Notes: generated by a model from the letters alone, not told the origin. 64,000 nucleotides of DNA from Candidatus Cloacimonadales bacterium (GCA_963665815.1 OY762463.1:3296001-3360000); one strand, 5' to 3'. Numbered from the stretch's first letter, positions 1 to 64,000 are shown. Numbers and translations: made by a program.

Positions 1-1
1 T

Positions 2-154
2 AACGTTCTCGAAGCTGTTGGAATTGACAGTGAAAAATATACCGGCTATGCTTTTGGACTCGGAGTAGACAGAATAGCTATGCTATTGAATAAAATACCG
101 GATATGAGACTGTTATTCGAAAATGACATCAGAATGTTAAGACAATTCAGATAA
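2..154 (+). CDS. pheS: Phenylalanine--tRNA ligase alpha subunit, 3' end only (gene starts before the window)
   Basis: Manual translation [28 protein letters not shown]...[12 protein letters not shown] matches the PheS motif-3 C-terminus; lies directly upstream of pheT. Confidence 0.93.
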
Positions 155-166
155 AGGATTCTAAAA

Positions 167-2560
167 ATGAAAATTAGTTATAACTGGCTTAAAGAATATA
201 TAGATATACAGATTAGTCCGGAAGAATTAGTTGATAGAATGACTTTTGCCGGTATTGAAGTTGAAGCAGTAGAAAAAAAAGGTGAAGATCTTCAGAATAT
301 TGTTCTGGCGAAGATACTGAAAAAAGACTCACATCCTGATGCAGATAAACTATCTGTCTGTAAGGTATTTGACGGTGTAAACGAGTATCAGGTTGTATGT
401 GGTGCTCCTAACTGCACCGAGAATAAAGTAGCGGCACTGGCAAAAGTCGGAACTCAGCTTGGTGATATAAAACTTAAAAAAGCTAAAATTCGAGGAGTGC
501 AGTCATTTGGAATGCTCTGTTCTGAGAAAGAACTGGGTTTATCAGATGACCACGACGGTATTATCATGCTCCCCGAAGATACACCGCTCGGGCAATCAAT
601 TGCAGATGTGTATAACATCTCAGATACAGTCTATGATGTAGAAATAACCCCTAATCGTCCTGACCTTCTCGGTATGCTTTGTGTTGCCAGAGATCTTTCA
701 GCCTTAACCGGGCTCCCACTCAAGGAACCTGTTCCTGTGCTGACTGAATCTTCCATACCTGCATCAGAAAAGGTTAAGGTTGTGAATAATGCTCCTGAAA
801 AATGCACCCGTTATACTGCCAGATATATCGAAGGTGTTAAGATTCAGGAATCCCCGACGTGGCTCAAGGAAAGACTTGAGGCAGTAGGATTAAGACCTGT
901 CAACAATGTAGTTGATGTAACAAACTTCGTCATGATGGAACTTGGGCATCCGCTTCATGCTTTTGATTATGATAAGCTTGATCAGCATACTATTGTTGTG
1001 AGAACTGCAGCCGATGGGGAAAAAATTACAGCTCTTGATAATAATGAATATACTCTGACAGAAGATGACCTGGTTATTGCTGATGCTGTAAAGCCATCAG
1101 CTATTGCGGGTGTCATAGGTGGAGCCGGTTCTCAGATTACTGAAGAAACAGTAAACATTGTTATTGAATCTGCGAACTTTTCTTATAATACAGTCAGAAG
1201 AACAGGAAACAGATACAAGATATCTACAGATTCATCTTACCGATTCGAAAGAGATATGTCTGATATTAATGCGGAACTTGCAGGAAAAAGAGCTGCTGAA
1301 CTGATTCTTCAGGTAGCAGGCGGAACATTGTACGCAGGATTTGTAGACAGTTATCCTAATCCGCAAGAAACAGTTAACATTAAACTGAGATACAGCAGAA
1401 TCGAACATGTTCTTGGTCTCAAAATCCCTGATGAGGACATTAAAAACTACATCAAGGCACTTGGTTGTAAAATAACAGAAGAAAATGGTGATGATCTCAT
1501 TGTTGAATCTCCACACTTCAGAAAAGATCTGGCACGAGAAATTGATTATATTGAAGAAATAATACGACTTCATGGTTATAATAATGTACCGGTGAAAAAA
1601 GATTACAATCCGGTGATGAACCATACAAAATTTTACCTGAAACGAGAGTTACAGGATCAGATGGTACAGTGCGGTTTCTTTGAAGCTATAAACTGGCCAT
1701 ACTCATCTCCTGATTATCTGAATCAGCTTAAAATTGCAGAAGATGATATCAGAAGAAACAATGTTACGATAAAGAATCCTCTGGGTGCTCAATATTCGAT
1801 TATGCAATCCATGATTCTCCCCAATCTTCTTAAAAACGCTGTTACTAATATTAATAATGGTAATAAAAACGTAAGACTTTTCGAGATGACAAAAGTCTTC
1901 AGCAGATCAAACGACAATACACCTGCACATGAAATACTGGAAATGTGTGGAGTAATGCTGGGCGAAAGCAGTGAAATGTACTGGAAGTCAGAGACTCAAC
2001 CTGTAGATTTTTTTGATATGAAGGGTGTTGTAGAAGATATTTTAAGAAAAACCGCAGAAGCGGAATTCTCTTATGCAGTATCTGTTGAGCCATTCCTGCA
2101 AAAAGGACAGGCGGCAGATGTGTACTATAAAAAGCAAAAAATAGGTTATCTGGGTAAGCTGGATACAAAGATTGCAGAAAGTTTTGATATAGATGAACCG
2201 GTATACTGCATGAATCTTGATGTAGAAATCCTGCTTTCAATCAGAGAACAGAATAAAGCGGAGTTTACTGCTATTCCGCACTTCCCTTCAATAAGCAGGG
2301 ATATATCTTTTGTAGTAGCCAAATCGGTTACAGTAAAAGAAATTATCGATGCCGTAAAGAAGGTAAATCCTAAATTAATCAAGTCTGTAAGTGTTTTTGA
2401 TGACTATCAGGGAAAAGGGATAGAAGACGGTTTCCGTTCACTCAGTTTCAAAATAATATTCCTTTCCGAGACAAAAACCTTGACTGATGGCTATGTTTCT
2501 AAACTTTTCGATAAAATACTGAGTGTTCTCAGAAATAAATTTGAAATAATAATGAGGTAA
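167..2560 (+). CDS. pheT: Phenylalanine--tRNA ligase beta subunit
   Basis: 797 aa; MKISYNWLKEY start, HPDADKL, VVCGAPN, EITPNRPD, C-terminal FDX-ACB domain (RDISF, SLSF). Confidence 0.98.
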   Translation: MKISYNWLKEYIDIQISPEELVDRMTFAGIEVEAVEKKGEDLQNIVLAKILKKDSHPDADKLSVCKVFDGVNEYQVVCGAPNCTENKVAALAKVGTQLGDIKLKKAKIRGVQSFGMLCSEKELGLSDDHDGIIMLPEDTPLGQSIADVYNISDTVYDVEITPNRPDLLGMLCVARDLSALTGLPLKEPVPVLTESSIPASEKVKVVNNAPEKCTRYTARYIEGVKIQESPTWLKERLEAVGLRPVNNVVDVTNFVMMELGHPLHAFDYDKLDQHTIVVRTAADGEKITALDNNEYTLTEDDLVIADAVKPSAIAGVIGGAGSQITEETVNIVIESANFSYNTVRRTGNRYKISTDSSYRFERDMSDINAELAGKRAAELILQVAGGTLYAGFVDSYPNPQETVNIKLRYSRIEHVLGLKIPDEDIKNYIKALGCKITEENGDDLIVESPHFRKDLAREIDYIEEIIRLHGYNNVPVKKDYNPVMNHTKFYLKRELQDQMVQCGFFEAINWPYSSPDYLNQLKIAEDDIRRNNVTIKNPLGAQYSIMQSMILPNLLKNAVTNINNGNKNVRLFEMTKVFSRSNDNTPAHEILEMCGVMLGESSEMYWKSETQPVDFFDMKGVVEDILRKTAEAEFSYAVSVEPFLQKGQAADVYYKKQKIGYLGKLDTKIAESFDIDEPVYCMNLDVEILLSIREQNKAEFTAIPHFPSISRDISFVVAKSVTVKEIIDAVKKVNPKLIKSVSVFDDYQGKGIEDGFRSLSFKIIFLSETKTLTDGYVSKLFDKILSVLRNKFEIIMR

Positions 2561-2563
2561 ACT

Positions 2564-2887
2564 ATGGAAAGCCAAGTTGTATTATCACTTAATGAAAAAG
2601 TTCAGATTTTAATAGATAAATATAAAAAACTGAAAGACGATTACGATAATCTTAGAATGGAAAAAAATGATCTTGATGAAGCTGTAGCAAATTTGACACA
2701 TACATCACAGCAGCAACAGGAACAAATCCAGAATTTGAACAGTGAAGTTTCAAGCAAGAATCTTGAAATTCAGCAGCTGACATCTGAAAAAACAGCCCTT
2801 CAGGAAAGAGTAAGTTCTCTTGAAGCAAAAACTCAGAATGCTGCATCAAAAATTGATGATATCTTATCACAGATAAACGATCTATAG
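2564..2887 (+). CDS. Coiled-coil protein, ZapB-like cell division protein
   Basis: 107 aa heptad-rich coiled coil in the conserved pheT-(zapB)-zapA-ssrS-rny position. Confidence 0.65.
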   Translation: MESQVVLSLNEKVQILIDKYKKLKDDYDNLRMEKNDLDEAVANLTHTSQQQQEQIQNLNSEVSSKNLEIQQLTSEKTALQERVSSLEAKTQNAASKIDDILSQINDL

Positions 2888-2897
2888 GTAGACATCA

Positions 2898-3164
2898 ATG
2901 AAATCAACCGAAGTTGAGATATTTGGGAGAAAATTCAGGCTTAAGGGAGACGATCCTGACAAAATTAAAGCCTATGCTGATTTTTTGAACCAGCATCTCG
3001 ATTCTCTCCAGTCAAAGATGGAGTTTGTTGATCAGAATAAGCTTCTATCTCTCGGTGCAATAATTGTAACTGAGAAATACTTCAATATGGTTGATCAGAA
3101 TAAAATGCTTATCGAAGAGATAAGAAAATTGAATGAAGTCCTAAACTCTGCACTGCAGTTATAA
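2898..3164 (+). CDS. zapA: Cell division protein ZapA
   Basis: 88 aa; VEIFGRKFRL N-terminal pattern, C-terminal coiled coil, conserved synteny. Confidence 0.85.
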   Translation: MKSTEVEIFGRKFRLKGDDPDKIKAYADFLNQHLDSLQSKMEFVDQNKLLSLGAIIVTEKYFNMVDQNKMLIEEIRKLNEVLNSALQL

Positions 3165-3167
3165 ATT

Positions 3168-3339
3168 TTCCTGCGGTATGCGTGATACCCTATTTGTATT
3201 AGAACCTGACATACAATAGGGAGTTGAACAATTTGCGGCGCACAAGCCGGATGCGATCCGGATTTGCAAAGTACACTAAGGGATACACCCACCTTGAAAG
3301 AGGTTCAGAAATATAAATGTTACACGGTACCGCGGGGCA
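3168..3339 (+). ncRNA. ssrS: 6S RNA
   Basis: ~170 nt between zapA and rny, the canonical location; terminal stem CCTGCGGTA...TACCGCGGG, GAACCT/AGGTTC pairing, apical CCGGAT/ATCCGG hairpin; ends approximate. Confidence 0.85.
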
Positions 3340-3368
3340 ATAATAGATTCATGAGGTATAAATAAATT

Positions 3369-4928
3369 ATGAACATACTATTTATTTTGATCGGACTGGT
3401 AGTAGGTCTGGCAGCACCTTTAGCATTCTATTTTGCACGAAAATCAAAAGTTGACAAATTACTTTTTGAATCCCGAGAAACATCTCAGAAAATTATTGAA
3501 GAGGCGCATCAGGAAGCAAAAGTTCTGAAGAAAACTACTGTTTTAGAAGCAAAAGAGGAATGGTATAAGGTAAAGAAGAAGCAAGAAGATGTAATCAATG
3601 ATCGCCAGCGTGAGCTCAGATCATTGGAGCAAAAGTATAATGATCGTTTATCAAATCTTGATAAACGTCTTGACATATTAGATCGTAAAGAACAAAACCT
3701 TTTAAACCTCGAAACGAAAACTCAAGAAAAAGAGAAAAAACTCAATAAAGAAAAACAACAAATTGATGTACTAATTGCCAAACAGGAAGAAGAACTCGCA
3801 AAAATAGCAAACATGACTCGAGAAGAAGCTGTTGAATCCCTTATGAACTCCATGAAGGAAAAAGCTAAGCAGCAGGCGGCAAATGCATGTAAAACAATTA
3901 TTGAAGAAGCAAAAGCTGGTGCTAAAAAAGAAGCATCATCGATTCTGGCGACTGCAGTACAACGCGTTTCCGTAGATTATGTTTCGGAATCAACAGTATC
4001 AGTTGTTTCGTTACCATCAGATGAGATGAAAGGTAGAATCATTGGTAGAGAAGGTAGAAATATCAGATCATTCGAGAAAGCATCCGGTGTAGACTTGATT
4101 ATTGACGATACTCCTGAAGCAGTTGTATTATCCTGTTTCGATTCAGTGAGAAGAGAGATTGCCAGAATAGCTCTGGAAAAACTTATTCTGGACGGAAGAA
4201 TTCACCCGGGACGCATTGAAGAAGTTATTGAAAAGACAAGGCAGGAAATGGATGAAAACATCATGCAGACCGGTGAACAGGCTTGTATGGAAGTAAATGT
4301 TCATAACATTTCTCCTAATATTGTCAAACTTCTAGGTAGACTGCAGTTCAGAACCAGTTATGGACAGAATGTACTTCAGCACAGTATTGAAGCTGCCTGG
4401 GTTGCAGGAATCATTGCAGCTGAACTCGGGCTTGACCAGAAACTTGCAAGAAGAGCAGGATTCCTGCATGACATCGGTAAAGCAATTGACCATGAATTCG
4501 ATGGTTCTCATGCTTCTCTTGGAGCAAATATAGCACGTAAAAACGGTGAAAGTAAAATTATCGTAAATGCTATTGAAGCTCACCATGAGGAAGTAGAGCC
4601 AGCATCAGTCTATGCTGCAATCGTTCAGGCAAGTGATGCTGTTTCCGGTGCTCGTCCTGGAGCAAGAAGAGAAATGCTGGAAACTTACATGCAGCGTCTC
4701 GGAAAACTTGAAGAGATTGCGCAAACCGTTGAAGGCGTTAACAAATCTTACGCAATTCAAGCTGGTAGAGAACTGAGAATCATTGTTGATCCTGTATCTG
4801 TTGATGATTCAAATTCTGTATTTATTGCAAATGATATAGCTGAAAAAATTGAAAAAGAAATGCAGTATCCCGGACAGATAAAAGTTGTTGTTATTCGGGA
4901 AACAAGACAATCTGCACTAGCTAAATAA
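3369..4928 (+). CDS. rny: Ribonuclease Y
   Basis: N-terminal TM helix, coiled coil, KH domain (MKGRIIGREGRNIR), HD domain (LHDIGKA), YPGQIKV. Confidence 0.98.
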   Translation: MNILFILIGLVVGLAAPLAFYFARKSKVDKLLFESRETSQKIIEEAHQEAKVLKKTTVLEAKEEWYKVKKKQEDVINDRQRELRSLEQKYNDRLSNLDKRLDILDRKEQNLLNLETKTQEKEKKLNKEKQQIDVLIAKQEEELAKIANMTREEAVESLMNSMKEKAKQQAANACKTIIEEAKAGAKKEASSILATAVQRVSVDYVSESTVSVVSLPSDEMKGRIIGREGRNIRSFEKASGVDLIIDDTPEAVVLSCFDSVRREIARIALEKLILDGRIHPGRIEEVIEKTRQEMDENIMQTGEQACMEVNVHNISPNIVKLLGRLQFRTSYGQNVLQHSIEAAWVAGIIAAELGLDQKLARRAGFLHDIGKAIDHEFDGSHASLGANIARKNGESKIIVNAIEAHHEEVEPASVYAAIVQASDAVSGARPGARREMLETYMQRLGKLEEIAQTVEGVNKSYAIQAGRELRIIVDPVSVDDSNSVFIANDIAEKIEKEMQYPGQIKVVVIRETRQSALAK

Positions 4929-5705
4929 ATGAAAGTACTCTTTTTTGGTGATGTTTTTGGACGACCCGGCAGACAGGCAGTTCTAAATAATATTGATGAG
5001 CTCAAACAGGAGTTCAAGCCTGATCTTGTAATTGCTAATTGCGAGAATCTTGCATCAGGCAGAGGTGTTACCGAAAAAACAATAAACGCTTTAATTACCG
5101 GAGGTGTAGATTACTTCACCTCTGGTAATCATTTATGGGATAGAAAAGAGTCTTATTATTTTCTTCAGATAGAACAGAGAATATGCAAACCTATGAACTT
5201 TCCGGAAGAAGCTCTTGGATTCTCATACATAGAACACAAAATCAGTGAAGACAAAACAATGTATATTGTCACTATGACCGGTCAGGCCTTCATGAGCAGC
5301 TGTGATTCACCATTTCATGTACTCGACAAATTTATTGAGGAAAAGGGTGATGCTTTGTATTTCGTTGATTTTCATGCTGAATCTACTGCAGAGAAGAAAG
5401 CATTTGCATTGCATTTTGATGGAAGAGTAAGTGCTGTTATCGGTACACACACTCATGTACAGACTGCCGATGAAATAATTTTACCTGGTGGTACAGCTTT
5501 TATTACTGATGCTGGAATGACTGGACCTCATGATTCTGTGATAGGCGTGAAAAAGGAGATTATTCTGGAAAAAATGTTAACCGGTATGCCCAAAAGACAT
5601 CAGGTTGCCGATAATGATCTGACAGTAAATGCTGTGATTCTTGATATTGATATTGACAATTTTAAGGCAGTGTCAATATCAAGAATATACAGAAAGGTTA
5701 GTTAA
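4929..5705 (+). CDS. ymdB: YmdB family metallophosphoesterase
   Basis: GDVFGRPGR, SGNH, DFHAESTAEK, GTHTHVQTAD motifs; follows rny. Confidence 0.95.
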   Translation: MKVLFFGDVFGRPGRQAVLNNIDELKQEFKPDLVIANCENLASGRGVTEKTINALITGGVDYFTSGNHLWDRKESYYFLQIEQRICKPMNFPEEALGFSYIEHKISEDKTMYIVTMTGQAFMSSCDSPFHVLDKFIEEKGDALYFVDFHAESTAEKKAFALHFDGRVSAVIGTHTHVQTADEIILPGGTAFITDAGMTGPHDSVIGVKKEIILEKMLTGMPKRHQVADNDLTVNAVILDIDIDNFKAVSISRIYRKVS

Positions 5706-6551
5706 ATGTTAGAACTCAAGGGAATTAAGGTTTCCAGAAAGATAATTAAAGATATTAAAGAACAGATTGCTGCTGAGAATCTTACACCATATTTGACAAT
5801 TCTCATTGCCGGTGAAGACCCTGCGTCTCACTATTATGCTGATAGTGTCAGGAAGAAAGGTGACAAAGTAGGCATCAAAGTTGACATTAGAAAATTTTCT
5901 GTTGACACTCCACAGGAAGAATTCTGTAATTACCTGAAAAAATGTAATGAAGATTCAGTTGTTGATGCAATAATGATTCAGAAACCACTGCCCCTAGGCT
6001 GGGATGATTCTTATGTATCTTCGCTGATAAATCCTGCAAAGGATGTAGATGGGATAAATCCTTTGAATGCCGGTTTAATGGTAACAGGACAGGATTGTTT
6101 TCTACCCTGTACTGCTGAGGCATCAATTGAGATTTTAAGACATTTTGAAATAGCGACTGAAGGTAAAAAAGCGGTTGTTATCGGTAGAAGCAACGTTATT
6201 GGAAAGCCGGTTGCTATATTATTGTTATCTAAGCAGGAAAATGCGACTGTTACTATCTGCCATAGCAGAACAGCAGACATTGCTTCCGAAATAAAATCTG
6301 CAGATATTATTATTGCAGCGATAGGCAAGGCTGAATTTGTTAAAGAAGAAATGATAAAAAAAGATGCGGTAATAATCGATGTCGGAATCAATGAGATTAT
6401 CAAAGACGGAAAATCCGAATATGTCGGAGACGTTGATTATGCAGATTGTTCGAAGGCTGCTTCGGCAATAACACCAGTTCCGGGAGGAGTTGGAACAGTA
6501 ACAACAGCAGTATTGCTCAAACACGTATTAAAGGCTTGTAAAAATAAATAA
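5706..6551 (+). CDS. folD: Bifunctional methylenetetrahydrofolate dehydrogenase/cyclohydrolase
   Basis: KDVDG, PCTA, GRSNVIGKP, DVGIN, TPVPGGVG motifs. Confidence 0.97.
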   Translation: MLELKGIKVSRKIIKDIKEQIAAENLTPYLTILIAGEDPASHYYADSVRKKGDKVGIKVDIRKFSVDTPQEEFCNYLKKCNEDSVVDAIMIQKPLPLGWDDSYVSSLINPAKDVDGINPLNAGLMVTGQDCFLPCTAEASIEILRHFEIATEGKKAVVIGRSNVIGKPVAILLLSKQENATVTICHSRTADIASEIKSADIIIAAIGKAEFVKEEMIKKDAVIIDVGINEIIKDGKSEYVGDVDYADCSKAASAITPVPGGVGTVTTAVLLKHVLKACKNK

Positions 6552-6651
6552 ACGTAAATATTAGCTGAATATATGAACCCTGTCATATTTTTTATTGACA
6601 ATATGTCTTGTGAAAGACTTCATTGTATCAGTTATTATTGTGGAGGAATAT

Positions 6652-9171
6652 ATGTTTGACCTAAGAAAAAGTGTCATTCTTTTAACGATAATTGTTACTC
6701 TGTTAACATTATCAATTATGTCTTGTAAAAAGACAGGAAGTCTTCTGCCTAACCAGAAGCCTGTCGTTGAAATAACTTCCTATGAAGGAAAGATGATTGA
6801 TGATTCTTACATTGATGATCCTTCCATAATTGATACTCTTGTTGGTAAAAACGATCTTCAGAGAAGCTTGTTCCAACAGAAGATTTTCTGGAGCGCATAC
6901 GATGTCGATGGCGATGTAACAGGATATGCTTTCAGAATTAAAGACAAATTTAACAATCCACTTCAACTTGCCGGTCATGAAGCCATTTCTGAAGATGGAT
7001 GGGTTTATCATTACAAACCGGGAGCAGATCAGTCTTTCCCTCTTATTTCTGCAGATGGAGTAATTAATCATACTGTTGCTACAATCTGGACAAATGAACT
7101 TTCTGCAACTGTTAACTTCCTCGCTGCAAACAGTGATGCTGACAGCAGTAATACTCCTAATATTTTTGAATTGAAATGTAAGGATAACAGAGGTCTTGAA
7201 TCAGATATTGAAAGAAGGGCTTTTCTTGCATATTCTGAAATTCCTGAAGTTCTCGTTACTACAAGTAAGGGTAATGTTCAGGATAGAGATACAGGTACCG
7301 GATTAAGATTTAAATTCTCAATTAATGATGAAGATCCCTTTATTCCAGCTACTCCTTATTTCTTCAGATACAGAATTTTTAAAATTGATAAAGACACAGA
7401 AGAACCCGTGGATACATCTTCTGCTGATTATAAAACATGGTACACTACTCAATATTATGCAAACATTAATGAAGTAAATATTTCAGGTATTGAAGAAGAA
7501 GACCGTCCTGTATTGACTTCTGACTTTTCAGATGAAGCTCAGACAGATCAGGTGAGTTCTACATGTATTGAAGTTGTTGCATTTGACCTTGCAGGTATTG
7601 AATCTGAAAGCAAGAAAGTATCTTTCAGAGTGCATAACAACTACACTCCTGAGACAATTATGTACGATCAATCCACAAGAGCGCTTGGCGACTATCATTA
7701 TACAATGGTCGAACCTGAAAATCTTGTTGTTCCACAAACTGAAGGTAATGATGGTACATTATACTCAATGCCATTGTTCAGAGACAGAAATAACATAAAC
7801 TCAGTTATTTGGAGTAATAACCTTAAATTGTATTTCTCATGGGGATTCCGTGGTGAATATGAAGATAATGATCCGACAAAAGATAAAGAGAATAAAGTTG
7901 TAGATGCTTCTGCCGCAGATAACAGTTCTTCCTACTATTCTGAGATTCTTTACTTTGACATCAGAATGGAAACAAAAGATGGTGAAAAACTTGATATGAT
8001 TCCTGAATTGCGTACGAACGTTATCTCAGATACGAACGGAACTCAGTGGATCAGAATTCCCAAAGCGCATTCAAGCAGTCAGAAATTTACACTTACTAAC
8101 ATGCAGCCGGATACAGAGGATGATGATTCATTTAATACATTATACGTAAGAGCGGTTGATAATCAGTTCAAAGTAGATGAGACACCTGTTGAGTACAGAT
8201 TTAAAACTATAGAACTGTTACCTTATGAAGATAGAAACAATGTATTGCTTTTATCTGACAAAACTCAGTTTACAACTGTATTACCTAAAGACCGGTTCTA
8301 TGAAAGATATTCCAATCTTTTATCAAATTACTTAGGTTCCGATTCACTTCGTTTTCTTGATATAGAGGAATATGGTTCTGTTCCAACAGCAGCTAATCCG
8401 GGAATTCTATCTCCAACTGATTTTGCTAACAATAAGGTTCTGCTTATAACAAATGAAAGTCTCACCGGTTCTACACTGATGGATACAGAATATGAGGCTC
8501 TCAGAATTTTTTCAATCATCGGTGGAAACTTCATTATTGTTTCTGGAAACGGACATGCTGAAAACTATTCAAAAGCAAGCCTTAATTTCTATCCTTTCTA
8601 CGGTAACGAATTTGGAATGATTCCTATAGTTTTAGGTGGACGTAATGCATTCGCTGAGCATGGTGGAAATTACTTAGCATCAACAATGGCATACTTTGAA
8701 GGTGCTACATCAGTTGCCGGAAGTCCATTTAATGATATTGATCTTAAGCTTGGAGAAACTGACGGAGAGTATGGTTATGTTGTATGGAATAACATTTCTA
8801 ATCATCAACAAGTTCTTGGTGGTTGTGGTGCTCTAAACGATTCAATATATGTTTATGTAGAATATCCTGATAGTTCTAATATTCACTACTTAGTCGGGAG
8901 CTTAAGTACAAATGTTTATGGTTATGAAGTTATGATGAAAAACAATCTGGTTGAATCACCAGGGTATGAAAATTCTGATCATGGCTTAGATAGAAGGTAT
9001 TACAAAGAAATGACTAATGGAGCTTCAATTGCTCGTTACAAAAAAGCACCTACTGCTGTAAATCCCAGGGTTAGAACAAACTACCTTATATGTTTCCCGC
9101 CAACTTTCATGGATCAGGTTCAGATGAAAGATGCAATGGAAAAAATAATGGATGATATACTTCAATATTAA
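6652..9171 (+). CDS. Large predicted lipoprotein with repeated beta-sandwich-like modules, function unknown
   Basis: Start moved to ATG 6652 after GGAGG; hydrophobic signal ending LSIMSC (lipobox); three segments ending FELKCKDNRG / IEVVAFDLAG / LYVRAVDNQF. Confidence 0.7.
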   Translation: MFDLRKSVILLTIIVTLLTLSIMSCKKTGSLLPNQKPVVEITSYEGKMIDDSYIDDPSIIDTLVGKNDLQRSLFQQKIFWSAYDVDGDVTGYAFRIKDKFNNPLQLAGHEAISEDGWVYHYKPGADQSFPLISADGVINHTVATIWTNELSATVNFLAANSDADSSNTPNIFELKCKDNRGLESDIERRAFLAYSEIPEVLVTTSKGNVQDRDTGTGLRFKFSINDEDPFIPATPYFFRYRIFKIDKDTEEPVDTSSADYKTWYTTQYYANINEVNISGIEEEDRPVLTSDFSDEAQTDQVSSTCIEVVAFDLAGIESESKKVSFRVHNNYTPETIMYDQSTRALGDYHYTMVEPENLVVPQTEGNDGTLYSMPLFRDRNNINSVIWSNNLKLYFSWGFRGEYEDNDPTKDKENKVVDASAADNSSSYYSEILYFDIRMETKDGEKLDMIPELRTNVISDTNGTQWIRIPKAHSSSQKFTLTNMQPDTEDDDSFNTLYVRAVDNQFKVDETPVEYRFKTIELLPYEDRNNVLLLSDKTQFTTVLPKDRFYERYSNLLSNYLGSDSLRFLDIEEYGSVPTAANPGILSPTDFANNKVLLITNESLTGSTLMDTEYEALRIFSIIGGNFIIVSGNGHAENYSKASLNFYPFYGNEFGMIPIVLGGRNAFAEHGGNYLASTMAYFEGATSVAGSPFNDIDLKLGETDGEYGYVVWNNISNHQQVLGGCGALNDSIYVYVEYPDSSNIHYLVGSLSTNVYGYEVMMKNNLVESPGYENSDHGLDRRYYKEMTNGASIARYKKAPTAVNPRVRTNYLICFPPTFMDQVQMKDAMEKIMDDILQY

Positions 9172-9188
9172 ACCACAATATATAACTG

Positions 9189-9219
9189 AAAAGGCTGCTT
9201 GTTTAAGCAGCCTTTTTTT
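9189..9219 (+). terminator. Intrinsic terminator after the lipoprotein gene
   Basis: AAAAGGCTGCTT-GTTT-AAGCAGCCTTTT followed by further Ts. Confidence 0.85.
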
Positions 9220-9254
9220 GTCTCAATTTGACAGTTTTAAAGGGGGCTATACAC

Positions 9255-9284
9255 AAAAAAAACCTGCCGTTTCCGACAGGTTTC
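9255..9284 (-). terminator. Intrinsic terminator after ftcd
   Basis: Minus strand AAACCTGTCG-GAAA-CGGCAGGTTT followed by a T-run. Confidence 0.8.
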
Positions 9285-9310
9285 CAATAGATATATCTGT
9301 ATGATCTGTA

Positions 9311-10975
9311 TTATAATTTTGCCATTACTTCTGCTTCTACAGCAAGAGCAAGTTTGTCTGTTTTTTCTGCAATATCTTTTGCTTTTTTACTGATATCTTC
9401 GATGAAAGCTTTGTCAGTAATACCTGCAAGATTGATAAGCACGTTGAGGTATCCGCTTTTTACTGCTGCATTGGCTGTAATAGCTGCAACACCAGCATCA
9501 GAAAGAGCATTCTTGTTACCGATTTTCGCAATTCTTTCGGAAAGCTCAACAGCTTCAAGTGAAAGTTCCATTGTTTCCAGAGGAATAAGGATAGCATTTT
9601 TAGTTGCTTCTTCCATAGCTGTTTCTCTTGTGGTTTTTTCTGCATCGGTTTTCTTAGGAAGCTTAGCAGCAGCCATCATTTTATTGAAAGCGTCAGTATC
9701 TTTATCAATTACCTGAAGCGCTCTCAGTTTGATGTCCTGACCTTCTTCTGCGATAACCATTGCCTTATCCCAGTTCTTTTCATAACCTTTTTTGTTAGCA
9801 GTAAGGTTTGCCACCATTGAAGAAAGTGCTCCTGACATGGCAGCACATACTCCGGCAACACTTCCACCACCTGGTGCAGGTGAATCAGATGAAAGCTCAT
9901 CCATAAATTCGTTGATTTTCATGTTCACGAGATTATTCGTATCCTGAATAGAGTACTCAATGATTTTCTTGTTGATATCGAATTCTCCGAGATCATCAAG
10001 TCCCATTGACTGGATTGCTGTTTCAATAATCATTTTTTCAGGAATACCGGCACATTCACCCATTCTTTTAAGGTAAAATTTACCGGATTCGATGATAGCT
10101 TCCTTAGGGATCAGTCCCACAAGTTCACTACCTGTAATCTGAATATTTTTCTCGAATGCAAGTTCTCTGACTTTTTCCAAAACTGCATGTGGAGGTGTTA
10201 CTTTATAGTTAGTAAGGTTAATACTGATCTGAGCTCTGTTGTATTCATCAATGTACCAGCCGACAGCTTTACAGTTTTTAAAAAGTCCCGGAACCATAAC
10301 TTTGTTTCCGTTTTCGTCTTTAACTATTTTTTTCTTGGCATCACGTTTGAATCTGCCTTTTTCTCTGATTGTAAGAGCAAGGTCATGAGCTTTTTTCTTA
10401 TCGCGTGTATTAAGATTGATATTGTAAGCAATGAGGAATTCACGAGCACTGATTGCAGTTGCTCCTGCTCTTGCGTTAAATTTCTGAGGACCAAAGTCAG
10501 GTTTCCACTCAGGTTGGGTCATTTTTTCAGGAAGTGCTTCGTATTCACCTTTTCTGACGTTGGCAAGGTTCTTCCATTCAGGTTTTGAAGCGGCATATTC
10601 ATAAAGATAAACAGGGATGTTCAGTTCGTTTCCGACTCTTTCTCCGAGTTTCTTAGCGAGTTCAACACATTCATCCATTGTCATGTTTGCCACTGGGATG
10701 AAAGGACATACGTCTGTTGCTCCCATTCTTGGGTGTGCGCCTTTGTGAGTACTCATGTCTATGAGCTCAGATGCTTTTTTGATAGCCTGAAATGCTGCTT
10801 CTACAACACAATCAGGATCTCCAACCATTGTGAATACTGTTCTGTTTGTTGCTTCTCCCGGATCTACATCCAGTAAATGCACGTTTTCAACAGCCTTGAT
10901 TGCTTCAGCGATCTGGCACAATACGTTCTGATCTCTTCCTTCACTGAAATTAGGAACGCATTCGACTATTTTCAT
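9311..10975 (-). CDS. ftcd: Bifunctional glutamate formiminotransferase / formiminotetrahydrofolate cyclodeaminase
   Basis: ECVPNFSEGR, HPRMGATDVCPF, C-terminal SDSPAPGGGS cyclodeaminase motif. Confidence 0.96.
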   Translation of the reverse strand: MKIVECVPNFSEGRDQNVLCQIAEAIKAVENVHLLDVDPGEATNRTVFTMVGDPDCVVEAAFQAIKKASELIDMSTHKGAHPRMGATDVCPFIPVANMTMDECVELAKKLGERVGNELNIPVYLYEYAASKPEWKNLANVRKGEYEALPEKMTQPEWKPDFGPQKFNARAGATAISAREFLIAYNINLNTRDKKKAHDLALTIREKGRFKRDAKKKIVKDENGNKVMVPGLFKNCKAVGWYIDEYNRAQISINLTNYKVTPPHAVLEKVRELAFEKNIQITGSELVGLIPKEAIIESGKFYLKRMGECAGIPEKMIIETAIQSMGLDDLGEFDINKKIIEYSIQDTNNLVNMKINEFMDELSSDSPAPGGGSVAGVCAAMSGALSSMVANLTANKKGYEKNWDKAMVIAEEGQDIKLRALQVIDKDTDAFNKMMAAAKLPKKTDAEKTTRETAMEEATKNAILIPLETMELSLEAVELSERIAKIGNKNALSDAGVAAITANAAVKSGYLNVLINLAGITDKAFIEDISKKAKDIAEKTDKLALAVEAEVMAKL

Positions 10976-10999
10976 AATTCCTCCGAATTTATTAAGTTT

Positions 11000-11317
11000 T
11001 TAATGATATATTTTTTCGATTGGCAATAATACGATACTGCCAAGGTTATCTTCAATGAAATTAATTCCCGAAAGTTTCAATTCCTTCAATAAAAAGTCAA
11101 CCTGTTCTTTTTCCACGACCGCCATAAATATTGTCGAGTATGCAGTGTCAGAGTCTATAGAGTTCCTGAATCCGGCAAATAAAGGCATATTGAAAGCCAT
11201 TTTATGCACCAGAGATTCTCCTGAAAGGATGATTGAATTTTCAATCCCTGATTCTGTAAGAGCCATTGAAATGTCGTCCTGATATCTTTCTTCAAATAAT
11301 TGTAATATCATGTACAT
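11000..11317 (-). CDS. Small PII-like (GlnB-fold) protein, putative transporter regulator
   Basis: 105 aa; size and pattern (ALTESGIENSIIL, T-loop-like PLFAGFR, GSIVLLPIE) resemble transporter-associated PII-like proteins; 2-nt gap to the antiporter gene. Confidence 0.55.
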   Translation of the reverse strand: MYMILQLFEERYQDDISMALTESGIENSIILSGESLVHKMAFNMPLFAGFRNSIDSDTAYSTIFMAVVEKEQVDFLLKELKLSGINFIEDNLGSIVLLPIEKIYH

Positions 11318-11319
11318 AA

Positions 11320-12543
11320 TTATTTCCTTTTCGTTTCAATATGTTTAGCTTCACCGGATTTAAGTAAAGCGATTTTTGCAAAAATAGGACCAATTAACAT
11401 TACGATAAATGTCGTTGCTGTGATAGAACTGAGAAGATATTCTGCAAGCTCGTGGTCTCCCTTTGCATGGAGAACTTTTGCCGCCGCCAGTGCCAGACCT
11501 ACTGCCACACCGGCTTGAGAGAACAGTGCCAGACCCAGATAATTCCGGATTTTTTTTTCGGCTTTGGTGATAGTGGCTCCAAGAAATGTGCCGCCCCATT
11601 TTCCGAATGATCTGGCAACAATATATACAACAATAAACAGCCAGTAGTCATGTATGAGTTTAAGGTTAAGGTGGGCACCTATAAGGACAAAGAACCAGAT
11701 ATACATAGGTGGTGACCATTCACCGAGTGTTGTAAAGACCTTGGAGGCTATCAGTTTTTCTCTGTTTACCAGAACAATACCCATGACCATGTTGAGCATG
11801 ATAGGGGAGATGTCCAGCAGTTCTGAAAGACCGCAGTTTATAAGGATTACTGCCAGAGAAATCTGCAGGATATTAAGCTTGCTTCTGACATATCGGAATA
11901 CAAATGTAAGAATGTAACCAACAACACCGCCTATAAGGATAGCTAATCCGAGATCTTTTCCGGCATGCAGCAGAGCGGTTCCAATGCTTACATCAACTGA
12001 GCTGGCTGAATCCATGAATATCATTGCGACCGGGAAAGAAATTGAGTACAGGATCAGAGCAAGGATATCATCAAAAGCCATAACAGCGTACAGAGTTGTT
12101 GTCAATGAACCTTTAGCTTTGTATTGTTTGATAACTTCTACAGTTCCGGCAGGTGCTGTGGCTGATGCCAATGCTCCGAAGATAATTCCCAGCGGAACGT
12201 TCTTCAGCAGAATAGAACTGGCAACAGAGACAAGTATAAAGGCTCCGAGAGCTTCCAGTAGAACAATCATTATGATTTGTTTACCGAGTTTTTTAATCTC
12301 AGATATCTGAAGCTCACCGCCAATACCAAAACCGATTAATGACAGCACAATCAGGTTGATTATATTCAGCGAGTCAACCTGTTCCTTGGTGATTATATTG
12401 AATACAGCAGGACCTACAATAGCACCTGCAACAATATATCCCACAATCAGGGGCGTTTTCAAAGATGATGCTCCCCGGGCGATTATCAGAGAAAGGATAA
12501 CCGAACCGCCGAGAAAGAGCAGCAGCATGTGTTCGGACATCAT
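11320..12543 (-). CDS. Cation:proton antiporter (Na+/H+ or K+/H+ exchanger family)
   Basis: Many TM helices; GYIVAGAIVGP, GGEL, ATAPA, AFDD, SQAGVAVGL motifs. Confidence 0.9.
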   Translation of the reverse strand: MMSEHMLLLFLGGSVILSLIIARGASSLKTPLIVGYIVAGAIVGPAVFNIITKEQVDSLNIINLIVLSLIGFGIGGELQISEIKKLGKQIIMIVLLEALGAFILVSVASSILLKNVPLGIIFGALASATAPAGTVEVIKQYKAKGSLTTTLYAVMAFDDILALILYSISFPVAMIFMDSASSVDVSIGTALLHAGKDLGLAILIGGVVGYILTFVFRYVRSKLNILQISLAVILINCGLSELLDISPIMLNMVMGIVLVNREKLIASKVFTTLGEWSPPMYIWFFVLIGAHLNLKLIHDYWLFIVVYIVARSFGKWGGTFLGATITKAEKKIRNYLGLALFSQAGVAVGLALAAAKVLHAKGDHELAEYLLSSITATTFIVMLIGPIFAKIALLKSGEAKHIETKRK

Positions 12544-12546
12544 AGG

Positions 12547-13008
12547 CTAATCCCTGCTTTGGAATATTTCGTATACTTCCTGTGCTGTATCAGCTTTCAG
12601 AAGGTTATCGTAAATATCCTTATTTTTCAAACGGAGAACAAGCTTTGAAAGGAGTTTAATATAATCTTTGTCCTGTTTATCAGATGCTCCTATCATGAAT
12701 ATCAGATGAACAGGATTGTCGTCAATTGATTCGTATTCTATACCTTCTCTGGATCGACCAACGGCAATTACAAAATCTTTTACTGATGAATGACGTGCAT
12801 GTGGGATGGCAATACCATAACCGATACCGGTACTCATAAGTTTTTCTCTGTCATGAATACTTTTTTTGAACTTCTTACAGTCGGTAATCAGTTCATTCTT
12901 ACAGATAAGCTCCAGCATTGTATCAAGAGCTTCTTTTTTGGTGCATTTACCGAGATCAACGATATAATCAGCATCAAATAATTCCGAAATATTAAAATTA
13001 TTTTTCAT
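12547..13008 (-). CDS. PTS EIIA component (PtsN/fructose-type EIIA)
   Basis: REKLMSTGIGYGIAIPHAR with the phospho-acceptor His; DDNPVHLIFMI. Confidence 0.92.
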   Translation of the reverse strand: MKNNFNISELFDADYIVDLGKCTKKEALDTMLELICKNELITDCKKFKKSIHDREKLMSTGIGYGIAIPHARHSSVKDFVIAVGRSREGIEYESIDDNPVHLIFMIGASDKQDKDYIKLLSKLVLRLKNKDIYDNLLKADTAQEVYEIFQSRD

Positions 13009-13425
13009 AGTTTCACCTCTCTATTAGAGTCGGGTTTAATGATGTAAGTTTAAAGTCAATTTTTTTTTATAAGAATATATGTCAAAATGTTTGCTGTCAA
13101 GTTTTTGAAAAACAAAAGTTTGAAATGGAGGTTAGTGGTAATTCCTGAAGACGTACTTTTGATCATAATTACAATAGTGTTACGGGTTGTATAGAGGATA
13201 ATCTCGCAGTTTGTGGATAGATCAAAATTTTGTGTCTGACTTTCCAAATTGTCGGTCACAATAATCTACTTGATATATGTAAATAAAAATTTAAATGTTA
13301 AATTATGAATTATATAAGCTTATAATTCTTTCATAAATAAAAGAACATGTTCTCAATTTTTTCTACTTGACAAGTGTATAGAGAAATTTACATATAATAT
13401 AATAAAGTCTTGTAAAGGTGTAACT

Positions 13426-16400
13426 ATGATGGGATCAAGTATTGTACTAATGAAGGTTGATACAGATGCAGTATCTACAAATAGGGGTTTTTTGTATCAG
13501 TATTTAATTACTTTGAATGATTGGATAAATATCTTCCTGAACCAAAGTAGAGATATTGACATTTATTGTGAAACAGAGGATGATATATTTGAAAGAAACC
13601 ATAAAAGCAGTACTGTAAAGTTTACTCAGGTTAAATGCTTTAGGGAAGGATTCAGTCAGAATAGCCCTGAAATTAAGAAAACACTTCTCAATTTCTTCAT
13701 GCTTTATCTGAAGTACAATGGAGAGTATGATGGTACTTTCTTATTTACAACAACTGCTGGACTCAAAAAAAGAGCTGGTAAATTTTTGCGTGAATGGGAG
13801 AGCATACAGTATAGCAAAATGGATGTAATTAAAAAATTCTCTGTGCCAACAAAAGAAATACTAATTAAATACATTCATTCTTTATTAAGAAAAAGTAAGA
13901 AGGAAGCAAATTCATCGTGGTACAATATGGTGTTGAACATTCTTGAAAACATCAGGTCAGATAGATTTGATGACTTCATCCAAAGAATACGATGGAAATT
14001 TCTAGATATTGAACCTAACGAGGCTATTAGAAAGATTAACGAAGAAATAGAAAAAAAAATTCGTAAGTTTCCAAAGCATGGAGATAAAACCAGTATAATT
14101 TTTGCAAAATTATTAACTGAAATATCTTTTCGATCTTCGAAAACGAGAATTGATGAACGAGTTTTAAATTTTGGAATATTGGATTCAATAATTAATGGAA
14201 CTATACAGGAAATTGAGCAAAGTATAAGCAAAAGGATAAGAAGATTGATGGCTGATAAGGATGATATAGTTAATCATGTTAAATCAATAGATAAAACCAT
14301 AACTAATCTCTATGATGAGTTTAGTGAGGTATTTAGTAGTGAGTTTACTTTTAAAGAATTCGTGAGACAATATAAGGATTGTGAGTTAAGAGAACTGAGT
14401 AGAGTCAATTTTATAGGGTTACATATGCCTGATGGAATGAAGCAAAATAATGAGATGAGTTTAGAGGATATATATGTAACACCGAAATTCAGAATAAGAC
14501 GAACTAAAGCCATCAATGTGCAAGATATGGATGATTTTCTCGTTGAAGATGACGAATCTGATGTAGATTACTCCGATTTACTAAATGATGACAGAAATAG
14601 AGTTGTTATTCTGGGAGGACCAGGGACGGGAAAATCTACATTAGTAAAATCATTGATATGTAATATTCTTAATAACAAGAAGAATATTATCAACAATACT
14701 GAGATATACAAAAGAATTCCTTTCAGAATTGAGTTAAGGAAGTACTTAGCAAAGAAGCTCAAAAATGACTACAATATAATTCAGTATATTGTTTCTGAGC
14801 TTAAATGTAAATACGTAAAGGATGTTGATGAAAGGCAAATAACAAGAATCATAGAAAAACATCCAACAATATTTTTTTTTGATGGACTTGATGAAATATT
14901 TGATCCAATGAACAAGAATGATGTAAGAAATGATATTGAAAATTTTACAAGTATATCGGAACATATTTACACTGTTGTTACTTCAAGATTAGCTGGTTAT
15001 GAAGAAGTAAAATTCAGTAGTGATTTTACAGAAATAAATATCTTGGATTTTGAGAGAGATAAAATAGAAAAATATATAAAAATGTGGTATCATCAATTTT
15101 ACAGGGAAATCGAAGACACTAAAAGACGTGATGATGAAATAAAAGCATTAAACGCGGAAATAGAAACTGTTGACGAAGAGTTAAAAAGTAATCCTTTATT
15201 ACTATCATTAATTGTTCTTCTCTTTAGCAATCAAAAAAAAATACCTAAGTCTAAGCTACAAATATATAGAAGTTGCACAAACACTCTAGTAACTAAATGG
15301 GATAAGAACAAAAAAGATATGATAATCGAAATTGAACAAGACTTACTCAATTATAAGGAATCAATTCTGTCAAATTTAGCTTATTGGGAGTACGAACGAT
15401 TGAGTTCTAAAAGCAAGCTTGATGTAACTCATGAACAAATAACTCGAAGAATTGTCCAAATAATACTTGAAGATCTAAAGCTAGTTGATGATCATAATAT
15501 TGCGGAAAAGTGGGCAAATGAGTTTCTAACATACATTGAAAAAAGGTCTATCTATTTCGACAATGAGTTTACACACAAAACTTTTAGAGAATATTACACA
15601 GCAAAATGGATTTATACTAACTTTGAGAAAAAGCATAAAATCTCTGATCGTGACAAACTAATTAACCGATATATAAGTAAACCTTTCTGGTTCATAGTCT
15701 TAGAATTGTTGTTTAACATGATAGATGCAGGCCAGTCTGATAACGATATTTTGGATGAATTGTTTAAAAATCATGGGGTTAATGAAGAAGCATTTCCTTT
15801 TATTATATATGTACTGCCTAAGGTAACCTTTATAAGTAATACTCTAGTAAAGAGCTTAGTAAAAAAGTCTCTTGAGATTACTATTGAAAGTGCTTTGAAC
15901 GATTCTTCTAAAGAAGTTGATAACGATTCACTTCATAAAAAAATATTTCAACAGTTTCGACATATAATTGTATCCTCCAAATTTAGAACATATCTGTTTG
16001 ATAATATGGATAGTTTGTTTCAGGAAAAAATAATTAATAAAAGATATCTTCAAATGTTAATTCTTTTTGTTTTCGATTTGAGAATTCTAGGTGAGTTCGA
16101 AAATATTGAAGGACTAGAAAAAGAAGCTGATACTTTTTGTAAGAAATATCTTACATATATTGAGGACAGATCAAAAAATAATGAAGTAATATATTGGTTA
16201 ATTAGAATTTTCAAACTAATCAAAATAACAATGAATGATATTGAAAACTACTTTTTAATATATGGAGCTGATAATCTGCATCAATTCTACAATTCCACAT
16301 TTAGATCTGGTTTAAGTTATGGTTGTGCGCTGAGAGTCATTGAAAACTTTATCTTGAATGAAGAAAACATTAAAGATTTGGATAAGAATTTGTCAATTCT

Positions 16401-16731
16401 TCTAAAACACTATAATAAACTTAATAATATGGTCAGACGTCCAATTTTTCATTTAAAGATGAGTTTATTTGAGAAATTGATAGAATGCTTACTACAAACT
16501 AAAAAAATCGAAACCAAAATTTTCATTCTCTTCTATTTTTCTTCCATTAGAACACGAAGAAATCAAAAGAAATTTAATAATTATGTAAATAAGAAACTTC
16601 CAGAGGAAATGGCATTGATTGTAGAATACATATCTATGACTAACATTTCATTAAGCAAGAAAAGAAGCTATATACTAGAAAAACTGGGGGTAAATAAATC
16701 ATATAATCAAATGCAGTTGGAATTAGATTGA
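13426..16731 (+). CDS. PD-(D/E)xK-like nuclease fused to a NACHT (STAND) NTPase; candidate NLR-like anti-phage protein
   Basis: N-terminal DA..TNRGFLYQ, ETEDDI, QVK (Cap4/DUF4297-like); Walker A GGPGTGKS, Walker B FFFDGLDE, VVTSR, NPLLL, FTHKTFREYY; AT-rich and opposite in orientation to its neighbours. Confidence 0.85.
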   Translation: MMGSSIVLMKVDTDAVSTNRGFLYQYLITLNDWINIFLNQSRDIDIYCETEDDIFERNHKSSTVKFTQVKCFREGFSQNSPEIKKTLLNFFMLYLKYNGEYDGTFLFTTTAGLKKRAGKFLREWESIQYSKMDVIKKFSVPTKEILIKYIHSLLRKSKKEANSSWYNMVLNILENIRSDRFDDFIQRIRWKFLDIEPNEAIRKINEEIEKKIRKFPKHGDKTSIIFAKLLTEISFRSSKTRIDERVLNFGILDSIINGTIQEIEQSISKRIRRLMADKDDIVNHVKSIDKTITNLYDEFSEVFSSEFTFKEFVRQYKDCELRELSRVNFIGLHMPDGMKQNNEMSLEDIYVTPKFRIRRTKAINVQDMDDFLVEDDESDVDYSDLLNDDRNRVVILGGPGTGKSTLVKSLICNILNNKKNIINNTEIYKRIPFRIELRKYLAKKLKNDYNIIQYIVSELKCKYVKDVDERQITRIIEKHPTIFFFDGLDEIFDPMNKNDVRNDIENFTSISEHIYTVVTSRLAGYEEVKFSSDFTEINILDFERDKIEKYIKMWYHQFYREIEDTKRRDDEIKALNAEIETVDEELKSNPLLLSLIVLLFSNQKKIPKSKLQIYRSCTNTLVTKWDKNKKDMIIEIEQDLLNYKESILSNLAYWEYERLSSKSKLDVTHEQITRRIVQIILEDLKLVDDHNIAEKWANEFLTYIEKRSIYFDNEFTHKTFREYYTAKWIYTNFEKKHKISDRDKLINRYISKPFWFIVLELLFNMIDAGQSDNDILDELFKNHGVNEEAFPFIIYVLPKVTFISNTLVKSLVKKSLEITIESALNDSSKEVDNDSLHKKIFQQFRHIIVSSKFRTYLFDNMDSLFQEKIINKRYLQMLILFVFDLRILGEFENIEGLEKEADTFCKKYLTYIEDRSKNNEVIYWLIRIFKLIKITMNDIENYFLIYGADNLHQFYNSTFRSGLSYGCALRVIENFILNEENIKDLDKNLSILLKHYNKLNNMVRRPIFHLKMSLFEKLIECLLQTKKIETKIFILFYFSSIRTRRNQKKFNNYVNKKLPEEMALIVEYISMTNISLSKKRSYILEKLGVNKSYNQMQLELD

Positions 16732-16743
16732 GATAAGTAGTAG

Positions 16744-16808
16744 TTTGACGACAGAATAGAAATATATTTATGATGATTTCAGAGCTTACACAAAATTATT
16801 TACTCACT
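16744..16808 (+). mobile_element. Probable IS256-family 3' end remnant
   Basis: Reads FDDRIEIYL* like IS256 transposase C-termini, then TTACACAAAATTATTTAC, which resembles IS256-family right inverted repeats. Confidence 0.5.
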
Positions 16809-16854
16809 AATCCCTTTCCTTTTCTTCTTTCGTGTCCTTTAGTGTATTTCAAGG

Positions 16855-18057
16855 TTACAAAACCTTCTTGCCTGCTATATAAACGGCTTTTATTGCATCT
16901 CTTTTACTGACAAAGATCAGGTCTGAAAGAAGCTCATGGACTTCCATGCTTCTCAGTTTCATAAAGAGGAAATCTGCCTGTTTACCCACTTCGATTGAGC
17001 CGATAATATCATCCTTACGGAGTGCTTTTGCTGCTCCCAGAGTTGAGTAATAGAATGGAGCGGAAAGCGGCATGGAGAAATTATTCTGTCTGTAGAGCAT
17101 CATTTTCATAATGTACGGCATGTAAAGGCTTGTTCCTGCGCCAACATCAGAAGCAAGACCGAATAACAGGTCATGTTTGTGTGCTTTAATAACAGGGAAT
17201 TCTCCTGATCGCAGGAAGAAATTTGAATCAGGACAATGGGCAATGGTTGTGCCTGTGTTGTGCAGAAGATCCATTTCGTAGTCAGTAAGGTGGATACAGT
17301 GTCCCATAATGGTTTTAGGGGTAAGAATTCCGCAGTCATTATAGACATCTGCATACGGTTTATTATACATGCTTTTCACCAGTTCTACTTCTTTCAGGTT
17401 TTCCGAAAGGTGGGTCTGGATGTATGCGTTATTTTTCTGTGCGTAATCACCGGTCATTTTCATGAGTTTTTCCGAGCAGACCGGGACAAATCTTGGAGTA
17501 AACACGTACTCCAGCAGAGGTGTTTTCTTATTCCATTTCTCGAACAACTCTATACTCTGTTCAACGGATGCATCTGTATCTTCCTGAAGGAATTCCGGAG
17601 AATTACAGTCCATCATAACTTTACCGATTATGGTACGGACACCGAGTGATTCAGCAATTCTGAAAGCAGCTTCCGTGGCAGTCTTAAACACGGATGTATA
17701 CACCACAGAGGTTGTTGTTCCGCAGTGGATCAGTTCATTAAAGAATCGAAGAGCAGTTTCCAGGGCATAGTTCTCATCTGCTGATTTTCGTTCTTCACTG
17801 AAGATGTATTTATTAAGCCAGTCGAGCAGGGCAGGCTCGTATTTACCTCTTACAAAATACTGGGAGAGGTGTACATGAGTATCTATAAAACCGGGCATAC
17901 ATACAAAGCTTGTATAATCGGTAAATTCCTGATCAGGATCAATGCTTTCTGATATATTTACAATTTCAGATTCATCTATAGTGATAAAGACGTTTTGCTT
18001 AAGTTCTGCAGAGTCTTTTGATAAAGGATTCAGTATATTAGTCTTGAAAATTTGCAT
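16855..18057 (-). CDS. guaD: Guanine deaminase (amidohydrolase)
   Basis: PGFIDTHVH, TPRF, QTHLSEN, HCPDSNFFL, SDVGAG. Confidence 0.92.
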   Translation of the reverse strand: MQIFKTNILNPLSKDSAELKQNVFITIDESEIVNISESIDPDQEFTDYTSFVCMPGFIDTHVHLSQYFVRGKYEPALLDWLNKYIFSEERKSADENYALETALRFFNELIHCGTTTSVVYTSVFKTATEAAFRIAESLGVRTIIGKVMMDCNSPEFLQEDTDASVEQSIELFEKWNKKTPLLEYVFTPRFVPVCSEKLMKMTGDYAQKNNAYIQTHLSENLKEVELVKSMYNKPYADVYNDCGILTPKTIMGHCIHLTDYEMDLLHNTGTTIAHCPDSNFFLRSGEFPVIKAHKHDLLFGLASDVGAGTSLYMPYIMKMMLYRQNNFSMPLSAPFYYSTLGAAKALRKDDIIGSIEVGKQADFLFMKLRSMEVHELLSDLIFVSKRDAIKAVYIAGKKVL

Positions 18058-18090
18058 AGCAATCCCCTGTAAGGTTAATATGATTTATTT

Positions 18091-19353
18091 TTAGTTTGTA
18101 TCCGGTAATCTGGAGATTTTTACTTTACTGATTTTTCTTCTTGTTACGTTAAGAATCTGAACTCTCCACCCGTTTATTGTGAGTTTTTGTCCTTGTGTAG
18201 GAATTCTTGATAGCTCATTAATGATCAATCCGGCTATAGTCTGATACTTGCTGCTTTCAGGCAGATCAAGATCATACAGATCGTTAAGATCATCAACATC
18301 TACATAACCTTGAACGATGTAAACTCCATCGCTTATAACTTCAATATCTTTTTCGATATCTTCATCATATTCGTCCTCAATTTCTCCAACAATTTCCTCG
18401 AGGATATCTTCAATAGTAACCAGACCGGCAGTTCCTCCATAAGAGTCTACAATAATGGTCATAGTGATTCTACGGGATTGCATTTCTCTGAGTAAGGTCA
18501 CAGCATCCATAGTTTCCGGTACGAAATAGGGAGCACGAACAAAGTCTTTAGCAGTCATTCCGGATGTATCTTTATGTTTAAGAAGATCATAAATGATCAG
18601 GATTCCAATTATCTTGTCCTGGGTGTCCTCATAGACTGGGAACCTGGTATAACCTTCTTCTCTGGCTATTTTAAGAATTTCCGGTACAGGAGTTGTATCT
18701 TCCAAAGCAATGAGATCAGTTCTGGGTATCATAACATTTCTTGCTTTAAGTTCGTTGAATTCAAGAGCTTCTACCAGCATTTCCCTTTGTTCTTCTTCCA
18801 GCTCTACTTCATCTTCATTTTCTGTAAGAAGATAATGGATATCGTCTCTGGTCAGCATAATATACTGATTTTCTTCAGGCAGCTTGAATCTTGAGGTCAG
18901 TGTTTTGTTAAGGATTGAGATTATAGCTACAAATGGTTTAAGCAGAATATAAAAGAATGTAACCAGGGAAAAAGTCTTTGGTACAAGTATATTTGCTCTT
19001 TCTCTATAGATTGATTTTGGGATAATCTCCGCAAAAAGAAGTATAGCAAAAGATGTTATCAGTGGTACAAGCTCTTTGTTGATCTTCACTGATGATTGAT
19101 AAATAAGCAGGTCTGCAAACAGCACACTTAAAGAAGAAACAATAACAATGGCTATATTGGTTCCAATAAGAGTTGTACCAAGCATTTTATCGGGTTTGTC
19201 CAGAAAATTAAGAATCCTTTTTTTAGTTTTGCTGTTTCTGGATTCTTTTTCAAGTTTAATTTTATCGAGTGATATCAGTCCGGTTTCCATTCCTGAGAAG
19301 AAACCAGATAAAAGGATGAAAAGAACAATCAATACAAAATATATTATTAGCAT
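18091..19353 (-). CDS. Hemolysin/CNNM family protein (DUF21 + CBS pair + CorC_HlyC)
   Basis: SGFFSGMET, AEIIPK, VMIPR, YTRFPVY, VDSYGGTAGLVTIEDILEEIVGEIEDE. Confidence 0.93.
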   Translation of the reverse strand: MLIIYFVLIVLFILLSGFFSGMETGLISLDKIKLEKESRNSKTKKRILNFLDKPDKMLGTTLIGTNIAIVIVSSLSVLFADLLIYQSSVKINKELVPLITSFAILLFAEIIPKSIYRERANILVPKTFSLVTFFYILLKPFVAIISILNKTLTSRFKLPEENQYIMLTRDDIHYLLTENEDEVELEEEQREMLVEALEFNELKARNVMIPRTDLIALEDTTPVPEILKIAREEGYTRFPVYEDTQDKIIGILIIYDLLKHKDTSGMTAKDFVRAPYFVPETMDAVTLLREMQSRRITMTIIVDSYGGTAGLVTIEDILEEIVGEIEDEYDEDIEKDIEVISDGVYIVQGYVDVDDLNDLYDLDLPESSKYQTIAGLIINELSRIPTQGQKLTINGWRVQILNVTRRKISKVKISRLPDTN

Positions 19354-19407
19354 TGTTCTTTCCGCTTATTTAAAAAATCAGCTTTTTTCCGGTCCATGAC
19401 TGTTTAA

Positions 19408-20475
19408 TCAGTTCTCCATTTTTTCGTTTTTATGAGCTAGCTTTAGTGCTTCAATAAACTCATCTATTTCGCCAACAAGAATTGCATCTAATTTATATGA
19501 TGTCAAATTTATTCTGTGATCAGTTACTCTGGATTGAGGAAAGTTGTATGTTCTTATTTTTGCAGAACGGTCACCTGTACCAACCTGAGATCTTCTCTGG
19601 GAAGATAATTCTGCTTCCTGCTTTGCAATCTCAATATCAAGAAGACGTGATCTGAGAACCTTCATAGCTTTAGCTTTGTTCTTAAGCTGAGACTTCTCGT
19701 CCTGACAGGTTACAACAGTGTTAGTCGGGATGTGAGTGATTCTGACAGCGGAGTCAGTTGTGTTCACACTCTGTCCACCGTGTCCGGAAGATCTGTATAC
19801 ATCGATTCTGAGATCGTTGTCACTTATTTCTATGTCAACATCATCTGCTTCAGGGAGTACTGCCACAGATATTGCTGAAGTGTGAATTCTGCCGCTTGAT
19901 TCAGTTTGTGGAACTCTCTGTACGCGATGAACACCGCTTTCGAAACGCATAATTCCATATACGTTTTCCCCTGACAGTGAAAATGATACTTCCTTTACTC
20001 CACCGATACCGGTTGAGTTGATAGAAAGAACCTGTTTCTTCCAGCCTTGCTTATCTGCAAAATATGAGTACATTCTGTATAAATCCGCAGCGAAAAGTGC
20101 AGCTTCATCTCCACCTGTTCCGGCTCTGATTTCCACAATCGCATCTTTTTCGTCATTAGGATCCTTAGGAGTCAATAGTTCCTTCAGCTCTTCAAGAAGC
20201 TTTTCTGCTTTTTCATGAAGTTCTTCGTTTTCGTCCTGAGCAAGTTTAATGAATTCTTTATCTGTTTCTTCCTGAATAATTTCTTTATTAGACTCAATTT
20301 CAGACTCTATTTCCTGAAGATCATTATAACATTTCATGATTTTTGCCAGTTCATTGTATCTTTTGGATAGTTTTCTGTATGAGCGCTGATCACTCATTTC
20401 AGAAGGATCCATTACTCTTTCGTGCAATTCTTTATATTCTGATTCAAGTCTTTCCATTTTATCTTTAGGAATCAT
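19408..20475 (-). CDS. prfA: Peptide chain release factor 1
   Basis: [28 protein letters not shown] motif, IRTYNFPQ; start moved to ATG 20475 after GGAG. Confidence 0.97.
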
Positions 20476-20488
20476 GAGTTCTCCGTGA

Positions 20489-21487
20489 TTAATTTTGTGC
20501 TTTCTGTTTCTTTGCCTGTTCGGCTTCAATAATTTCGTCGGTAAGTTCTCTTACATCTCCATGCTCAGAGTAATCAAGATCAAGTGCACATTTCAATGCA
20601 ACAAGAGCAACTTCAATCTGATCATCAGAAGGAGGCTGAGTAGTTATTCTCTGAATAGCCATTCCGGGAACTGTCATCAGTTTGACTAATGGATGATGTA
20701 TATTTTTACCTGATAGTTTAAGCACTTCGTAAGAAATACCGGAAACAAAAGGTATAAGCAGAATATGGTACATCCATCTGACAGCATAGTGTGGCAAAGA
20801 ACCAAGTACATGTCCCACAATGAAATCAACTATTGTAAATACAAATAATGATATCAGTAGAACAAAGAACATAAAGCTTGTTCCACATCTTGGGTGAAGA
20901 GTAGAATACTTCTGTACTTTTTCAGGATTTAATTTATCCTGCTTTTCATAAGCATATACACTTTTATGTTCAGCTCCATGGTATTGGAACAGACGTTTCA
21001 CATCTTTCATAAATGAAATCAGCCACACATAGGTGACAAAGAATACTATTCTGATAAATCCGGCAACAAGGTTGAAGTATAGGTTATGTTTGTCCAGATC
21101 CAGCAGCTTTGCAGTAAAATAAGGTACAAACCCAAATAAGAACATTGCCAGTGCAAATGCAACAACATAACTCAGGGCTTCCTCGGTTTTCTTAGCTTTA
21201 TCAGATTTCTTTTTTGTGTTTTCATCTTCATTGTCAAGTTCCCAGCGTTGAGCAGAAAAACCCAGTGTTCTCATTCCGAGTCCCATCATCTCAATAAGAG
21301 ATGCAAAACCTCTTACTAATGGTAGTCCCAGAAATTTATTTTTCTGTGTAATCGAGATGAATTCTTCCTGTTTGACTTCAATAGAATTGTCTGCTCTTCG
21401 GACAGCAGTTGCAATCTTTTCCGGTCCGCGCATCATGACGCCTTCTATAACAGCCTGACCGCCAACTGCAATTTCTTTTCTTTTCAT
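20489..21487 (-). CDS. DUF1385 domain membrane protein
   Basis: [26 protein letters not shown]; usual rpmE-DUF1385-prfA context. Confidence 0.93.
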
Positions 21488-21514
21488 TAGTATCCCTTGT
21501 TTCCCTCAGGAATT

Positions 21515-21550
21515 AAAAAAAACACCACATAACAAATGTTAAGTGGTGTT
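21515..21550 (-). terminator. Terminator-like hairpin after rpmE
   Basis: AACACCAC...GTGGTGTT stem with a T-run on the minus strand. Confidence 0.65.
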
Positions 21551-21564
21551 AAAAATATTAAAAG

Positions 21565-21774
21565 CTAGTTTTTGCTTTTAAGATTATATTTACGATTGAA
21601 TTTTTCAACTCTACCGGCAGTATCCATCATTTTTTGCTTACCGGTATAAAACGGGTGACATGCTGAACAAATATCAACTTTAAGTGTTGAACTTGTACTG
21701 CGTGTCTCAAAAGTGTTACCACATGAACAAGTAACAGTAATCTTTTCGTATTTAGGATGAGTCTTTTCTTTCAT
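21565..21774 (-). CDS. rpmE: 50S ribosomal protein L31 (Zn-ribbon type)
   Basis: [24 protein letters not shown]. Confidence 0.98.
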
Positions 21775-22147
21775 TCTGTTCTCCTCAGCTTTCCTAATTA
21801 AACTCTATTTTTCTTTTAAATTCTTAGTTTAATGTCTTCACATATAAATATATTAAGATTGTCATAATTTTCAGCAAGGTTTTACTGTCAAATAATTTTA
21901 TAAATTTCCTGTTTTTACCGAATTGTGTATTTTAGATGAAGCAGAAAATTTATTTTTACATAAGTTTGCGGAATGTATATTTATTATTGAATTTAAGCTC
22001 AATTTATGCTGTGTAATCTCAGGATAGAATGGTGTATTTTACTATAATACAGTCGTTTGGAAGTAATAAAAGTCTTGACTCCTGTCTTGGAGTATACTTA
22101 TACTGTCGCAGTATTTACCTTAACCGAAATTTTATTCAGGGGTCCTT

Positions 22148-22969
22148 ATGAAGAAATTTATATTACGTTTTCTATTGGCTGTGTTTATCATTTTTGCAGT
22201 CTCAATCTGGCCAGGCAATAACTGGCTGCAGATTTCTAATTACACATTTAAAAGTAAAAATGTTCCTCAGGAGTTCAATGGCTTCAAGATCGTGCAAATA
22301 TCTGATCTGCACTGCAAAGAGTTCGGGAAACACAATTCCAGACTGTTGAAACATGTGAAGAAACTGAAACCGGACATTATTGTACTTACAGGTGATGTAA
22401 TTGATTACAAAGTTATGAATATGGTAATGGTAGAATCTCTCGCGGAACAGCTCCCGAAGATTGCTCCGGTTTACTACATTACGGGAAATCATGAGCACTG
22501 GTCTGATCTTGTTAAAGATATGGAAATAATAATGAAAGATAATGATATAAACCTGATGGATAACGAAAGAAAGAAGATAAAACGTGATGGAGCTAAAATT
22601 TATTTGAGCGGTATTGCCGATCCGGAAGGTTTCAAATCCAATTCTGATTTTACTAAGAAACTCAAAAAACTCAGGAAGAACAGAGAATTAAATATATTGC
22701 TATCACATAGAGCGGAAAGATTTCAACAATACACTGAGACAGGTTATGATCTGGTTTTTGCAGGGCATGCACATGGTGGACAGTTCAGAATACCGTTTGG
22801 TGGTGGAATTGTTTCTCCCAATCAAGGTTATTTTCCAAAATACACAGATGGTATGCATGTGAAGGACGGTACATCCATGGTTATCAGTAGAGGACTGGGT
22901 AATTCTGTGATTCCATTCCGTGTGTTCAACAGACCTGAAATTGTTGTTGTTACTCTGGAGACAGAATAG
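22148..22969 (+). CDS. Metallophosphoesterase (YkuE/YaeI-like)
   Basis: SDLH, GD, GNHE, GHAHGGQ, SRGLG, RPEI; N-terminal TM helix. Confidence 0.92.
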   Translation: MKKFILRFLLAVFIIFAVSIWPGNNWLQISNYTFKSKNVPQEFNGFKIVQISDLHCKEFGKHNSRLLKHVKKLKPDIIVLTGDVIDYKVMNMVMVESLAEQLPKIAPVYYITGNHEHWSDLVKDMEIIMKDNDINLMDNERKKIKRDGAKIYLSGIADPEGFKSNSDFTKKLKKLRKNRELNILLSHRAERFQQYTETGYDLVFAGHAHGGQFRIPFGGGIVSPNQGYFPKYTDGMHVKDGTSMVISRGLGNSVIPFRVFNRPEIVVVTLETE

Positions 22970-23071
22970 GAATTAGGAATACTGTAATCAACTTTATGAT
23001 TTAAAGTTGACATCTAACCTGCTGAAAATTATTTAATAAATCCTAAAATAATCCGTTTACAGGAAGAAAAT

Positions 23072-24178
23072 TTGAATATACTGTATGTTTCCAATAAAAA
23101 GAAATGGGGTGGAATAGTAAGCTGGATGGAGAAAACTGCATTAAGTTTACAGAAGCGAGGTCATAAAGTCTGGATCTTTTCTCATCCTGATTCAGAATTT
23201 ACGAGAAAGGCATCTGATTCGCTGAATCTTATTCCATTCAGGATTGGTAACGAAAATAATCCGGTAATCTTGTTCAAACTTATAAAATTCATTAAAAGGA
23301 ATAATATACAAGTTCTTGTCTCAAATATAAAAAAAGAATCTGTTATATGTGCCAGAGCAGCAAAAAAGATGAATATAGTGCATATAAGAAGAATAGGCAA
23401 CGAAAAAGATCTTAATCATCCTGCAGTGCAGAGGCTATACAAAAGAAGTATGGTTGATGTTACGATTACACCATGTGAAGATGTGATAACCAAAGTTGTC
23501 GGAATGCATGATTTTGTGGGAAGTTCAGACTTTGCTTGTATTCATAACGGGAGAAATCCTCAGAGTTTTTCTGATAAGTTAGTTTGCTTGTATAAAAAGG
23601 AATTTTCTGTTCCCGAAGATGGTCTGATTCTTGGAGTTCTCTGTCAGCTTGTTATACCTAAGAACATTCCGGGAATTATTCGAACATTTAGAAATGTATT
23701 AAAAACTCATCCCGATACATATCTTGTTGTCGCAGGAAAGGGTCCCGAGGAAGACAATATCAGAAAGATGATTGCTGAGTATGATATTAAGGACAGATGT
23801 CTGATGATCGGGTTTGTAAAGGATACTCTAAAATTTTCTGCATTGACAGATATTGGAATACTGTTTTCTGATATAGAGGGATTTTCAAACTCTGTCGTGG
23901 AATTCATGTCAGTTGGAACACCTGTGATTTGTACTGATGTCGGGGGACAACGTGAGATTGTCAGGGATGGTCTTAATGGCTTTCTTGTTGAACCTGGTGA
24001 TGAACGAGCTCTGGAACAAAAAATTCTTGAACTGCTGAGTGATAAATCCAAACTTGACAGTATGGGGAAAAGAGCCTTTGATAATGTAAAAAATGAGTTT
24101 TCTGAAGATGGAATGATTAACAAAATAGAGCAGTTATATCAAAAAAAAATAAATAAAAAAGGGAAAATAAAGAGATAG
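23072..24178 (+). CDS. Glycosyltransferase family 4
   Basis: GG near N-terminus, IHNG, EGFSNSVVEFMSVGTPVICTDVGG, NGFLV; TTG start. Confidence 0.92.
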   Translation: MNILYVSNKKKWGGIVSWMEKTALSLQKRGHKVWIFSHPDSEFTRKASDSLNLIPFRIGNENNPVILFKLIKFIKRNNIQVLVSNIKKESVICARAAKKMNIVHIRRIGNEKDLNHPAVQRLYKRSMVDVTITPCEDVITKVVGMHDFVGSSDFACIHNGRNPQSFSDKLVCLYKKEFSVPEDGLILGVLCQLVIPKNIPGIIRTFRNVLKTHPDTYLVVAGKGPEEDNIRKMIAEYDIKDRCLMIGFVKDTLKFSALTDIGILFSDIEGFSNSVVEFMSVGTPVICTDVGGQREIVRDGLNGFLVEPGDERALEQKILELLSDKSKLDSMGKRAFDNVKNEFSEDGMINKIEQLYQKKINKKGKIKR

Positions 24179-24181
24179 AAT

Positions 24182-25174
24182 ATGAAAATTGGAATATTGA
24201 CATCATTGAATAAGTCTTATCATCATTTTGAGACGGTTTGTAAAGAACTGAAAATAGATTATGAACTCATTAACCTTGCTTCATCAAACTGGTTAGATAA
24301 TATCAGAAATTCAGATTGTGATGGTTTTATTTGTCGACCTTCATCCACATATCAGGAAAGAAAATCAATGTGGGATGAAAAGCTGTACGTTATTAATAAA
24401 CTGATGGGAAGACATATCTATCCTTCCTACGAAGAGCTCTTCATTTATGAGAACAAAAAAATGATGTCTTACTGGTTGAAACTGAATAATTTTCCACATG
24501 CCGATACATTTGTATTCTACTCAAAAAAAGAATACAAAGATTTCATTAAAAAAACCCGGTTTCCAATGGTTTTCAAAACAAGCATCGGAGCATCCGCAAA
24601 AGGAGTTCAGATTGTGAAAAGCAGAGGACAGGCAGCAGCAATAGGCAGGAAGGCTTTTGGCCCTATGGGGGCAAAGATGAGTCTTGGTTATACTCCACAA
24701 AAAACAGGGAAAGTTGTTAAATTGCCTTCATTCGGTACATCTCAAAGACATTTTGTAATACTTCAAAAGCATATTAATGTTAAGTGGGAATGGAGAATGA
24801 TTCGCATAGGTGAATCGTATTTCGGACATAAAAAGCTTCTTAAAGGTGATTTTGCCAGTGGAAGCGGAAAAGTTGGCTGGGGTGCTCCTCCGGAAGAGCT
24901 GCTTTATATGTTGAAAGATGTCTGTGATACCGGAAATTTCAAGTCTATGGCAATGGATGTGTTTGAGACAGAAAACGGTGAATTCTATATCAATGAGCTT
25001 CAATCCATTTTCGGATCAGTGAACAATTCTCAGATGTTTGTTGAGGGAAAACCGGGGAGATATCTTTTTGATGACAATAAGTTTAAGTTTGAAGAGGGTG
25101 AGTTTAATCATCATGGCAGCAATGTTCTGAGAATAAAACATTTTCTGCAGATTCTGGAAGGAGAAAAGAAGTGA
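24182..25174 (+). CDS. ATP-grasp (RimK-like) ligase
   Basis: ENK, FPMVFKTSIGASAKGV, QKHI..KWEWR, DFASGSG, AMDVF, YINE. Confidence 0.85.
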   Translation: MKIGILTSLNKSYHHFETVCKELKIDYELINLASSNWLDNIRNSDCDGFICRPSSTYQERKSMWDEKLYVINKLMGRHIYPSYEELFIYENKKMMSYWLKLNNFPHADTFVFYSKKEYKDFIKKTRFPMVFKTSIGASAKGVQIVKSRGQAAAIGRKAFGPMGAKMSLGYTPQKTGKVVKLPSFGTSQRHFVILQKHINVKWEWRMIRIGESYFGHKKLLKGDFASGSGKVGWGAPPEELLYMLKDVCDTGNFKSMAMDVFETENGEFYINELQSIFGSVNNSQMFVEGKPGRYLFDDNKFKFEEGEFNHHGSNVLRIKHFLQILEGEKK

Positions 25175-26103
25175 GAATCGGACTTATAAAACCGGATTAT
25201 CCTGATGAAAAAAGAGTAGCTCTTTTGCCGGAAGATATACAGGATTTTGAGAATGAACTTGTTGTAGAAACAGGATTTGGAGAATATCTGGATGTTTCTG
25301 ACGATGAATACATTGCTAAAGGCTGTATAATCAAAGGTCGGGGAGAAATCTACAGAGAATGTGATACAATCTTCAATCTAAAACTTACACAACCTTCTGA
25401 CTATGAGTATCTGCGTGAAAATCAGATGATTATAGGATGGACTCACCCAACCGGTTCCGGAACAGATTTCATGGAAAAACAAGCTATACCGAAGAAACTG
25501 ATTATAGTTGATCTGGATAATATCTTTCCATTTATATTTACCGCTGATCGAAAAATCTCTATAGATTTCCTTAAACCGAATTTCATCTGGAAAAACAGTT
25601 TTATGGCAGGATACAGTTCAACAATTCATGCTCTGGTATCCTTCGGGATGGTTCCTGATTCCAGTACTAAAGTTGCTGTGCTTTCGAGTGGTAATGTCGC
25701 ACAGGGTGCATATAATGCAATCACAGGCTATAATTGTGATGTAAGAATGTTTTACAGGAAAACCATGAATGAATTTTATGATTCCATCAAAGATTATAAT
25801 TTAATTATAAATGGAATAGAGATAGATTCCGATAATGAGCACATTATAACAAAGAAACAACTTGATACTTTGCGAAAGGGAACGTTTATAATTGATGCGG
25901 CCGCAGATGCCGGCAGAGCAGTAGAAGGTACTCATTACACTAGTATATCTAAGCCGGTGTACAAAGAAAATGGTTTGTACTTCTATGAAGTTAATAATTC
26001 TCCCTCAATTTTTTACAGGAAAAGCAGCAGTATAATCAGTAAAGTAATGTCTGACATCGTTTTCAGTAAAGATGTTAAGAGATACTGGGATCTTATCAGT
26101 TAA
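25171..26103 (+). CDS. N5-(carboxyethyl)ornithine synthase-like protein (AlaDH/PNT superfamily)
   Basis: EKRVALLP, ETGFG, GWTH, NSFMAG, SGNVAQGA, VNNSPS; GTG start overlapping the upstream stop. Confidence 0.8.
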   Translation: MRIGLIKPDYPDEKRVALLPEDIQDFENELVVETGFGEYLDVSDDEYIAKGCIIKGRGEIYRECDTIFNLKLTQPSDYEYLRENQMIIGWTHPTGSGTDFMEKQAIPKKLIIVDLDNIFPFIFTADRKISIDFLKPNFIWKNSFMAGYSSTIHALVSFGMVPDSSTKVAVLSSGNVAQGAYNAITGYNCDVRMFYRKTMNEFYDSIKDYNLIINGIEIDSDNEHIITKKQLDTLRKGTFIIDAAADAGRAVEGTHYTSISKPVYKENGLYFYEVNNSPSIFYRKSSSIISKVMSDIVFSKDVKRYWDLIS

Positions 26104-26290
26104 GGAATATTATTAATAAATCAAAAATAGGCATCCCCCCGAAACCTAAATACAATATATGTATAACTTATAATAAATAAAAGTTTTGAAACAGTAAATC
26201 AGTGGAAAATATGAATCAATGTAATAGCTTTGAACTAAGTATGATTGTTTTTAATTGATAGTATTTTCTCTTTTTTGTCCGTATAGTAAA

Positions 26291-26537
26291 TTTTCCCGCT
26301 AAGAAATCCTGAAGCCTTGGAAGGATTTTAGGGAGGATTTACGGTTTCAGCTTGCTGAAAATACATTTAGATGAAATTCACTAATTTCATCAACTACTCC
26401 CAATCTAAAAAAGAGTGCCTTTCTTTTGTTTCGTTTTCTTTGGCACCAAAGAAAATGAAGAGTGCATTTTTCTAAGAAATGTCTGCCAAAAATCCTTCCA
26501 ATCTTCTTTAAGTCAGATTTTCAAGAAAAAACGGGGA
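26291..26537. repeat. Inverted-repeat-bounded, hairpin-rich intergenic element (MITE-like or structured RNA)
   Basis: TTGGAAGGATTTT (26317-26329) / AAAATCCTTCCAA (26489-26501) enclosing three hairpins. Confidence 0.5.
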
Positions 26538-26563
26538 GATACCAACAAAAAAATCAAAAAACA

Positions 26564-26612
26564 TTGACAAAAATCCACTGAATCCTAACTGTATATACAT
26601 GGAATACACAGT
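26564..26612 (+). promoter_or_regulatory. Promoter -35 (TTGACA) plus putative YtrA/GntR operator palindrome
   Basis: TTGACA at 26564; imperfect palindrome ACTGTATATAC-ATG-GAATACACAGT at 26588-26612, just before the regulator start. Confidence 0.65.
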
Positions 26613-26624
26613 AAGGACTGATTA

Positions 26625-27002
26625 ATGAAGATTATGCTCTCAAATGCTTCAGTAGACGCTTTCTACGAGCAGATTTACAAGCAGATCGCTGCCATGATTA
26701 TGAATGGGCGGATTAAGCCTGATGTTATGCTTCCCTCAATTCGGAAGCTGGCTGTTGATCTTGGAGTGAGTGTTATCACAGTAAAAAAAGCTTATGAGAG
26801 ACTCGAGCTGAACGGCTTCATTAATACTATGGCAGGAAAAGGGTGTTTTGCTGCAAAACTGAATCCAGAGCAAATAGAAAATTCACGTAGAAAAATGATG
26901 GAAAAAGATATAAAACAAATCGTAAACAATGCTAAGAAATTCGGAATAAACATTGAAGAACTAAACGAAATGATTTGGGAAGAGCATATTAAGGAGGATT
27001 GA
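26625..27002 (+). CDS. GntR family (YtrA subfamily) transcriptional regulator
   Basis: YEQI, LPSIRKLA, VSVITVKKAY, GKGCF; short C-terminus; precedes ABC genes. Confidence 0.93.
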   Translation: MKIMLSNASVDAFYEQIYKQIAAMIMNGRIKPDVMLPSIRKLAVDLGVSVITVKKAYERLELNGFINTMAGKGCFAAKLNPEQIENSRRKMMEKDIKQIVNNAKKFGINIEELNEMIWEEHIKED

Positions 27003-27868
27003 TGTCAAACATTGTAGAAATAAATGGAGTATGTAAAAAGAGACGTAAATTCCTGATGGAAGATGTGAGTTTCTCACTTCCTTATGGCTATATTATGGGA
27101 TTGATAGGGGAGAACGGAGCGGGGAAAAGTACGCTAATCCATCTGCTTACGAACCTTCTTATTCCCGACTCAGGCACAATCAAGATATTCGGGAAAGAGT
27201 ATGCCGAATGTGAGGAAGAGATCAAAGAAGACATCGGATTTGTGTATGATACTCCATATCTGCAGGATTCGTACAGACTGCGTGATCTCAAGAATATGAT
27301 TTCTATTTTCTACAGGAATTGGGATGACAGTTTATACACTAAATACATGAAAATGTTCAATCTGGATGAGAAAGATGTTTTTGGTAAGTTATCCAAAGGT
27401 AACCAGATGAGGTTCTGCATTGTACTGGCACTTTCTCACAGACCTAAACTCCTGCTGATGGACGAACCGACTGCAGGGCTTGATCCGGTGATACGTCTTG
27501 AACTGCTGGAGCTGCTTTCTGAGATTATTGCAACGGAAGAATGCTCTATCATTTATTCATCGCATATAACGTCGGATCTGGATGATAGAGCAGATTACAT
27601 CGGGCTGATAAGGGAAGGCAGAATGATTCTGTATTCGGACAGGGAGTCAATAGCGGAACAATATGCAATTGTGAAGGGTGATCAGAACCTTATGCGATAC
27701 ATGAACCACTTTGCAGGCTATAGAGAGAAAAACGGATTGATAGAAGCTCTTACTTTCAATAAAGAGTTCCTGATGAAATCACAGAAGGATATTGTTGTTG
27801 AACCTGTTAATTTACAGCAGCTCATGTTCTTCACCAGTGGTAACAGATACAATAAAAACAGGATATAG
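27002..27868 (+). CDS. ABC transporter ATP-binding protein (YtrB-like)
   Basis: GENGAGKS, LSKG signature, MDEPTAGLDP, SSH; ATG overlaps the upstream TGA. Confidence 0.95.
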   Translation: MSNIVEINGVCKKRRKFLMEDVSFSLPYGYIMGLIGENGAGKSTLIHLLTNLLIPDSGTIKIFGKEYAECEEEIKEDIGFVYDTPYLQDSYRLRDLKNMISIFYRNWDDSLYTKYMKMFNLDEKDVFGKLSKGNQMRFCIVLALSHRPKLLLMDEPTAGLDPVIRLELLELLSEIIATEECSIIYSSHITSDLDDRADYIGLIREGRMILYSDRESIAEQYAIVKGDQNLMRYMNHFAGYREKNGLIEALTFNKEFLMKSQKDIVVEPVNLQQLMFFTSGNRYNKNRI

Positions 27869-27873
27869 CTCTT

Positions 27874-28587
27874 ATGGATTTGTTTAAAAAACTCTTGAAA
27901 ATGAACTGGATCATGTTGAGAAGGGAGAAACCACAGTATTACATTCTTATTATTATAACAATGCCTGTAATGTATCTGTACTACAAGGTTACTCGAGATA
28001 TTTACCTGAGTCTTGCCTGTACAATATCACTGTTACTGGCTTCTTCTGCTGTGCAATTCCATAAAATCATTATGCTGAAGATAGGGTTGTTTGCTACATT
28101 ACCGATTAAGAGAGGAAAGCTGATGCTGAATCAGATTGCTGCCATATCACTTCTGACCATGCTGCATCTGGTGTTTATTCTGGGAACGTTTACTGTTTAC
28201 TATACAAAATTCTCTGACGTTGATGTTAACTGGCTTTATACTGCACTTTATACGATTCTGGGTGTTGCAGTCAGTATAATCTATGGCAGTTTTTTCCTGC
28301 TTGTAATAAATACGGGAGTAAAGAAGCATCCGTTTGATATTGTGTTCCTGCTCATAATAATGGTGCAGTACCTGTTTCAAAGACCTCTGATAGACTGTTT
28401 TCAGGTGTTTATACCTGTAGTAAAGCAGTTGATTATGGGTGGGGATTATCCATTGACCACTCTCAGGCTGACAATTGCCGGAGGATTTCTTCTCGGGGTT
28501 GGAGTTATGATATACTTCCTCGTGGAGCTTTACGGTAGATTTCAGAAAATGGATATTTCGACGGGAGTAAGAGAATTATTTTACTAA
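27874..28587 (+). CDS. Putative ABC-2 type permease
   Basis: About six hydrophobic segments, TLPIKRG motif, operon position. Confidence 0.7.
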   Translation: MDLFKKLLKMNWIMLRREKPQYYILIIITMPVMYLYYKVTRDIYLSLACTISLLLASSAVQFHKIIMLKIGLFATLPIKRGKLMLNQIAAISLLTMLHLVFILGTFTVYYTKFSDVDVNWLYTALYTILGVAVSIIYGSFFLLVINTGVKKHPFDIVFLLIIMVQYLFQRPLIDCFQVFIPVVKQLIMGGDYPLTTLRLTIAGGFLLGVGVMIYFLVELYGRFQKMDISTGVRELFY

Positions 28588-28603
28588 TTCAGAGGTGTGA
28601 AAT

Positions 28604-29326
28604 ATGAAAAAGACAATGCAGTATACGTGGAATGAGATAAAAGCATCACGGTTATTCTATGCTTTGGGTGGATATCTGCTGATTTTCTGGGTATCTAATA
28701 AAGAATACAATCCTGAAGAGTTGCTGGCAGTGTTGACAGTTTTCATGACAGTTGTTCCCCTGCTGGCTGTTGCCAATACTGCAAAGAGCATGCAGTCGAA
28801 TATCTGTAGAACCTATGTAGCAACAAGTCTGACGAGAAAGGGCTATCTACGATCAAAGTTCATGATACCCCTGATAATCACGGTTTCCTTTTTCCTGATA
28901 ATACTGGGACTCGGAATGTATGCTTCCAATGCTGATCAAGCTGTTAAAAAGAGTCTCCTTACAAACTTTTCCGGATTAGTGATACTGGGGTTCAGCCTTA
29001 TCACTATTCTTGTGGGATTCAATACTGTATTTGTGCTGATGGCAGAACATTTACGATTTGGTCTGGATGTTATAATTGCGATTGCAGTAAACCTTACTAT
29101 TATACTCTCTGCTCCTCGTCTTATTGCTTTTCTAGGCTTTGGCAGAACCTTCCCTGAACATGGAATCAATTCAATTGAAAGTATAACAGGAGTTGATTGG
29201 ATTATTTACGATATTGCTCTGGTAAAGACTTTCTCAGGATTTATTGCAGTGACGGCAGTAACGGCAATTATTTCTTTTCTGCTCTATAAACTGGGGTTGC
29301 GGGTGTTTATGAAGAAGGATTTGTAG
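28604..29326 (+). CDS. Putative ABC-2 type permease
   Basis: About six hydrophobic segments, LTRKGYLRSKF, C-terminal FMKKDL. Confidence 0.7.
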   Translation: MKKTMQYTWNEIKASRLFYALGGYLLIFWVSNKEYNPEELLAVLTVFMTVVPLLAVANTAKSMQSNICRTYVATSLTRKGYLRSKFMIPLIITVSFFLIILGLGMYASNADQAVKKSLLTNFSGLVILGFSLITILVGFNTVFVLMAEHLRFGLDVIIAIAVNLTIILSAPRLIAFLGFGRTFPEHGINSIESITGVDWIIYDIALVKTFSGFIAVTAVTAIISFLLYKLGLRVFMKKDL

Positions 29327-29424
29327 GGATAATGAAGAAAACCATTTTATGTATTATCGGAACTGAAGTGTTCATTAGGCACTTTTGTGATAGTTTTTGT
29401 TGGTTGTGGAATTTGGCTTACAAG

Positions 29425-29685
29425 CTATTTTACATTACCTCCGGATTTCTCCAGAAGATCGAGCTTTTTCAGCCGATCAATCAAAGTAATGATATCAACC
29501 TCAATTCCATCCTCATAGAGTGTGGCTATAGCCCGAAATATAAAACGGTGTGTGCTCTTGTAAAAATGCTTCTCTTCAACAAACTCCAATGCTCTGGAAC
29601 ATGACTGCTCATCAAGCATCATTGCAGAAAGCACAGCCGATTCCGCATCAATATCCTGAGGTAAAACCCTTCTCATACTTCCCAT
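29425..29685 (-). pseudogene. dnaB: Truncated replicative helicase DnaB, N-terminal fragment
   Basis: PQDIDAESAVLSAMML, HFYKSTHRFIFRAI, VDIITL, LEKSGG, then stop at 86 aa; no helicase domain follows. Confidence 0.8.
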
Positions 29686-29814
29686 ACATTTCCCCTCTCT
29701 TAACTTAACTCAAATGATCCCCCACAGATCAGTTCATATTACTTCATTCAATAACCTATTTCATCCACTTCTACCACCCAACCCCTCACCCGAGGGGCTG
29801 AATAATTCTTTAGT

Positions 29815-30996
29815 CTATAGTAAAGTATTCAGCACAGATACATCAATAGTTTCTTTTTTCTCATATATCTCAATCAGCGTTTCTTTAATTTCATGTTTCC
29901 TCTTAACTCCCGCAAATGTTTTATCAATGATCTGCCATAAAGAACCGACAAATGCAATAACATCTTTATTGTGAATAACTGTATGTTTCTGAAGACCTAG
30001 AAAATCTCTTATGGATTCTGAAGTTTTAGGGTAAAATACACGTAGATAGCTAAAAAAAACTATTTCTTCATCTGAAACATTGTAATCCTTCAAAGTTTTG
30101 TTGAAATTGTATTGCTTCAGTACTCTTTCAATAACTCTAAAGCTATTATTTTCGAATACTGTGTTGTATTTGTTAATAATACTATATATGTCATTCTGTA
30201 CATCATTATAATGTTTATGAATAAACTTTACAGTATTATAACTAATATATGGCAAATTTATGGAATAATCAAAAATTTTCATATAATAGCTATTTGCAAA
30301 TTCATCCTTAATACTTGGAAACTTGTACTTTATAAAATCTCTGGTTATATTAGGATTTTGTCCAAAAATAAAAATTGCCTTTGCCTTATCAACATTAAAG
30401 TAATTTTTCAGTAACTCAATTATTTTTAAAGTTGTATCAGGGAGACATCTATCCAGATCATCAAAGAAAATAACTAAAGGTTTTTCAGTCTTTTCAAAAA
30501 CTTCATTTGTTAGCGCAATAAATTCCTCCTTTATGCTCAAATGTAGATCATTATATCTTTCATGGATCCCCTTTATAGCCTTATCTATTGTATCGTAAGT
30601 ATTTTTCACTGAATTGAAATCTACTTGTGCTCTATAGAATTTTGAGAAAGCACTTATTCCTGCCATTAAAATTGTAAGCCCGAAAACACTAGTATCCTTT
30701 ATCAAATATTTCATTGTTCTCAGTTCTTTCCCTAATTGTGAAAGAAAAGCTATAAATATGTCACCAGTGTTCTCGTATTCCCATGGATTAAACCATATTG
30801 TGTGGTATCCTGCACCCTCTAACTCCTGCTTAAGTAACTTCATTACAAAAGTTTTACCAGTTCCCCAATTGGCTTCTAACGACAATGAATAAGGGTAAGT
30901 CGTAGTAGTAACTAAAGTGTACAGTCTATTAAAGAAATCCTCTTCATAAATCAAATTTTCTTTACTTATAGTTATGTCCACATTATCTCCTTCCAA
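29815..30996 (-). CDS. KAP-family P-loop NTPase
   Basis: Walker A ANWGTGKT, WFNPWEY, hydrophobic insert, Walker B IFFDDLDRC, YYMKIFDYSINLP; AT-rich. Confidence 0.88.
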   Translation of the reverse strand: MEGDNVDITISKENLIYEEDFFNRLYTLVTTTTYPYSLSLEANWGTGKTFVMKLLKQELEGAGYHTIWFNPWEYENTGDIFIAFLSQLGKELRTMKYLIKDTSVFGLTILMAGISAFSKFYRAQVDFNSVKNTYDTIDKAIKGIHERYNDLHLSIKEEFIALTNEVFEKTEKPLVIFFDDLDRCLPDTTLKIIELLKNYFNVDKAKAIFIFGQNPNITRDFIKYKFPSIKDEFANSYYMKIFDYSINLPYISYNTVKFIHKHYNDVQNDIYSIINKYNTVFENNSFRVIERVLKQYNFNKTLKDYNVSDEEIVFFSYLRVFYPKTSESIRDFLGLQKHTVIHNKDVIAFVGSLWQIIDKTFAGVKRKHEIKETLIEIYEKKETIDVSVLNTLL

Positions 30997-31224
30997 ATCC
31001 TTTCAGGCTGTAGTTCATTTTAAATTATTATAACACCAATAACTATAGAAAAATAGTTTCCATCAAACAAAACAACAAATGAACTTCATTTCATCTTGTG
31101 TCAATAATATATTTTTCGACAACCTTCAGAGTACTATCTAATGAGTCAAATATCTGTACTCCAGCAAAGGTCTTTCAGGGAGTAAATCATTAAATGCACC
31201 TTTCTTTTTCAATTCCTAAATCTC

Positions 31225-31428
31225 TTACGGATGTTCTGCAACATACTGAGCAAGCAACAAACGCCCATTATCCTTTGATTTCACAAGTTTCTTAAATAAT
31301 TCATCGAATTTACTAACACATTCCTTCATACTTTCCAAAGTAGGTACATTATCATTAACACTTTCCGGATCCGCACAAGTAGTTGTCGGATTTCCGTTTT
31401 CTTCCATAAATTTTCTAATATCATTCAT
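31225..31428 (-). CDS. Small hypothetical protein or gene fragment
   Basis: 67-aa ORF with AGGA upstream; no recognisable motif. Confidence 0.3.
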   Translation of the reverse strand: MNDIRKFMEENGNPTTTCADPESVNDNVPTLESMKECVSKFDELFKKLVKSKDNGRLLLAQYVAEHP

Positions 31429-31569
31429 AAATCATTCCTAATTATATTCCCCTCCGAAGTTTTTATGTTTTACAGAAACACCAGAATCCGTGGTGATTCA
31501 ATTATTAGAATTACCTGAGTAACGTGAAGAATTCAAAGAATTATTCAGAGATTTCAATTTCAAGAGGGG

Positions 31570-31790
31570 GGCAAATTCATTTCATCAGGAGAGAAATGAA
31601 TTGGGGTGTGTGAATCACAAATGTAGGGAACAATAATTATTGTCCCGTTTAATACGCATTGACACAGTCAACGCACTCCAAAATAGATAGCATTACCGTG
31701 TAGAGGCAAACGGACGTTTACTCAGGAAACCATTCGCAAGGATAGCTTCGCGAACCATTTCGAAGGGACCTTCCCACATCCCGCAATATT
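31570..31790. repeat. Cluster of short REP-like palindromes
   Basis: GTAGGGAACAATAATTATTGTCCC, CATTGACACAGTCAACG, GTAGAGGCAAACGGACGTTTACTC, TTCGCAAGGATAGCTTCGCGAA; related units recur at 63.3-63.65 kb. Confidence 0.6.
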
Positions 31791-31849
31791 ATATTGACAA
31801 ATAAACAGGGCGTAAATTCTTTTAAAAGAAAAATATAAGGAGTTACCAA

Positions 31850-32800
31850 TTGAAAAATATTCTTGTAATGGGTGCTGCCGGACAAATCGGGTCAGAATTA
31901 ACACCAGCATTAAGAAAGATTTACGGAAATGCTAATGTTGTAGCATCAGATATTAAAGAAGACGTGCCTGCTGTTCTTTGCGAAGACGGTCCTTACGAAG
32001 TTATAGACTGCCTCGATGCTAAGAAAATAGCTGAAGTTGTTAAAAAGTACAAAATCGATACAGTATACAATCTTGTTGCTTTATTGTCTGCAGTTGGTGA
32101 ACAGAAACCGCTCCTTTCCTGGCAAATTAATATCGGTGGACTTATGAACCTGCTTGAACTGGGCAGAGAAGAACAATTCGCTCTGTTTACTCCAAGCTCA
32201 ATCGGTGCTTTCGGTCCTACAACCCCGAAACAGGGAACTCCACAGAACACAATCCAGAGACCAACATCCATGTACGGTGTAACCAAGGTTTCCGGAGAAC
32301 TCCTCTGTGATTATTATCACCTCAAATATGGAATCGACACTCGCGGTGTAAGATATCCGGGCATCATCTCAAACGTGACACTTCCGGGTGGCGGAACAAC
32401 AGATTATGCTGTGGAAATATACTACGATGCAATCAAAAAAGGTTCATTCACCTGTAATCTCAAAAAAGACACCAGAATGGACATGATGTATATGCCGGAT
32501 GCTGTTAAAGCTGCTATCGAAGTAATGGAAGCCGATCCTGCAAAACTTATTCACAGAAACTGCTTTAACGTTGCTGCAATGAGCTTTGACCCTGAAACAA
32601 TCGCTAACGTTATTGCCGAGCATGTACCGGGATTCACAATTGATTATGACATCGACCCTGTAAGACAGAAGATCGCTGACAGTTGGCCTGATTTCATGGA
32701 TGACTCCGCTGCAAGAGCAGAATGGGGATGGAATCCTGATTTCGATCTGGAAGCTATGACAACAGATATGCTGGAAGTGCTTCGTAAAAGATTAACATGA
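31850..32800 (+). CDS. L-threonine 3-dehydrogenase (extended SDR type)
   Basis: GAAGQIG, LSAVGE, PSSIGAFG, YGVTK, GGGTTDYAV, IADSWP; in an operon with kbl. Confidence 0.9.
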   Translation: MKNILVMGAAGQIGSELTPALRKIYGNANVVASDIKEDVPAVLCEDGPYEVIDCLDAKKIAEVVKKYKIDTVYNLVALLSAVGEQKPLLSWQINIGGLMNLLELGREEQFALFTPSSIGAFGPTTPKQGTPQNTIQRPTSMYGVTKVSGELLCDYYHLKYGIDTRGVRYPGIISNVTLPGGGTTDYAVEIYYDAIKKGSFTCNLKKDTRMDMMYMPDAVKAAIEVMEADPAKLIHRNCFNVAAMSFDPETIANVIAEHVPGFTIDYDIDPVRQKIADSWPDFMDDSAARAEWGWNPDFDLEAMTTDMLEVLRKRLT

Positions 32801-33192
32801 TCTTTGGAATCGGAACAGATATAATAGAAGTCCATAGAGTGAAAAGAAGCATCGAAAAAACTGATGCATTCGAGAAAAAGATATTCACTGAAAAAGAGAT
32901 TGAATACTGCCGATCCAACAAGAAATCGGAGCAGTCATTTGCTGCCAGATTCGCCGGAAAGGAAGCTTTTTTCAAAGCTCTCGGTACAGGCTGGATTGAC
33001 GGAATGAAGTTCACGGATATCGAGATTCTTAATGATGAACTCGGTAAGCCTTATGTGAATATCTACGGTGAAGTTTTAAATAAATGTAATGAAAATAATA
33101 TTGGAAATATCCATATAAGTCTGTCGCATCTGAAAGAATTTGCCAGTGCTTATGTGGTACTTGAAAAAAGGAGTAGTTATGACATTGGATAA
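32797..33192 (+). CDS. acpS: Holo-[acyl-carrier-protein] synthase
   Basis: GIGTDIIE, AARFAGKEAFFKALGTG, GKP, ISLSH. Confidence 0.96.
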   Translation: MIFGIGTDIIEVHRVKRSIEKTDAFEKKIFTEKEIEYCRSNKKSEQSFAARFAGKEAFFKALGTGWIDGMKFTDIEILNDELGKPYVNIYGEVLNKCNENNIGNIHISLSHLKEFASAYVVLEKRSSYDIG

Positions 33193-34402
33193 ATTAAATA
33201 AAGCTCTGAGAACAGAAATCGATGAACTTGTAGCAACAGGAACAGCCAAAGGTGCTGAAATGGTAATCAATGAGATTATCCCCGCAAAAGGTGAATTCGG
33301 ACCACGTTACAAAATCGAAGGTTACGAAGGTGAATTTCTTAAAATGAACGCTAACTCTTACCTCGGCATGTCTTTAAGAAAAGACGTGATCGAAGCGGAA
33401 GAAGAAGCTGCTCAGAAATTCGGGGCAGGTCCAGGAGCTGTTCGTTTCATCAGTGGAACACATGCACCTCATATCGAACTGGAAGAAAGACTGGCTGCTT
33501 TCCACGGAAGAGAAGCTGCAATGATTTTCAGTTCAGCATACGTTACAAGTATGGGCGTTATTTTCCCTCTTACCTCAAAAGAATCAATCATCATCAGTGA
33601 TGAACTGAATCACAATTGTATTATTCAGGGAATGAGGCTTACCAGACCTGCTGCAAAACTGGTCTACAAACACAATGATATGAAAGACCTTGAAGCTAAG
33701 CTCGAAGAAGCTGTTGGCAAAGGTAAAAGAGTTCTCGTTGTTACTGACGGTATTTTCAGTATGCGTGGAGATCATGCTCCATTAGACGAAATCGTTGAAT
33801 TATGCCAGAAATACGATGATAAATTCGAAGAAGGCGTTTTCTCAGTAGTAGACGACTCTCACGGTGTAGGTGCATTCGGACCAACCGGTAGAGGAACAGA
33901 AGAATATTGCGATACTGTTGTAGATATCCTTATCGGAACACTTGGAAAAGCTTTTGGTGTTAACGGTGGTTATGTTGTTACATCTCAAACAGTTGTTGAC
34001 TACCTCAGACAAAAAGCTCCTATGTATATCTACTCAAATCCTATCACTGCTTCAGAAGCTGCTGCTTCCATGAAAGCAATCGATGTTCTCGACAGTGAAG
34101 AAGGTGAAAAAATTCTTGCTCATCTCCTCAAAATGACTAAAAAATTCGAGAAAGGTCTTACTGACAACGGAATGGAAACAATCCCGGGAGATCACCCTGT
34201 AGTTCCTCTCATGGTAAGAGATACAGCAAAAACAACTGCGATTGTACAACACCTTACAGATAATAAGATTCTGGCAACAGGACTTAATTTCCCTGTAGTT
34301 CCAAAAGGTGACGAAGAAATCAGATTCCAGATCTCAGCAGATCATACAGAAGCTGACATTGATTATGTTATTAACGTTCTGAAAGAATACAATAACAAAT
34401 AA
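33179..34402 (+). CDS. kbl: Glycine C-acetyltransferase (2-amino-3-ketobutyrate CoA ligase)
   Basis: NSYLG, VRFISGT, SDELNH, TDGIFSMRGD, DDSHG, GTLGKA (PLP lysine); start at ATG 33179 after AGGAG. Confidence 0.88.
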   Translation: MTLDKLNKALRTEIDELVATGTAKGAEMVINEIIPAKGEFGPRYKIEGYEGEFLKMNANSYLGMSLRKDVIEAEEEAAQKFGAGPGAVRFISGTHAPHIELEERLAAFHGREAAMIFSSAYVTSMGVIFPLTSKESIIISDELNHNCIIQGMRLTRPAAKLVYKHNDMKDLEAKLEEAVGKGKRVLVVTDGIFSMRGDHAPLDEIVELCQKYDDKFEEGVFSVVDDSHGVGAFGPTGRGTEEYCDTVVDILIGTLGKAFGVNGGYVVTSQTVVDYLRQKAPMYIYSNPITASEAAASMKAIDVLDSEEGEKILAHLLKMTKKFEKGLTDNGMETIPGDHPVVPLMVRDTAKTTAIVQHLTDNKILATGLNFPVVPKGDEEIRFQISADHTEADIDYVINVLKEYNNK

Positions 34403-34417
34403 TATACAATTATATCA

Positions 34418-34450
34418 GGGTTGCATATTGCGTGCAGCCCTTTTTATTTT
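34418..34450 (+). terminator. Terminator-like hairpin after kbl
   Basis: GGGTTGCAT-ATTGC-GTGCAGCCC followed by TTTTTATTTT. Confidence 0.65.
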
Positions 34451-34451
34451 T

Positions 34452-35276
34452 ATGAAATACGGAACCTTATACTTAGTACCAACTCCAATCGGTAATCTGG
34501 AGGATATGACATATCGTGCTGTGCGTATCCTGCAGGAAGTGCACCTCATTGCCGCAGAAGACACACGAACATCTGCAAAGCTGATGAAACATTATGATAT
34601 TAGAACACAGATGGTGAGTTACCATAAATTTAACGAGGCTGCTAGATCCGAATCAATTGTTGAGAAACTGAAAGAAGGCAAGGATATAGCTGTAATTTCT
34701 GATGCCGGAAGCCCGGGGGTATCTGATCCGTCAAATATCATTGTGAAGAAAGCTCTGGAGAATGGTATCGAAGTTTCGGCTTTACCCGGAGCAACAGCGT
34801 TTGTACCGGCTGTGACAGCATCGGGCTTTTCTTCTGATTCCTTTCTGTTCAAAGGATTTATACCAGATAAACAGACTTTGAGGCATGAGTTCTATGAGTT
34901 TTTGAGTACGGTTGAATACCCTGTAATAATATATGAAGCTCCTCACAGAATATTGAAGACTCTGGCTGAAATTCTTGAACATTCGGGAGATAGAGATATC
35001 TGTATTGCCCGGGAAATTTCCAAGAAGTTCGAGACGTATTATCGGGGGGCTGTCTCGCAATTTACTGATTCTGAAGAAGTTAAGCTTAAAGGTGAGTTTG
35101 TTGTTGTTATAGGACCTGCGGAACAGCAGGAAATTACTGATGAATATCTCGTCGAAATGGTATTGAAGTATGTTTCCGAAGGTATGAAAACCAAGGCTGC
35201 AGTAAAGAAAACAGCTGAGGAAACAGGTGAGTCCAAGAACAGAATTTACGAGTTGGCAATTCAATACAAATCCTGA
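34452..35276 (+). CDS. rsmI: 16S rRNA (cytidine1402-2'-O)-methyltransferase
   Basis: LYLVPTPIGNLED, AEDTR, SDAG, YEAPHR, REISKKFE, KGEFV. Confidence 0.96.
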   Translation: MKYGTLYLVPTPIGNLEDMTYRAVRILQEVHLIAAEDTRTSAKLMKHYDIRTQMVSYHKFNEAARSESIVEKLKEGKDIAVISDAGSPGVSDPSNIIVKKALENGIEVSALPGATAFVPAVTASGFSSDSFLFKGFIPDKQTLRHEFYEFLSTVEYPVIIYEAPHRILKTLAEILEHSGDRDICIAREISKKFETYYRGAVSQFTDSEEVKLKGEFVVVIGPAEQQEITDEYLVEMVLKYVSEGMKTKAAVKKTAEETGESKNRIYELAIQYKS

Positions 35277-35346
35277 CAGAAAATTCTTGCACATTATACA
35301 CAATTATTGAAAATTGAATTAAACAAAATTCTTCAAGGAGATTATT

Positions 35347-35673
35347 ATGTTCCCTGGTGGAAAAAAAGGAATGAAAGAGCTGCAGAAGCAAGCAATGAAA
35401 ATGCAGCAAGACCTTGCAAAAGCACAGGAAGAAATTGCAAATAAAATAGTAGAAGCATCTGCTGGCGGCGGAATGGTTACAGTTAAAATGAACGGTAAAT
35501 ATGAACTCGTATCATTGAAGATAGATCCTGAAGTGGTTGACTCTGATGATGTAGAAATGCTGGAAGACCTTGTAATGGCAGCATTCAGAGAAGTTCATGA
35601 CAAAATCAGTAATACCAGTAATGATGAACTGTCAAAACTTACAGGTGGAATCAAGATACCCGGATTATTCTAA
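35347..35673 (+). CDS. ybaB: YbaB/EbfC nucleoid-associated protein
   Basis: AGGGMV, DVEMLEDLV, IPGLF; precedes recR. Confidence 0.95.
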   Translation: MFPGGKKGMKELQKQAMKMQQDLAKAQEEIANKIVEASAGGGMVTVKMNGKYELVSLKIDPEVVDSDDVEMLEDLVMAAFREVHDKISNTSNDELSKLTGGIKIPGLF

Positions 35674-36273
35674 ATGAAAGATCCTATTTTTCAGGAACTG
35701 ATTGATCATTTTAAAAAGCTACCCGGAATCGGTGCAAAATCTGCACGAAGGTTAGCTTTTTTTCTTATTCAGTCGGATAAATCCTATCCGTTAAGGTTTG
35801 CCTGGCTCATGGAAAATGCAGCCCATAAGTACAATCCCTGCAAAAGATGTAATATGCTTTCTGAAGAAGAGCTGTGCAGTTACTGCTCAGACGAAGATAG
35901 AGATTCATCGACTCTTTGTGTGGTTCAGGATGTTCAGGATGTGTTTCTGATCGAAGATACAAACAGCTACAAAGGCAAGTACTTTGTACTGGGTGGAGTG
36001 CTGTCTCCATTAGACGGAATTGGCCCCGAAGATCTCAACATATCGCAACTTGAAGGTCTGCTCAGGGAAACGGATATTAAGGAAGTGATTCTTGCACTGA
36101 ATCCGTCCTCCGAAGGAGAGATAACCATGAACTATCTGAGTGATATGCTTGCTAGTCAGGATATTGAGATTTCCAGATTATCAACCGGTATACCTTTTGG
36201 TGGTAATATAGGATATACCTCCTCTGTTACATTATCTAATGCTCTGCAGAGAAGATATAAAGTAAAGAAATAG
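35674..36273 (+). CDS. recR: Recombination mediator RecR
   Basis: LPGIGAKSARRLA, C4 zinc finger, YFVLGGVLSPLDG, TOPRIM domain. Confidence 0.97.
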   Translation: MKDPIFQELIDHFKKLPGIGAKSARRLAFFLIQSDKSYPLRFAWLMENAAHKYNPCKRCNMLSEEELCSYCSDEDRDSSTLCVVQDVQDVFLIEDTNSYKGKYFVLGGVLSPLDGIGPEDLNISQLEGLLRETDIKEVILALNPSSEGEITMNYLSDMLASQDIEISRLSTGIPFGGNIGYTSSVTLSNALQRRYKVKK

Positions 36274-36310
36274 CCGGTGTTAGTTTGTTTGTTTCAACGG
36301 GTTTAATTAA

Positions 36311-36383
36311 CCCTTCGACTCCGCTCAGGGAGCTTGTAATTCTATCATATTCAATAGGATAGGTTGATTGAGCGGAGCGAAGC
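36311..36383. repeat. Inverted REP-like pair
   Basis: CCCTTCGACTCCGCTCAGGG and a downstream TGAGCGGAGCGAAG (reverse complement with one missing base); partial copy GAGTCGAAGGG at 60662. Confidence 0.6.
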
Positions 36384-36460
36384 AACTAAGCTTTGAACTA
36401 AATAAGTGTCAGAAGATAAGCTTTTAACACAGTTATAAATTGAATACACAGGTAAAGAAA

Positions 36461-37093
36461 ATGTTTACAGGTATCATTGAAGAATGCGGAACACTGAAAT
36501 CCGTTAAAAAGCTATCCGGCAGGAATGTTTACACCATTGTCTGCAGCAAAGTGTTAACCGATACGAAGGTTGGAGACAGTATCTGCAGTAACGGGATATG
36601 TCTGACGATTATTGACAAATCCACAGATTGGTTTCAGGCAGAGGTAATGCATGAAACAATTTTGAAAACTACTGCGAGGTTCTGGAAAGCCGGAGACAGG
36701 ATCAATCTGGAGAGATCCATGTCTGCCAATGGCCGATTTGATGGTCATATAGTTCAGGGACATGTGGATACTTCAGCAAAGATAGTTGAACGATATGTTG
36801 TAAATAAAGCTGTGTATCTCGGAATATCTGTGCCGGATGTTCATAAATCCCTGATTGTACCGCAGGGCTCAATTACTGTAAACGGTGTAAGTCTGACAAT
36901 TGCAGAATTGACCGGTTATGGCTTGAAAGTGGCAATAATAGGGCATACACTGGAAGAAACAAATATTACCGATTTAAAAATTGGAGAGAAAGTTAATATC
37001 GAGTTTGATATTGTTGGTAAATACATACAACGTTTTAATCTGCTGAAAAGCAGTAAAGTTACAGAGGAGTGGTTGATTGAACAAGGTTTTTAG
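36461..37093 (+). CDS. ribE: Riboflavin synthase (alpha chain)
   Basis: MFTGIIEE, GDSICSNGICLT, NLERS, GHIVQGHVD, VNIEFD. Confidence 0.96.
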   Translation: MFTGIIEECGTLKSVKKLSGRNVYTIVCSKVLTDTKVGDSICSNGICLTIIDKSTDWFQAEVMHETILKTTARFWKAGDRINLERSMSANGRFDGHIVQGHVDTSAKIVERYVVNKAVYLGISVPDVHKSLIVPQGSITVNGVSLTIAELTGYGLKVAIIGHTLEETNITDLKIGEKVNIEFDIVGKYIQRFNLLKSSKVTEEWLIEQGF

Positions 37094-38369
37094 TTTATTG
37101 GTTGTAGTGCTGCTGGTGATTTCCTGTGGTCATAAAGGAGCTCCATCCGGTGGAGAAGTGGATGAAGTTAAACCTACCGTGAAAAACACATATCCTGCCC
37201 AATACAGTTCAATTGATGAAGGATACATTGAGATTGTTTTCTCCAAACCAATCAAAAGCAGTTCTGTTATTGATAAAATCACTATATATCCTGAAGTCAA
37301 AAAGACTAAGTTTAAATGGGAAAATGCATACACTCTGAGGCTTTATTTTAAGTCAGAGCTTAAGGAAGACACAAATTATACAGTTACTCTTGATAAATCT
37401 ATAACTGGATATCATGGCAACAAGATGGAGAAAGATATGTCCTTTGTGTTTGCCAATGGTGAATTGCAGGAAATGTCTTTGTCTGGTCAATTCAAGTATG
37501 AAGATGAAGAAGACAGAGGTAAAGATGTGATAATTCAGATCAGAGATGAAGATTCTCTTCTTATTCAGTCATCTGTCGCTGTTGGAAGCATATACAACAT
37601 AGAAAACCTCAATAAATCCAGATACATCTTCGATGCTTTTATTGATAAAGATGATGATAAATCCTACGATTATGCTAAAGAACCGATGGCTCATTTTTCC
37701 GCTGAATTTGCAAAGAATATTGTTTTCGATTTCGAATTAGCCTATCAGGATACAATTTCTCCTGCTTTAAACAGTGTTATTGCCCTCAGTAATACAAACT
37801 ACAAGGTAAAATTCTCTGAACCAGTTTCATCTTATGCTGATTTAGCTTTCTTTGAAATGGATTCGCTTAACAATAGAACCAAAATCCCAATTCTGGCAAA
37901 AACAGTAATTGATGATGATTTATATCTCATTACTGATAGTCTTCAAGCCGGTGATTTTGCTATAATTATGACTGATCTGCTGGACGCTAAAGGTAACATT
38001 GCAGAAAAGGATTCTGTGAGTTTTAAAGGATCATCTCATAGCGACGAAAAAGCACCAGAGCTCGTGTCTTCAATTCCTGAAAATGGTGATGTTGTGAGCT
38101 CTTTGAATCCTGAGTTTATCGTCAGTTTTTCAGAAATCATCTATGAGAAAGATTTGAAGATCAGTTTAGTATCTCAGGAAACAGATGAACTTGTGAAGTT
38201 GAGGTTAAAAAAAGGAGCAAATACACACGAATATGTATTTACTCCTGAAAAAAATTTAGTTAACTATCAATCTTACATGCTTACTATAGAGAAATCAACA
38301 TGTGATACTCAGGGAAACAATTTGAAAGAACCGATAGAAATCAAATTTATTACTATCCTCAATGATTAA
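37077..38369 (+). CDS. Lipoprotein with bacterial Ig-like (Big_5) domains
   Basis: Lipobox VISC, PSGG..D..KP, IVFSKPI and VSFSE repeats. Confidence 0.8.
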   Translation: MNKVFSLLVVVLLVISCGHKGAPSGGEVDEVKPTVKNTYPAQYSSIDEGYIEIVFSKPIKSSSVIDKITIYPEVKKTKFKWENAYTLRLYFKSELKEDTNYTVTLDKSITGYHGNKMEKDMSFVFANGELQEMSLSGQFKYEDEEDRGKDVIIQIRDEDSLLIQSSVAVGSIYNIENLNKSRYIFDAFIDKDDDKSYDYAKEPMAHFSAEFAKNIVFDFELAYQDTISPALNSVIALSNTNYKVKFSEPVSSYADLAFFEMDSLNNRTKIPILAKTVIDDDLYLITDSLQAGDFAIIMTDLLDAKGNIAEKDSVSFKGSSHSDEKAPELVSSIPENGDVVSSLNPEFIVSFSEIIYEKDLKISLVSQETDELVKLRLKKGANTHEYVFTPEKNLVNYQSYMLTIEKSTCDTQGNNLKEPIEIKFITILND

Positions 38370-39715
38370 TCAGTCAGGATTATACTGCCTTCAATAGTTG
38401 AAACATTAATCAATGGAATTTCAGCGTTGAATTTTGTGTTAATTACATCAATAAATTTATTTGCCAGAATAGCATATCCACGACTCGTAGGATGAATTCC
38501 ATCGAGACTGAATAACCCACCGGTAATGTAATCACCATTCATCTCAAGACCAAACTCAGAATAATCATCAACTATAGAAGATATAAAAGCATTCATATCA
38601 GCTAATGCGAAGTTATTCGGATGAGAATTAACAGCGTTAACAATTACATTGTTGTACAAATCAGTATGAGTTTCAATTAGTGCTATCTCATCGGCATCCA
38701 GTACAAGTGCATCAGGCCATGGATTTTGCGGATGCAGACCAAATGGGGCAGAGGTAACAATCCCTGCAGGTACATTGCCATTATAATATGCTCCTGTTGT
38801 GTCACCAATAAGAGCTGCTGCTGCAGAACCGTATAATGTAAGAGCAATATTTTTATTGAGCAGATCAGATACTGATGCAAGCCCTGTCGCAACTATTTCA
38901 TCACTCTTCTGATAGAATAATCCCAGAATCTGGGGATTAGCCTGCATAGCTGCAGAAAGTCCTTGAGCTACTTTAGGTCCTATTGTCGTGAAGAAAGGTA
39001 TATCAAGAACTTCAGGTATAGTAGCAATAACACCTTTAGTATTGGCTATCAGTATACTGTCTATCAGTGTATTGTATTGAGCAGCGAAAAGTTCTTCTTG
39101 CAGTAATGGAGTAAGAACACCGGTATGCATTGTACCACCGGAAGTTGCATATCCAAGTACATCGTTGTTTCCTGCCCAGATTGTCAGGAAAGTAGGATGA
39201 GAATTCATTACCTGTTCAAGAACAGTTCCCTTACCTCTTAAAACATGAGTAAAGTAGGGATTATTGGCTCCGGTATATTGAGCAGCCATACATGTTGTAG
39301 AGTCTGTGGCAAGAAGTATATCTGTCAGTAATGCTCCCGGAATACCAAGATTGTTATATGATTCTGCCAGATCACCATTAATAAGTTGTCCATTCATAGG
39401 GTTATCTACAATTGTAGGTGCAAGGTTCTTAAGTTCTTTCCTGTTTCCATATCCCGGATTTTCATATTGTGGTTGAATGTATTGTGTTGAAACTTGCTTT
39501 GCAATCAGATTTCCTATAGAACTACGTTGAGCTCCTTCAAAAAGAGCACCGCTCTGGTATCCGGCAGTGAGGCTGTTACCAATTGACATGAATTTTGTGA
39601 AATCCGCATCACCGGTCGAAGGTGCAGGAGGTCCGGATATGCTGGAACGATCTTCACAAGCAGTAATACTGATAATCAGTACTATTAAAGCGAAATATAT
39701 TACCTTTCTGGACAT
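38366..39715 (-). CDS. SGNH/GDSL hydrolase family lipoprotein
   Basis: Lipobox ITAC, GNSLTAG, NNLGIPG, GNND, DGIHP. Confidence 0.9.
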   Translation of the reverse strand: MSRKVIYFALIVLIISITACEDRSSISGPPAPSTGDADFTKFMSIGNSLTAGYQSGALFEGAQRSSIGNLIAKQVSTQYIQPQYENPGYGNRKELKNLAPTIVDNPMNGQLINGDLAESYNNLGIPGALLTDILLATDSTTCMAAQYTGANNPYFTHVLRGKGTVLEQVMNSHPTFLTIWAGNNDVLGYATSGGTMHTGVLTPLLQEELFAAQYNTLIDSILIANTKGVIATIPEVLDIPFFTTIGPKVAQGLSAAMQANPQILGLFYQKSDEIVATGLASVSDLLNKNIALTLYGSAAAALIGDTTGAYYNGNVPAGIVTSAPFGLHPQNPWPDALVLDADEIALIETHTDLYNNVIVNAVNSHPNNFALADMNAFISSIVDDYSEFGLEMNGDYITGGLFSLDGIHPTSRGYAILANKFIDVINTKFNAEIPLINVSTIEGSIILTD

Positions 39716-39716
39716 A

Positions 39717-40955
39717 TTATTTACCTCCTAATACATAGCTCATATTCAGAGCAAACAAGTGTGCTGTACTGTTGTATACTCCATTGAAAAAAGCATCACC
39801 GTCTGTGTAAGGTACTTCTGAATTAGTTATTTTACGCTCATCGAATCTCAGATAAAGATAAGCAAAATCAAATGTCATTTTCTCATTGATTTTGTAGCCG
39901 AATCCTGTACTTAAACCGAGTCTGTCGGAGTCAGGGAGGGTTGGGTCAATATATTCATCATCAACAGGATTATTATCGTATAGTAAGCCGCCTCTAAGAG
40001 CAAGCTTATCATTTAAAAGATATTCAGCACCTGCTCTTGCTATAAATGTATTATTATAGTTTTTAGGAGCTACTGTAAAAGTATCCGGTTGTGAGAATTC
40101 AATTTTCAGTTCATCATAAGTTGACCAGCCGATAAATTGAAAATCTGCTGTAAGTGTGAGTTTATCCATAGGTTTATAACCGATACCCATTGTAAGATTC
40201 CAGGGTGGAGTAATCTCAGCTTCTGCATCTCCATTTGGAAGAAGTGACATAACAGCATCCGGGGCTTCGGATTCAACTTCACCGTCTATTTCAAGATTAG
40301 CACTATGTCTATATGTTAAGCCTGCAGAAAATTTTTCTGAATGCTTGTAAAAAGCTGAAGCAACAAATGAATAAGTTAAGGCGTCACCGGTAAGTTCGAT
40401 AGTTGCATCTCCGGCAAATGGAGCAAGTGACTTTTTCTTTTCAAGAGTTACATTTCCATAAACGAGGCTTGGTCCAAATGCGACTGAGAATTTGTCGTTC
40501 ATTTTATATGCATATACAGCTGTAAGGTAATATGTTTCAAGAGACGTGTTAACTGCAGCGTATCTGCCTGGCCAGTATTCATCCCATTTTGTTCCCATTC
40601 CATAAGGATTGTTCAGAGATAATGCCCATGAATGTTTTTCTTTACCCGGATTAACATAGTAAAAGTTAACAGGATTGAAATACTGATCTTCAAGATCGTA
40701 TTCACTGACAGATGGATATGGACCACGGAATGAGGCTGAAGGTTTAATTAATGTGAAACCTGCCATAATTTGTTTATTCTCAAAACCGGTTATTGCTGCG
40801 GGATTGAAATATGCAGCAGAAGCATCATCGGCTAAACCTGTAAACGCTCCTCCCATAGCTTGTGCTTTTGCTCCATGTTCATTGATTTGGAAACCTCCCG
40901 CCATCAGTATTGATACTGAGGTACACAGAAGCAAAATAATAATTGTAAATCTCAT
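39717..40955 (-). CDS. OmpP1/FadL family outer-membrane long-chain fatty acid transporter
   Basis: Signal peptide, GGFQINE, DDASAAYFNPA, PYG, PTLPDSDR; start at ATG 40955 after AGGAG. Confidence 0.92.
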   Translation of the reverse strand: MRFTIIILLLCTSVSILMAGGFQINEHGAKAQAMGGAFTGLADDASAAYFNPAAITGFENKQIMAGFTLIKPSASFRGPYPSVSEYDLEDQYFNPVNFYYVNPGKEKHSWALSLNNPYGMGTKWDEYWPGRYAAVNTSLETYYLTAVYAYKMNDKFSVAFGPSLVYGNVTLEKKKSLAPFAGDATIELTGDALTYSFVASAFYKHSEKFSAGLTYRHSANLEIDGEVESEAPDAVMSLLPNGDAEAEITPPWNLTMGIGYKPMDKLTLTADFQFIGWSTYDELKIEFSQPDTFTVAPKNYNNTFIARAGAEYLLNDKLALRGGLLYDNNPVDDEYIDPTLPDSDRLGLSTGFGYKINEKMTFDFAYLYLRFDERKITNSEVPYTDGDAFFNGVYNSTAHLFALNMSYVLGGK

Positions 40956-41035
40956 AATTCTCCTCTTCATACTTTCGATTGAACCAAGTTCAACTTTTAT
41001 TATGAGAAATGGCAACAAAAAAATGAGGAGAATAC

Positions 41036-41059
41036 AAAAAAAGGGAGCATAAAGCTCCC
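41036..41059 (-). terminator. Intrinsic terminator after the 1334-aa gene
   Basis: Minus strand GGGAGC-TTTAT-GCTCCC-TTTTTTT. Confidence 0.75.
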
Positions 41060-41126
41060 AGTCGAATAAATAGAATAATAAAATTATATTAAGGAAGGAG
41101 ATAAATCCCCTTCCCAATATCATGTT

Positions 41127-44100
41127 TTAGTTTAACTTCAAAGTTTTATTAACTTTTTGAGTATTTCTGTTGATTTTTGTTCTTCCACTTGATCTTGAAA
41201 AGATAGTAGTTGCAGTTGCAGAGTTATCAGGAACTTGAGAGTCCGGAGCACCGGCTGAGAAATGTGTTTTCCAAACAACATTATCAGCAGCAAGAACTGA
41301 ACTGTCAAAGTCGAGATCTTCTATATTATATCCATCAGGAGTACCACTTGTAAATGCAGCCTGCCATATTGTAGCATCATCAGCAATAATAGAACCATCT
41401 CCATTAATGTCACCAGGATACATAGCATAGACACCAGTCTCAACTTCGTATACAGGAGCAGGACCTGTTGAGTATGCATTAGCTGCATCTGAAGTGAAGT
41501 CAACAGCTGAAGCAGCTGTAGGATCAGCTGGTAATGTAGCGGCAACAGCACTCATAATATCAGAGTGGTTTCTGTGACGGAGAACTACAAAGTAGTCACC
41601 TGCAGTTGCAGTTGTGAAGTTAACGTAATCTACAGTATTATCTGTTTCGTAAGCAACGTCCACAATCATACCTGACATAAGAAGAAGTCCTGATCTTTGT
41701 TCGATTGTAGCACCGTCAGCTGTTTGACGAAGCTCTACGGAAATCCAGTCAACAACTTCAGTTGGCATAGCTGTAACAGCAATACCATCTGTGTAAGGTG
41801 ATGTTAAAGGAAGGAAACTGTTCAGTGTAGCATTCATTTCATCGACATCAGCAGAGTAGCAACCACCGAGGAATACGTTAACCTTAGCTTTTGCTGTTGG
41901 TGGTACGTATGTGTTTACACCGAAGTTATCGATGAAGAAGTCTGGACCGTATCCTGAATTACCAATAACTTGGAAGATCACTGTTTCTCCAAGATAAGTG
42001 TCAAGCGGGAACATTTCATTTGCATATGAACCTGGTGCTGTACTTTGAGCACCATCGTTTGATTCAAATGCTGTTCCGGTTAAATTCCAGAGCTCAGTCC
42101 AGTTTGCACCATTATCTGTTGAGATTTGTACGATACCCTGATCGTTAGGGTAAGATGCATTGTACTGATGTGACCAGTCGAAATACAGAGCATACATTCC
42201 TGTTGAAGGTAGTACAACAGGAGGAGTTGTCATAACTGCTGTTCCTGAATTCCAGCCCCAGAAGTTACAATATGCTGCTTCACTATTATATTGTCCCCAG
42301 GATCTGTCTCCTGAGAAGAACCAGTCTGTTGGTCCCCAAGTTGTGAATTCTTCTAACCACGGTAAAGTTGTGATTGTCGGGTCAGCTCTTACTGTAAATG
42401 ATTGCTCAGTACAACCGGTAGCAGGACCAACACCGTTTGCAGGAACAACCATCCAATAGTATGTTCCACCATATGTTAAGCCACTGTAATCATAGTAAGT
42501 AGTTGTAATAGTCATACCGTTAACTACGTCATAATTACCGGATGCTGTACCAAGGTATAAATTGTAATATGAAGCATAGTCTGCAGAATCCCAGTCAAGA
42601 GTACCAAATTCAATTTGGTCTATAGCTGCATCAGCTGGTGCAACATAAGTAGCACAATCTGGGGTTACAGCGATTGTGGAGAATGACCATTCAGGGCATC
42701 CTGTTGCATAGCCATTATTATTACCAGGTGTTACCATCCAGTAATATGTAGTACCAGGTGAAAGAAAGTAGTTACAAGAAGTACCTGTAACGGACATACC
42801 ATTCACGATATTATAGCTGCCAGTAGAAGTACCAATGTAGACTAAGTAATTACTTGTGTTGAATGTATCATCCCAGGATAATGTACCGCTGTCAAGTTGA
42901 TCAACGGCAACGTCTGCTGGAGCAGGATTAGCAGTACAGCTTGGTGGTAAAACATTATCAAATACGGCAAAATCGTCAATACCGATACTGCTTTGATCAG
43001 TAGTTGTACCAACAGCTCTGAATCTGAAAGTTGTTCCTGTGCTTGCATAAGCTGTTAAATCAACACTTACAGATTCCCATTGTCCATTAAGACCATAAGA
43101 TGTAACACCTTCATTCCAGCTTGATCCATCATATACATCAAGGTACAATGTAGACTGATCTTCAGTAGAACCTGCAGTTCCAAGCCAATACCAGAAGTTC
43201 AATGTTGGTGCACTCATTGTTGAAATGTCGAAAGGAGTTGTCTGAAGAGTTCCAACATTTACTGTTCCGTAAGGATTATTATCCGCAAATACGGCAAAGT
43301 TCCCTGAACCTGATGTGTGGTCTGCAGTTGGCCCACTTGTAGCTGCCCATGATTGAATTGTCCAGGTACCAGTACCTGCAAGAATTAACCAGTTAGGAGT
43401 TGTCTCAAAGTCAACATGATGAGGGAATGTAGAAATTGTTGGGTCTGCTCTTGTTGTAAAAGACCATTCAGGGCAACCTGTAGCTGAACCGAATGAATTA
43501 GCAGGTACAACCATCCAGTAATATGTTGATCCGTAATTTAAACCATTATAGGTAACAGAGGTCTGAGTTATAACTGTACCATTAATTATATCGTAGTTAC
43601 CTGCTGATGTTCCCATGTACAATGCATAAGATTCTGCTCCAACAGGTTCAGACCATGCAAGTGTTCCAAACTCAAGCACATCAGTACCCATATCAGAAGG
43701 ATTTTGTACAGAAGCACATGCAGGAGCTGTATCTCCATTAATAATCTGTACATTATCTACAAAGAAATCTGGACCATAACCACTAACAGCGTGAAATCTG
43801 AAATAAGCTGTTTGTCCGGCATAGCTGGCCAACGAATAGACCTCATTAGTAAATGATCCCGGAGCTGAAGATCCTGCTCCATCATTTGATTCGAATGCTG
43901 TATTGGCTAAGTTCCAAAGTTCTGTCCATGTTAATCCATCTGTCGAAATTTCAAGTATTCCCTGATCATCAGGATAATTTGAATCATACAGATGAGACCA
44001 GTCAAAAGCAAACAACCAGTTTCCTGTTGCAGGAATCTGAATTGGAGGAGTTGTCATGTAAGCATCGTTAGGCATTGACCAACTCCAGAAGTTAGCTTTT

Positions 44101-45131
44101 GCACATTCAACAACTGGATTAGTATTTGTATACTGGCTCCATGTTTGTGTTCCACCCAAAAGATTCCAGTTTGTTGGAGGCCAAGTTGTAAAGTCTTCCG
44201 TCCATGGCAATGTTGTTATTGTTGGGTCGTTTCTTACGGTAAATGAGAGTTCTGAACAACCTGTTGCTGTTCCATTTGCATTGCTTGGAGCAATAGACCA
44301 GTAATATGTTTGACCATAAGAAAGTCCTGAATAACCATAAGATGTCCCTGTCACAGTCATTCCACTTACAATGTCATAGTTTCCTGCTGAGGTTCCAATA
44401 TTTACTTCATAAGATGTTGCACCTGAAGCCATATCCCATGTCAAAAGTCCACTTTCCAATACATCTACTGAAGCATCTGTAGGTGTAAATGTAGTACAAC
44501 ATGGAGGTGGAGTTACATTGTTGACAATACTTACATCATCAAGATAAACGTAATAAGCATAATCACCAAAATATTTAAATCCAATATAAATATTTTGTCC
44601 ATTGTAAGCAGACAAATCCATTTCGTAACTTGCCCAGTCTGCTGAAAGTGTCATTTGTGTCCAGCCAGTAAAGGTTGTTACATCGCTGTTTGTTCCAACA
44701 GCAACATATAACTCTTCAGAAGCCCAACTGTACTCTTTTTTAAACCAGAAACTAAGTAATGGATTTGATAAACCTGTTAATGCAATCTCAGGTGTTCTTG
44801 CATATTCAGTATAGTCTCCAGCTGAATTGTAAGACGAGAATCTTAAAGAGGCTGTTCCAGCTGTTGTGTGGTTGTTACCAGTATCTTGAATAATTGCATT
44901 GGATGTAGCTGATTCAATAACTACCCAGTCTGCAGGAGGCCAGGTAGCTCCTTCAAAGTCTTCCGTCCAAGGGAAGGTTGTGATTGTTCTGTCAATTGTG
45001 ACAGGTGATGATACTAATCTTGTCGTGTTTTCAGTTACAACTTGTTCCGGTTGTTTCTGCAGTGTTGCAGATAAACTGAATGGTATGCAGATTAGCAGTA
45101 ATGATAATACAATAAAACTAATTTTTTTCAT
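41127..45131 (-). CDS. Secreted multidomain adhesin-like protein (cleaved-adhesin/MAM-like jelly rolls + FN3-like repeats) with C-terminal dockerin-like domain
   Basis: Signal peptide; FPWTEDFE...DLSAYNGQNIYIGF..LDDV modules; TYYWxVxP FN3-like repeats; GDINGDGSI...EDLDFDSSV paired Ca-binding motifs. Confidence 0.75.
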   Translation of the reverse strand: MKKISFIVLSLLLICIPFSLSATLQKQPEQVVTENTTRLVSSPVTIDRTITTFPWTEDFEGATWPPADWVVIESATSNAIIQDTGNNHTTAGTASLRFSSYNSAGDYTEYARTPEIALTGLSNPLLSFWFKKEYSWASEELYVAVGTNSDVTTFTGWTQMTLSADWASYEMDLSAYNGQNIYIGFKYFGDYAYYVYLDDVSIVNNVTPPPCCTTFTPTDASVDVLESGLLTWDMASGATSYEVNIGTSAGNYDIVSGMTVTGTSYGYSGLSYGQTYYWSIAPSNANGTATGCSELSFTVRNDPTITTLPWTEDFTTWPPTNWNLLGGTQTWSQYTNTNPVVECAKANFWSWSMPNDAYMTTPPIQIPATGNWLFAFDWSHLYDSNYPDDQGILEISTDGLTWTELWNLANTAFESNDGAGSSAPGSFTNEVYSLASYAGQTAYFRFHAVSGYGPDFFVDNVQIINGDTAPACASVQNPSDMGTDVLEFGTLAWSEPVGAESYALYMGTSAGNYDIINGTVITQTSVTYNGLNYGSTYYWMVVPANSFGSATGCPEWSFTTRADPTISTFPHHVDFETTPNWLILAGTGTWTIQSWAATSGPTADHTSGSGNFAVFADNNPYGTVNVGTLQTTPFDISTMSAPTLNFWYWLGTAGSTEDQSTLYLDVYDGSSWNEGVTSYGLNGQWESVSVDLTAYASTGTTFRFRAVGTTTDQSSIGIDDFAVFDNVLPPSCTANPAPADVAVDQLDSGTLSWDDTFNTSNYLVYIGTSTGSYNIVNGMSVTGTSCNYFLSPGTTYYWMVTPGNNNGYATGCPEWSFSTIAVTPDCATYVAPADAAIDQIEFGTLDWDSADYASYYNLYLGTASGNYDVVNGMTITTTYYDYSGLTYGGTYYWMVVPANGVGPATGCTEQSFTVRADPTITTLPWLEEFTTWGPTDWFFSGDRSWGQYNSEAAYCNFWGWNSGTAVMTTPPVVLPSTGMYALYFDWSHQYNASYPNDQGIVQISTDNGANWTELWNLTGTAFESNDGAQSTAPGSYANEMFPLDTYLGETVIFQVIGNSGYGPDFFIDNFGVNTYVPPTAKAKVNVFLGGCYSADVDEMNATLNSFLPLTSPYTDGIAVTAMPTEVVDWISVELRQTADGATIEQRSGLLLMSGMIVDVAYETDNTVDYVNFTTATAGDYFVVLRHRNHSDIMSAVAATLPADPTAASAVDFTSDAANAYSTGPAPVYEVETGVYAMYPGDINGDGSIIADDATIWQAAFTSGTPDGYNIEDLDFDSSVLAADNVVWKTHFSAGAPDSQVPDNSATATTIFSRSSGRTKINRNTQKVNKTLKLN
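41207..41942. repeat. ~735-bp near-identical direct repeat, copy 1
   Basis: Both ends map to 47184-47919 at a 5977-bp offset; scattered substitutions. Confidence 0.9.
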
Positions 45132-45392
45132 ACTTTCTCCTTTATAATATTTGGGATTGGTTTGTTTTCATTGTGATAAATTTTCTTGCTTCATATATAG
45201 TTATATTTAAGGATAAAAATTGAATCATGTCAAATCTTTTATTCCGGGAAAGTAATAATTTTTTTTTAACTGGTATAGAACTTAAATTTTAACATGGTTT
45301 ATATGAGCAAAAGAGATTTAACTAAGGGAGTAAAAGGAGATTACTGACATTTATATTTATTGTTTAAGATTGATTGAAAAAGACATAAGAGC

Positions 45393-45426
45393 AAAAAAAA
45401 ACAGGCTGCGTAAGCAGCCTGTTTTT
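45393..45426 (-). terminator. Intrinsic (possibly bidirectional) terminator after the cohesin-like gene
   Basis: AAAAACAGGCTGC-GTAA-GCAGCCTGTTTTT. Confidence 0.88.
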
Positions 45427-45446
45427 ATAGTATCAAGTCGAATGAA

Positions 45447-47090
45447 TTATTTCATTAAGACCATTTTAGATGTTTTTGTGTAATCAGGAGTCACGAGTTT
45501 ATAGAAATAAACACCTGAACTTACGTTATTACCGCTTGCATCTTTTCCTTCCCAGATAACACTGTCAGTTTCTTTCACTTCTCTTTTGTCGAATAATGTT
45601 ACAACTTTTTGACCTTTGATGTTGTAAATTACGAGAGATGCATCAACTGTTTCACCAATTTGACCTTTAATTGAAAAATCGATTTTTGTTTTTGGGTTGA
45701 AAGGATTTGGGTAGTTTGATAAAAGATTAGTTGCTTCAACATATTCTGTAACACTTTTACCAATTGTAATTGTTTGTGGTCCGTAGAATCCACCTGTGTT
45801 ATTATCAGCTTGAACTACTTCAATCCAGTAGTAATATGTTTCATTAACAAGAACATCTTCATCTGTATGTTGATATTCCTGAGTTCCTGATGTATTAGTA
45901 GCAGCGATGAGCTGATTACTGTTGATTGGTTCTGCATCAGTAAGATCTGCTTTAAGGCTACGGAATAATTTGAATCCGATAAGATCTGTTTCTGATTTGG
46001 TTGACCATGTAATATTTACAAACTGATTAGCATCTTCTGAAAGATAGAAGCCTGCAAATTCAACAGGAAGTGATTGCCCAAGGCTGTTAGCACCAGGGTC
46101 AGCTGTATCTGGTGTTGTTGCCGGAGTCCAAACTGTAGGTGTTGTTTGAATTACACGTTCGTCGTTGTTAACAACAGGTGTTGTATCAATTGCCATACGT
46201 ACATCCGGGATGTTAAGTGCATATGCATATCCATTACCGATTTCTAATTGTGCATCACCTTGAACAAACAAAGTATACATGTTAAGTGATACTCCCCAGG
46301 CTGCTTCAAAAGTTGCCTGATCAGCACCGTTAGAGATAATAACTGCACCGTAAGCCGGAACTGTTCCTGAAAGTGCCACAGAAATAGCTGTTGTAACTTT
46401 TTCAATTGTTACGTTAGTAAGCTCTACTTCATCGCCTGTTACGTTTTTCACTTCGATAAATGCTGTTGTTTCTGCTTGACCAACAAGATTATCAGAAATC
46501 TCACTGAAGAAGAGTGAACCGTCTGTAGGTTCTACAGGACCTGTGCCACCAAGAACGATGTCATGATCGCCGAAGTATGTGCCGTTATCAACTGGAGATG
46601 CATCATATTGAGTAATCTGGTTTTGAACACCACTGATGTCCCATCTTAAGTTTGTATTTTGAGCAGCATCTGCTACGTCAAATACCATTACTGCACAATC
46701 TGTCCATACGTCACCGAGCATGTAGCACATCATAGGTGTGGTACTTACTCCATTATATACACCATTGATACCGCATTTAATGGCTGACATTTCTGCAGGT
46801 ACAAGTTGATAGATATCCATATCGAAAAATATATGATCTTCGATTGGACCAAGACTGTAAGATTCTGCATTGTTATAAGTAAGACAAGCATTGTTAAAAA
46901 GTATACGAAGGTTAAAGAAACCAACAGGAACATCTCCTGCATTTGATTTCACTTGTAGTTTTACTTTGTATTTTCCATTTGCTGCATCGTATCCCATGCC
47001 ATCTGCATCGTATACCATGTTATAGTCAATGGAAGCAAAAATTGTGCTTATTAATGTTAAAACAAACACTAAAGCTAATAATTTTTTCAT
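45447..47090 (-). CDS. Secreted protein: cohesin-like domain + lamin-tail domain + T9SS/FlgD-type C-terminal sorting domain
   Basis: Signal peptide; VKLQVKS...GFFNLRILFNNACL...AVMVFDV...NLRW (cohesin-like); FFSEI..FIEVKN (LTD); LPVEF..WSTKSETD; NYPNPFNP...SSGVYFYKL. Confidence 0.72.
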   Translation of the reverse strand: MKKLLALVFVLTLISTIFASIDYNMVYDADGMGYDAANGKYKVKLQVKSNAGDVPVGFFNLRILFNNACLTYNNAESYSLGPIEDHIFFDMDIYQLVPAEMSAIKCGINGVYNGVSTTPMMCYMLGDVWTDCAVMVFDVADAAQNTNLRWDISGVQNQITQYDASPVDNGTYFGDHDIVLGGTGPVEPTDGSLFFSEISDNLVGQAETTAFIEVKNVTGDEVELTNVTIEKVTTAISVALSGTVPAYGAVIISNGADQATFEAAWGVSLNMYTLFVQGDAQLEIGNGYAYALNIPDVRMAIDTTPVVNNDERVIQTTPTVWTPATTPDTADPGANSLGQSLPVEFAGFYLSEDANQFVNITWSTKSETDLIGFKLFRSLKADLTDAEPINSNQLIAATNTSGTQEYQHTDEDVLVNETYYYWIEVVQADNNTGGFYGPQTITIGKSVTEYVEATNLLSNYPNPFNPKTKIDFSIKGQIGETVDASLVIYNIKGQKVVTLFDKREVKETDSVIWEGKDASGNNVSSGVYFYKLVTPDYTKTSKMVLMK

Positions 47091-47103
47091 ATCGACTCCT
47101 TTG

Positions 47104-50100
47104 TTATCTAGCTATGCGCTTAGATGTTTTTTGATTTGATAAGTTTTTTCTATTTATTCGAGTTTCTCTTTTACTGAATACGTTAGTTGCAGTTGCAGAG
47201 TTATCAGGAACTTGAGAGTCCGGAGCACCGGCTGAGAAATGTGTTTTCCAAACAACATTATCAGCAGCAAGAACTGAACTGTCAAAGTCGAGATCTTCTA
47301 CATTATATCCATCAGGAGTACCACTTGTAAATGCAGCTTGCCATATTGTAGCATCATCAGCAATAATAGAACCATCTCCATTAATGTCACCAGGATACAT
47401 AGCATAGACACCAGTCTCAGCTTCGTATACCGGAGCAGGACCTGTTGAGTATGCATTAGCTGCATCTGTAGTGAAATCAACAACTGTAGCAGTTGAAGCA
47501 TCAGCTGGTAATGTAGCAGCAACAGCACTCATAATATCAGAGTGGTTTCTGTGACGGAGAACTACAAAGTAGTCACCTGCGGCTGCAGTTGTGAAGTTAA
47601 CGTAATCTACAGTATTATCTGTTTCGTAAGCAACGTCCACAATCATACCTGAATCAAGAAGAAGTCCTGATCTCTGTTCGATTGTAGCACCGTCAGCTGT
47701 TTGACGAAGTTCAATGGAAATCCAGTCAACAACATCTGTAGGCATAGCTGTTACAGCAATACCGTCAGCGTAAGGTGATGTTGCAGGAAGGAATCCATTA
47801 ACAGCAGTGCTCATGTTGTCATTATCAACTGAGTAAGCTCCACCGAGGAATACGTTAACCTTAGCTTTTGCTGTTGGTGGTACGTATGTGTTTACACCGA
47901 AGTTATCGATGAAGAAGTCAGGACCATAGTCACAAATACCGTTAATTTTGATAACAACAGTTTGTCCAAGGTAGTCATCCATAGGAATTTCTACATTTTC
48001 AAAAGTTCCCGGTACCATGTTACCGCCACCATCGTTAGAATCAAAATCAGTGCCGGTGATATACCATACTTCATTCCAAGTAGATCCATTGTCTGTTGAC
48101 ACTTCAATTCTGCATCCATCTGCCGCATAATTTGAATTATACTGGTGAGACCAGTCAAAAGTGAGTGCCCACATACCTGAAGCAGGTAATTGAACTGGAG
48201 GTGTTGTCATTACAGCAAGAATATTTCTATTCCAGCTCCAGTAATTAGCTCTTGCACATTCAACTACAGGATCAGTGTTTGTATAATGGAACCAGTTTTC
48301 ATCACCTGAAAGTTCCCAGTTAGCTGGAGGCCATGAAGTAAATTCTTCAATCCATGGCATTGCAGTGATTGTTGGGTCTGCTCTTACAGTAAATGATTGT
48401 TCTGCACAACCTGTTGGAGTACCAACACTGTTTTCCGGAACTACCATCCAATAGTAAGTGTTATTAAAAGTCAAACCACTATAATCATATGAAGTAGTTG
48501 TTAAAGACATTCCATTAACAATATCATATGTTCCTGAAGTAGTTCCCATGTAAAGGTTATATGAACTTGCATAATCTGCAGGATACCATTCTAATGTTCC
48601 ATATTCCCAAACATTAGTTGCAGCATCTTCAGGATTTATGTAAGTTACACAGTCAGGTGTAGCAGCAATTGTACTGAATGTCCATTCAGGACAACCGGTT
48701 GCATCACCATAAGTATTTCCAGGTACAACTTTCCAGAAATATGATTGGGCAGGAGATAATGTATAATCGTAAGAAGTAGTTGTTACTGAAGCACCATTTA
48801 ATACATTGTAAGTATTGGCTGCTGTTCCGATATATACTTTATAGAAACTTGCATTAACATCTTCGTTCCAGCTCAGTGTACCTGAGTCAAGTTGATCAAC
48901 TGCTGCATCAGCAGGAGCGATAACAGTAGTACAGCTTGGTGGAACAGCATTGGAATAAATACTCATATCATCAACATAGATGTAATAATCTGAGCCAGGA
49001 GCATCGTACTTAAGTGCGATGTAGACTGTTTGTCCTTCATAAGCACTCAAGTTAACAATAGCTTCAGTCCATGCAACTTGAAGATCATCTGTGAAGTTTG
49101 TCCATGTGAATGATGTTGTATCTGTATCTGTTGTAGATACTCCGAGGTAAATCATGTCATCACCATATATTGAACTCAGATAATGCCAGAAAGAAACTGT
49201 TGGAGCAGCTACAGTAGAAAGGTCCACTGGAGGAGATATAAGATATTGTGCATATTCACCACTGGATGCATAAGAGTAAGAGGAAAATCTGATTGAGTTT
49301 GCTCCGCCATCTGTATGATTCTGTGATGTTGACATTGTTACAGGGTTAGTTGTAGGATCATCATCAATTATAGTCCAACCAGTTGGAGGAGTTCCGCTTT
49401 CAAGGTCCTCTGTCCAAGGGAAAGTACTGATTGTAGGATCATCCATTGTAGTAAATGACCACTCAGGGCAACCTGTTGCGTCTCCATGGGTATTTCCTGG
49501 AACAACTTTCCAGAAATATTCAGATGTATAGTCAAGTCCTGAATAATCATAAGAAGTTGCTGTAAGAGTAATTCCGCTTACGATATCATAGTTTCCTGTT
49601 GATGAACCAAGATATAAGTTATAATAGTCCGTTTGACCCGGATTATTCCAGCTGATAGTTCCAAATGTATTTAAACCTGTTTCCTGGTGAGCAGGAACCG
49701 GAGTAGTTGAACATGTTGGAGGGGTGCCAGCAGCATAAACTGTGAAATCATCAATACATATATCACTTTCATAACCGTCTGTACCCATAGCTCTTAATCT
49801 GAAAGTAACGGTTGTGAATCCTGAAAGATCAATTACTTGTTCTGTCCATTGAGGAGTATGTGTCCAACTTACAGGATACTCAGTCCAGGTTGAACCATCG
49901 TAAGTGTCCAGATAAAGAGTTGATTGATCTGCTGTACTTGCAGGTGAACCAATCCAGTACCAGAAAGATAATGTTGGGTTCGACATTCCTGAAACATCAA
50001 ATGGGGTAGTTGATATAAAAGCATTATCAGGATTAGGATAACTGTCATCAAAACCAAGATAGTTACCAGAACCGGTTGTATGATCACTGGTAGCGCCATA

Positions 50101-51423
50101 ACCAATAGATCCTGATTCAATTACCCAGTCATCAAGGTCATTTACGCTGTCATTAATCCAGTTTGTAGGAATTCCTGATTCAAAACCTGTAGAGTATGCG
50201 CCTGTTATGGTTGGGTCGTTTCTTGTTGTAAATGATTGTTCTGCACAAGTCATGTTCGGTCCAAGACCATTAACAGGAGTTACTTGCCAGAAATATTGAG
50301 AAGCATACGCTAAACCTGAATAACTATAAGATGTACTTGTAACAGTAGCATGATCGATTATATCATAGTTACCTGTTGATGTACCAAGTGATAATAAGTA
50401 CTCTGTTGCTGAGAATGAAGCATCCCATGAAAGAGTTACATTCTCTGATTGGTCTATAGCAGCATCAGCCGGAACAAGGTTTGCAGCGCAAGCAGGAGTT
50501 GTACTGAAGGTTGAAAAACTCCATTCAGGACACTCTGTAGCAGAGCCGTTTGCATTTACAGGAACGACTTTCCAGTAGTAGGTCATACCGAGTGTTGCAG
50601 TAAAGTCATGTGTTAAACCTGAAACTGATGTTCCGTTTTCAATGTTGTAGTTTCCTGTTGATTCTCCAAGATAAAGATCATAGCTTGCTGCGCCATCTGC
50701 AGTGTTCCATGAAAGAGTGATGTCTGTTAATAAATCAGTTTCACCATCTGTAGGAGAGTCTACAGTTGCACATGGAGGAGGAGTTAGGTTGTCATATACT
50801 TCAACATCATCAAGGTATACGTAATAAAGGTAATCTCCGTAATATTTGAATCCAATGTGAATTGTTTGACCGGCATAAGCAGATAAATCAAGTTCATAAG
50901 AGTTGAATTCAGTATTTGTAAGTATACTTGTAGCACTTACCCAGTTAGTATAATCCTGAACTGAGTCTGTAAGTGTTGTGGAAATACCAACATAAAGTTC
51001 TTCGGGGTCACTATTGTACTTTCGGGCCCAGAATCTTAATGTTGGGTTTGTAAGACCGGTAAGATCAATTTCCGGTGATCTTGCATATCTGTTATGGTCA
51101 GTGGAATGTGCCATTGATGAAAATCTCAATGAATAGGTTCCGGTTTTAGCTTGAGTGTCACTTTGTGTTGTAGGATTTACAGTTCCGTCCGGATTGTAGA
51201 TAATCCAATCAGTTGGAGGGAATGTAGCATCTTCAAAGCTTTCTACCCAAGGAAATGTTGTGATTGTTCTTTCTGTCACGATAGGTGACTGAATTGTTCT
51301 TGGAACAGCTACTCTGTTAACAGCTTGCTCAACAGGCTTTATGTCAATATCTGCTGCAAAAGCATTGGCTGACATACCAAGAATCAAGATGATAAATAAT
51401 GCAATGAAACTATTTTTGTTCAT
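47104..51423 (-). CDS. Secreted multidomain adhesin-like protein, paralog of 41127-45131, with C-terminal dockerin-like domain
   Basis: Signal peptide; same module types in a different order; C-terminal ~245 aa nearly identical to the paralog. Confidence 0.75.
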   Translation of the reverse strand: MNKNSFIALFIILILGMSANAFAADIDIKPVEQAVNRVAVPRTIQSPIVTERTITTFPWVESFEDATFPPTDWIIYNPDGTVNPTTQSDTQAKTGTYSLRFSSMAHSTDHNRYARSPEIDLTGLTNPTLRFWARKYNSDPEELYVGISTTLTDSVQDYTNWVSATSILTNTEFNSYELDLSAYAGQTIHIGFKYYGDYLYYVYLDDVEVYDNLTPPPCATVDSPTDGETDLLTDITLSWNTADGAASYDLYLGESTGNYNIENGTSVSGLTHDFTATLGMTYYWKVVPVNANGSATECPEWSFSTFSTTPACAANLVPADAAIDQSENVTLSWDASFSATEYLLSLGTSTGNYDIIDHATVTSTSYSYSGLAYASQYFWQVTPVNGLGPNMTCAEQSFTTRNDPTITGAYSTGFESGIPTNWINDSVNDLDDWVIESGSIGYGATSDHTTGSGNYLGFDDSYPNPDNAFISTTPFDVSGMSNPTLSFWYWIGSPASTADQSTLYLDTYDGSTWTEYPVSWTHTPQWTEQVIDLSGFTTVTFRLRAMGTDGYESDICIDDFTVYAAGTPPTCSTTPVPAHQETGLNTFGTISWNNPGQTDYYNLYLGSSTGNYDIVSGITLTATSYDYSGLDYTSEYFWKVVPGNTHGDATGCPEWSFTTMDDPTISTFPWTEDLESGTPPTGWTIIDDDPTTNPVTMSTSQNHTDGGANSIRFSSYSYASSGEYAQYLISPPVDLSTVAAPTVSFWHYLSSIYGDDMIYLGVSTTDTDTTSFTWTNFTDDLQVAWTEAIVNLSAYEGQTVYIALKYDAPGSDYYIYVDDMSIYSNAVPPSCTTVIAPADAAVDQLDSGTLSWNEDVNASFYKVYIGTAANTYNVLNGASVTTTSYDYTLSPAQSYFWKVVPGNTYGDATGCPEWTFSTIAATPDCVTYINPEDAATNVWEYGTLEWYPADYASSYNLYMGTTSGTYDIVNGMSLTTTSYDYSGLTFNNTYYWMVVPENSVGTPTGCAEQSFTVRADPTITAMPWIEEFTSWPPANWELSGDENWFHYTNTDPVVECARANYWSWNRNILAVMTTPPVQLPASGMWALTFDWSHQYNSNYAADGCRIEVSTDNGSTWNEVWYITGTDFDSNDGGGNMVPGTFENVEIPMDDYLGQTVVIKINGICDYGPDFFIDNFGVNTYVPPTAKAKVNVFLGGAYSVDNDNMSTAVNGFLPATSPYADGIAVTAMPTDVVDWISIELRQTADGATIEQRSGLLLDSGMIVDVAYETDNTVDYVNFTTAAAGDYFVVLRHRNHSDIMSAVAATLPADASTATVVDFTTDAANAYSTGPAPVYEAETGVYAMYPGDINGDGSIIADDATIWQAAFTSGTPDGYNVEDLDFDSSVLAADNVVWKTHFSAGAPDSQVPDNSATATNVFSKRETRINRKNLSNQKTSKRIAR
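47184..47919. repeat. ~735-bp near-identical direct repeat, copy 2
   Basis: Matches 41207-41942. Confidence 0.9.
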
Positions 51424-51782
51424 TTTTTCTCCTTATAGTAATCGCATTTTGTTAGTTATTATGCAGTTACCTGCTTCTTGAAATTTCGACGTTAAATTCT
51501 CGTAGAGTTATTTTACCATTTTTTTCCATATATGATATTCTGAATAATGCTAATACATGTCAATTTTTTTTTATGATTATATGTATTTTTTTTTATTATG
51601 ATATATTTGCTAATATTTCTTTAATTTTGCGTTAATTATGTGTATGTTAACTCAAAGAAATACAAGATTTCAAATATTATATTGTCAAAATCTCGTTAAA
51701 AGATATTTTTTGTAATATAGGTTATCATTTTTCAGTTAAGATTAACAGTAACTGGATAACATAATGAAATGGTGGAGACTTT

Positions 51783-52667
51783 ATGTCAGATTCTCATTAT
51801 TACTTGTCAGGAAAAGAGTTTAATAAGATCAGAGAGTTTTTTTACAAGAGAACCGGAAGGAAACTAAAAGATAACGAGTTATATGCTGTTGAAAAAAAAC
51901 TTACAAGATTTATGGTGCAGTATGGATTAGAATCCTTTAATGACCTTTTTGTTAAAATGATTAATGATATTACAGGCACTTTAAGGAATATTATTGTCTC
52001 TGAATTGATTACTCCTGAAAGCGGTTGGTTCAGGGATACAGAATACTGGACTCTTATAGAAAAGAAGATAATTCCATCTTTTATTGAACAATTGAAATCA
52101 GGGAAAAAAGAGACCATTACTATCTGGTCTGCTGCAGCTGCAACAGGTGAAGAACCTTATTCCTTCTGTATGCTTTTGAACAGGATGCTGGAGAATGAAA
52201 AAAGAATCAGCAGTAGTCAGTTCCGTATTATAGCTTCAGATATTTCACCAAGTTCTTTGTATATTGCTATTTCCGGGAGATATGATCAAACTTGTATGCA
52301 AGATGGAGTAAGCGAAATTTACAGAAGAAAGTTCTTTTCAGGCTTTAAGACTGTTCATGAAGTCAATGAGCAAGTCAAGAATATGATTGATTTTGTGAAG
52401 CTTGATCTGAAAGAAGAGTATACAGACCTGCCAATATTTGATCTGGTTTTATGCCGTAATGTCAGTTCTTATTTTACTCTTGAGGAAATGAATGATATTT
52501 TTTACAGAATATATGATAACATGAATAGAGATGGTTATCTTATTATTGGGAGGGAAGAGGACCTTAATCTCTATACCGACTACTTTACTGCTAAAGATTA
52601 TAATGGTGTAAAATATTACAGACCAAAGAATTTCAGCAGTCCGAATGCAATAATTAATTCGGTTTAA
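51783..52667 (+). CDS. cheR: CheR-type protein-glutamate methyltransferase
   Basis: IWSAAAATGEEPYS, ASDIS, FDLVLCRNV, GYLIIG. Confidence 0.88.
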   Translation: MSDSHYYLSGKEFNKIREFFYKRTGRKLKDNELYAVEKKLTRFMVQYGLESFNDLFVKMINDITGTLRNIIVSELITPESGWFRDTEYWTLIEKKIIPSFIEQLKSGKKETITIWSAAAATGEEPYSFCMLLNRMLENEKRISSSQFRIIASDISPSSLYIAISGRYDQTCMQDGVSEIYRRKFFSGFKTVHEVNEQVKNMIDFVKLDLKEEYTDLPIFDLVLCRNVSSYFTLEEMNDIFYRIYDNMNRDGYLIIGREEDLNLYTDYFTAKDYNGVKYYRPKNFSSPNAIINSV

Positions 52668-52677
52668 TGGGAGAAAA

Positions 52678-53532
52678 ATGTACAAGAGAAAAGTGATTGA
52701 TGTTTTGAACAGTGATCTTGAAGTTCCTACAATGCTGTCAATATCTCTACAGATAGATGCACTTTCCAGAGATACAAGATCTACAGTAGATGACATAAGC
52801 AAAGTTATCAGACTTGATCCTGCTCTTACAGGAAAAGTTTTGAGGGTTGCTAATTCCTCTATTTACGCCTCTGTTCAGAGAGTTGTCAGTTTGCAACAAG
52901 CTATAGCAAAACTGGGACTTAACGAAATCAGACGTATAACAATGTCTATTGCAATTATAAACAGTTTTAAAAATACTAACGTAGATTATGAAAGATTCTG
53001 GATCCATTCCATAACGGTAGCTTTTATTGCAGAAGCTATTGCTACAAAAACAAATAACCAGAGATATAGTGGAGAAGTATATATTTCAGGTCTGCTTCAT
53101 GATATTGGAGTGCTTGTTATGGATCAGTATCTGACAGATATTTACAATAAAGTATTCAATGTGGCAGTCAAAAACAAATACGATCTACAGATTGTTGAAG
53201 GCAAAATTCTAGGTATTACACATGCTGAGGTTGGTGGGATTCTTTTAAAAAAATGGAAGATTCCCGATAATGTTACTGATTGTGTATTATGTCACCATTA
53301 CCCACAGGAAGCAGAAGCAGAATCTTCAACCATTACTAAAATTGTTTATCTTGCGAATGTTATTGCAAACAATCGAGGAATTCATAATGGTACCGGTTTT
53401 TTCCCCCAGGGCTTTTATGATGATATATGGGAAGATATTGGGTTGCCGATCGATCAGGTTTCTGAGTTGATCAAGGCTATTGCTGAAGATTTGTTTAATG
53501 CAAATGAGTTGTTAAGATTATCAACGGGTTAG
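52678..53532 (+). CDS. HDOD domain protein
   Basis: DPALTGKVLRVANS, FWIHS, GLLHDIG, HAEVG..LKKW. Confidence 0.92.
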   Translation: MYKRKVIDVLNSDLEVPTMLSISLQIDALSRDTRSTVDDISKVIRLDPALTGKVLRVANSSIYASVQRVVSLQQAIAKLGLNEIRRITMSIAIINSFKNTNVDYERFWIHSITVAFIAEAIATKTNNQRYSGEVYISGLLHDIGVLVMDQYLTDIYNKVFNVAVKNKYDLQIVEGKILGITHAEVGGILLKKWKIPDNVTDCVLCHHYPQEAEAESSTITKIVYLANVIANNRGIHNGTGFFPQGFYDDIWEDIGLPIDQVSELIKAIAEDLFNANELLRLSTG

Positions 53533-53535
53533 GAT

Positions 53536-54369
53536 ATGTTTTATAAAAGAGTTTTATCATTTATTGTTTTTACAGTGTTGATGACTGCAATTCTGTTTTC
53601 CAGTGGAAATAGGGACTATACTGAGAAATTAGATGAGTTAAGAAAAAAAGTTGTCGATAAAGGTGTGCCTGAAGAGTGGTTTAACAAGAATCTTGAGCAT
53701 GAAAAGTTTAAACTTCATACGAATATTTCGAAATATTTCAACAATCTTGCGGAGCATAAAGTAAGTCGAAATGAAAAGGACATTAACTGGTACTATCGTA
53801 TGTTTGGAGTTGATGCCAAGATAAAAAAAGCTGAAAAATTTATCAGGAAACATAAAGAGGCATTATTAGCTGCAGAGAAAAAGAATGGAATTCACTATGA
53901 AATGATGGTTGCAATAATTGGTATGGAAACAAACTATGCTGAGAACAGGCAAAGGGGAAATTTCTATGTATTCAATTCCCTTGTTTCTCAATATCTTTTC
54001 ACTGACAGAAAAAGATTTTCTGTAAATGAATTAGCTGCACTTTATGACTTCTCTAAAAAATCAGAAAAATCTACATACTACTATATTGGTTCATTTGCCG
54101 GGGCTTGCGGATGGGGACAATTCATCCCGACATCCCTTAAGGCATATTTCATTGATTCTCATGATCAGGATTCTGATATTGATGTCTTCTCGGTTGATGA
54201 CACAATTTTCAGTATCGAAAATTATCTTCATAATCATGGACTGAACTCAAAAACAATCAGTAATAAAGATAAACGCTATTATGCTGCTCATGCATATAAT
54301 CACAGCGATGCTTATGTAAAAGCAACTCTTAAGATATACGATGCTTTGAGAACAGAAAGAAAACAATAA
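53536..54369 (+). CDS. Lytic murein transglycosylase (MltB/SLT_2 family)
   Basis: Signal peptide, AIIGMETNY, GSFAGACGWGQFIPTS, YNHS. Confidence 0.88.
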   Translation: MFYKRVLSFIVFTVLMTAILFSSGNRDYTEKLDELRKKVVDKGVPEEWFNKNLEHEKFKLHTNISKYFNNLAEHKVSRNEKDINWYYRMFGVDAKIKKAEKFIRKHKEALLAAEKKNGIHYEMMVAIIGMETNYAENRQRGNFYVFNSLVSQYLFTDRKRFSVNELAALYDFSKKSEKSTYYYIGSFAGACGWGQFIPTSLKAYFIDSHDQDSDIDVFSVDDTIFSIENYLHNHGLNSKTISNKDKRYYAAHAYNHSDAYVKATLKIYDALRTERKQ

Positions 54370-54437
54370 TGCCGGTATGTTCAGGCTGTTGAATGTATCA
54401 ACTACCTGAAACTCATACCTGTGCAAGATTAATTTTC

Positions 54438-54884
54438 TTATACTGCTTTTGCAATATCTTTGTTTTTGAGAAGTCTGTATTTCAATTCGTATTCAGAATC
54501 ATCCAGTACAAGCTGTTTTCCCTTATTGTTTTCAGTGTTTATCAGAAGTGGACCTTTGAGGTTTGCTGTCATTTTTGACGGATCTCTTGGTACTGTGACA
54601 ATTACAAGCTGAATAACATTTTCAGGATCATTGACTTCAATTTCTTCAAGATCTGTTCTGAAAATTCTAATTTCATAATCCGGTTTGAACAGGAGCGGAT
54701 CAGTCACTACAAATGCCAGTTCCGGTACATTAATACTCTGCAGCCACTTCAGTGGTGAATTCTCACTGGGATCGATCAGAATGAAATCATGAACATCTTT
54801 GAAACCCAACAATCCATTTGGGAATGTGAGAACGTTCTTAGGATTTACTTCCAGCTCCCCAAATCTGTTTGTGTTGATTCTCAT
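54438..54884 (-). CDS. fliW: Flagellar assembly factor FliW
   Basis: RFG, FPNGLLGF, WLQS, TANLKGPLLIN, GKQLVL. Confidence 0.95.
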   Translation of the reverse strand: MRINTNRFGELEVNPKNVLTFPNGLLGFKDVHDFILIDPSENSPLKWLQSINVPELAFVVTDPLLFKPDYEIRIFRTDLEEIEVNDPENVIQLVIVTVPRDPSKMTANLKGPLLINTENNKGKQLVLDDSEYELKYRLLKNKDIAKAV

Positions 54885-54902
54885 AATATCCTCTCTTTAT
54901 TA

Positions 54903-56081
54903 TTAAATATAATTCATTAAACTGACAGGAAATACTTTCCCAAGCATCTGAGTTGAAGCCTGTAAAGCATATTCCTGTTTTGCAAGCAATGAAATTGCTT
55001 CGTAAAGGTCAGGTTGTTCTATATCAGAAATACTGCTCTGCAGGTTTTCTGACATTACTGTAAGATTATTTTGAACAGATTCGACTTGATTCAATCTTTG
55101 TCCTGCTTTAGTAGTATATGCTTCCATATCTGTCTGCAGGGTTTTTAATTCTTCGAGCTTTTCTGATACTTCAGGCATATTGTTGTTTTCCAGTGCATTT
55201 TTCAGTTCATGCAGAACATCGAAATAGCCTGTGTCTTCCAGAAGTTCTTGTCCTGTTACATTTATCTGTATTTTTGTATTTTTATTTGCATTGAATTCTA
55301 TAATTCCGGAATCTCCCTGGTAAAGTCCTGATTCCATTTCAATTGTGAATTCATCACCGATTTCAAAGTTTCCTGCTGTGAATTCCATTCTGATGTATGA
55401 GTCTTCACCATTAATATCATCGTAGATATTGTTTGATGCCTGAACGGTCTGTACAGAACCCCAGGTGTCTCCTCCATCTTCGGATACCTGATATTCTGCT
55501 GTTCCTATTCCGCCGGCTGTGACAATTCTTACAAGGTATTCACCTTCTGCTTTCTGACCTTCAGGATAAGCATTGTATACAGTTGCTTCACCATCATAAG
55601 TATTTTCCAGAGGAGAATAAGGACCAACAGGTCGACCTGCATCGGTATAAGCCGGCTCATTTGTATTATATCCTGCAAAAATATAGTCCCCTCGGACAGT
55701 AGTATTTGCTGTCTGCAGAGATTGGTTGATAAGTTCTTCTACTTCCTGAGCCAGAATTCCTCTTGTAGATTCTGTTGTTGAGCCGGTAGCTCCCTGTTCA
55801 GCAATCTCTCGTGCTCTACTCAGAACATCATTGAATTCCTGCATTGCATTATCGACAGCAAGCAGATATTCCTGTGCTTCTTTCATGTTCTCAAGATACT
55901 GCTCATATGATGCAAGTTCAGCTCTGTAGCGTGTTGTGTTACTCATACCGGTCGGATCATCCGAAGGTTTGTGCAGTTTCTTTTCAGAACTTATATTCTG
56001 AAGAGTCTGCTGGTATTCAGCACGTTTTATTGCCGACTCTCCAAAGAGAGTATTAAAGGACATGTTAGTTGTTATTCTCAC
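54903..56081 (-). CDS. flgL: Flagellar hook-associated protein 3
   Basis: MRIT start (GTG), KPSDDP, YIFAG, YQGDSG, SLMNYI. Confidence 0.92.
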   Translation of the reverse strand: MRITTNMSFNTLFGESAIKRAEYQQTLQNISSEKKLHKPSDDPTGMSNTTRYRAELASYEQYLENMKEAQEYLLAVDNAMQEFNDVLSRAREIAEQGATGSTTESTRGILAQEVEELINQSLQTANTTVRGDYIFAGYNTNEPAYTDAGRPVGPYSPLENTYDGEATVYNAYPEGQKAEGEYLVRIVTAGGIGTAEYQVSEDGGDTWGSVQTVQASNNIYDDINGEDSYIRMEFTAGNFEIGDEFTIEMESGLYQGDSGIIEFNANKNTKIQINVTGQELLEDTGYFDVLHELKNALENNNMPEVSEKLEELKTLQTDMEAYTTKAGQRLNQVESVQNNLTVMSENLQSSISDIEQPDLYEAISLLAKQEYALQASTQMLGKVFPVSLMNYI

Positions 56082-56328
56082 TTTTTCCTCCGATGTTATT
56101 CGTCAGAATAGTATTAAGCTTATGTAGTATTGAATCATCAATGACTGATTTTGAAGCCTTTTTATTTTCTTTAAGTATCTTTTCATAAATTTCTTTACGA
56201 TAGATTGACATTTTTTTAGGAGCATTAATGCCTATTCTGGCTGCACCTTTTGTAAGTTCTGCCAGAACTATTTCAATATCATCTCCAATTACAATAGATT
56301 CACCGATTTTTCTTGTAAGTATCAGCAT
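56065..56328 (-). CDS. csrA: Carbon storage regulator CsrA
   Basis: MLILTRKIGESIVIGDDI, GINAPK, IYRKEIY; extended C-terminus typical of FliW-regulated CsrA. Confidence 0.95.
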   Translation of the reverse strand: MLILTRKIGESIVIGDDIEIVLAELTKGAARIGINAPKKMSIYRKEIYEKILKENKKASKSVIDDSILHKLNTILTNNIGGKSENNN

Positions 56329-56363
56329 TTTTACCTTCCTTGGTATTATTTAACCTTCCATGG

Positions 56364-57740
56364 TTAGACCATTGCGATTATTGTTTGTAATAACTCATCA
56401 GCTACGCTGACTATTTTGGCAGCTGCCTGATATGTTTTTTGAAATTTTATAAGATTGGCAGATTCCTCATCCATGGAAACGCCCTTGACGCTTTCCCGGA
56501 AGTTATCTGTTTGCTCAAGTGTTGCAGACGACAGATCTTTTCTGTTCTGAGCATCAAGACTATCTCTACCTATTTTACCGAATGTTGAAGCGAGATAGGA
56601 ATTAAAGGATTGTTCTCCATTCATAGAAAGACTTTCTCTTAAGTCAACCATTGCCAGAGCTGTTCTGTTATCTCCCTGTTCTCCTTCCTGAGATGCGGAA
56701 ATTCGTTCAGGATGATCTATTATTCCACTATGAAGATTAAACTCTTCAGCCGAAGTTATTCCCGTTGAGAAAAAATATCTACTGTCAACTGGAGGGTCGG
56801 ATAGATCATAACCGTAGTAGTGTACCAGATTTACAGAGTTTGAAAGGTTTACAGCGAGATTATCAATTCTGTTCTGATAATCAACGAGATATTCGTCTCT
56901 CATTTTCATTAAACCTTGAATTTCGCCATTATGAAGAGCACTTATCTGCTCTCTTGTATCTTTCCATATGATATTTGTAAAATCTTGTCCATCCTGCTCA
57001 TATTCCTGAACGACAAGTTCTCGAAAGTGATCATGTTTTACAATTTCGTCCGATCCCAGATAGACCACCATTGTGCTATCTGATCTTGTTGTAACTGTCA
57101 CATCTCCATATTGAGATAACTCATCGATCAGCAGGTCAAATTTGTCTCTTAAGTCATTTGCAGGACGGCCTTCCTGTTCTGTTGTATAAATTTGCTTGTT
57201 TAGTCTCGCAAGCTGTTCGGAAATAGCATTAATTTTGTCAGGGATTTGAGCCAGATCATCGTTTACTGTTTTCCTCATATCCTTTACCGCAGTATCGAAA
57301 TCATGGATTTTTGTAACTAACATCTCAGCTGTATTAAGAAGTTCCTGTCTGTATGTAATATCATCCGGATTATCTGCTATAGCATCCCAGGCATTCCAGA
57401 ATTCATCAAGTGTTTCTGACAAACCATTGTCGTCAGTTTCATTAAGACTTGTCTCGAACTCTTCCAGCCTTGTGGAAAGCTTGTTCCATGAACCATGCTG
57501 AGAGCTTTCTTCTCTGTATTTTTCATCCAGATGAATGTCCCTCATTCTTTCAATTCTTACTAAATCTGCACCGGTTCCATAATAGCCCAGAGCATCCTGA
57601 ATTGGAGCAGAGCTTTCCTGAATTACTCTCTGACGACTGTACCCGTCTGTATCCATATTAGCTATGTTCTGACTGGTTGCGTTCAGATGTTGTTGATTCA
57701 GTAGTATGGATTTCATACCTATGTGCAGCATGTTAAGCAT
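56364..57740 (-). CDS. flgK: Flagellar hook-associated protein 1
   Basis: NIANMDTDGYSRQRV, GTG, ANDLRD, GVSMDEESANL, YQAAAK. Confidence 0.95.
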   Translation of the reverse strand: MLNMLHIGMKSILLNQQHLNATSQNIANMDTDGYSRQRVIQESSAPIQDALGYYGTGADLVRIERMRDIHLDEKYREESSQHGSWNKLSTRLEEFETSLNETDDNGLSETLDEFWNAWDAIADNPDDITYRQELLNTAEMLVTKIHDFDTAVKDMRKTVNDDLAQIPDKINAISEQLARLNKQIYTTEQEGRPANDLRDKFDLLIDELSQYGDVTVTTRSDSTMVVYLGSDEIVKHDHFRELVVQEYEQDGQDFTNIIWKDTREQISALHNGEIQGLMKMRDEYLVDYQNRIDNLAVNLSNSVNLVHYYGYDLSDPPVDSRYFFSTGITSAEEFNLHSGIIDHPERISASQEGEQGDNRTALAMVDLRESLSMNGEQSFNSYLASTFGKIGRDSLDAQNRKDLSSATLEQTDNFRESVKGVSMDEESANLIKFQKTYQAAAKIVSVADELLQTIIAMV

Positions 57741-57742
57741 TA

Positions 57743-58243
57743 TCAGATCCTCTTGTTAAGAATTATTGAACTGCGATTCTGATTGATCATTCCAACGCGG
57801 CTGTAAACTCTGTCTCTATCTATGATATCAGCAATCATTTCTAGATTGTCACCTACAAGCTCAAGTCCTGTTCTGATCAATTCTTTGTTTTCTGATGAAA
57901 GTTTATCAATAGTCTTGAGAGTATTGGCGAAAACTTTGTAAAATACTTTTGCTTTTTCAATTTCTGATGATTCTTCAAACAATTCATCAAGATTGTTCAG
58001 GGAAATCTTTTCTGTGCTCATTCCCTTGAGTACAATCAGAGATTCCATAAGATCATGACGGCTGTTTGTGGATTTGTGTGCTTTGCTGATTTGTATGGCG
58101 GCTTGCTGACTGACATCCTGAAACTGCTTGATATCCCATTTCATCAGAGCGTATTTCTGCTCGGACAGGATAAGTGCAACTTCCTGATAGGATGCTATTT
58201 CGTCTTCCCATACTTCGAAAAAATCATTTGTAAGGGCATCCAT
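57743..58243 (-). CDS. flgN: Flagellar export chaperone FlgN-like protein
   Basis: Helical ~166 aa between flgJ and flgK, N..LI motif; start at ATG 58243 after GGAG. Confidence 0.65.
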   Translation of the reverse strand: MDALTNDFFEVWEDEIASYQEVALILSEQKYALMKWDIKQFQDVSQQAAIQISKAHKSTNSRHDLMESLIVLKGMSTEKISLNNLDELFEESSEIEKAKVFYKVFANTLKTIDKLSSENKELIRTGLELVGDNLEMIADIIDRDRVYSRVGMINQNRSSIILNKRI

Positions 58244-58244
58244 G

Positions 58245-59105
58245 CTATTCTCCTTTAATTTGACCTTTATTGTAATAGTCCATGACTCTGCGGACGTAAT
58301 TTTTTGTTTCTTTATATGGTGGTATTCCATTATATTTCTTCACTGCTCCCGGACCGGCATTATAAGCTGCCAGAGCAAGTTCATTATCCTCGAATTTATC
58401 CAGCATCTTTCTGAGGTACTTTGTTCCTCCGTCTATATTCTGGGCAGGATCGAAAGAATTCTTCACTCCCATATCCTTTGCTGTTCCATCCATGAGCTGC
58501 ATGAGTCCTTTAGCTCCTACAGGTGATTCAGCAGCAGGGTTTCCGTAGCTTTCCTGTGATATAACTGCAATGATAAGTTCTTTATCTACATTGTACTTTT
58601 CAGAAGCTTTTTCAATGTGAGGCATAAATTGTGATATTCTTTTCTTCAGGATTTTTCCAAGTTTTGCCAGACCTCCAAACATATTGCTGTTATCAGTAGT
58701 TTCAATTTCGGAACTTGTTACGGCAGGTTGTCTGGTTTGATAATCAGATGATTCAAGACTGCGGATAACCTCGTTAATATCAGTTCCTTTTCTTGATTCA
58801 ATCTGCTGTATTATCTGTCTGGAAAGACCGATCTCGTTGTTCTTCGCGATCATCAATGCAATCTCGTCAAACAGCATATCCTGATAAAAGTCGCTTCCTG
58901 CCTGATCTCCAAAAAGGCTTTTACCTTCGAGAGATTCTACCATACTGTCCAGCATCTGTTTTACGAACAGAGCTTCGAATTTCTGGCTTGCATCAACTGC
59001 ATCTTCGTCATTTTTGATGCCATTTTTTAACTTATCGATATTCATCAAAGCTGTTTTCTGGCTCTGCTGAAGATTGATATAGTTATCTGGAAGCTGAATC
59101 ATCAT
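58245..59105 (-). CDS. flgJ: FlgJ rod-binding domain fused to an SLT lytic transglycosylase
   Basis: [21 protein letters not shown] (rod-binding); [29 protein letters not shown] (SLT). Confidence 0.88.
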
Positions 59106-59111
59106 AACCTC

Positions 59112-60194
59112 TTACATTATCACTAACTCGGCGTGTAATGCGCCGGCTTCTTTGATTGACTGGAATATGGAGATCATATCTCTTGGTGTTACTTTGATAG
59201 TATTCAGAGCTTTAGCCAGTTCCTGTACGGAAGATGATTCGATAACCATCATTCTGGACTGCTCTACATTTACTGAAGTTTCAGATGTTGAAGTTGAAGT
59301 GAAGACGACAGGAGCTATTATTGCAGTTTCATCAAGCTCAGATATTTTGATTGTCAGGTTACCATGCGATATTGCGATCTTAGAAATCTGTACATTACCA
59401 CCGGCAACGATTGTTCCGGTTCTTTCGTTGATAACAACTCTTGATTTCTGCTGTGGAATAATCTCAAGATTCTCAATTGTTGATACAAAACCTACGAGGT
59501 TCTTTCTTACAAGAACTGAGTCCGGAACAAGTACCTGAATTGACATTCCATCTTCTGCTGCTGCAAGTTTTGATTCAAAGTATGTATTTATTGCGACAGC
59601 AACACGTTCTGCAGTTGTGAAATCAGCCTTCTTAAGATTGAGAAGCAGTTCACCATTATAAAGAATCTGGCTGAAAACCTCTTTCTTAACTGTAGCACCG
59701 TTTGGAACTCTACCTACATTAGTATAGTTTCTTCTTACTCTGGCATTTTTGCCTTCAGCGTTGAAGCCACCAATGGAAACAGGACCTTGTGCAATTGCAT
59801 ACTGCTGCTGGTCATTCCCCATAAGCGGTGTCATGAGAAGAACTCCGCCTTCCAGACTTTTAGCATCTCCTATGGATGAAACAACAACATCAAAACTGCT
59901 GCCAAGTTTACTGAACGGCGGCATTACTGATGTTACCATAACAGCTGCGACATTATTCGGTCTGATTTTATTCATCGGAACACTTACACCGAAACGTTCC
60001 ATCATATTTTTTATAGATTGAATTGTCATTTGAGAACTGCTGCCGTCACCGGTACCATCAAGGCCGATAACCAGACCGTATCCGATTAAGTCTTGTGATT
60101 CAAGTCCGCTGAAGTAAGACAGATCTTTTAATTGTACCTGAGCATTCAGGGTAACAAAAGCTAACATTAATATAATGACAATTTGTAGTTTCAT
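59112..60194 (-). CDS. flgI: Flagellar P-ring protein
   Basis: LIGYGLVIGLDGTGD, NVAAVMVT, GDAKSLEGG, NERTGTIV, AGALHAEL; start at ATG 60194. Confidence 0.96.
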   Translation of the reverse strand: MKLQIVIILMLAFVTLNAQVQLKDLSYFSGLESQDLIGYGLVIGLDGTGDGSSSQMTIQSIKNMMERFGVSVPMNKIRPNNVAAVMVTSVMPPFSKLGSSFDVVVSSIGDAKSLEGGVLLMTPLMGNDQQQYAIAQGPVSIGGFNAEGKNARVRRNYTNVGRVPNGATVKKEVFSQILYNGELLLNLKKADFTTAERVAVAINTYFESKLAAAEDGMSIQVLVPDSVLVRKNLVGFVSTIENLEIIPQQKSRVVINERTGTIVAGGNVQISKIAISHGNLTIKISELDETAIIAPVVFTSTSTSETSVNVEQSRMMVIESSSVQELAKALNTIKVTPRDMISIFQSIKEAGALHAELVIM

Positions 60195-60211
60195 AATTTC
60201 CTCTTTAAAGT

Positions 60212-60239
60212 AAAAAATTAGGGGAATTGCTTCCCCTAA
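60212..60239 (-). terminator. Intrinsic terminator-like hairpin in the flgI leader
   Basis: Minus strand TTAGGGGAA-GCAA-TTCCCCTAA-TTTTTT. Confidence 0.7.
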
Positions 60240-60314
60240 ATACCGAACCAGATGGGTTGTTCCCATTCTTTTTTTTTCTCTCATAATAAACAAACACTCT
60301 ATGCCACCTTAATA

Positions 60315-60331
60315 TGCAATGCCGATGCCAA
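60315..60331 (-). promoter_or_regulatory. Sigma54 (-24/-12) promoter of the flagellar operon
   Basis: Minus strand TTGGCAT-CGGCA-TTGCA fits the TGGCAC-N5-TTGCW consensus with exact spacing. Confidence 0.8.
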
Positions 60332-60693
60332 TTAATCTTTAAAACAGGTAAATACATATATAATAATTGATTAACTTTTACTACCAGTGTTGATGAAGAA
60401 GGATTTCAGGGCTGTTTGGAAAAAATTTCTTGTACCAGATAAGAAAAAAAAACTTATGATCCTGATATAAAGTGAAAAGATGCTGATTTAAATGAAATGT
60501 ATTTGATTTTAACTCCTTTTCCAGACTTCGTAGAGTCTAATGGTTTTTGTAACTCTAACTTTATTAGTAGGATAAGTTGATTGAGTCCCGAAAAATCGGG
60601 AAAATCTGCGACATGAATTACGATAAATTTTAGATATTTTGCATTTTCACTAACAGAGACCGAGTCGAAGGGAATTAACTATAAATAAATTAA

Positions 60694-62115
60694 ATGAAAA
60701 GAGGAATAATGAAAAAGACTCTCAAAACATATATAAAAGAAATTGCAGCGGAGAAACCGCATATTAATGACATTGAAAAGTTCACAAAGAAGCTTAAAGA
60801 AGTTTCCGGAACAGAGTACACTGAAAAGAGACTTGAAAACATGGTTACAGACTATTTCAACGAGACTGATTCCGCGCTGTACAATCCAAAGAAAGGGTTG
60901 ATATACAAGGATGATTTCTTCAGTAATACTTCATTTCAGGTAGAACTGACCGATTATGAGAAGAAACACGGACTTTTGATAGTTGGTGACAAACTTACAC
61001 CTTTTGTTGCTGTTGTGGATTCACTTTCACTCACATTAACTGATGATAGCTCACAATTATTGAAGTGTGAAAATATTTCCATACCTTACGAAAGTAACAT
61101 GAACAGTTTTTCCTTCATGACGATTTTCGAAGCTTCTAATATCTTTAAGCTGAAGGGAAACAAGATAGAGGTTACTGCTTTTGATATCAGTGAATTACTT
61201 GCTAAAACAGATGTTGAGAAGAACATGGTGATTGAGTTTACTCCCGTGGATTATGACAACGTGCAGTATTCTGTCAAGATTACTGAGATTGACCAGGAGC
61301 TTACAGATAGATTCAGAACTTACTGGGAAAATTCTTTCTCTGCCTGTAGTGAGTTCAGTTTTAACACATGCGAAAGGTTTTTGTTCAATGCTATGGTAAG
61401 ATTACCTGCGATTGTTCTGAAAAATACTATTCAACCTCTGAAAATGCTGATTGAGTCCAGTGCCAAGATCGAGCTGTTTTATACCGGCACAGAATCACAG
61501 ATCAGGATTAAGGGATACGAACTGGTTGAGGACATAATGGATAAGTATAACTCCAGACAGGATATGCCTAAGCAGACCGTGAAAACTATAGATCATGTGC
61601 TTGTTCAGCTTCAGTGCCCATATAACGGCGATTATGTATTCTCTTTTATGCTGCTGCAGTATAATGAGAATGATGAATTCAGCTATAAGAAATTGGCAGA
61701 TAGGTTATTCGGACTGGAAACAGTTCCGTTTCTGAATGAACATCAGAAAAAAGTATTTGGTGATGAGATTCAGGACATTGAGAATACTGTGAGAAGAACT
61801 AACGGGAAACATAATGTGGACGCTTACACTGAATTGTTAAAGGCAGTAATAGAACTGAAAGACACTCAGATAAAAGCTTTGCTTAAGCTTGAACAGAAAA
61901 TGATGTATTTCAGTCTGCTTGATCCTCAGATATTGGAACCTCTTGATTTTATTGATGAGTATACGGGTGATTTTTTCCATTCCGTGAAATTCTGGGATGA
62001 AGAGTACCTCAAGAAGTACAACACTACGTACAAAAGCAAGATTGCTTTTCTGAAATCTAAACTCGCTGAGCTTGAAAAAGCAGTTGCGGAATTGGGAGAT
62101 GGGGAAGAGAGTTAG
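60694..62115 (+). CDS. Hypothetical protein
   Basis: 473-aa ORF; likely start is ATG 60709 after GAGG; no recognisable motif or signal peptide. Confidence 0.7.
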   Translation: MKRGIMKKTLKTYIKEIAAEKPHINDIEKFTKKLKEVSGTEYTEKRLENMVTDYFNETDSALYNPKKGLIYKDDFFSNTSFQVELTDYEKKHGLLIVGDKLTPFVAVVDSLSLTLTDDSSQLLKCENISIPYESNMNSFSFMTIFEASNIFKLKGNKIEVTAFDISELLAKTDVEKNMVIEFTPVDYDNVQYSVKITEIDQELTDRFRTYWENSFSACSEFSFNTCERFLFNAMVRLPAIVLKNTIQPLKMLIESSAKIELFYTGTESQIRIKGYELVEDIMDKYNSRQDMPKQTVKTIDHVLVQLQCPYNGDYVFSFMLLQYNENDEFSYKKLADRLFGLETVPFLNEHQKKVFGDEIQDIENTVRRTNGKHNVDAYTELLKAVIELKDTQIKALLKLEQKMMYFSLLDPQILEPLDFIDEYTGDFFHSVKFWDEEYLKKYNTTYKSKIAFLKSKLAELEKAVAELGDGEES

Positions 62116-62280
62116 GCTGACATAAGAATTACCGGTGTAGTTGGAAAAACCCTGATACTTGAGTTTAAAGGTAAATCCATTGTGCTAAGCCAGGATGAAC
62201 AGGCAGAATTCGGGTTAATCTACAGCATAGAACCGGATTCTGTTATTGTGCAGGTGAAGGACAGCTTCTTTACTAATAAT

Positions 62281-62378
62281 CTCGTAGCGAAAGCGAGAGA
62301 TCGTTTCCGAAATTCTCCGGGTGAAACCCGAGAATCATAGGAAACACCTTATTGTTCGAGCAAAAGTGAGAACAAGTT
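62281..62378. repeat. Hairpin-rich element (three stem-loops)
   Basis: CTCGTAGC-GAAA-GCGAG; GTTTCC..ATTCTCCGGGT-GAA-ACCCGAGAAT..GGAAAC; TTGTTC...GAACAA. Confidence 0.5.
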
Positions 62379-63138
62379 GATGATAACAGGTTTTCGTTTA
62401 TACAGAGATTCACTGATGATTTATGAAACAGATATTGCCGGAGATTTCTCTTATACGGACTCACTACTTGCTAATGGTGATTATCTTTACTACGTTAGAG
62501 CTGTTTATGAAGAGGGTGTATCACTTCCATCCGAATCGGTTATTGTACCTGTTCATTTTCCTTATGCTCCTGTAAATCTTGAAGTAGAATCTTCCCGAGA
62601 TACCGTATTCATTCACTGGGATGACTCTGAATATGCCAGTCCTGAAGAAATAGTACGTTATAAGATATATCAGAGCAGCAGTCTTCTTAACAATATGTAT
62701 ATCAGTAATAACCGTGAATATGAAATTTCCGGATTGCAATCCGATGAATATACTTACAGAATAAAAGCAATTTATGATTTTGGAGAATCCGGTTATTCCG
62801 ATACAGCTTCAGTACTTGTGGAATATGTCGGAAACGGAACAGAAGACATAGAACAATATACAACAGATCTTTCCGGCAATTACCCGAACCCGTTTAACCC
62901 GGAAACAACAATAGAATTTTCTCTAAAGGAACAGTCTTATACACAGCTTAGTATATATAACCTTAAAGGACAGAAAGTAAAGACTCTGGTTAATGCACAA
63001 CTGGATAAGGGCAACCACAGCACCACCTGGAAAGGTGATGATGATAACGGTAGTAAAGTTGGTTCCGGTGTCTATTTCTATAAGCTGCAGGTGAATGGGA
63101 AAACAATAGATTTAAGGAAATGTCTGCTGTTGAAGTAA
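62377..63138 (+). pseudogene. 5'-truncated secreted protein: FN3 repeats + T9SS/FlgD-type C-terminal sorting domain
   Basis: Begins mid-FN3 (ITGFRLYRD) with no signal peptide or RBS; YYVRAVY, YRIKAIY; NYPNPFNPETTI...SGVYFYKL. Confidence 0.65.
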
Positions 63139-63294
63139 CTGCACCTTCCAAATGGTCTTTAGACCTTTAGAATGGTGTTAGATAATAAAAATATACACAA
63201 TATACTGCTCTGAAGAAATTCGGGACTTTTTCTTTAAGAAATGATGTTTCAACATCACATTTTGTACAGCTAAAGCAGTACTCTCATATAGTCC

Positions 63295-63655
63295 TCTTCG
63301 CAATGGACATGTCCTTGCGAAGCGTGGTCTTTGTGAGTCAATGTGAAATCGACATTGTCGATTTACTCCGGTAAATCCAGGTTCTAATCTCTGTAGAGAC
63401 GCTGCATGCAACGTCTAATCCTGAGACAACCGTCCGGTTGTCTCTACGCGTATAGCAGGACTGTACAAGCTCGTACAGACAAAGTTCTCCCTCGTCAGGG
63501 AGATGTCGAGCGTGCGAGACAGAGGATTTAAAACACGGAACAATTATTTTTGTATTCCCTTCGCAATGGACCTGTCCTTGCGAAAGGGGGTTTGACTGGC
63601 TCTAAGGGGTATTTTTGGGAGTGCATTGACTGTGTCAATGTGAAATCGACATAGT
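63295..63655. repeat. Mosaic cluster of GTAG-type REP-like palindromes
   Basis: GTAGAGACGCTGCATGCAACGTCT; GAGACAACCGTCCGGTTGTCTCTAC; two copies of TTCGCAATGGACnTGTCCTTGCGAA; two copies of GTCAATGTGAAATCGACAT. Confidence 0.7.
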
Positions 63656-63733
63656 CAATATACTCAATATCTTGTGCTCATTGTAAGTGGTACGTAGGCA
63701 TCCGTCTTCGTTATAACTACACCGGATTGCACC

Positions 63734-63979
63734 CCTCTTTATTTTGATAACAATGTTAATATCAAATACAAACATGATAGAAAATAGAAACAGACAACTT
63801 GAAAGAAAATTGAAAGACATAGATGGCTTTGGTGCAATTACCAATGCAAAAAAATTCTTGCAAATATGGTTTCACTTTCAGAAAATGAAATATAAATAAA
63901 AATCAGAATAACTCCAATATTTATTTTGAAATTATTCTGATTTAAAAATAATTATTAGACCCAGTTATTTGGACACTGC
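63734..63979 (+). mobile_element. Degraded DDE transposase C-terminal fragment and putative terminal repeat
   Basis: TNMIENRNRQLERKLKDIDGF...AKKFLQIW* (63768-63899) resembles the TNxIExxN catalytic-Glu region of IS256/IS6-like transposases; CCCAGTTATTTGGACACTGC follows. Confidence 0.5.
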
Positions 63980-64000
63980 TAAAAATAATTGTTAGACCCG

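Follow-up and report, generated by a model that had tools for sequence, protein, structure and literature searches.

A candidate surface-glycan cassette joining a glycosyltransferase, a predicted ATP-grasp ligase and a CEOS-like dehydrogenase

In the window analysed here (the whole stretch of 64,000 nucleotides), three adjacent genes encode a glycosyltransferase, an ATP-grasp ligase and a CEOS-like dehydrogenase. We give about even chances to the view that they form a swappable LPS or surface-glycan cassette, which, with the chemistry as we infer it, would join an acidic sugar to N-(carboxyethyl)-ornithine or -lysine through an amide bond. The host of the cassette is a flagellated diderm from a small phylum of FCB type, probably Cloacimonadota. 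Opine decoration of a glycan had been put forward in the initial annotation of this DNA. It is favoured by the CEOS identity of the third gene, by the conservation of the ligase/CEOS pair and by the glycan loci in which this pair lies, while conservation of the exact trio did not bear it out.

Organization of the three genes

The components of the trio are as follows.

23072..24178, plus strand: GT4 glycosyltransferase, 368 aa, TTG start
24182..25174, plus strand: predicted ATP-grasp amide ligase of an unnamed family (here AGR), 330 aa, ATG start
25171..26103, plus strand: CEOS-like NAD(P)H-dependent dehydrogenase, predicted to form opines, 310 aa, GTG start

The first two genes are separated by 3 bp (24179-24181), and the stop of the ligase gene overlaps the start of the CEOS-like gene in the motif GTGA (25171-25174), through which these two are translationally coupled. 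The tight, co-directional arrangement that had been described is thus present exactly as claimed in its reading frames, gap and overlap. The short gap and the shared strand indicate one transcript for all three genes. Purine-rich, SD-like stretches lie upstream of the GT4 start and of the CEOS-like start. The gene call in the collection gives the glycosyltransferase 350 aa, against 368 aa from the TTG; in favour of the TTG start at 23072, a homologue from the same genus aligns from residue 1. Promoter-like sites (18 found, 21 expected from shuffles) and terminator-like sites (1 found, 3.1 expected) showed no enrichment between 21400 and 26700 and are uninformative, and an Rfam scan of 21400-27000 gave no match.

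The glycosyltransferase

The domain matches of the three proteins agree with the initial annotation. The first product matched Pfam Glycos_transf_1 in its C-domain (PF00534, 1.2e-35) and Glyco_transf_4 in its N-domain (PF13439, 5e-08), and by these domains it is classed as a retaining GT4 glycosyltransferase of GT-B type. Its best NCBIfam match was BshA, the N-acetylglucosaminyl-malate synthase (TIGR03999, 2.4e-34), and BshA was also the best match in the PDB (5d00, 5.8e-25). The two share the GT-B GT4 fold. However, the score lies below the BshA equivalog cut-off (118.9 vs 273.7 bits), and orthologues of the window protein occur in MsbA/heptosyltransferase loci and not among bacillithiol genes. 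A BshA or bacillithiol reading was rejected on this score and this context.

The family is rare. Only 17 homologues were found at E<=1e-20 in a collection of 5.8 billion proteins, and orthologues are present in 20 of 232 genomes of the same phylum. Within the phylum they sit in LPS-core-type loci: an MsbA-like ABC protein, GT9 heptosyltransferases or Wzy_C (WaaL-like) adjoin the orthologue in 9 of the 10 neighbourhoods fetched. The gene immediately upstream is variable and codes for a pyruvyl transferase, a glycerophosphotransferase or a methyltransferase. The genome under study has five scattered GT9 heptosyltransferase genes, none of them near the cassette. The target of the cassette would be a lipid-linked surface glycan, most likely LPS core or a glycan attached to LPS core.

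The ATP-grasp ligase

AGR gave only weak matches to ATP-grasp profiles (GARS_A, RimK, LysX). No Pfam or NCBIfam family was reached above cut-off, and the same held for Pfam across 21 members of the family. The scores fell below the RimK/LysX cut-offs (29.3 vs 143.4 bits for TIGR00768, 23.8 vs 275.6 bits for TIGR02144). Source databases call the relatives only "hypothetical" or "ATP-grasp domain protein". The AF2 model (pLDDT 88) matched ArgX, LysX, Ddl, RimK and synapsin in Foldseek with probability 1.00; the nearest solved folds were those of ArgX, LysX, RimK and Ddl (TM 0.55-0.76, 11-17% identity, Foldseek E 2e-16 to 1e-13). The model places AGR in the ATP-grasp superfamily, with a predicted three-domain fold. 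The columns invariant among 21 orthologues include K132, E203-W204-R205, D259, E262 and N271-E272.

Kinship with TupA-like ATP-grasps (PF14305) or with PF14397 was considered and rejected, none being detectable by hhalign against one member of each. For PF14305 there was no Pfam match and the hhalign probability was 1.5%, and for PF14397 no relation was found. When viral contigs were searched with the alignment of 21 AGR sequences, and hence for the AGR family alone, no relative was returned. We regard AGR as a new ATP-grasp family, whose modelled fold resembles those of LysX, ArgX and RimK.

The CEOS-like dehydrogenase

The third protein contains AlaDh_PNT_N (PF05222, 4.4e-14) and AlaDh_PNT_C (PF01262, 1e-14) within 310 aa, and the listed members of its family have 309-322 aa. 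Aligned over 99% of its length, it shares 50% identity with RefSeq-annotated CEOS from Lactococcus plasmids; its identity to enterococcal, lactococcal and Vagococcus copies, four of five of which are annotated as CEOS, is 46.6-52%; these comparisons were made with annotated copies and not with the sequence of the purified lactococcal enzyme. JGI and NCBI give the name CEOS to homologues at 57-70% identity. Identity to ald genes is 23-25%, and the score against the alanine dehydrogenase equivalog TIGR00518 lies far below its cut-off (55.5 vs 391.85 bits). These values rule out an alanine dehydrogenase or transhydrogenase, and the earlier suggestion of a CEOS-like enzyme in place of a plain alanine dehydrogenase stands. 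By sequence, the third gene belongs to the CEOS clade (EC 1.5.1.24) of the AlaDH/PNT superfamily.

Residues R15, K71 and H92 are invariant in 17 CEOS-like family members and fall, in the alignment, on R, K and H of the solved Thermus alanine dehydrogenase; we take them to be the pyruvate site. On a quick tree the window protein groups with 53 CEOS-like rows. Association with a ligase is scattered over this tree of 54 CEOS rows (4 changes, a value as low in 121 of 500 shuffles), and this speaks against a separate clade of "glycan CEOS".

The chromosomal slot

Comparison with G001, the genome of a sister species in the same genus, places the trio in a slot with conserved flanks.

22968..26562, no strand: the 3.6 kb that vary within a conserved chromosomal slot, with flanks shared with G001
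26131..26536, no strand: copy of a dispersed non-coding repeat, about 420 bp, a boundary feature at the right cassette edge

G001 aligns to window positions 16856-22967 (87%) and 26563-29326 (86%), while the 6.9 kb separating these blocks in G001 are unrelated to the window. Here G001 has genes for a methyltransferase, a DegT aminotransferase, an NDP-sugar 4,6-dehydratase, a nucleotidyltransferase, a GT4 (357 aa), a GT4-like protein (415 aa) and a 248-aa protein without assigned function. By its genes this allele is an NDP-amino-sugar cassette with a glycosyltransferase homologous to that of the window. The two slot glycosyltransferases are 38% identical overall; identity is 55% in residues 1-60, 32% in residues 171-340 and 70% in residues 341-368, a pattern which fits one acceptor and different donors.

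The repeat gave 48 matches in its own genome; 16 of these are other copies that cover at least 360 bases of the query at 82-89% identity. G001 carries many copies, none at the cassette slot. The repeat had no Rfam match, and a search for terminal inverted repeats found only internal ones. The trio is most likely a strain-specific, exchangeable cassette in a slot whose content is swapped.

How widespread is the arrangement?

Outside this genome the exact trio probably occurs in one metagenome contig of a near relative only. There the homologues of all three proteins each lie on a contig of 50,656 bp, which we presume to be the same one. Identity to these nearest relatives is 68% for the glycosyltransferase, against 85% and 88% for the ligase and the CEOS-like protein. 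The trio is absent from the 54 genome loci surveyed. The initial annotation had named two findings that would refute its idea, a plain alanine dehydrogenase as third enzyme and a linkage that is not conserved, and neither check overturns it: the three genes together are probably confined to this genome and one near relative, but the ATP-grasp/CEOS pair is conserved much more widely. Of the 66 loci fetched, 24 have an AGR orthologue (38-57% identical) no more than 300 bp from that of CEOS. One further locus has a single gene between them, 28 have no AGR despite enough flank, and in 13 of the 66 the flanks were insufficient to judge. The pairing exceeds chance. CEOS comes first in 20 of the 24 adjacent pairs, while in the window the ligase is first.

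Carriers of the pair are Bacteroidota, Cloacimonadota, Bacillota (Senegalia), three Methanogenium genomes and a "Patescibacteria" bin. A gene-neighbourhood survey of CEOS homologues, as had been proposed for checking the idea, came out positive: the pair stands mostly within glycan-assembly loci with glycosyltransferases, Wzx/Wzy and UDP-sugar dehydrogenases. By our reading of the annotations, CEOS lies among Wzx, Wzy, GT4/GT2, Wzz, CapD-like, Bac_transf, DegT or NeuB genes in 23 of 54 genome loci; for example, the order Wzx-CEOS-AGR-Wzy-GT4-GT4 is found in L002-L005 and L009. Five of the 18 AGR-bearing genome loci (L010, L012, L014, L025 and L034) have UDP-sugar 6-dehydrogenase genes at distances of up to about 5.5 kb, and L034 also carries a glucuronyl C5-epimerase. 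In L015 an arginase, that is, a source of ornithine, is encoded directly 3′ of CEOS. The closest pair in the gene order of the window (L071 and L078; AGR 57%, CEOS 68-69% identity) is flanked by MsbA-like ABC, TagD and Glyphos_transf genes on one side and by a GT9 heptosyltransferase gene on the other.

Where AGR is absent, CEOS often stands beside "sugar-transfer associated" ATP-grasp genes of PF14397 (L011, L015, L023, L024). The three Methanogenium loci have the CEOS-AGR pair and no glycan gene within their annotated flanks, and in many Firmicutes loci CEOS, with or without a ligase, has no glycan genes nearby. The CEOS loci of Clostridium, Lactobacillales and Thermotogota have neither ligase nor glycan genes, which indicates that CEOS itself is not glycan-specific. 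No gene for a small LysW-like carrier was found beside the pair in the loci mapped.

Proposed pathway

In the pathway that we propose, the CEOS-like enzyme would join L-ornithine or L-lysine, through its side-chain amine, to pyruvate in an NAD(P)H-dependent reductive condensation, giving N5-(1-carboxyethyl)-ornithine or N6-(1-carboxyethyl)-lysine. The GT4 would transfer a sugar, probably a hexuronic acid, onto the glycan acceptor. The ATP-grasp ligase would then turn the sugar carboxylate into an acyl phosphate and couple it, through an amide bond, to the opine amino acid at its alpha-amine. The analysis itself shows the families of the three proteins, the conserved pairing of ligase and CEOS within glycan loci, the LPS-core surroundings of the glycosyltransferase family and the swapped content of the slot; which substrates and uronate acceptor are used, how the steps follow one another and what they yield is inferred. 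The cassette has no uronic-acid gene; two UDP-sugar dehydrogenase genes about 480 kb away in the same genome are a possible supply.

Taking all genomes together, AGR and CEOS may form a horizontally mobile module, spread from Bacteroidota to methanogenic archaea, that decorates the acidic sugars of LPS, capsules or archaeal surface glycans with N-(1-carboxyethyl)-ornithine or -lysine, and that in this genome would act on the LPS core as a plug-in cassette for switching serotype. For this wider proposal we put the chances somewhat short of even.

Comparison with known systems

The characterised lactococcal CEOS (ceo, EC 1.5.1.24, Lactococcus lactis) acts on free amino acids, and we know of no partner ligase or glycan context for it. 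It shares with the window protein the two-domain AlaDH/PNT architecture and a length of about 310 aa. In contrast, the window enzyme, whose activity is a prediction, is coupled to a dedicated ATP-grasp ligase, as in 24 of the 66 loci.

LysX, ArgX and RimK ligate an amino acid, through its alpha-amine, to an activated carboxylate and act on protein or peptide carboxylates. They are the nearest solved folds of AGR, with weak sequence matches to TIGR00768 and TIGR02144, but AGR is only 11-17% identical to them, has no LysW-type carrier nearby and is found in the context of glycan assembly and not of lysine or arginine biosynthesis.

To our knowledge, TupA-like enzymes are the only proven type of uronate amidoligase. 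According to the accessible part of the source, the C-terminal domain of Cj1438 from the HS:2 capsule of Campylobacter jejuni is an ATP-grasp which amidates the C6 carboxylate of glycan-bound GlcA (PMC11800379). This domain resembles AGR as an ATP-grasp of a glycan locus, and its type of reaction, as described there, is the one proposed for AGR. However, it is described as fused to a GT2 and as using phospho-amines (serinol-P, ethanolamine-P) and not an amino acid, and its TupA-like sequence has no detectable relation to AGR (the hhalign value of 1.5% given above).

The proposed end product, an opine amino acid in amide linkage to a uronic acid, has a counterpart in the O14 antigen of Providencia rustigianii, where N-epsilon-(1-carboxyethyl)-L-lysine is amide-linked to GalA, and a Treponema glycoconjugate contains an ornithine amide (both from the accessible part of PMC10609480). 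The Providencia antigen is known as chemistry only, and from an unrelated organism. Our literature search found no paper tying CEOS, ATP-grasp or any other genes to opine-bearing glycans, and a phrase search for carboxyethyl ornithine synthase returned no paper.

Alternative explanations

The glycan target may be the same and the order or chemistry different. The ligase would then first amide-link plain ornithine or lysine (or another amine) to the sugar carboxylate, and the CEOS-like enzyme would carboxyethylate the free side-chain amine of the residue already bound to the glycan; or else the ligase would use a carboxylate of the opine to N-acylate an amino sugar. Plain lysine and ornithine amides of uronic acids exist, as does N-acyl alanopine on Qui4N (PMC10609480, accessible part), and Cj1438C acts on the glycan-bound sugar, after its transfer (PMC11800379, likewise in part). 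Both the position of the ligase gene 5′ of CEOS in the window and the G001 cassette of the same slot, which would make an amino sugar, agree with such a route. The predominance of CEOS-first order (20 of 24 adjacent pairs) does not, nor does the L015 arginase, which points to a pool of free ornithine, and the window cassette lacks an amino-sugar gene. The use of free amino acids by the lactococcal enzyme also argues against this route, which we consider rather unlikely.

Lower still is the probability that we assign to a soluble small-molecule pathway, in which ligase and CEOS would make a free opine amide or dipeptide and a BshA-like glycosyltransferase would glycosylate a small acceptor. The product would then serve as osmolyte, metal-binding compound or thiol-like cofactor and have nothing to do with surface glycans. 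The best named relatives of the glycosyltransferase, BshA, do glycosylate malate; however, the score stays far under the BshA equivalog cut-off (118.9 vs 273.7 bits), and 9 of 10 orthologue neighbourhoods are LPS-core-type. The Methanogenium pairs without glycan genes, and the metabolic or plasmid contexts of CEOS in lactic acid bacteria and clostridia, would suit this pathway, but most AGR-CEOS pairs lie within Wzx/Wzy or core-type loci, the G001 allele is a classical NDP-sugar and glycosyltransferase cassette, and the cassette of the window has neither exporter nor regulator. Finally, the adjacency itself could be functionally meaningless, if the pair arrived by horizontal transfer beside a resident core glycosyltransferase and acts on something unrelated, such as a protein or peptide carboxylate in the manner of LysX, ArgX and RimK. 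This we hold to be very unlikely. The lower conservation of the glycosyltransferase than of the pair in the nearest relative (68% vs 85% and 88%), the absence of the trio from 54 genome loci and the dispersed repeat at the cassette edge are in its favour, as are the closest folds of the ligase, which modify protein C-termini. Yet a gap of only 3 bp and a common strand point to a single transcript, no LysW-like small carrier gene was found beside the pair in the loci mapped, and elsewhere the pair is repeatedly flanked by other glycosyltransferases.

Significance

Amide linkage of opine-type amino acids to uronic acids has been part of O-antigen chemistry for decades. The AGR-CEOS pair inside glycan loci offers testable candidate genes for this chemically known decoration. 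Cultured carriers of the AGR family, namely Tenacibaculum soleae, Oceanotoga teriensis and Methanogenium marinum, make the idea accessible to bench experiments. If the proposed decoration is true, these would be the first genes for opine-amino-acid decoration of glycans, and CEOS would gain a physiological role. The swapping of cassettes in one slot also shows a compact way of diversifying surface antigens in a phylum that has been little studied.

Organization of the Cassette

The three genes are co-directional, and both the ORF list and the sequence agree exactly with the initial annotation, including the 3-bp spacing between the first two genes and the GTGA start/stop overlap between the second and third:

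23072-24178, + strand, GT4 glycosyltransferase, 368 aa, TTG start
24182-25174, + strand, ATP-grasp protein (family named AGR here), 330 aa, ATG start
25171-26103, + strand, protein like N5-(carboxyethyl)ornithine synthase (CEOS), 310 aa, GTG start

A metallophosphoesterase gene (22148-22969) lies upstream across a 100-bp gap, and 520 bp of non-coding DNA separates the trio from a GntR/ABC-transporter operon on its 3' side. The genome, complete at 3.96 Mb, encodes FlgI, flagellin, Por_Secre_tail and FadL and is that of a flagellated diderm that has T9SS-type sorting domains.

Identity of the Three Enzymes

Both AlaDH/PNT domains were identified in the third protein by Pfam. It is not a plain alanine dehydrogenase. 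It misses the alanine dehydrogenase equivalog (55.5 bits against a cut-off of 391.85); JGI and NCBI label relatives that share 57-70% identity with it as N5-(carboxyethyl)ornithine synthase; and in plasmid records it shares 50% identity over 99% of its length with proteins annotated by RefSeq as CEOS in Lactococcus lactis and L. cremoris, and 52% with the Vagococcus one, against 23-25% at most with true ald genes. R15, K71 and H92, which we take to be the pyruvate-binding and catalytic residues, are invariant among 17 family members and line up with R, K and H of the Thermus alanine dehydrogenase. The CEOS-like family assignment of the initial annotation is thus upheld.

The second protein gives only weak ATP-grasp matches (GARS_A, 19.4 bits; RimK family, 29.3 bits). 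An AlphaFold model built from 21 orthologues (pLDDT 88) has a clear ATP-grasp fold, nearest to ArgX, LysX, RimK and D-Ala-D-Ala ligases (TM 0.55-0.76, 11-17% identity). Because none of the 21 orthologues reaches a Pfam cut-off, the fold is recognized only at such low identity and public names are generic, AGR is an undescribed ATP-grasp family. Its 447 relatives (E<=1e-10) are called 'hypothetical', 'ATP-grasp domain protein' or 'glutathione synthase/RimK-type', and their Atlas clusters are likewise unnamed. By family cut-offs, and by hhalign against one TupA-like and one PF14397 member, it falls outside the RimK/LysX, TupA-like and PF14397 families, and a viral scan with the family found no relative.

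The first protein is a GT4 (GT-B) glycosyltransferase (Glycos_transf_1, 1.2e-35), whose best named relative, BshA, stays far under its equivalog cut-off (118.9 against 273.7 bits); 17 relatives at E<=1e-20 occur in the whole protein collection. The public gene call is a 350-aa protein starting at 23126. The true start is probably 18 codons earlier, at the TTG of 23072, because the N-terminus read from there is shared with the glycosyltransferase of the same-genus sister species (genome G001).

Orthologues of this glycosyltransferase occur in 20 of 232 species genomes of the phylum. Ten neighbourhoods were fetched within the phylum. In seven of them an MsbA-like ABC exporter, GT9 heptosyltransferases or both occur along with DUF6165, GT2 and GT4 genes; another two contain a Wzy_C (O-antigen-ligase-type) gene, and one (G005) has neither. 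The immediate upstream neighbour differs by locus: polysaccharide pyruvyl transferase (L104, L106, L108), glycerophosphotransferase (L107), cytidylyltransferase with a gene of unknown function (L105), methyltransferase (L112) or MsbA itself (L111). A protein of about 415 aa, matching only the Glyco_transf_4 N-domain, is encoded 3' of the orthologue in L105, L111, L112 and the G001 locus (L070); in the window the ligase stands in its place.

Conservation of the Trio and of the Pair

How far is this arrangement kept in other genomes? A search with the CEOS alignment yielded 59 genome loci, 54 of them true orthologues (>=45% identity); L055-L059 were left out as PntA-like. Twelve metagenome loci were added, and AGR was tallied by tblastn over the 66 orthologue loci, in which related genomes are non-independent samples. 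The co-occurrence of CEOS and ATP-grasp genes anticipated in the initial annotation was found, an AGR orthologue lying within 300 bp of CEOS at 24 of the 66 loci (18 genome, 6 metagenome). At one more, L013, a single gene intervenes. Another 28 loci, whose two flanks each reach 1.1 kb or more, lack AGR, and 13 were too short for judgement. CEOS precedes AGR in 20 of the 24 adjacent pairs; the window's order recurs in L007, L071 and L078, and in L074 the genes are convergent. The hosts are Bacteroidales, Cloacimonadota, one Senegalia (Bacillota), a bin labelled Patescibacteria and three Methanogenium genomes, and in a quick tree the association is scattered over the CEOS phylogeny rather than confined to one clade.

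The claimed three-gene linkage therefore stands for the AGR-CEOS pair and falls for the trio, since the CEOS loci show only weak partial GT4 matches. The whole trio probably occurs in one near relative, as the best relatives of the glycosyltransferase (68%), AGR (85%) and CEOS (88%) each lie on a 50,656-bp contig.

Genomic Context of CEOS

Neighbouring ORFs, called in the related loci by a simple longest-ORF script, were clustered and annotated with Pfam, five of the 12 metagenome loci being included. By manual reading of the Pfam tables, CEOS lies inside classical glycan-assembly loci in 23 of 54 genome loci (L001-L012, L014-L016, L018, L019, L021-L025, L034). For example, L002-L005 and L009 have the arrangement Wzx-CEOS-AGR-Wzy-GT4-GT4. 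Five of the 18 AGR-bearing genome loci (L010, L012, L014, L025, L034) have UDP-sugar 6-dehydrogenase genes within about 5.5 kb, and L034 additionally has a glucuronyl C5-epimerase. The closest same-order pairs, L071 and L078, carry MsbA, TagD-like, Glyphos_transf, AGR, CEOS and GT9 genes and are the same kind of locus as those of the glycosyltransferase orthologues. An asparagine-synthase-like gene lies directly 5' of CEOS in L001 and L077, and in L015 an adjoining 3' arginase hints at ornithine as the CEOS substrate. In loci that lack AGR, the neighbours of CEOS are often PF14397 'sugar-transfer associated' or other ATP-grasp genes (L011, L015, L021, L023, L024).

The glycan setting is not exclusive. 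No glycan gene turned up in the annotated flanks of the three Methanogenium pairs, Clostridium loci (L026-L031, L043-L045, L048) carry a GntR/TrkA_C regulator and fructose-bisphosphatase, and Lactobacillales and Thermotogota loci have housekeeping neighbours. In four Paludibacteraceae-type loci (L036-L039) the context is radical SAM and ADP-ribosyl-related; the conserved order is Tpt1/KptA RNA 2'-phosphotransferase, a 133-aa protein, CEOS, a 386-aa protein without Pfam match and a radical SAM enzyme, with ADP-ribosylglycohydrolase and a RhuM-like gene nearby.

Some loci have further peculiarities. In L015 (4982-9810) a DarT-Macro (DarTG-type) toxin-antitoxin pair sits in the glycan locus just 5' of ATPgrasp_ST-CEOS-arginase. 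In L034 (8001-10900) two CEOS-like genes surround the ligase, the second very divergent and on a long branch. A D-Ala-D-Ala-ligase-like ATP-grasp protein (421 aa) and a 408-aa AlaDh_PNT_N-only protein precede CEOS in L011 (5427-7923), with three PF14397 ATP-grasp genes 3' of it, which suggests a locus for more elaborate amino-acid decoration.

A Chromosomal Slot with Exchanged Content

CEOS was not found in seven same-family genomes searched, G001 among them, and a search of 40 relatives gave a single good orthologue (41%). The alignment of G001 with the window, at 86-87% nucleotide identity, breaks off after 22967 and resumes at 26563. Between these flanks G001 has 6.9 kb of different DNA, coding for a methyltransferase, a DegT aminotransferase, an NDP-sugar 4,6-dehydratase, a nucleotidyltransferase, a GT4 (357 aa), a GT4-like protein and an unknown protein. 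Over its full length this GT4 shares 38% identity with the enzyme encoded in the window, with 55% at residues 1-60, 32% at 171-340 and 70% at 341-368. Since the N-domain of GT-B enzymes usually binds the acceptor, the regional pattern is suggestive of two enzymes that may share one acceptor and use different donors. Elsewhere in the window's own genome are five scattered GT9 genes and, about 480 kb from the cassette, two UDP-sugar dehydrogenase genes.

The cassette is bordered on its right by one copy of a non-coding repeat, roughly 420 bp long (26131-26536), that is dispersed in the genome and has no Rfam match. It has 48 matches in its own genome, 16 being other copies that cover at least 360 query bases at 82-89% identity; G001 has many copies and none at this slot. 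Its inverted repeats are internal only, among them a hairpin of 14 bp at 26430-26459. Two possible explanations are a MITE-like element and a recombination hotspot.

One NTPase gene stands on each side of the cassette region, and the defence-type character of both hints at a region of genome plasticity:

13426-16731, + strand, NACHT/STAND NTPase, 1101 aa
29815-30996, - strand, KAP-family P-loop NTPase, weak QatA-like match

The GntR/ABC module (26625-29604) is kept in G001; it consists of a small regulator and an ATPase whose best NCBIfam matches, below cut-off, are the staphylococcal PmtR/PmtA phenol-soluble-modulin exporter, followed by three ORFs without family match. For three large ORFs of the window, Pfam gives no family at E<=1e-6, and the second adjoins a FadL-type outer-membrane protein and T9SS sorting-tail proteins:

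6595-9171, + strand, 858 aa
41127-45131, - strand, 1334 aa
60694-62115, + strand, 473 aa

Proposed Function

All functional statements here are drawn from homology and gene context. From its family assignment and conserved residues, CEOS would condense pyruvate with ornithine or lysine, using NAD(P)H, to N5-(1-carboxyethyl)-ornithine or N6-(1-carboxyethyl)-lysine. The GT4 enzyme, judged by family context, would transfer a sugar onto a core-type glycan linked to lipid; a uronic acid as donor is a guess. AGR would convert a carboxylate to the acyl phosphate and amidate it with the α-amine of the opine. This step is proposed because of general ATP-grasp chemistry, the analogy with Cj1438C, which amidates glycan-bound GlcA (PMC11800379), and the occurrence of such amides in O-antigens (PMC10609480).

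There are rival readings. The steps might run in reverse order, or an amino sugar might be N-acylated, which we consider rather unlikely; a soluble small-molecule product has a somewhat smaller chance. Least probable is a functionally unrelated juxtaposition, for example with a protein carboxylate as the target. In the literature searched, no paper links opine-bearing glycans to CEOS or to any other gene; one genomics paper tabulates the CEOS KO under 'cell surface structure' (PMC8875376).

Each component of the trio resembles a known enzyme: the third the CEOS of Lactococcus, the second, in its proposed role, the ATP-grasp uronate amidation of Campylobacter, and the first the GT4 core transferases. 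Together CEOS, GT4 and AGR may form a pathway of opine-amide glycan decoration, a prediction to which we give about an even chance.
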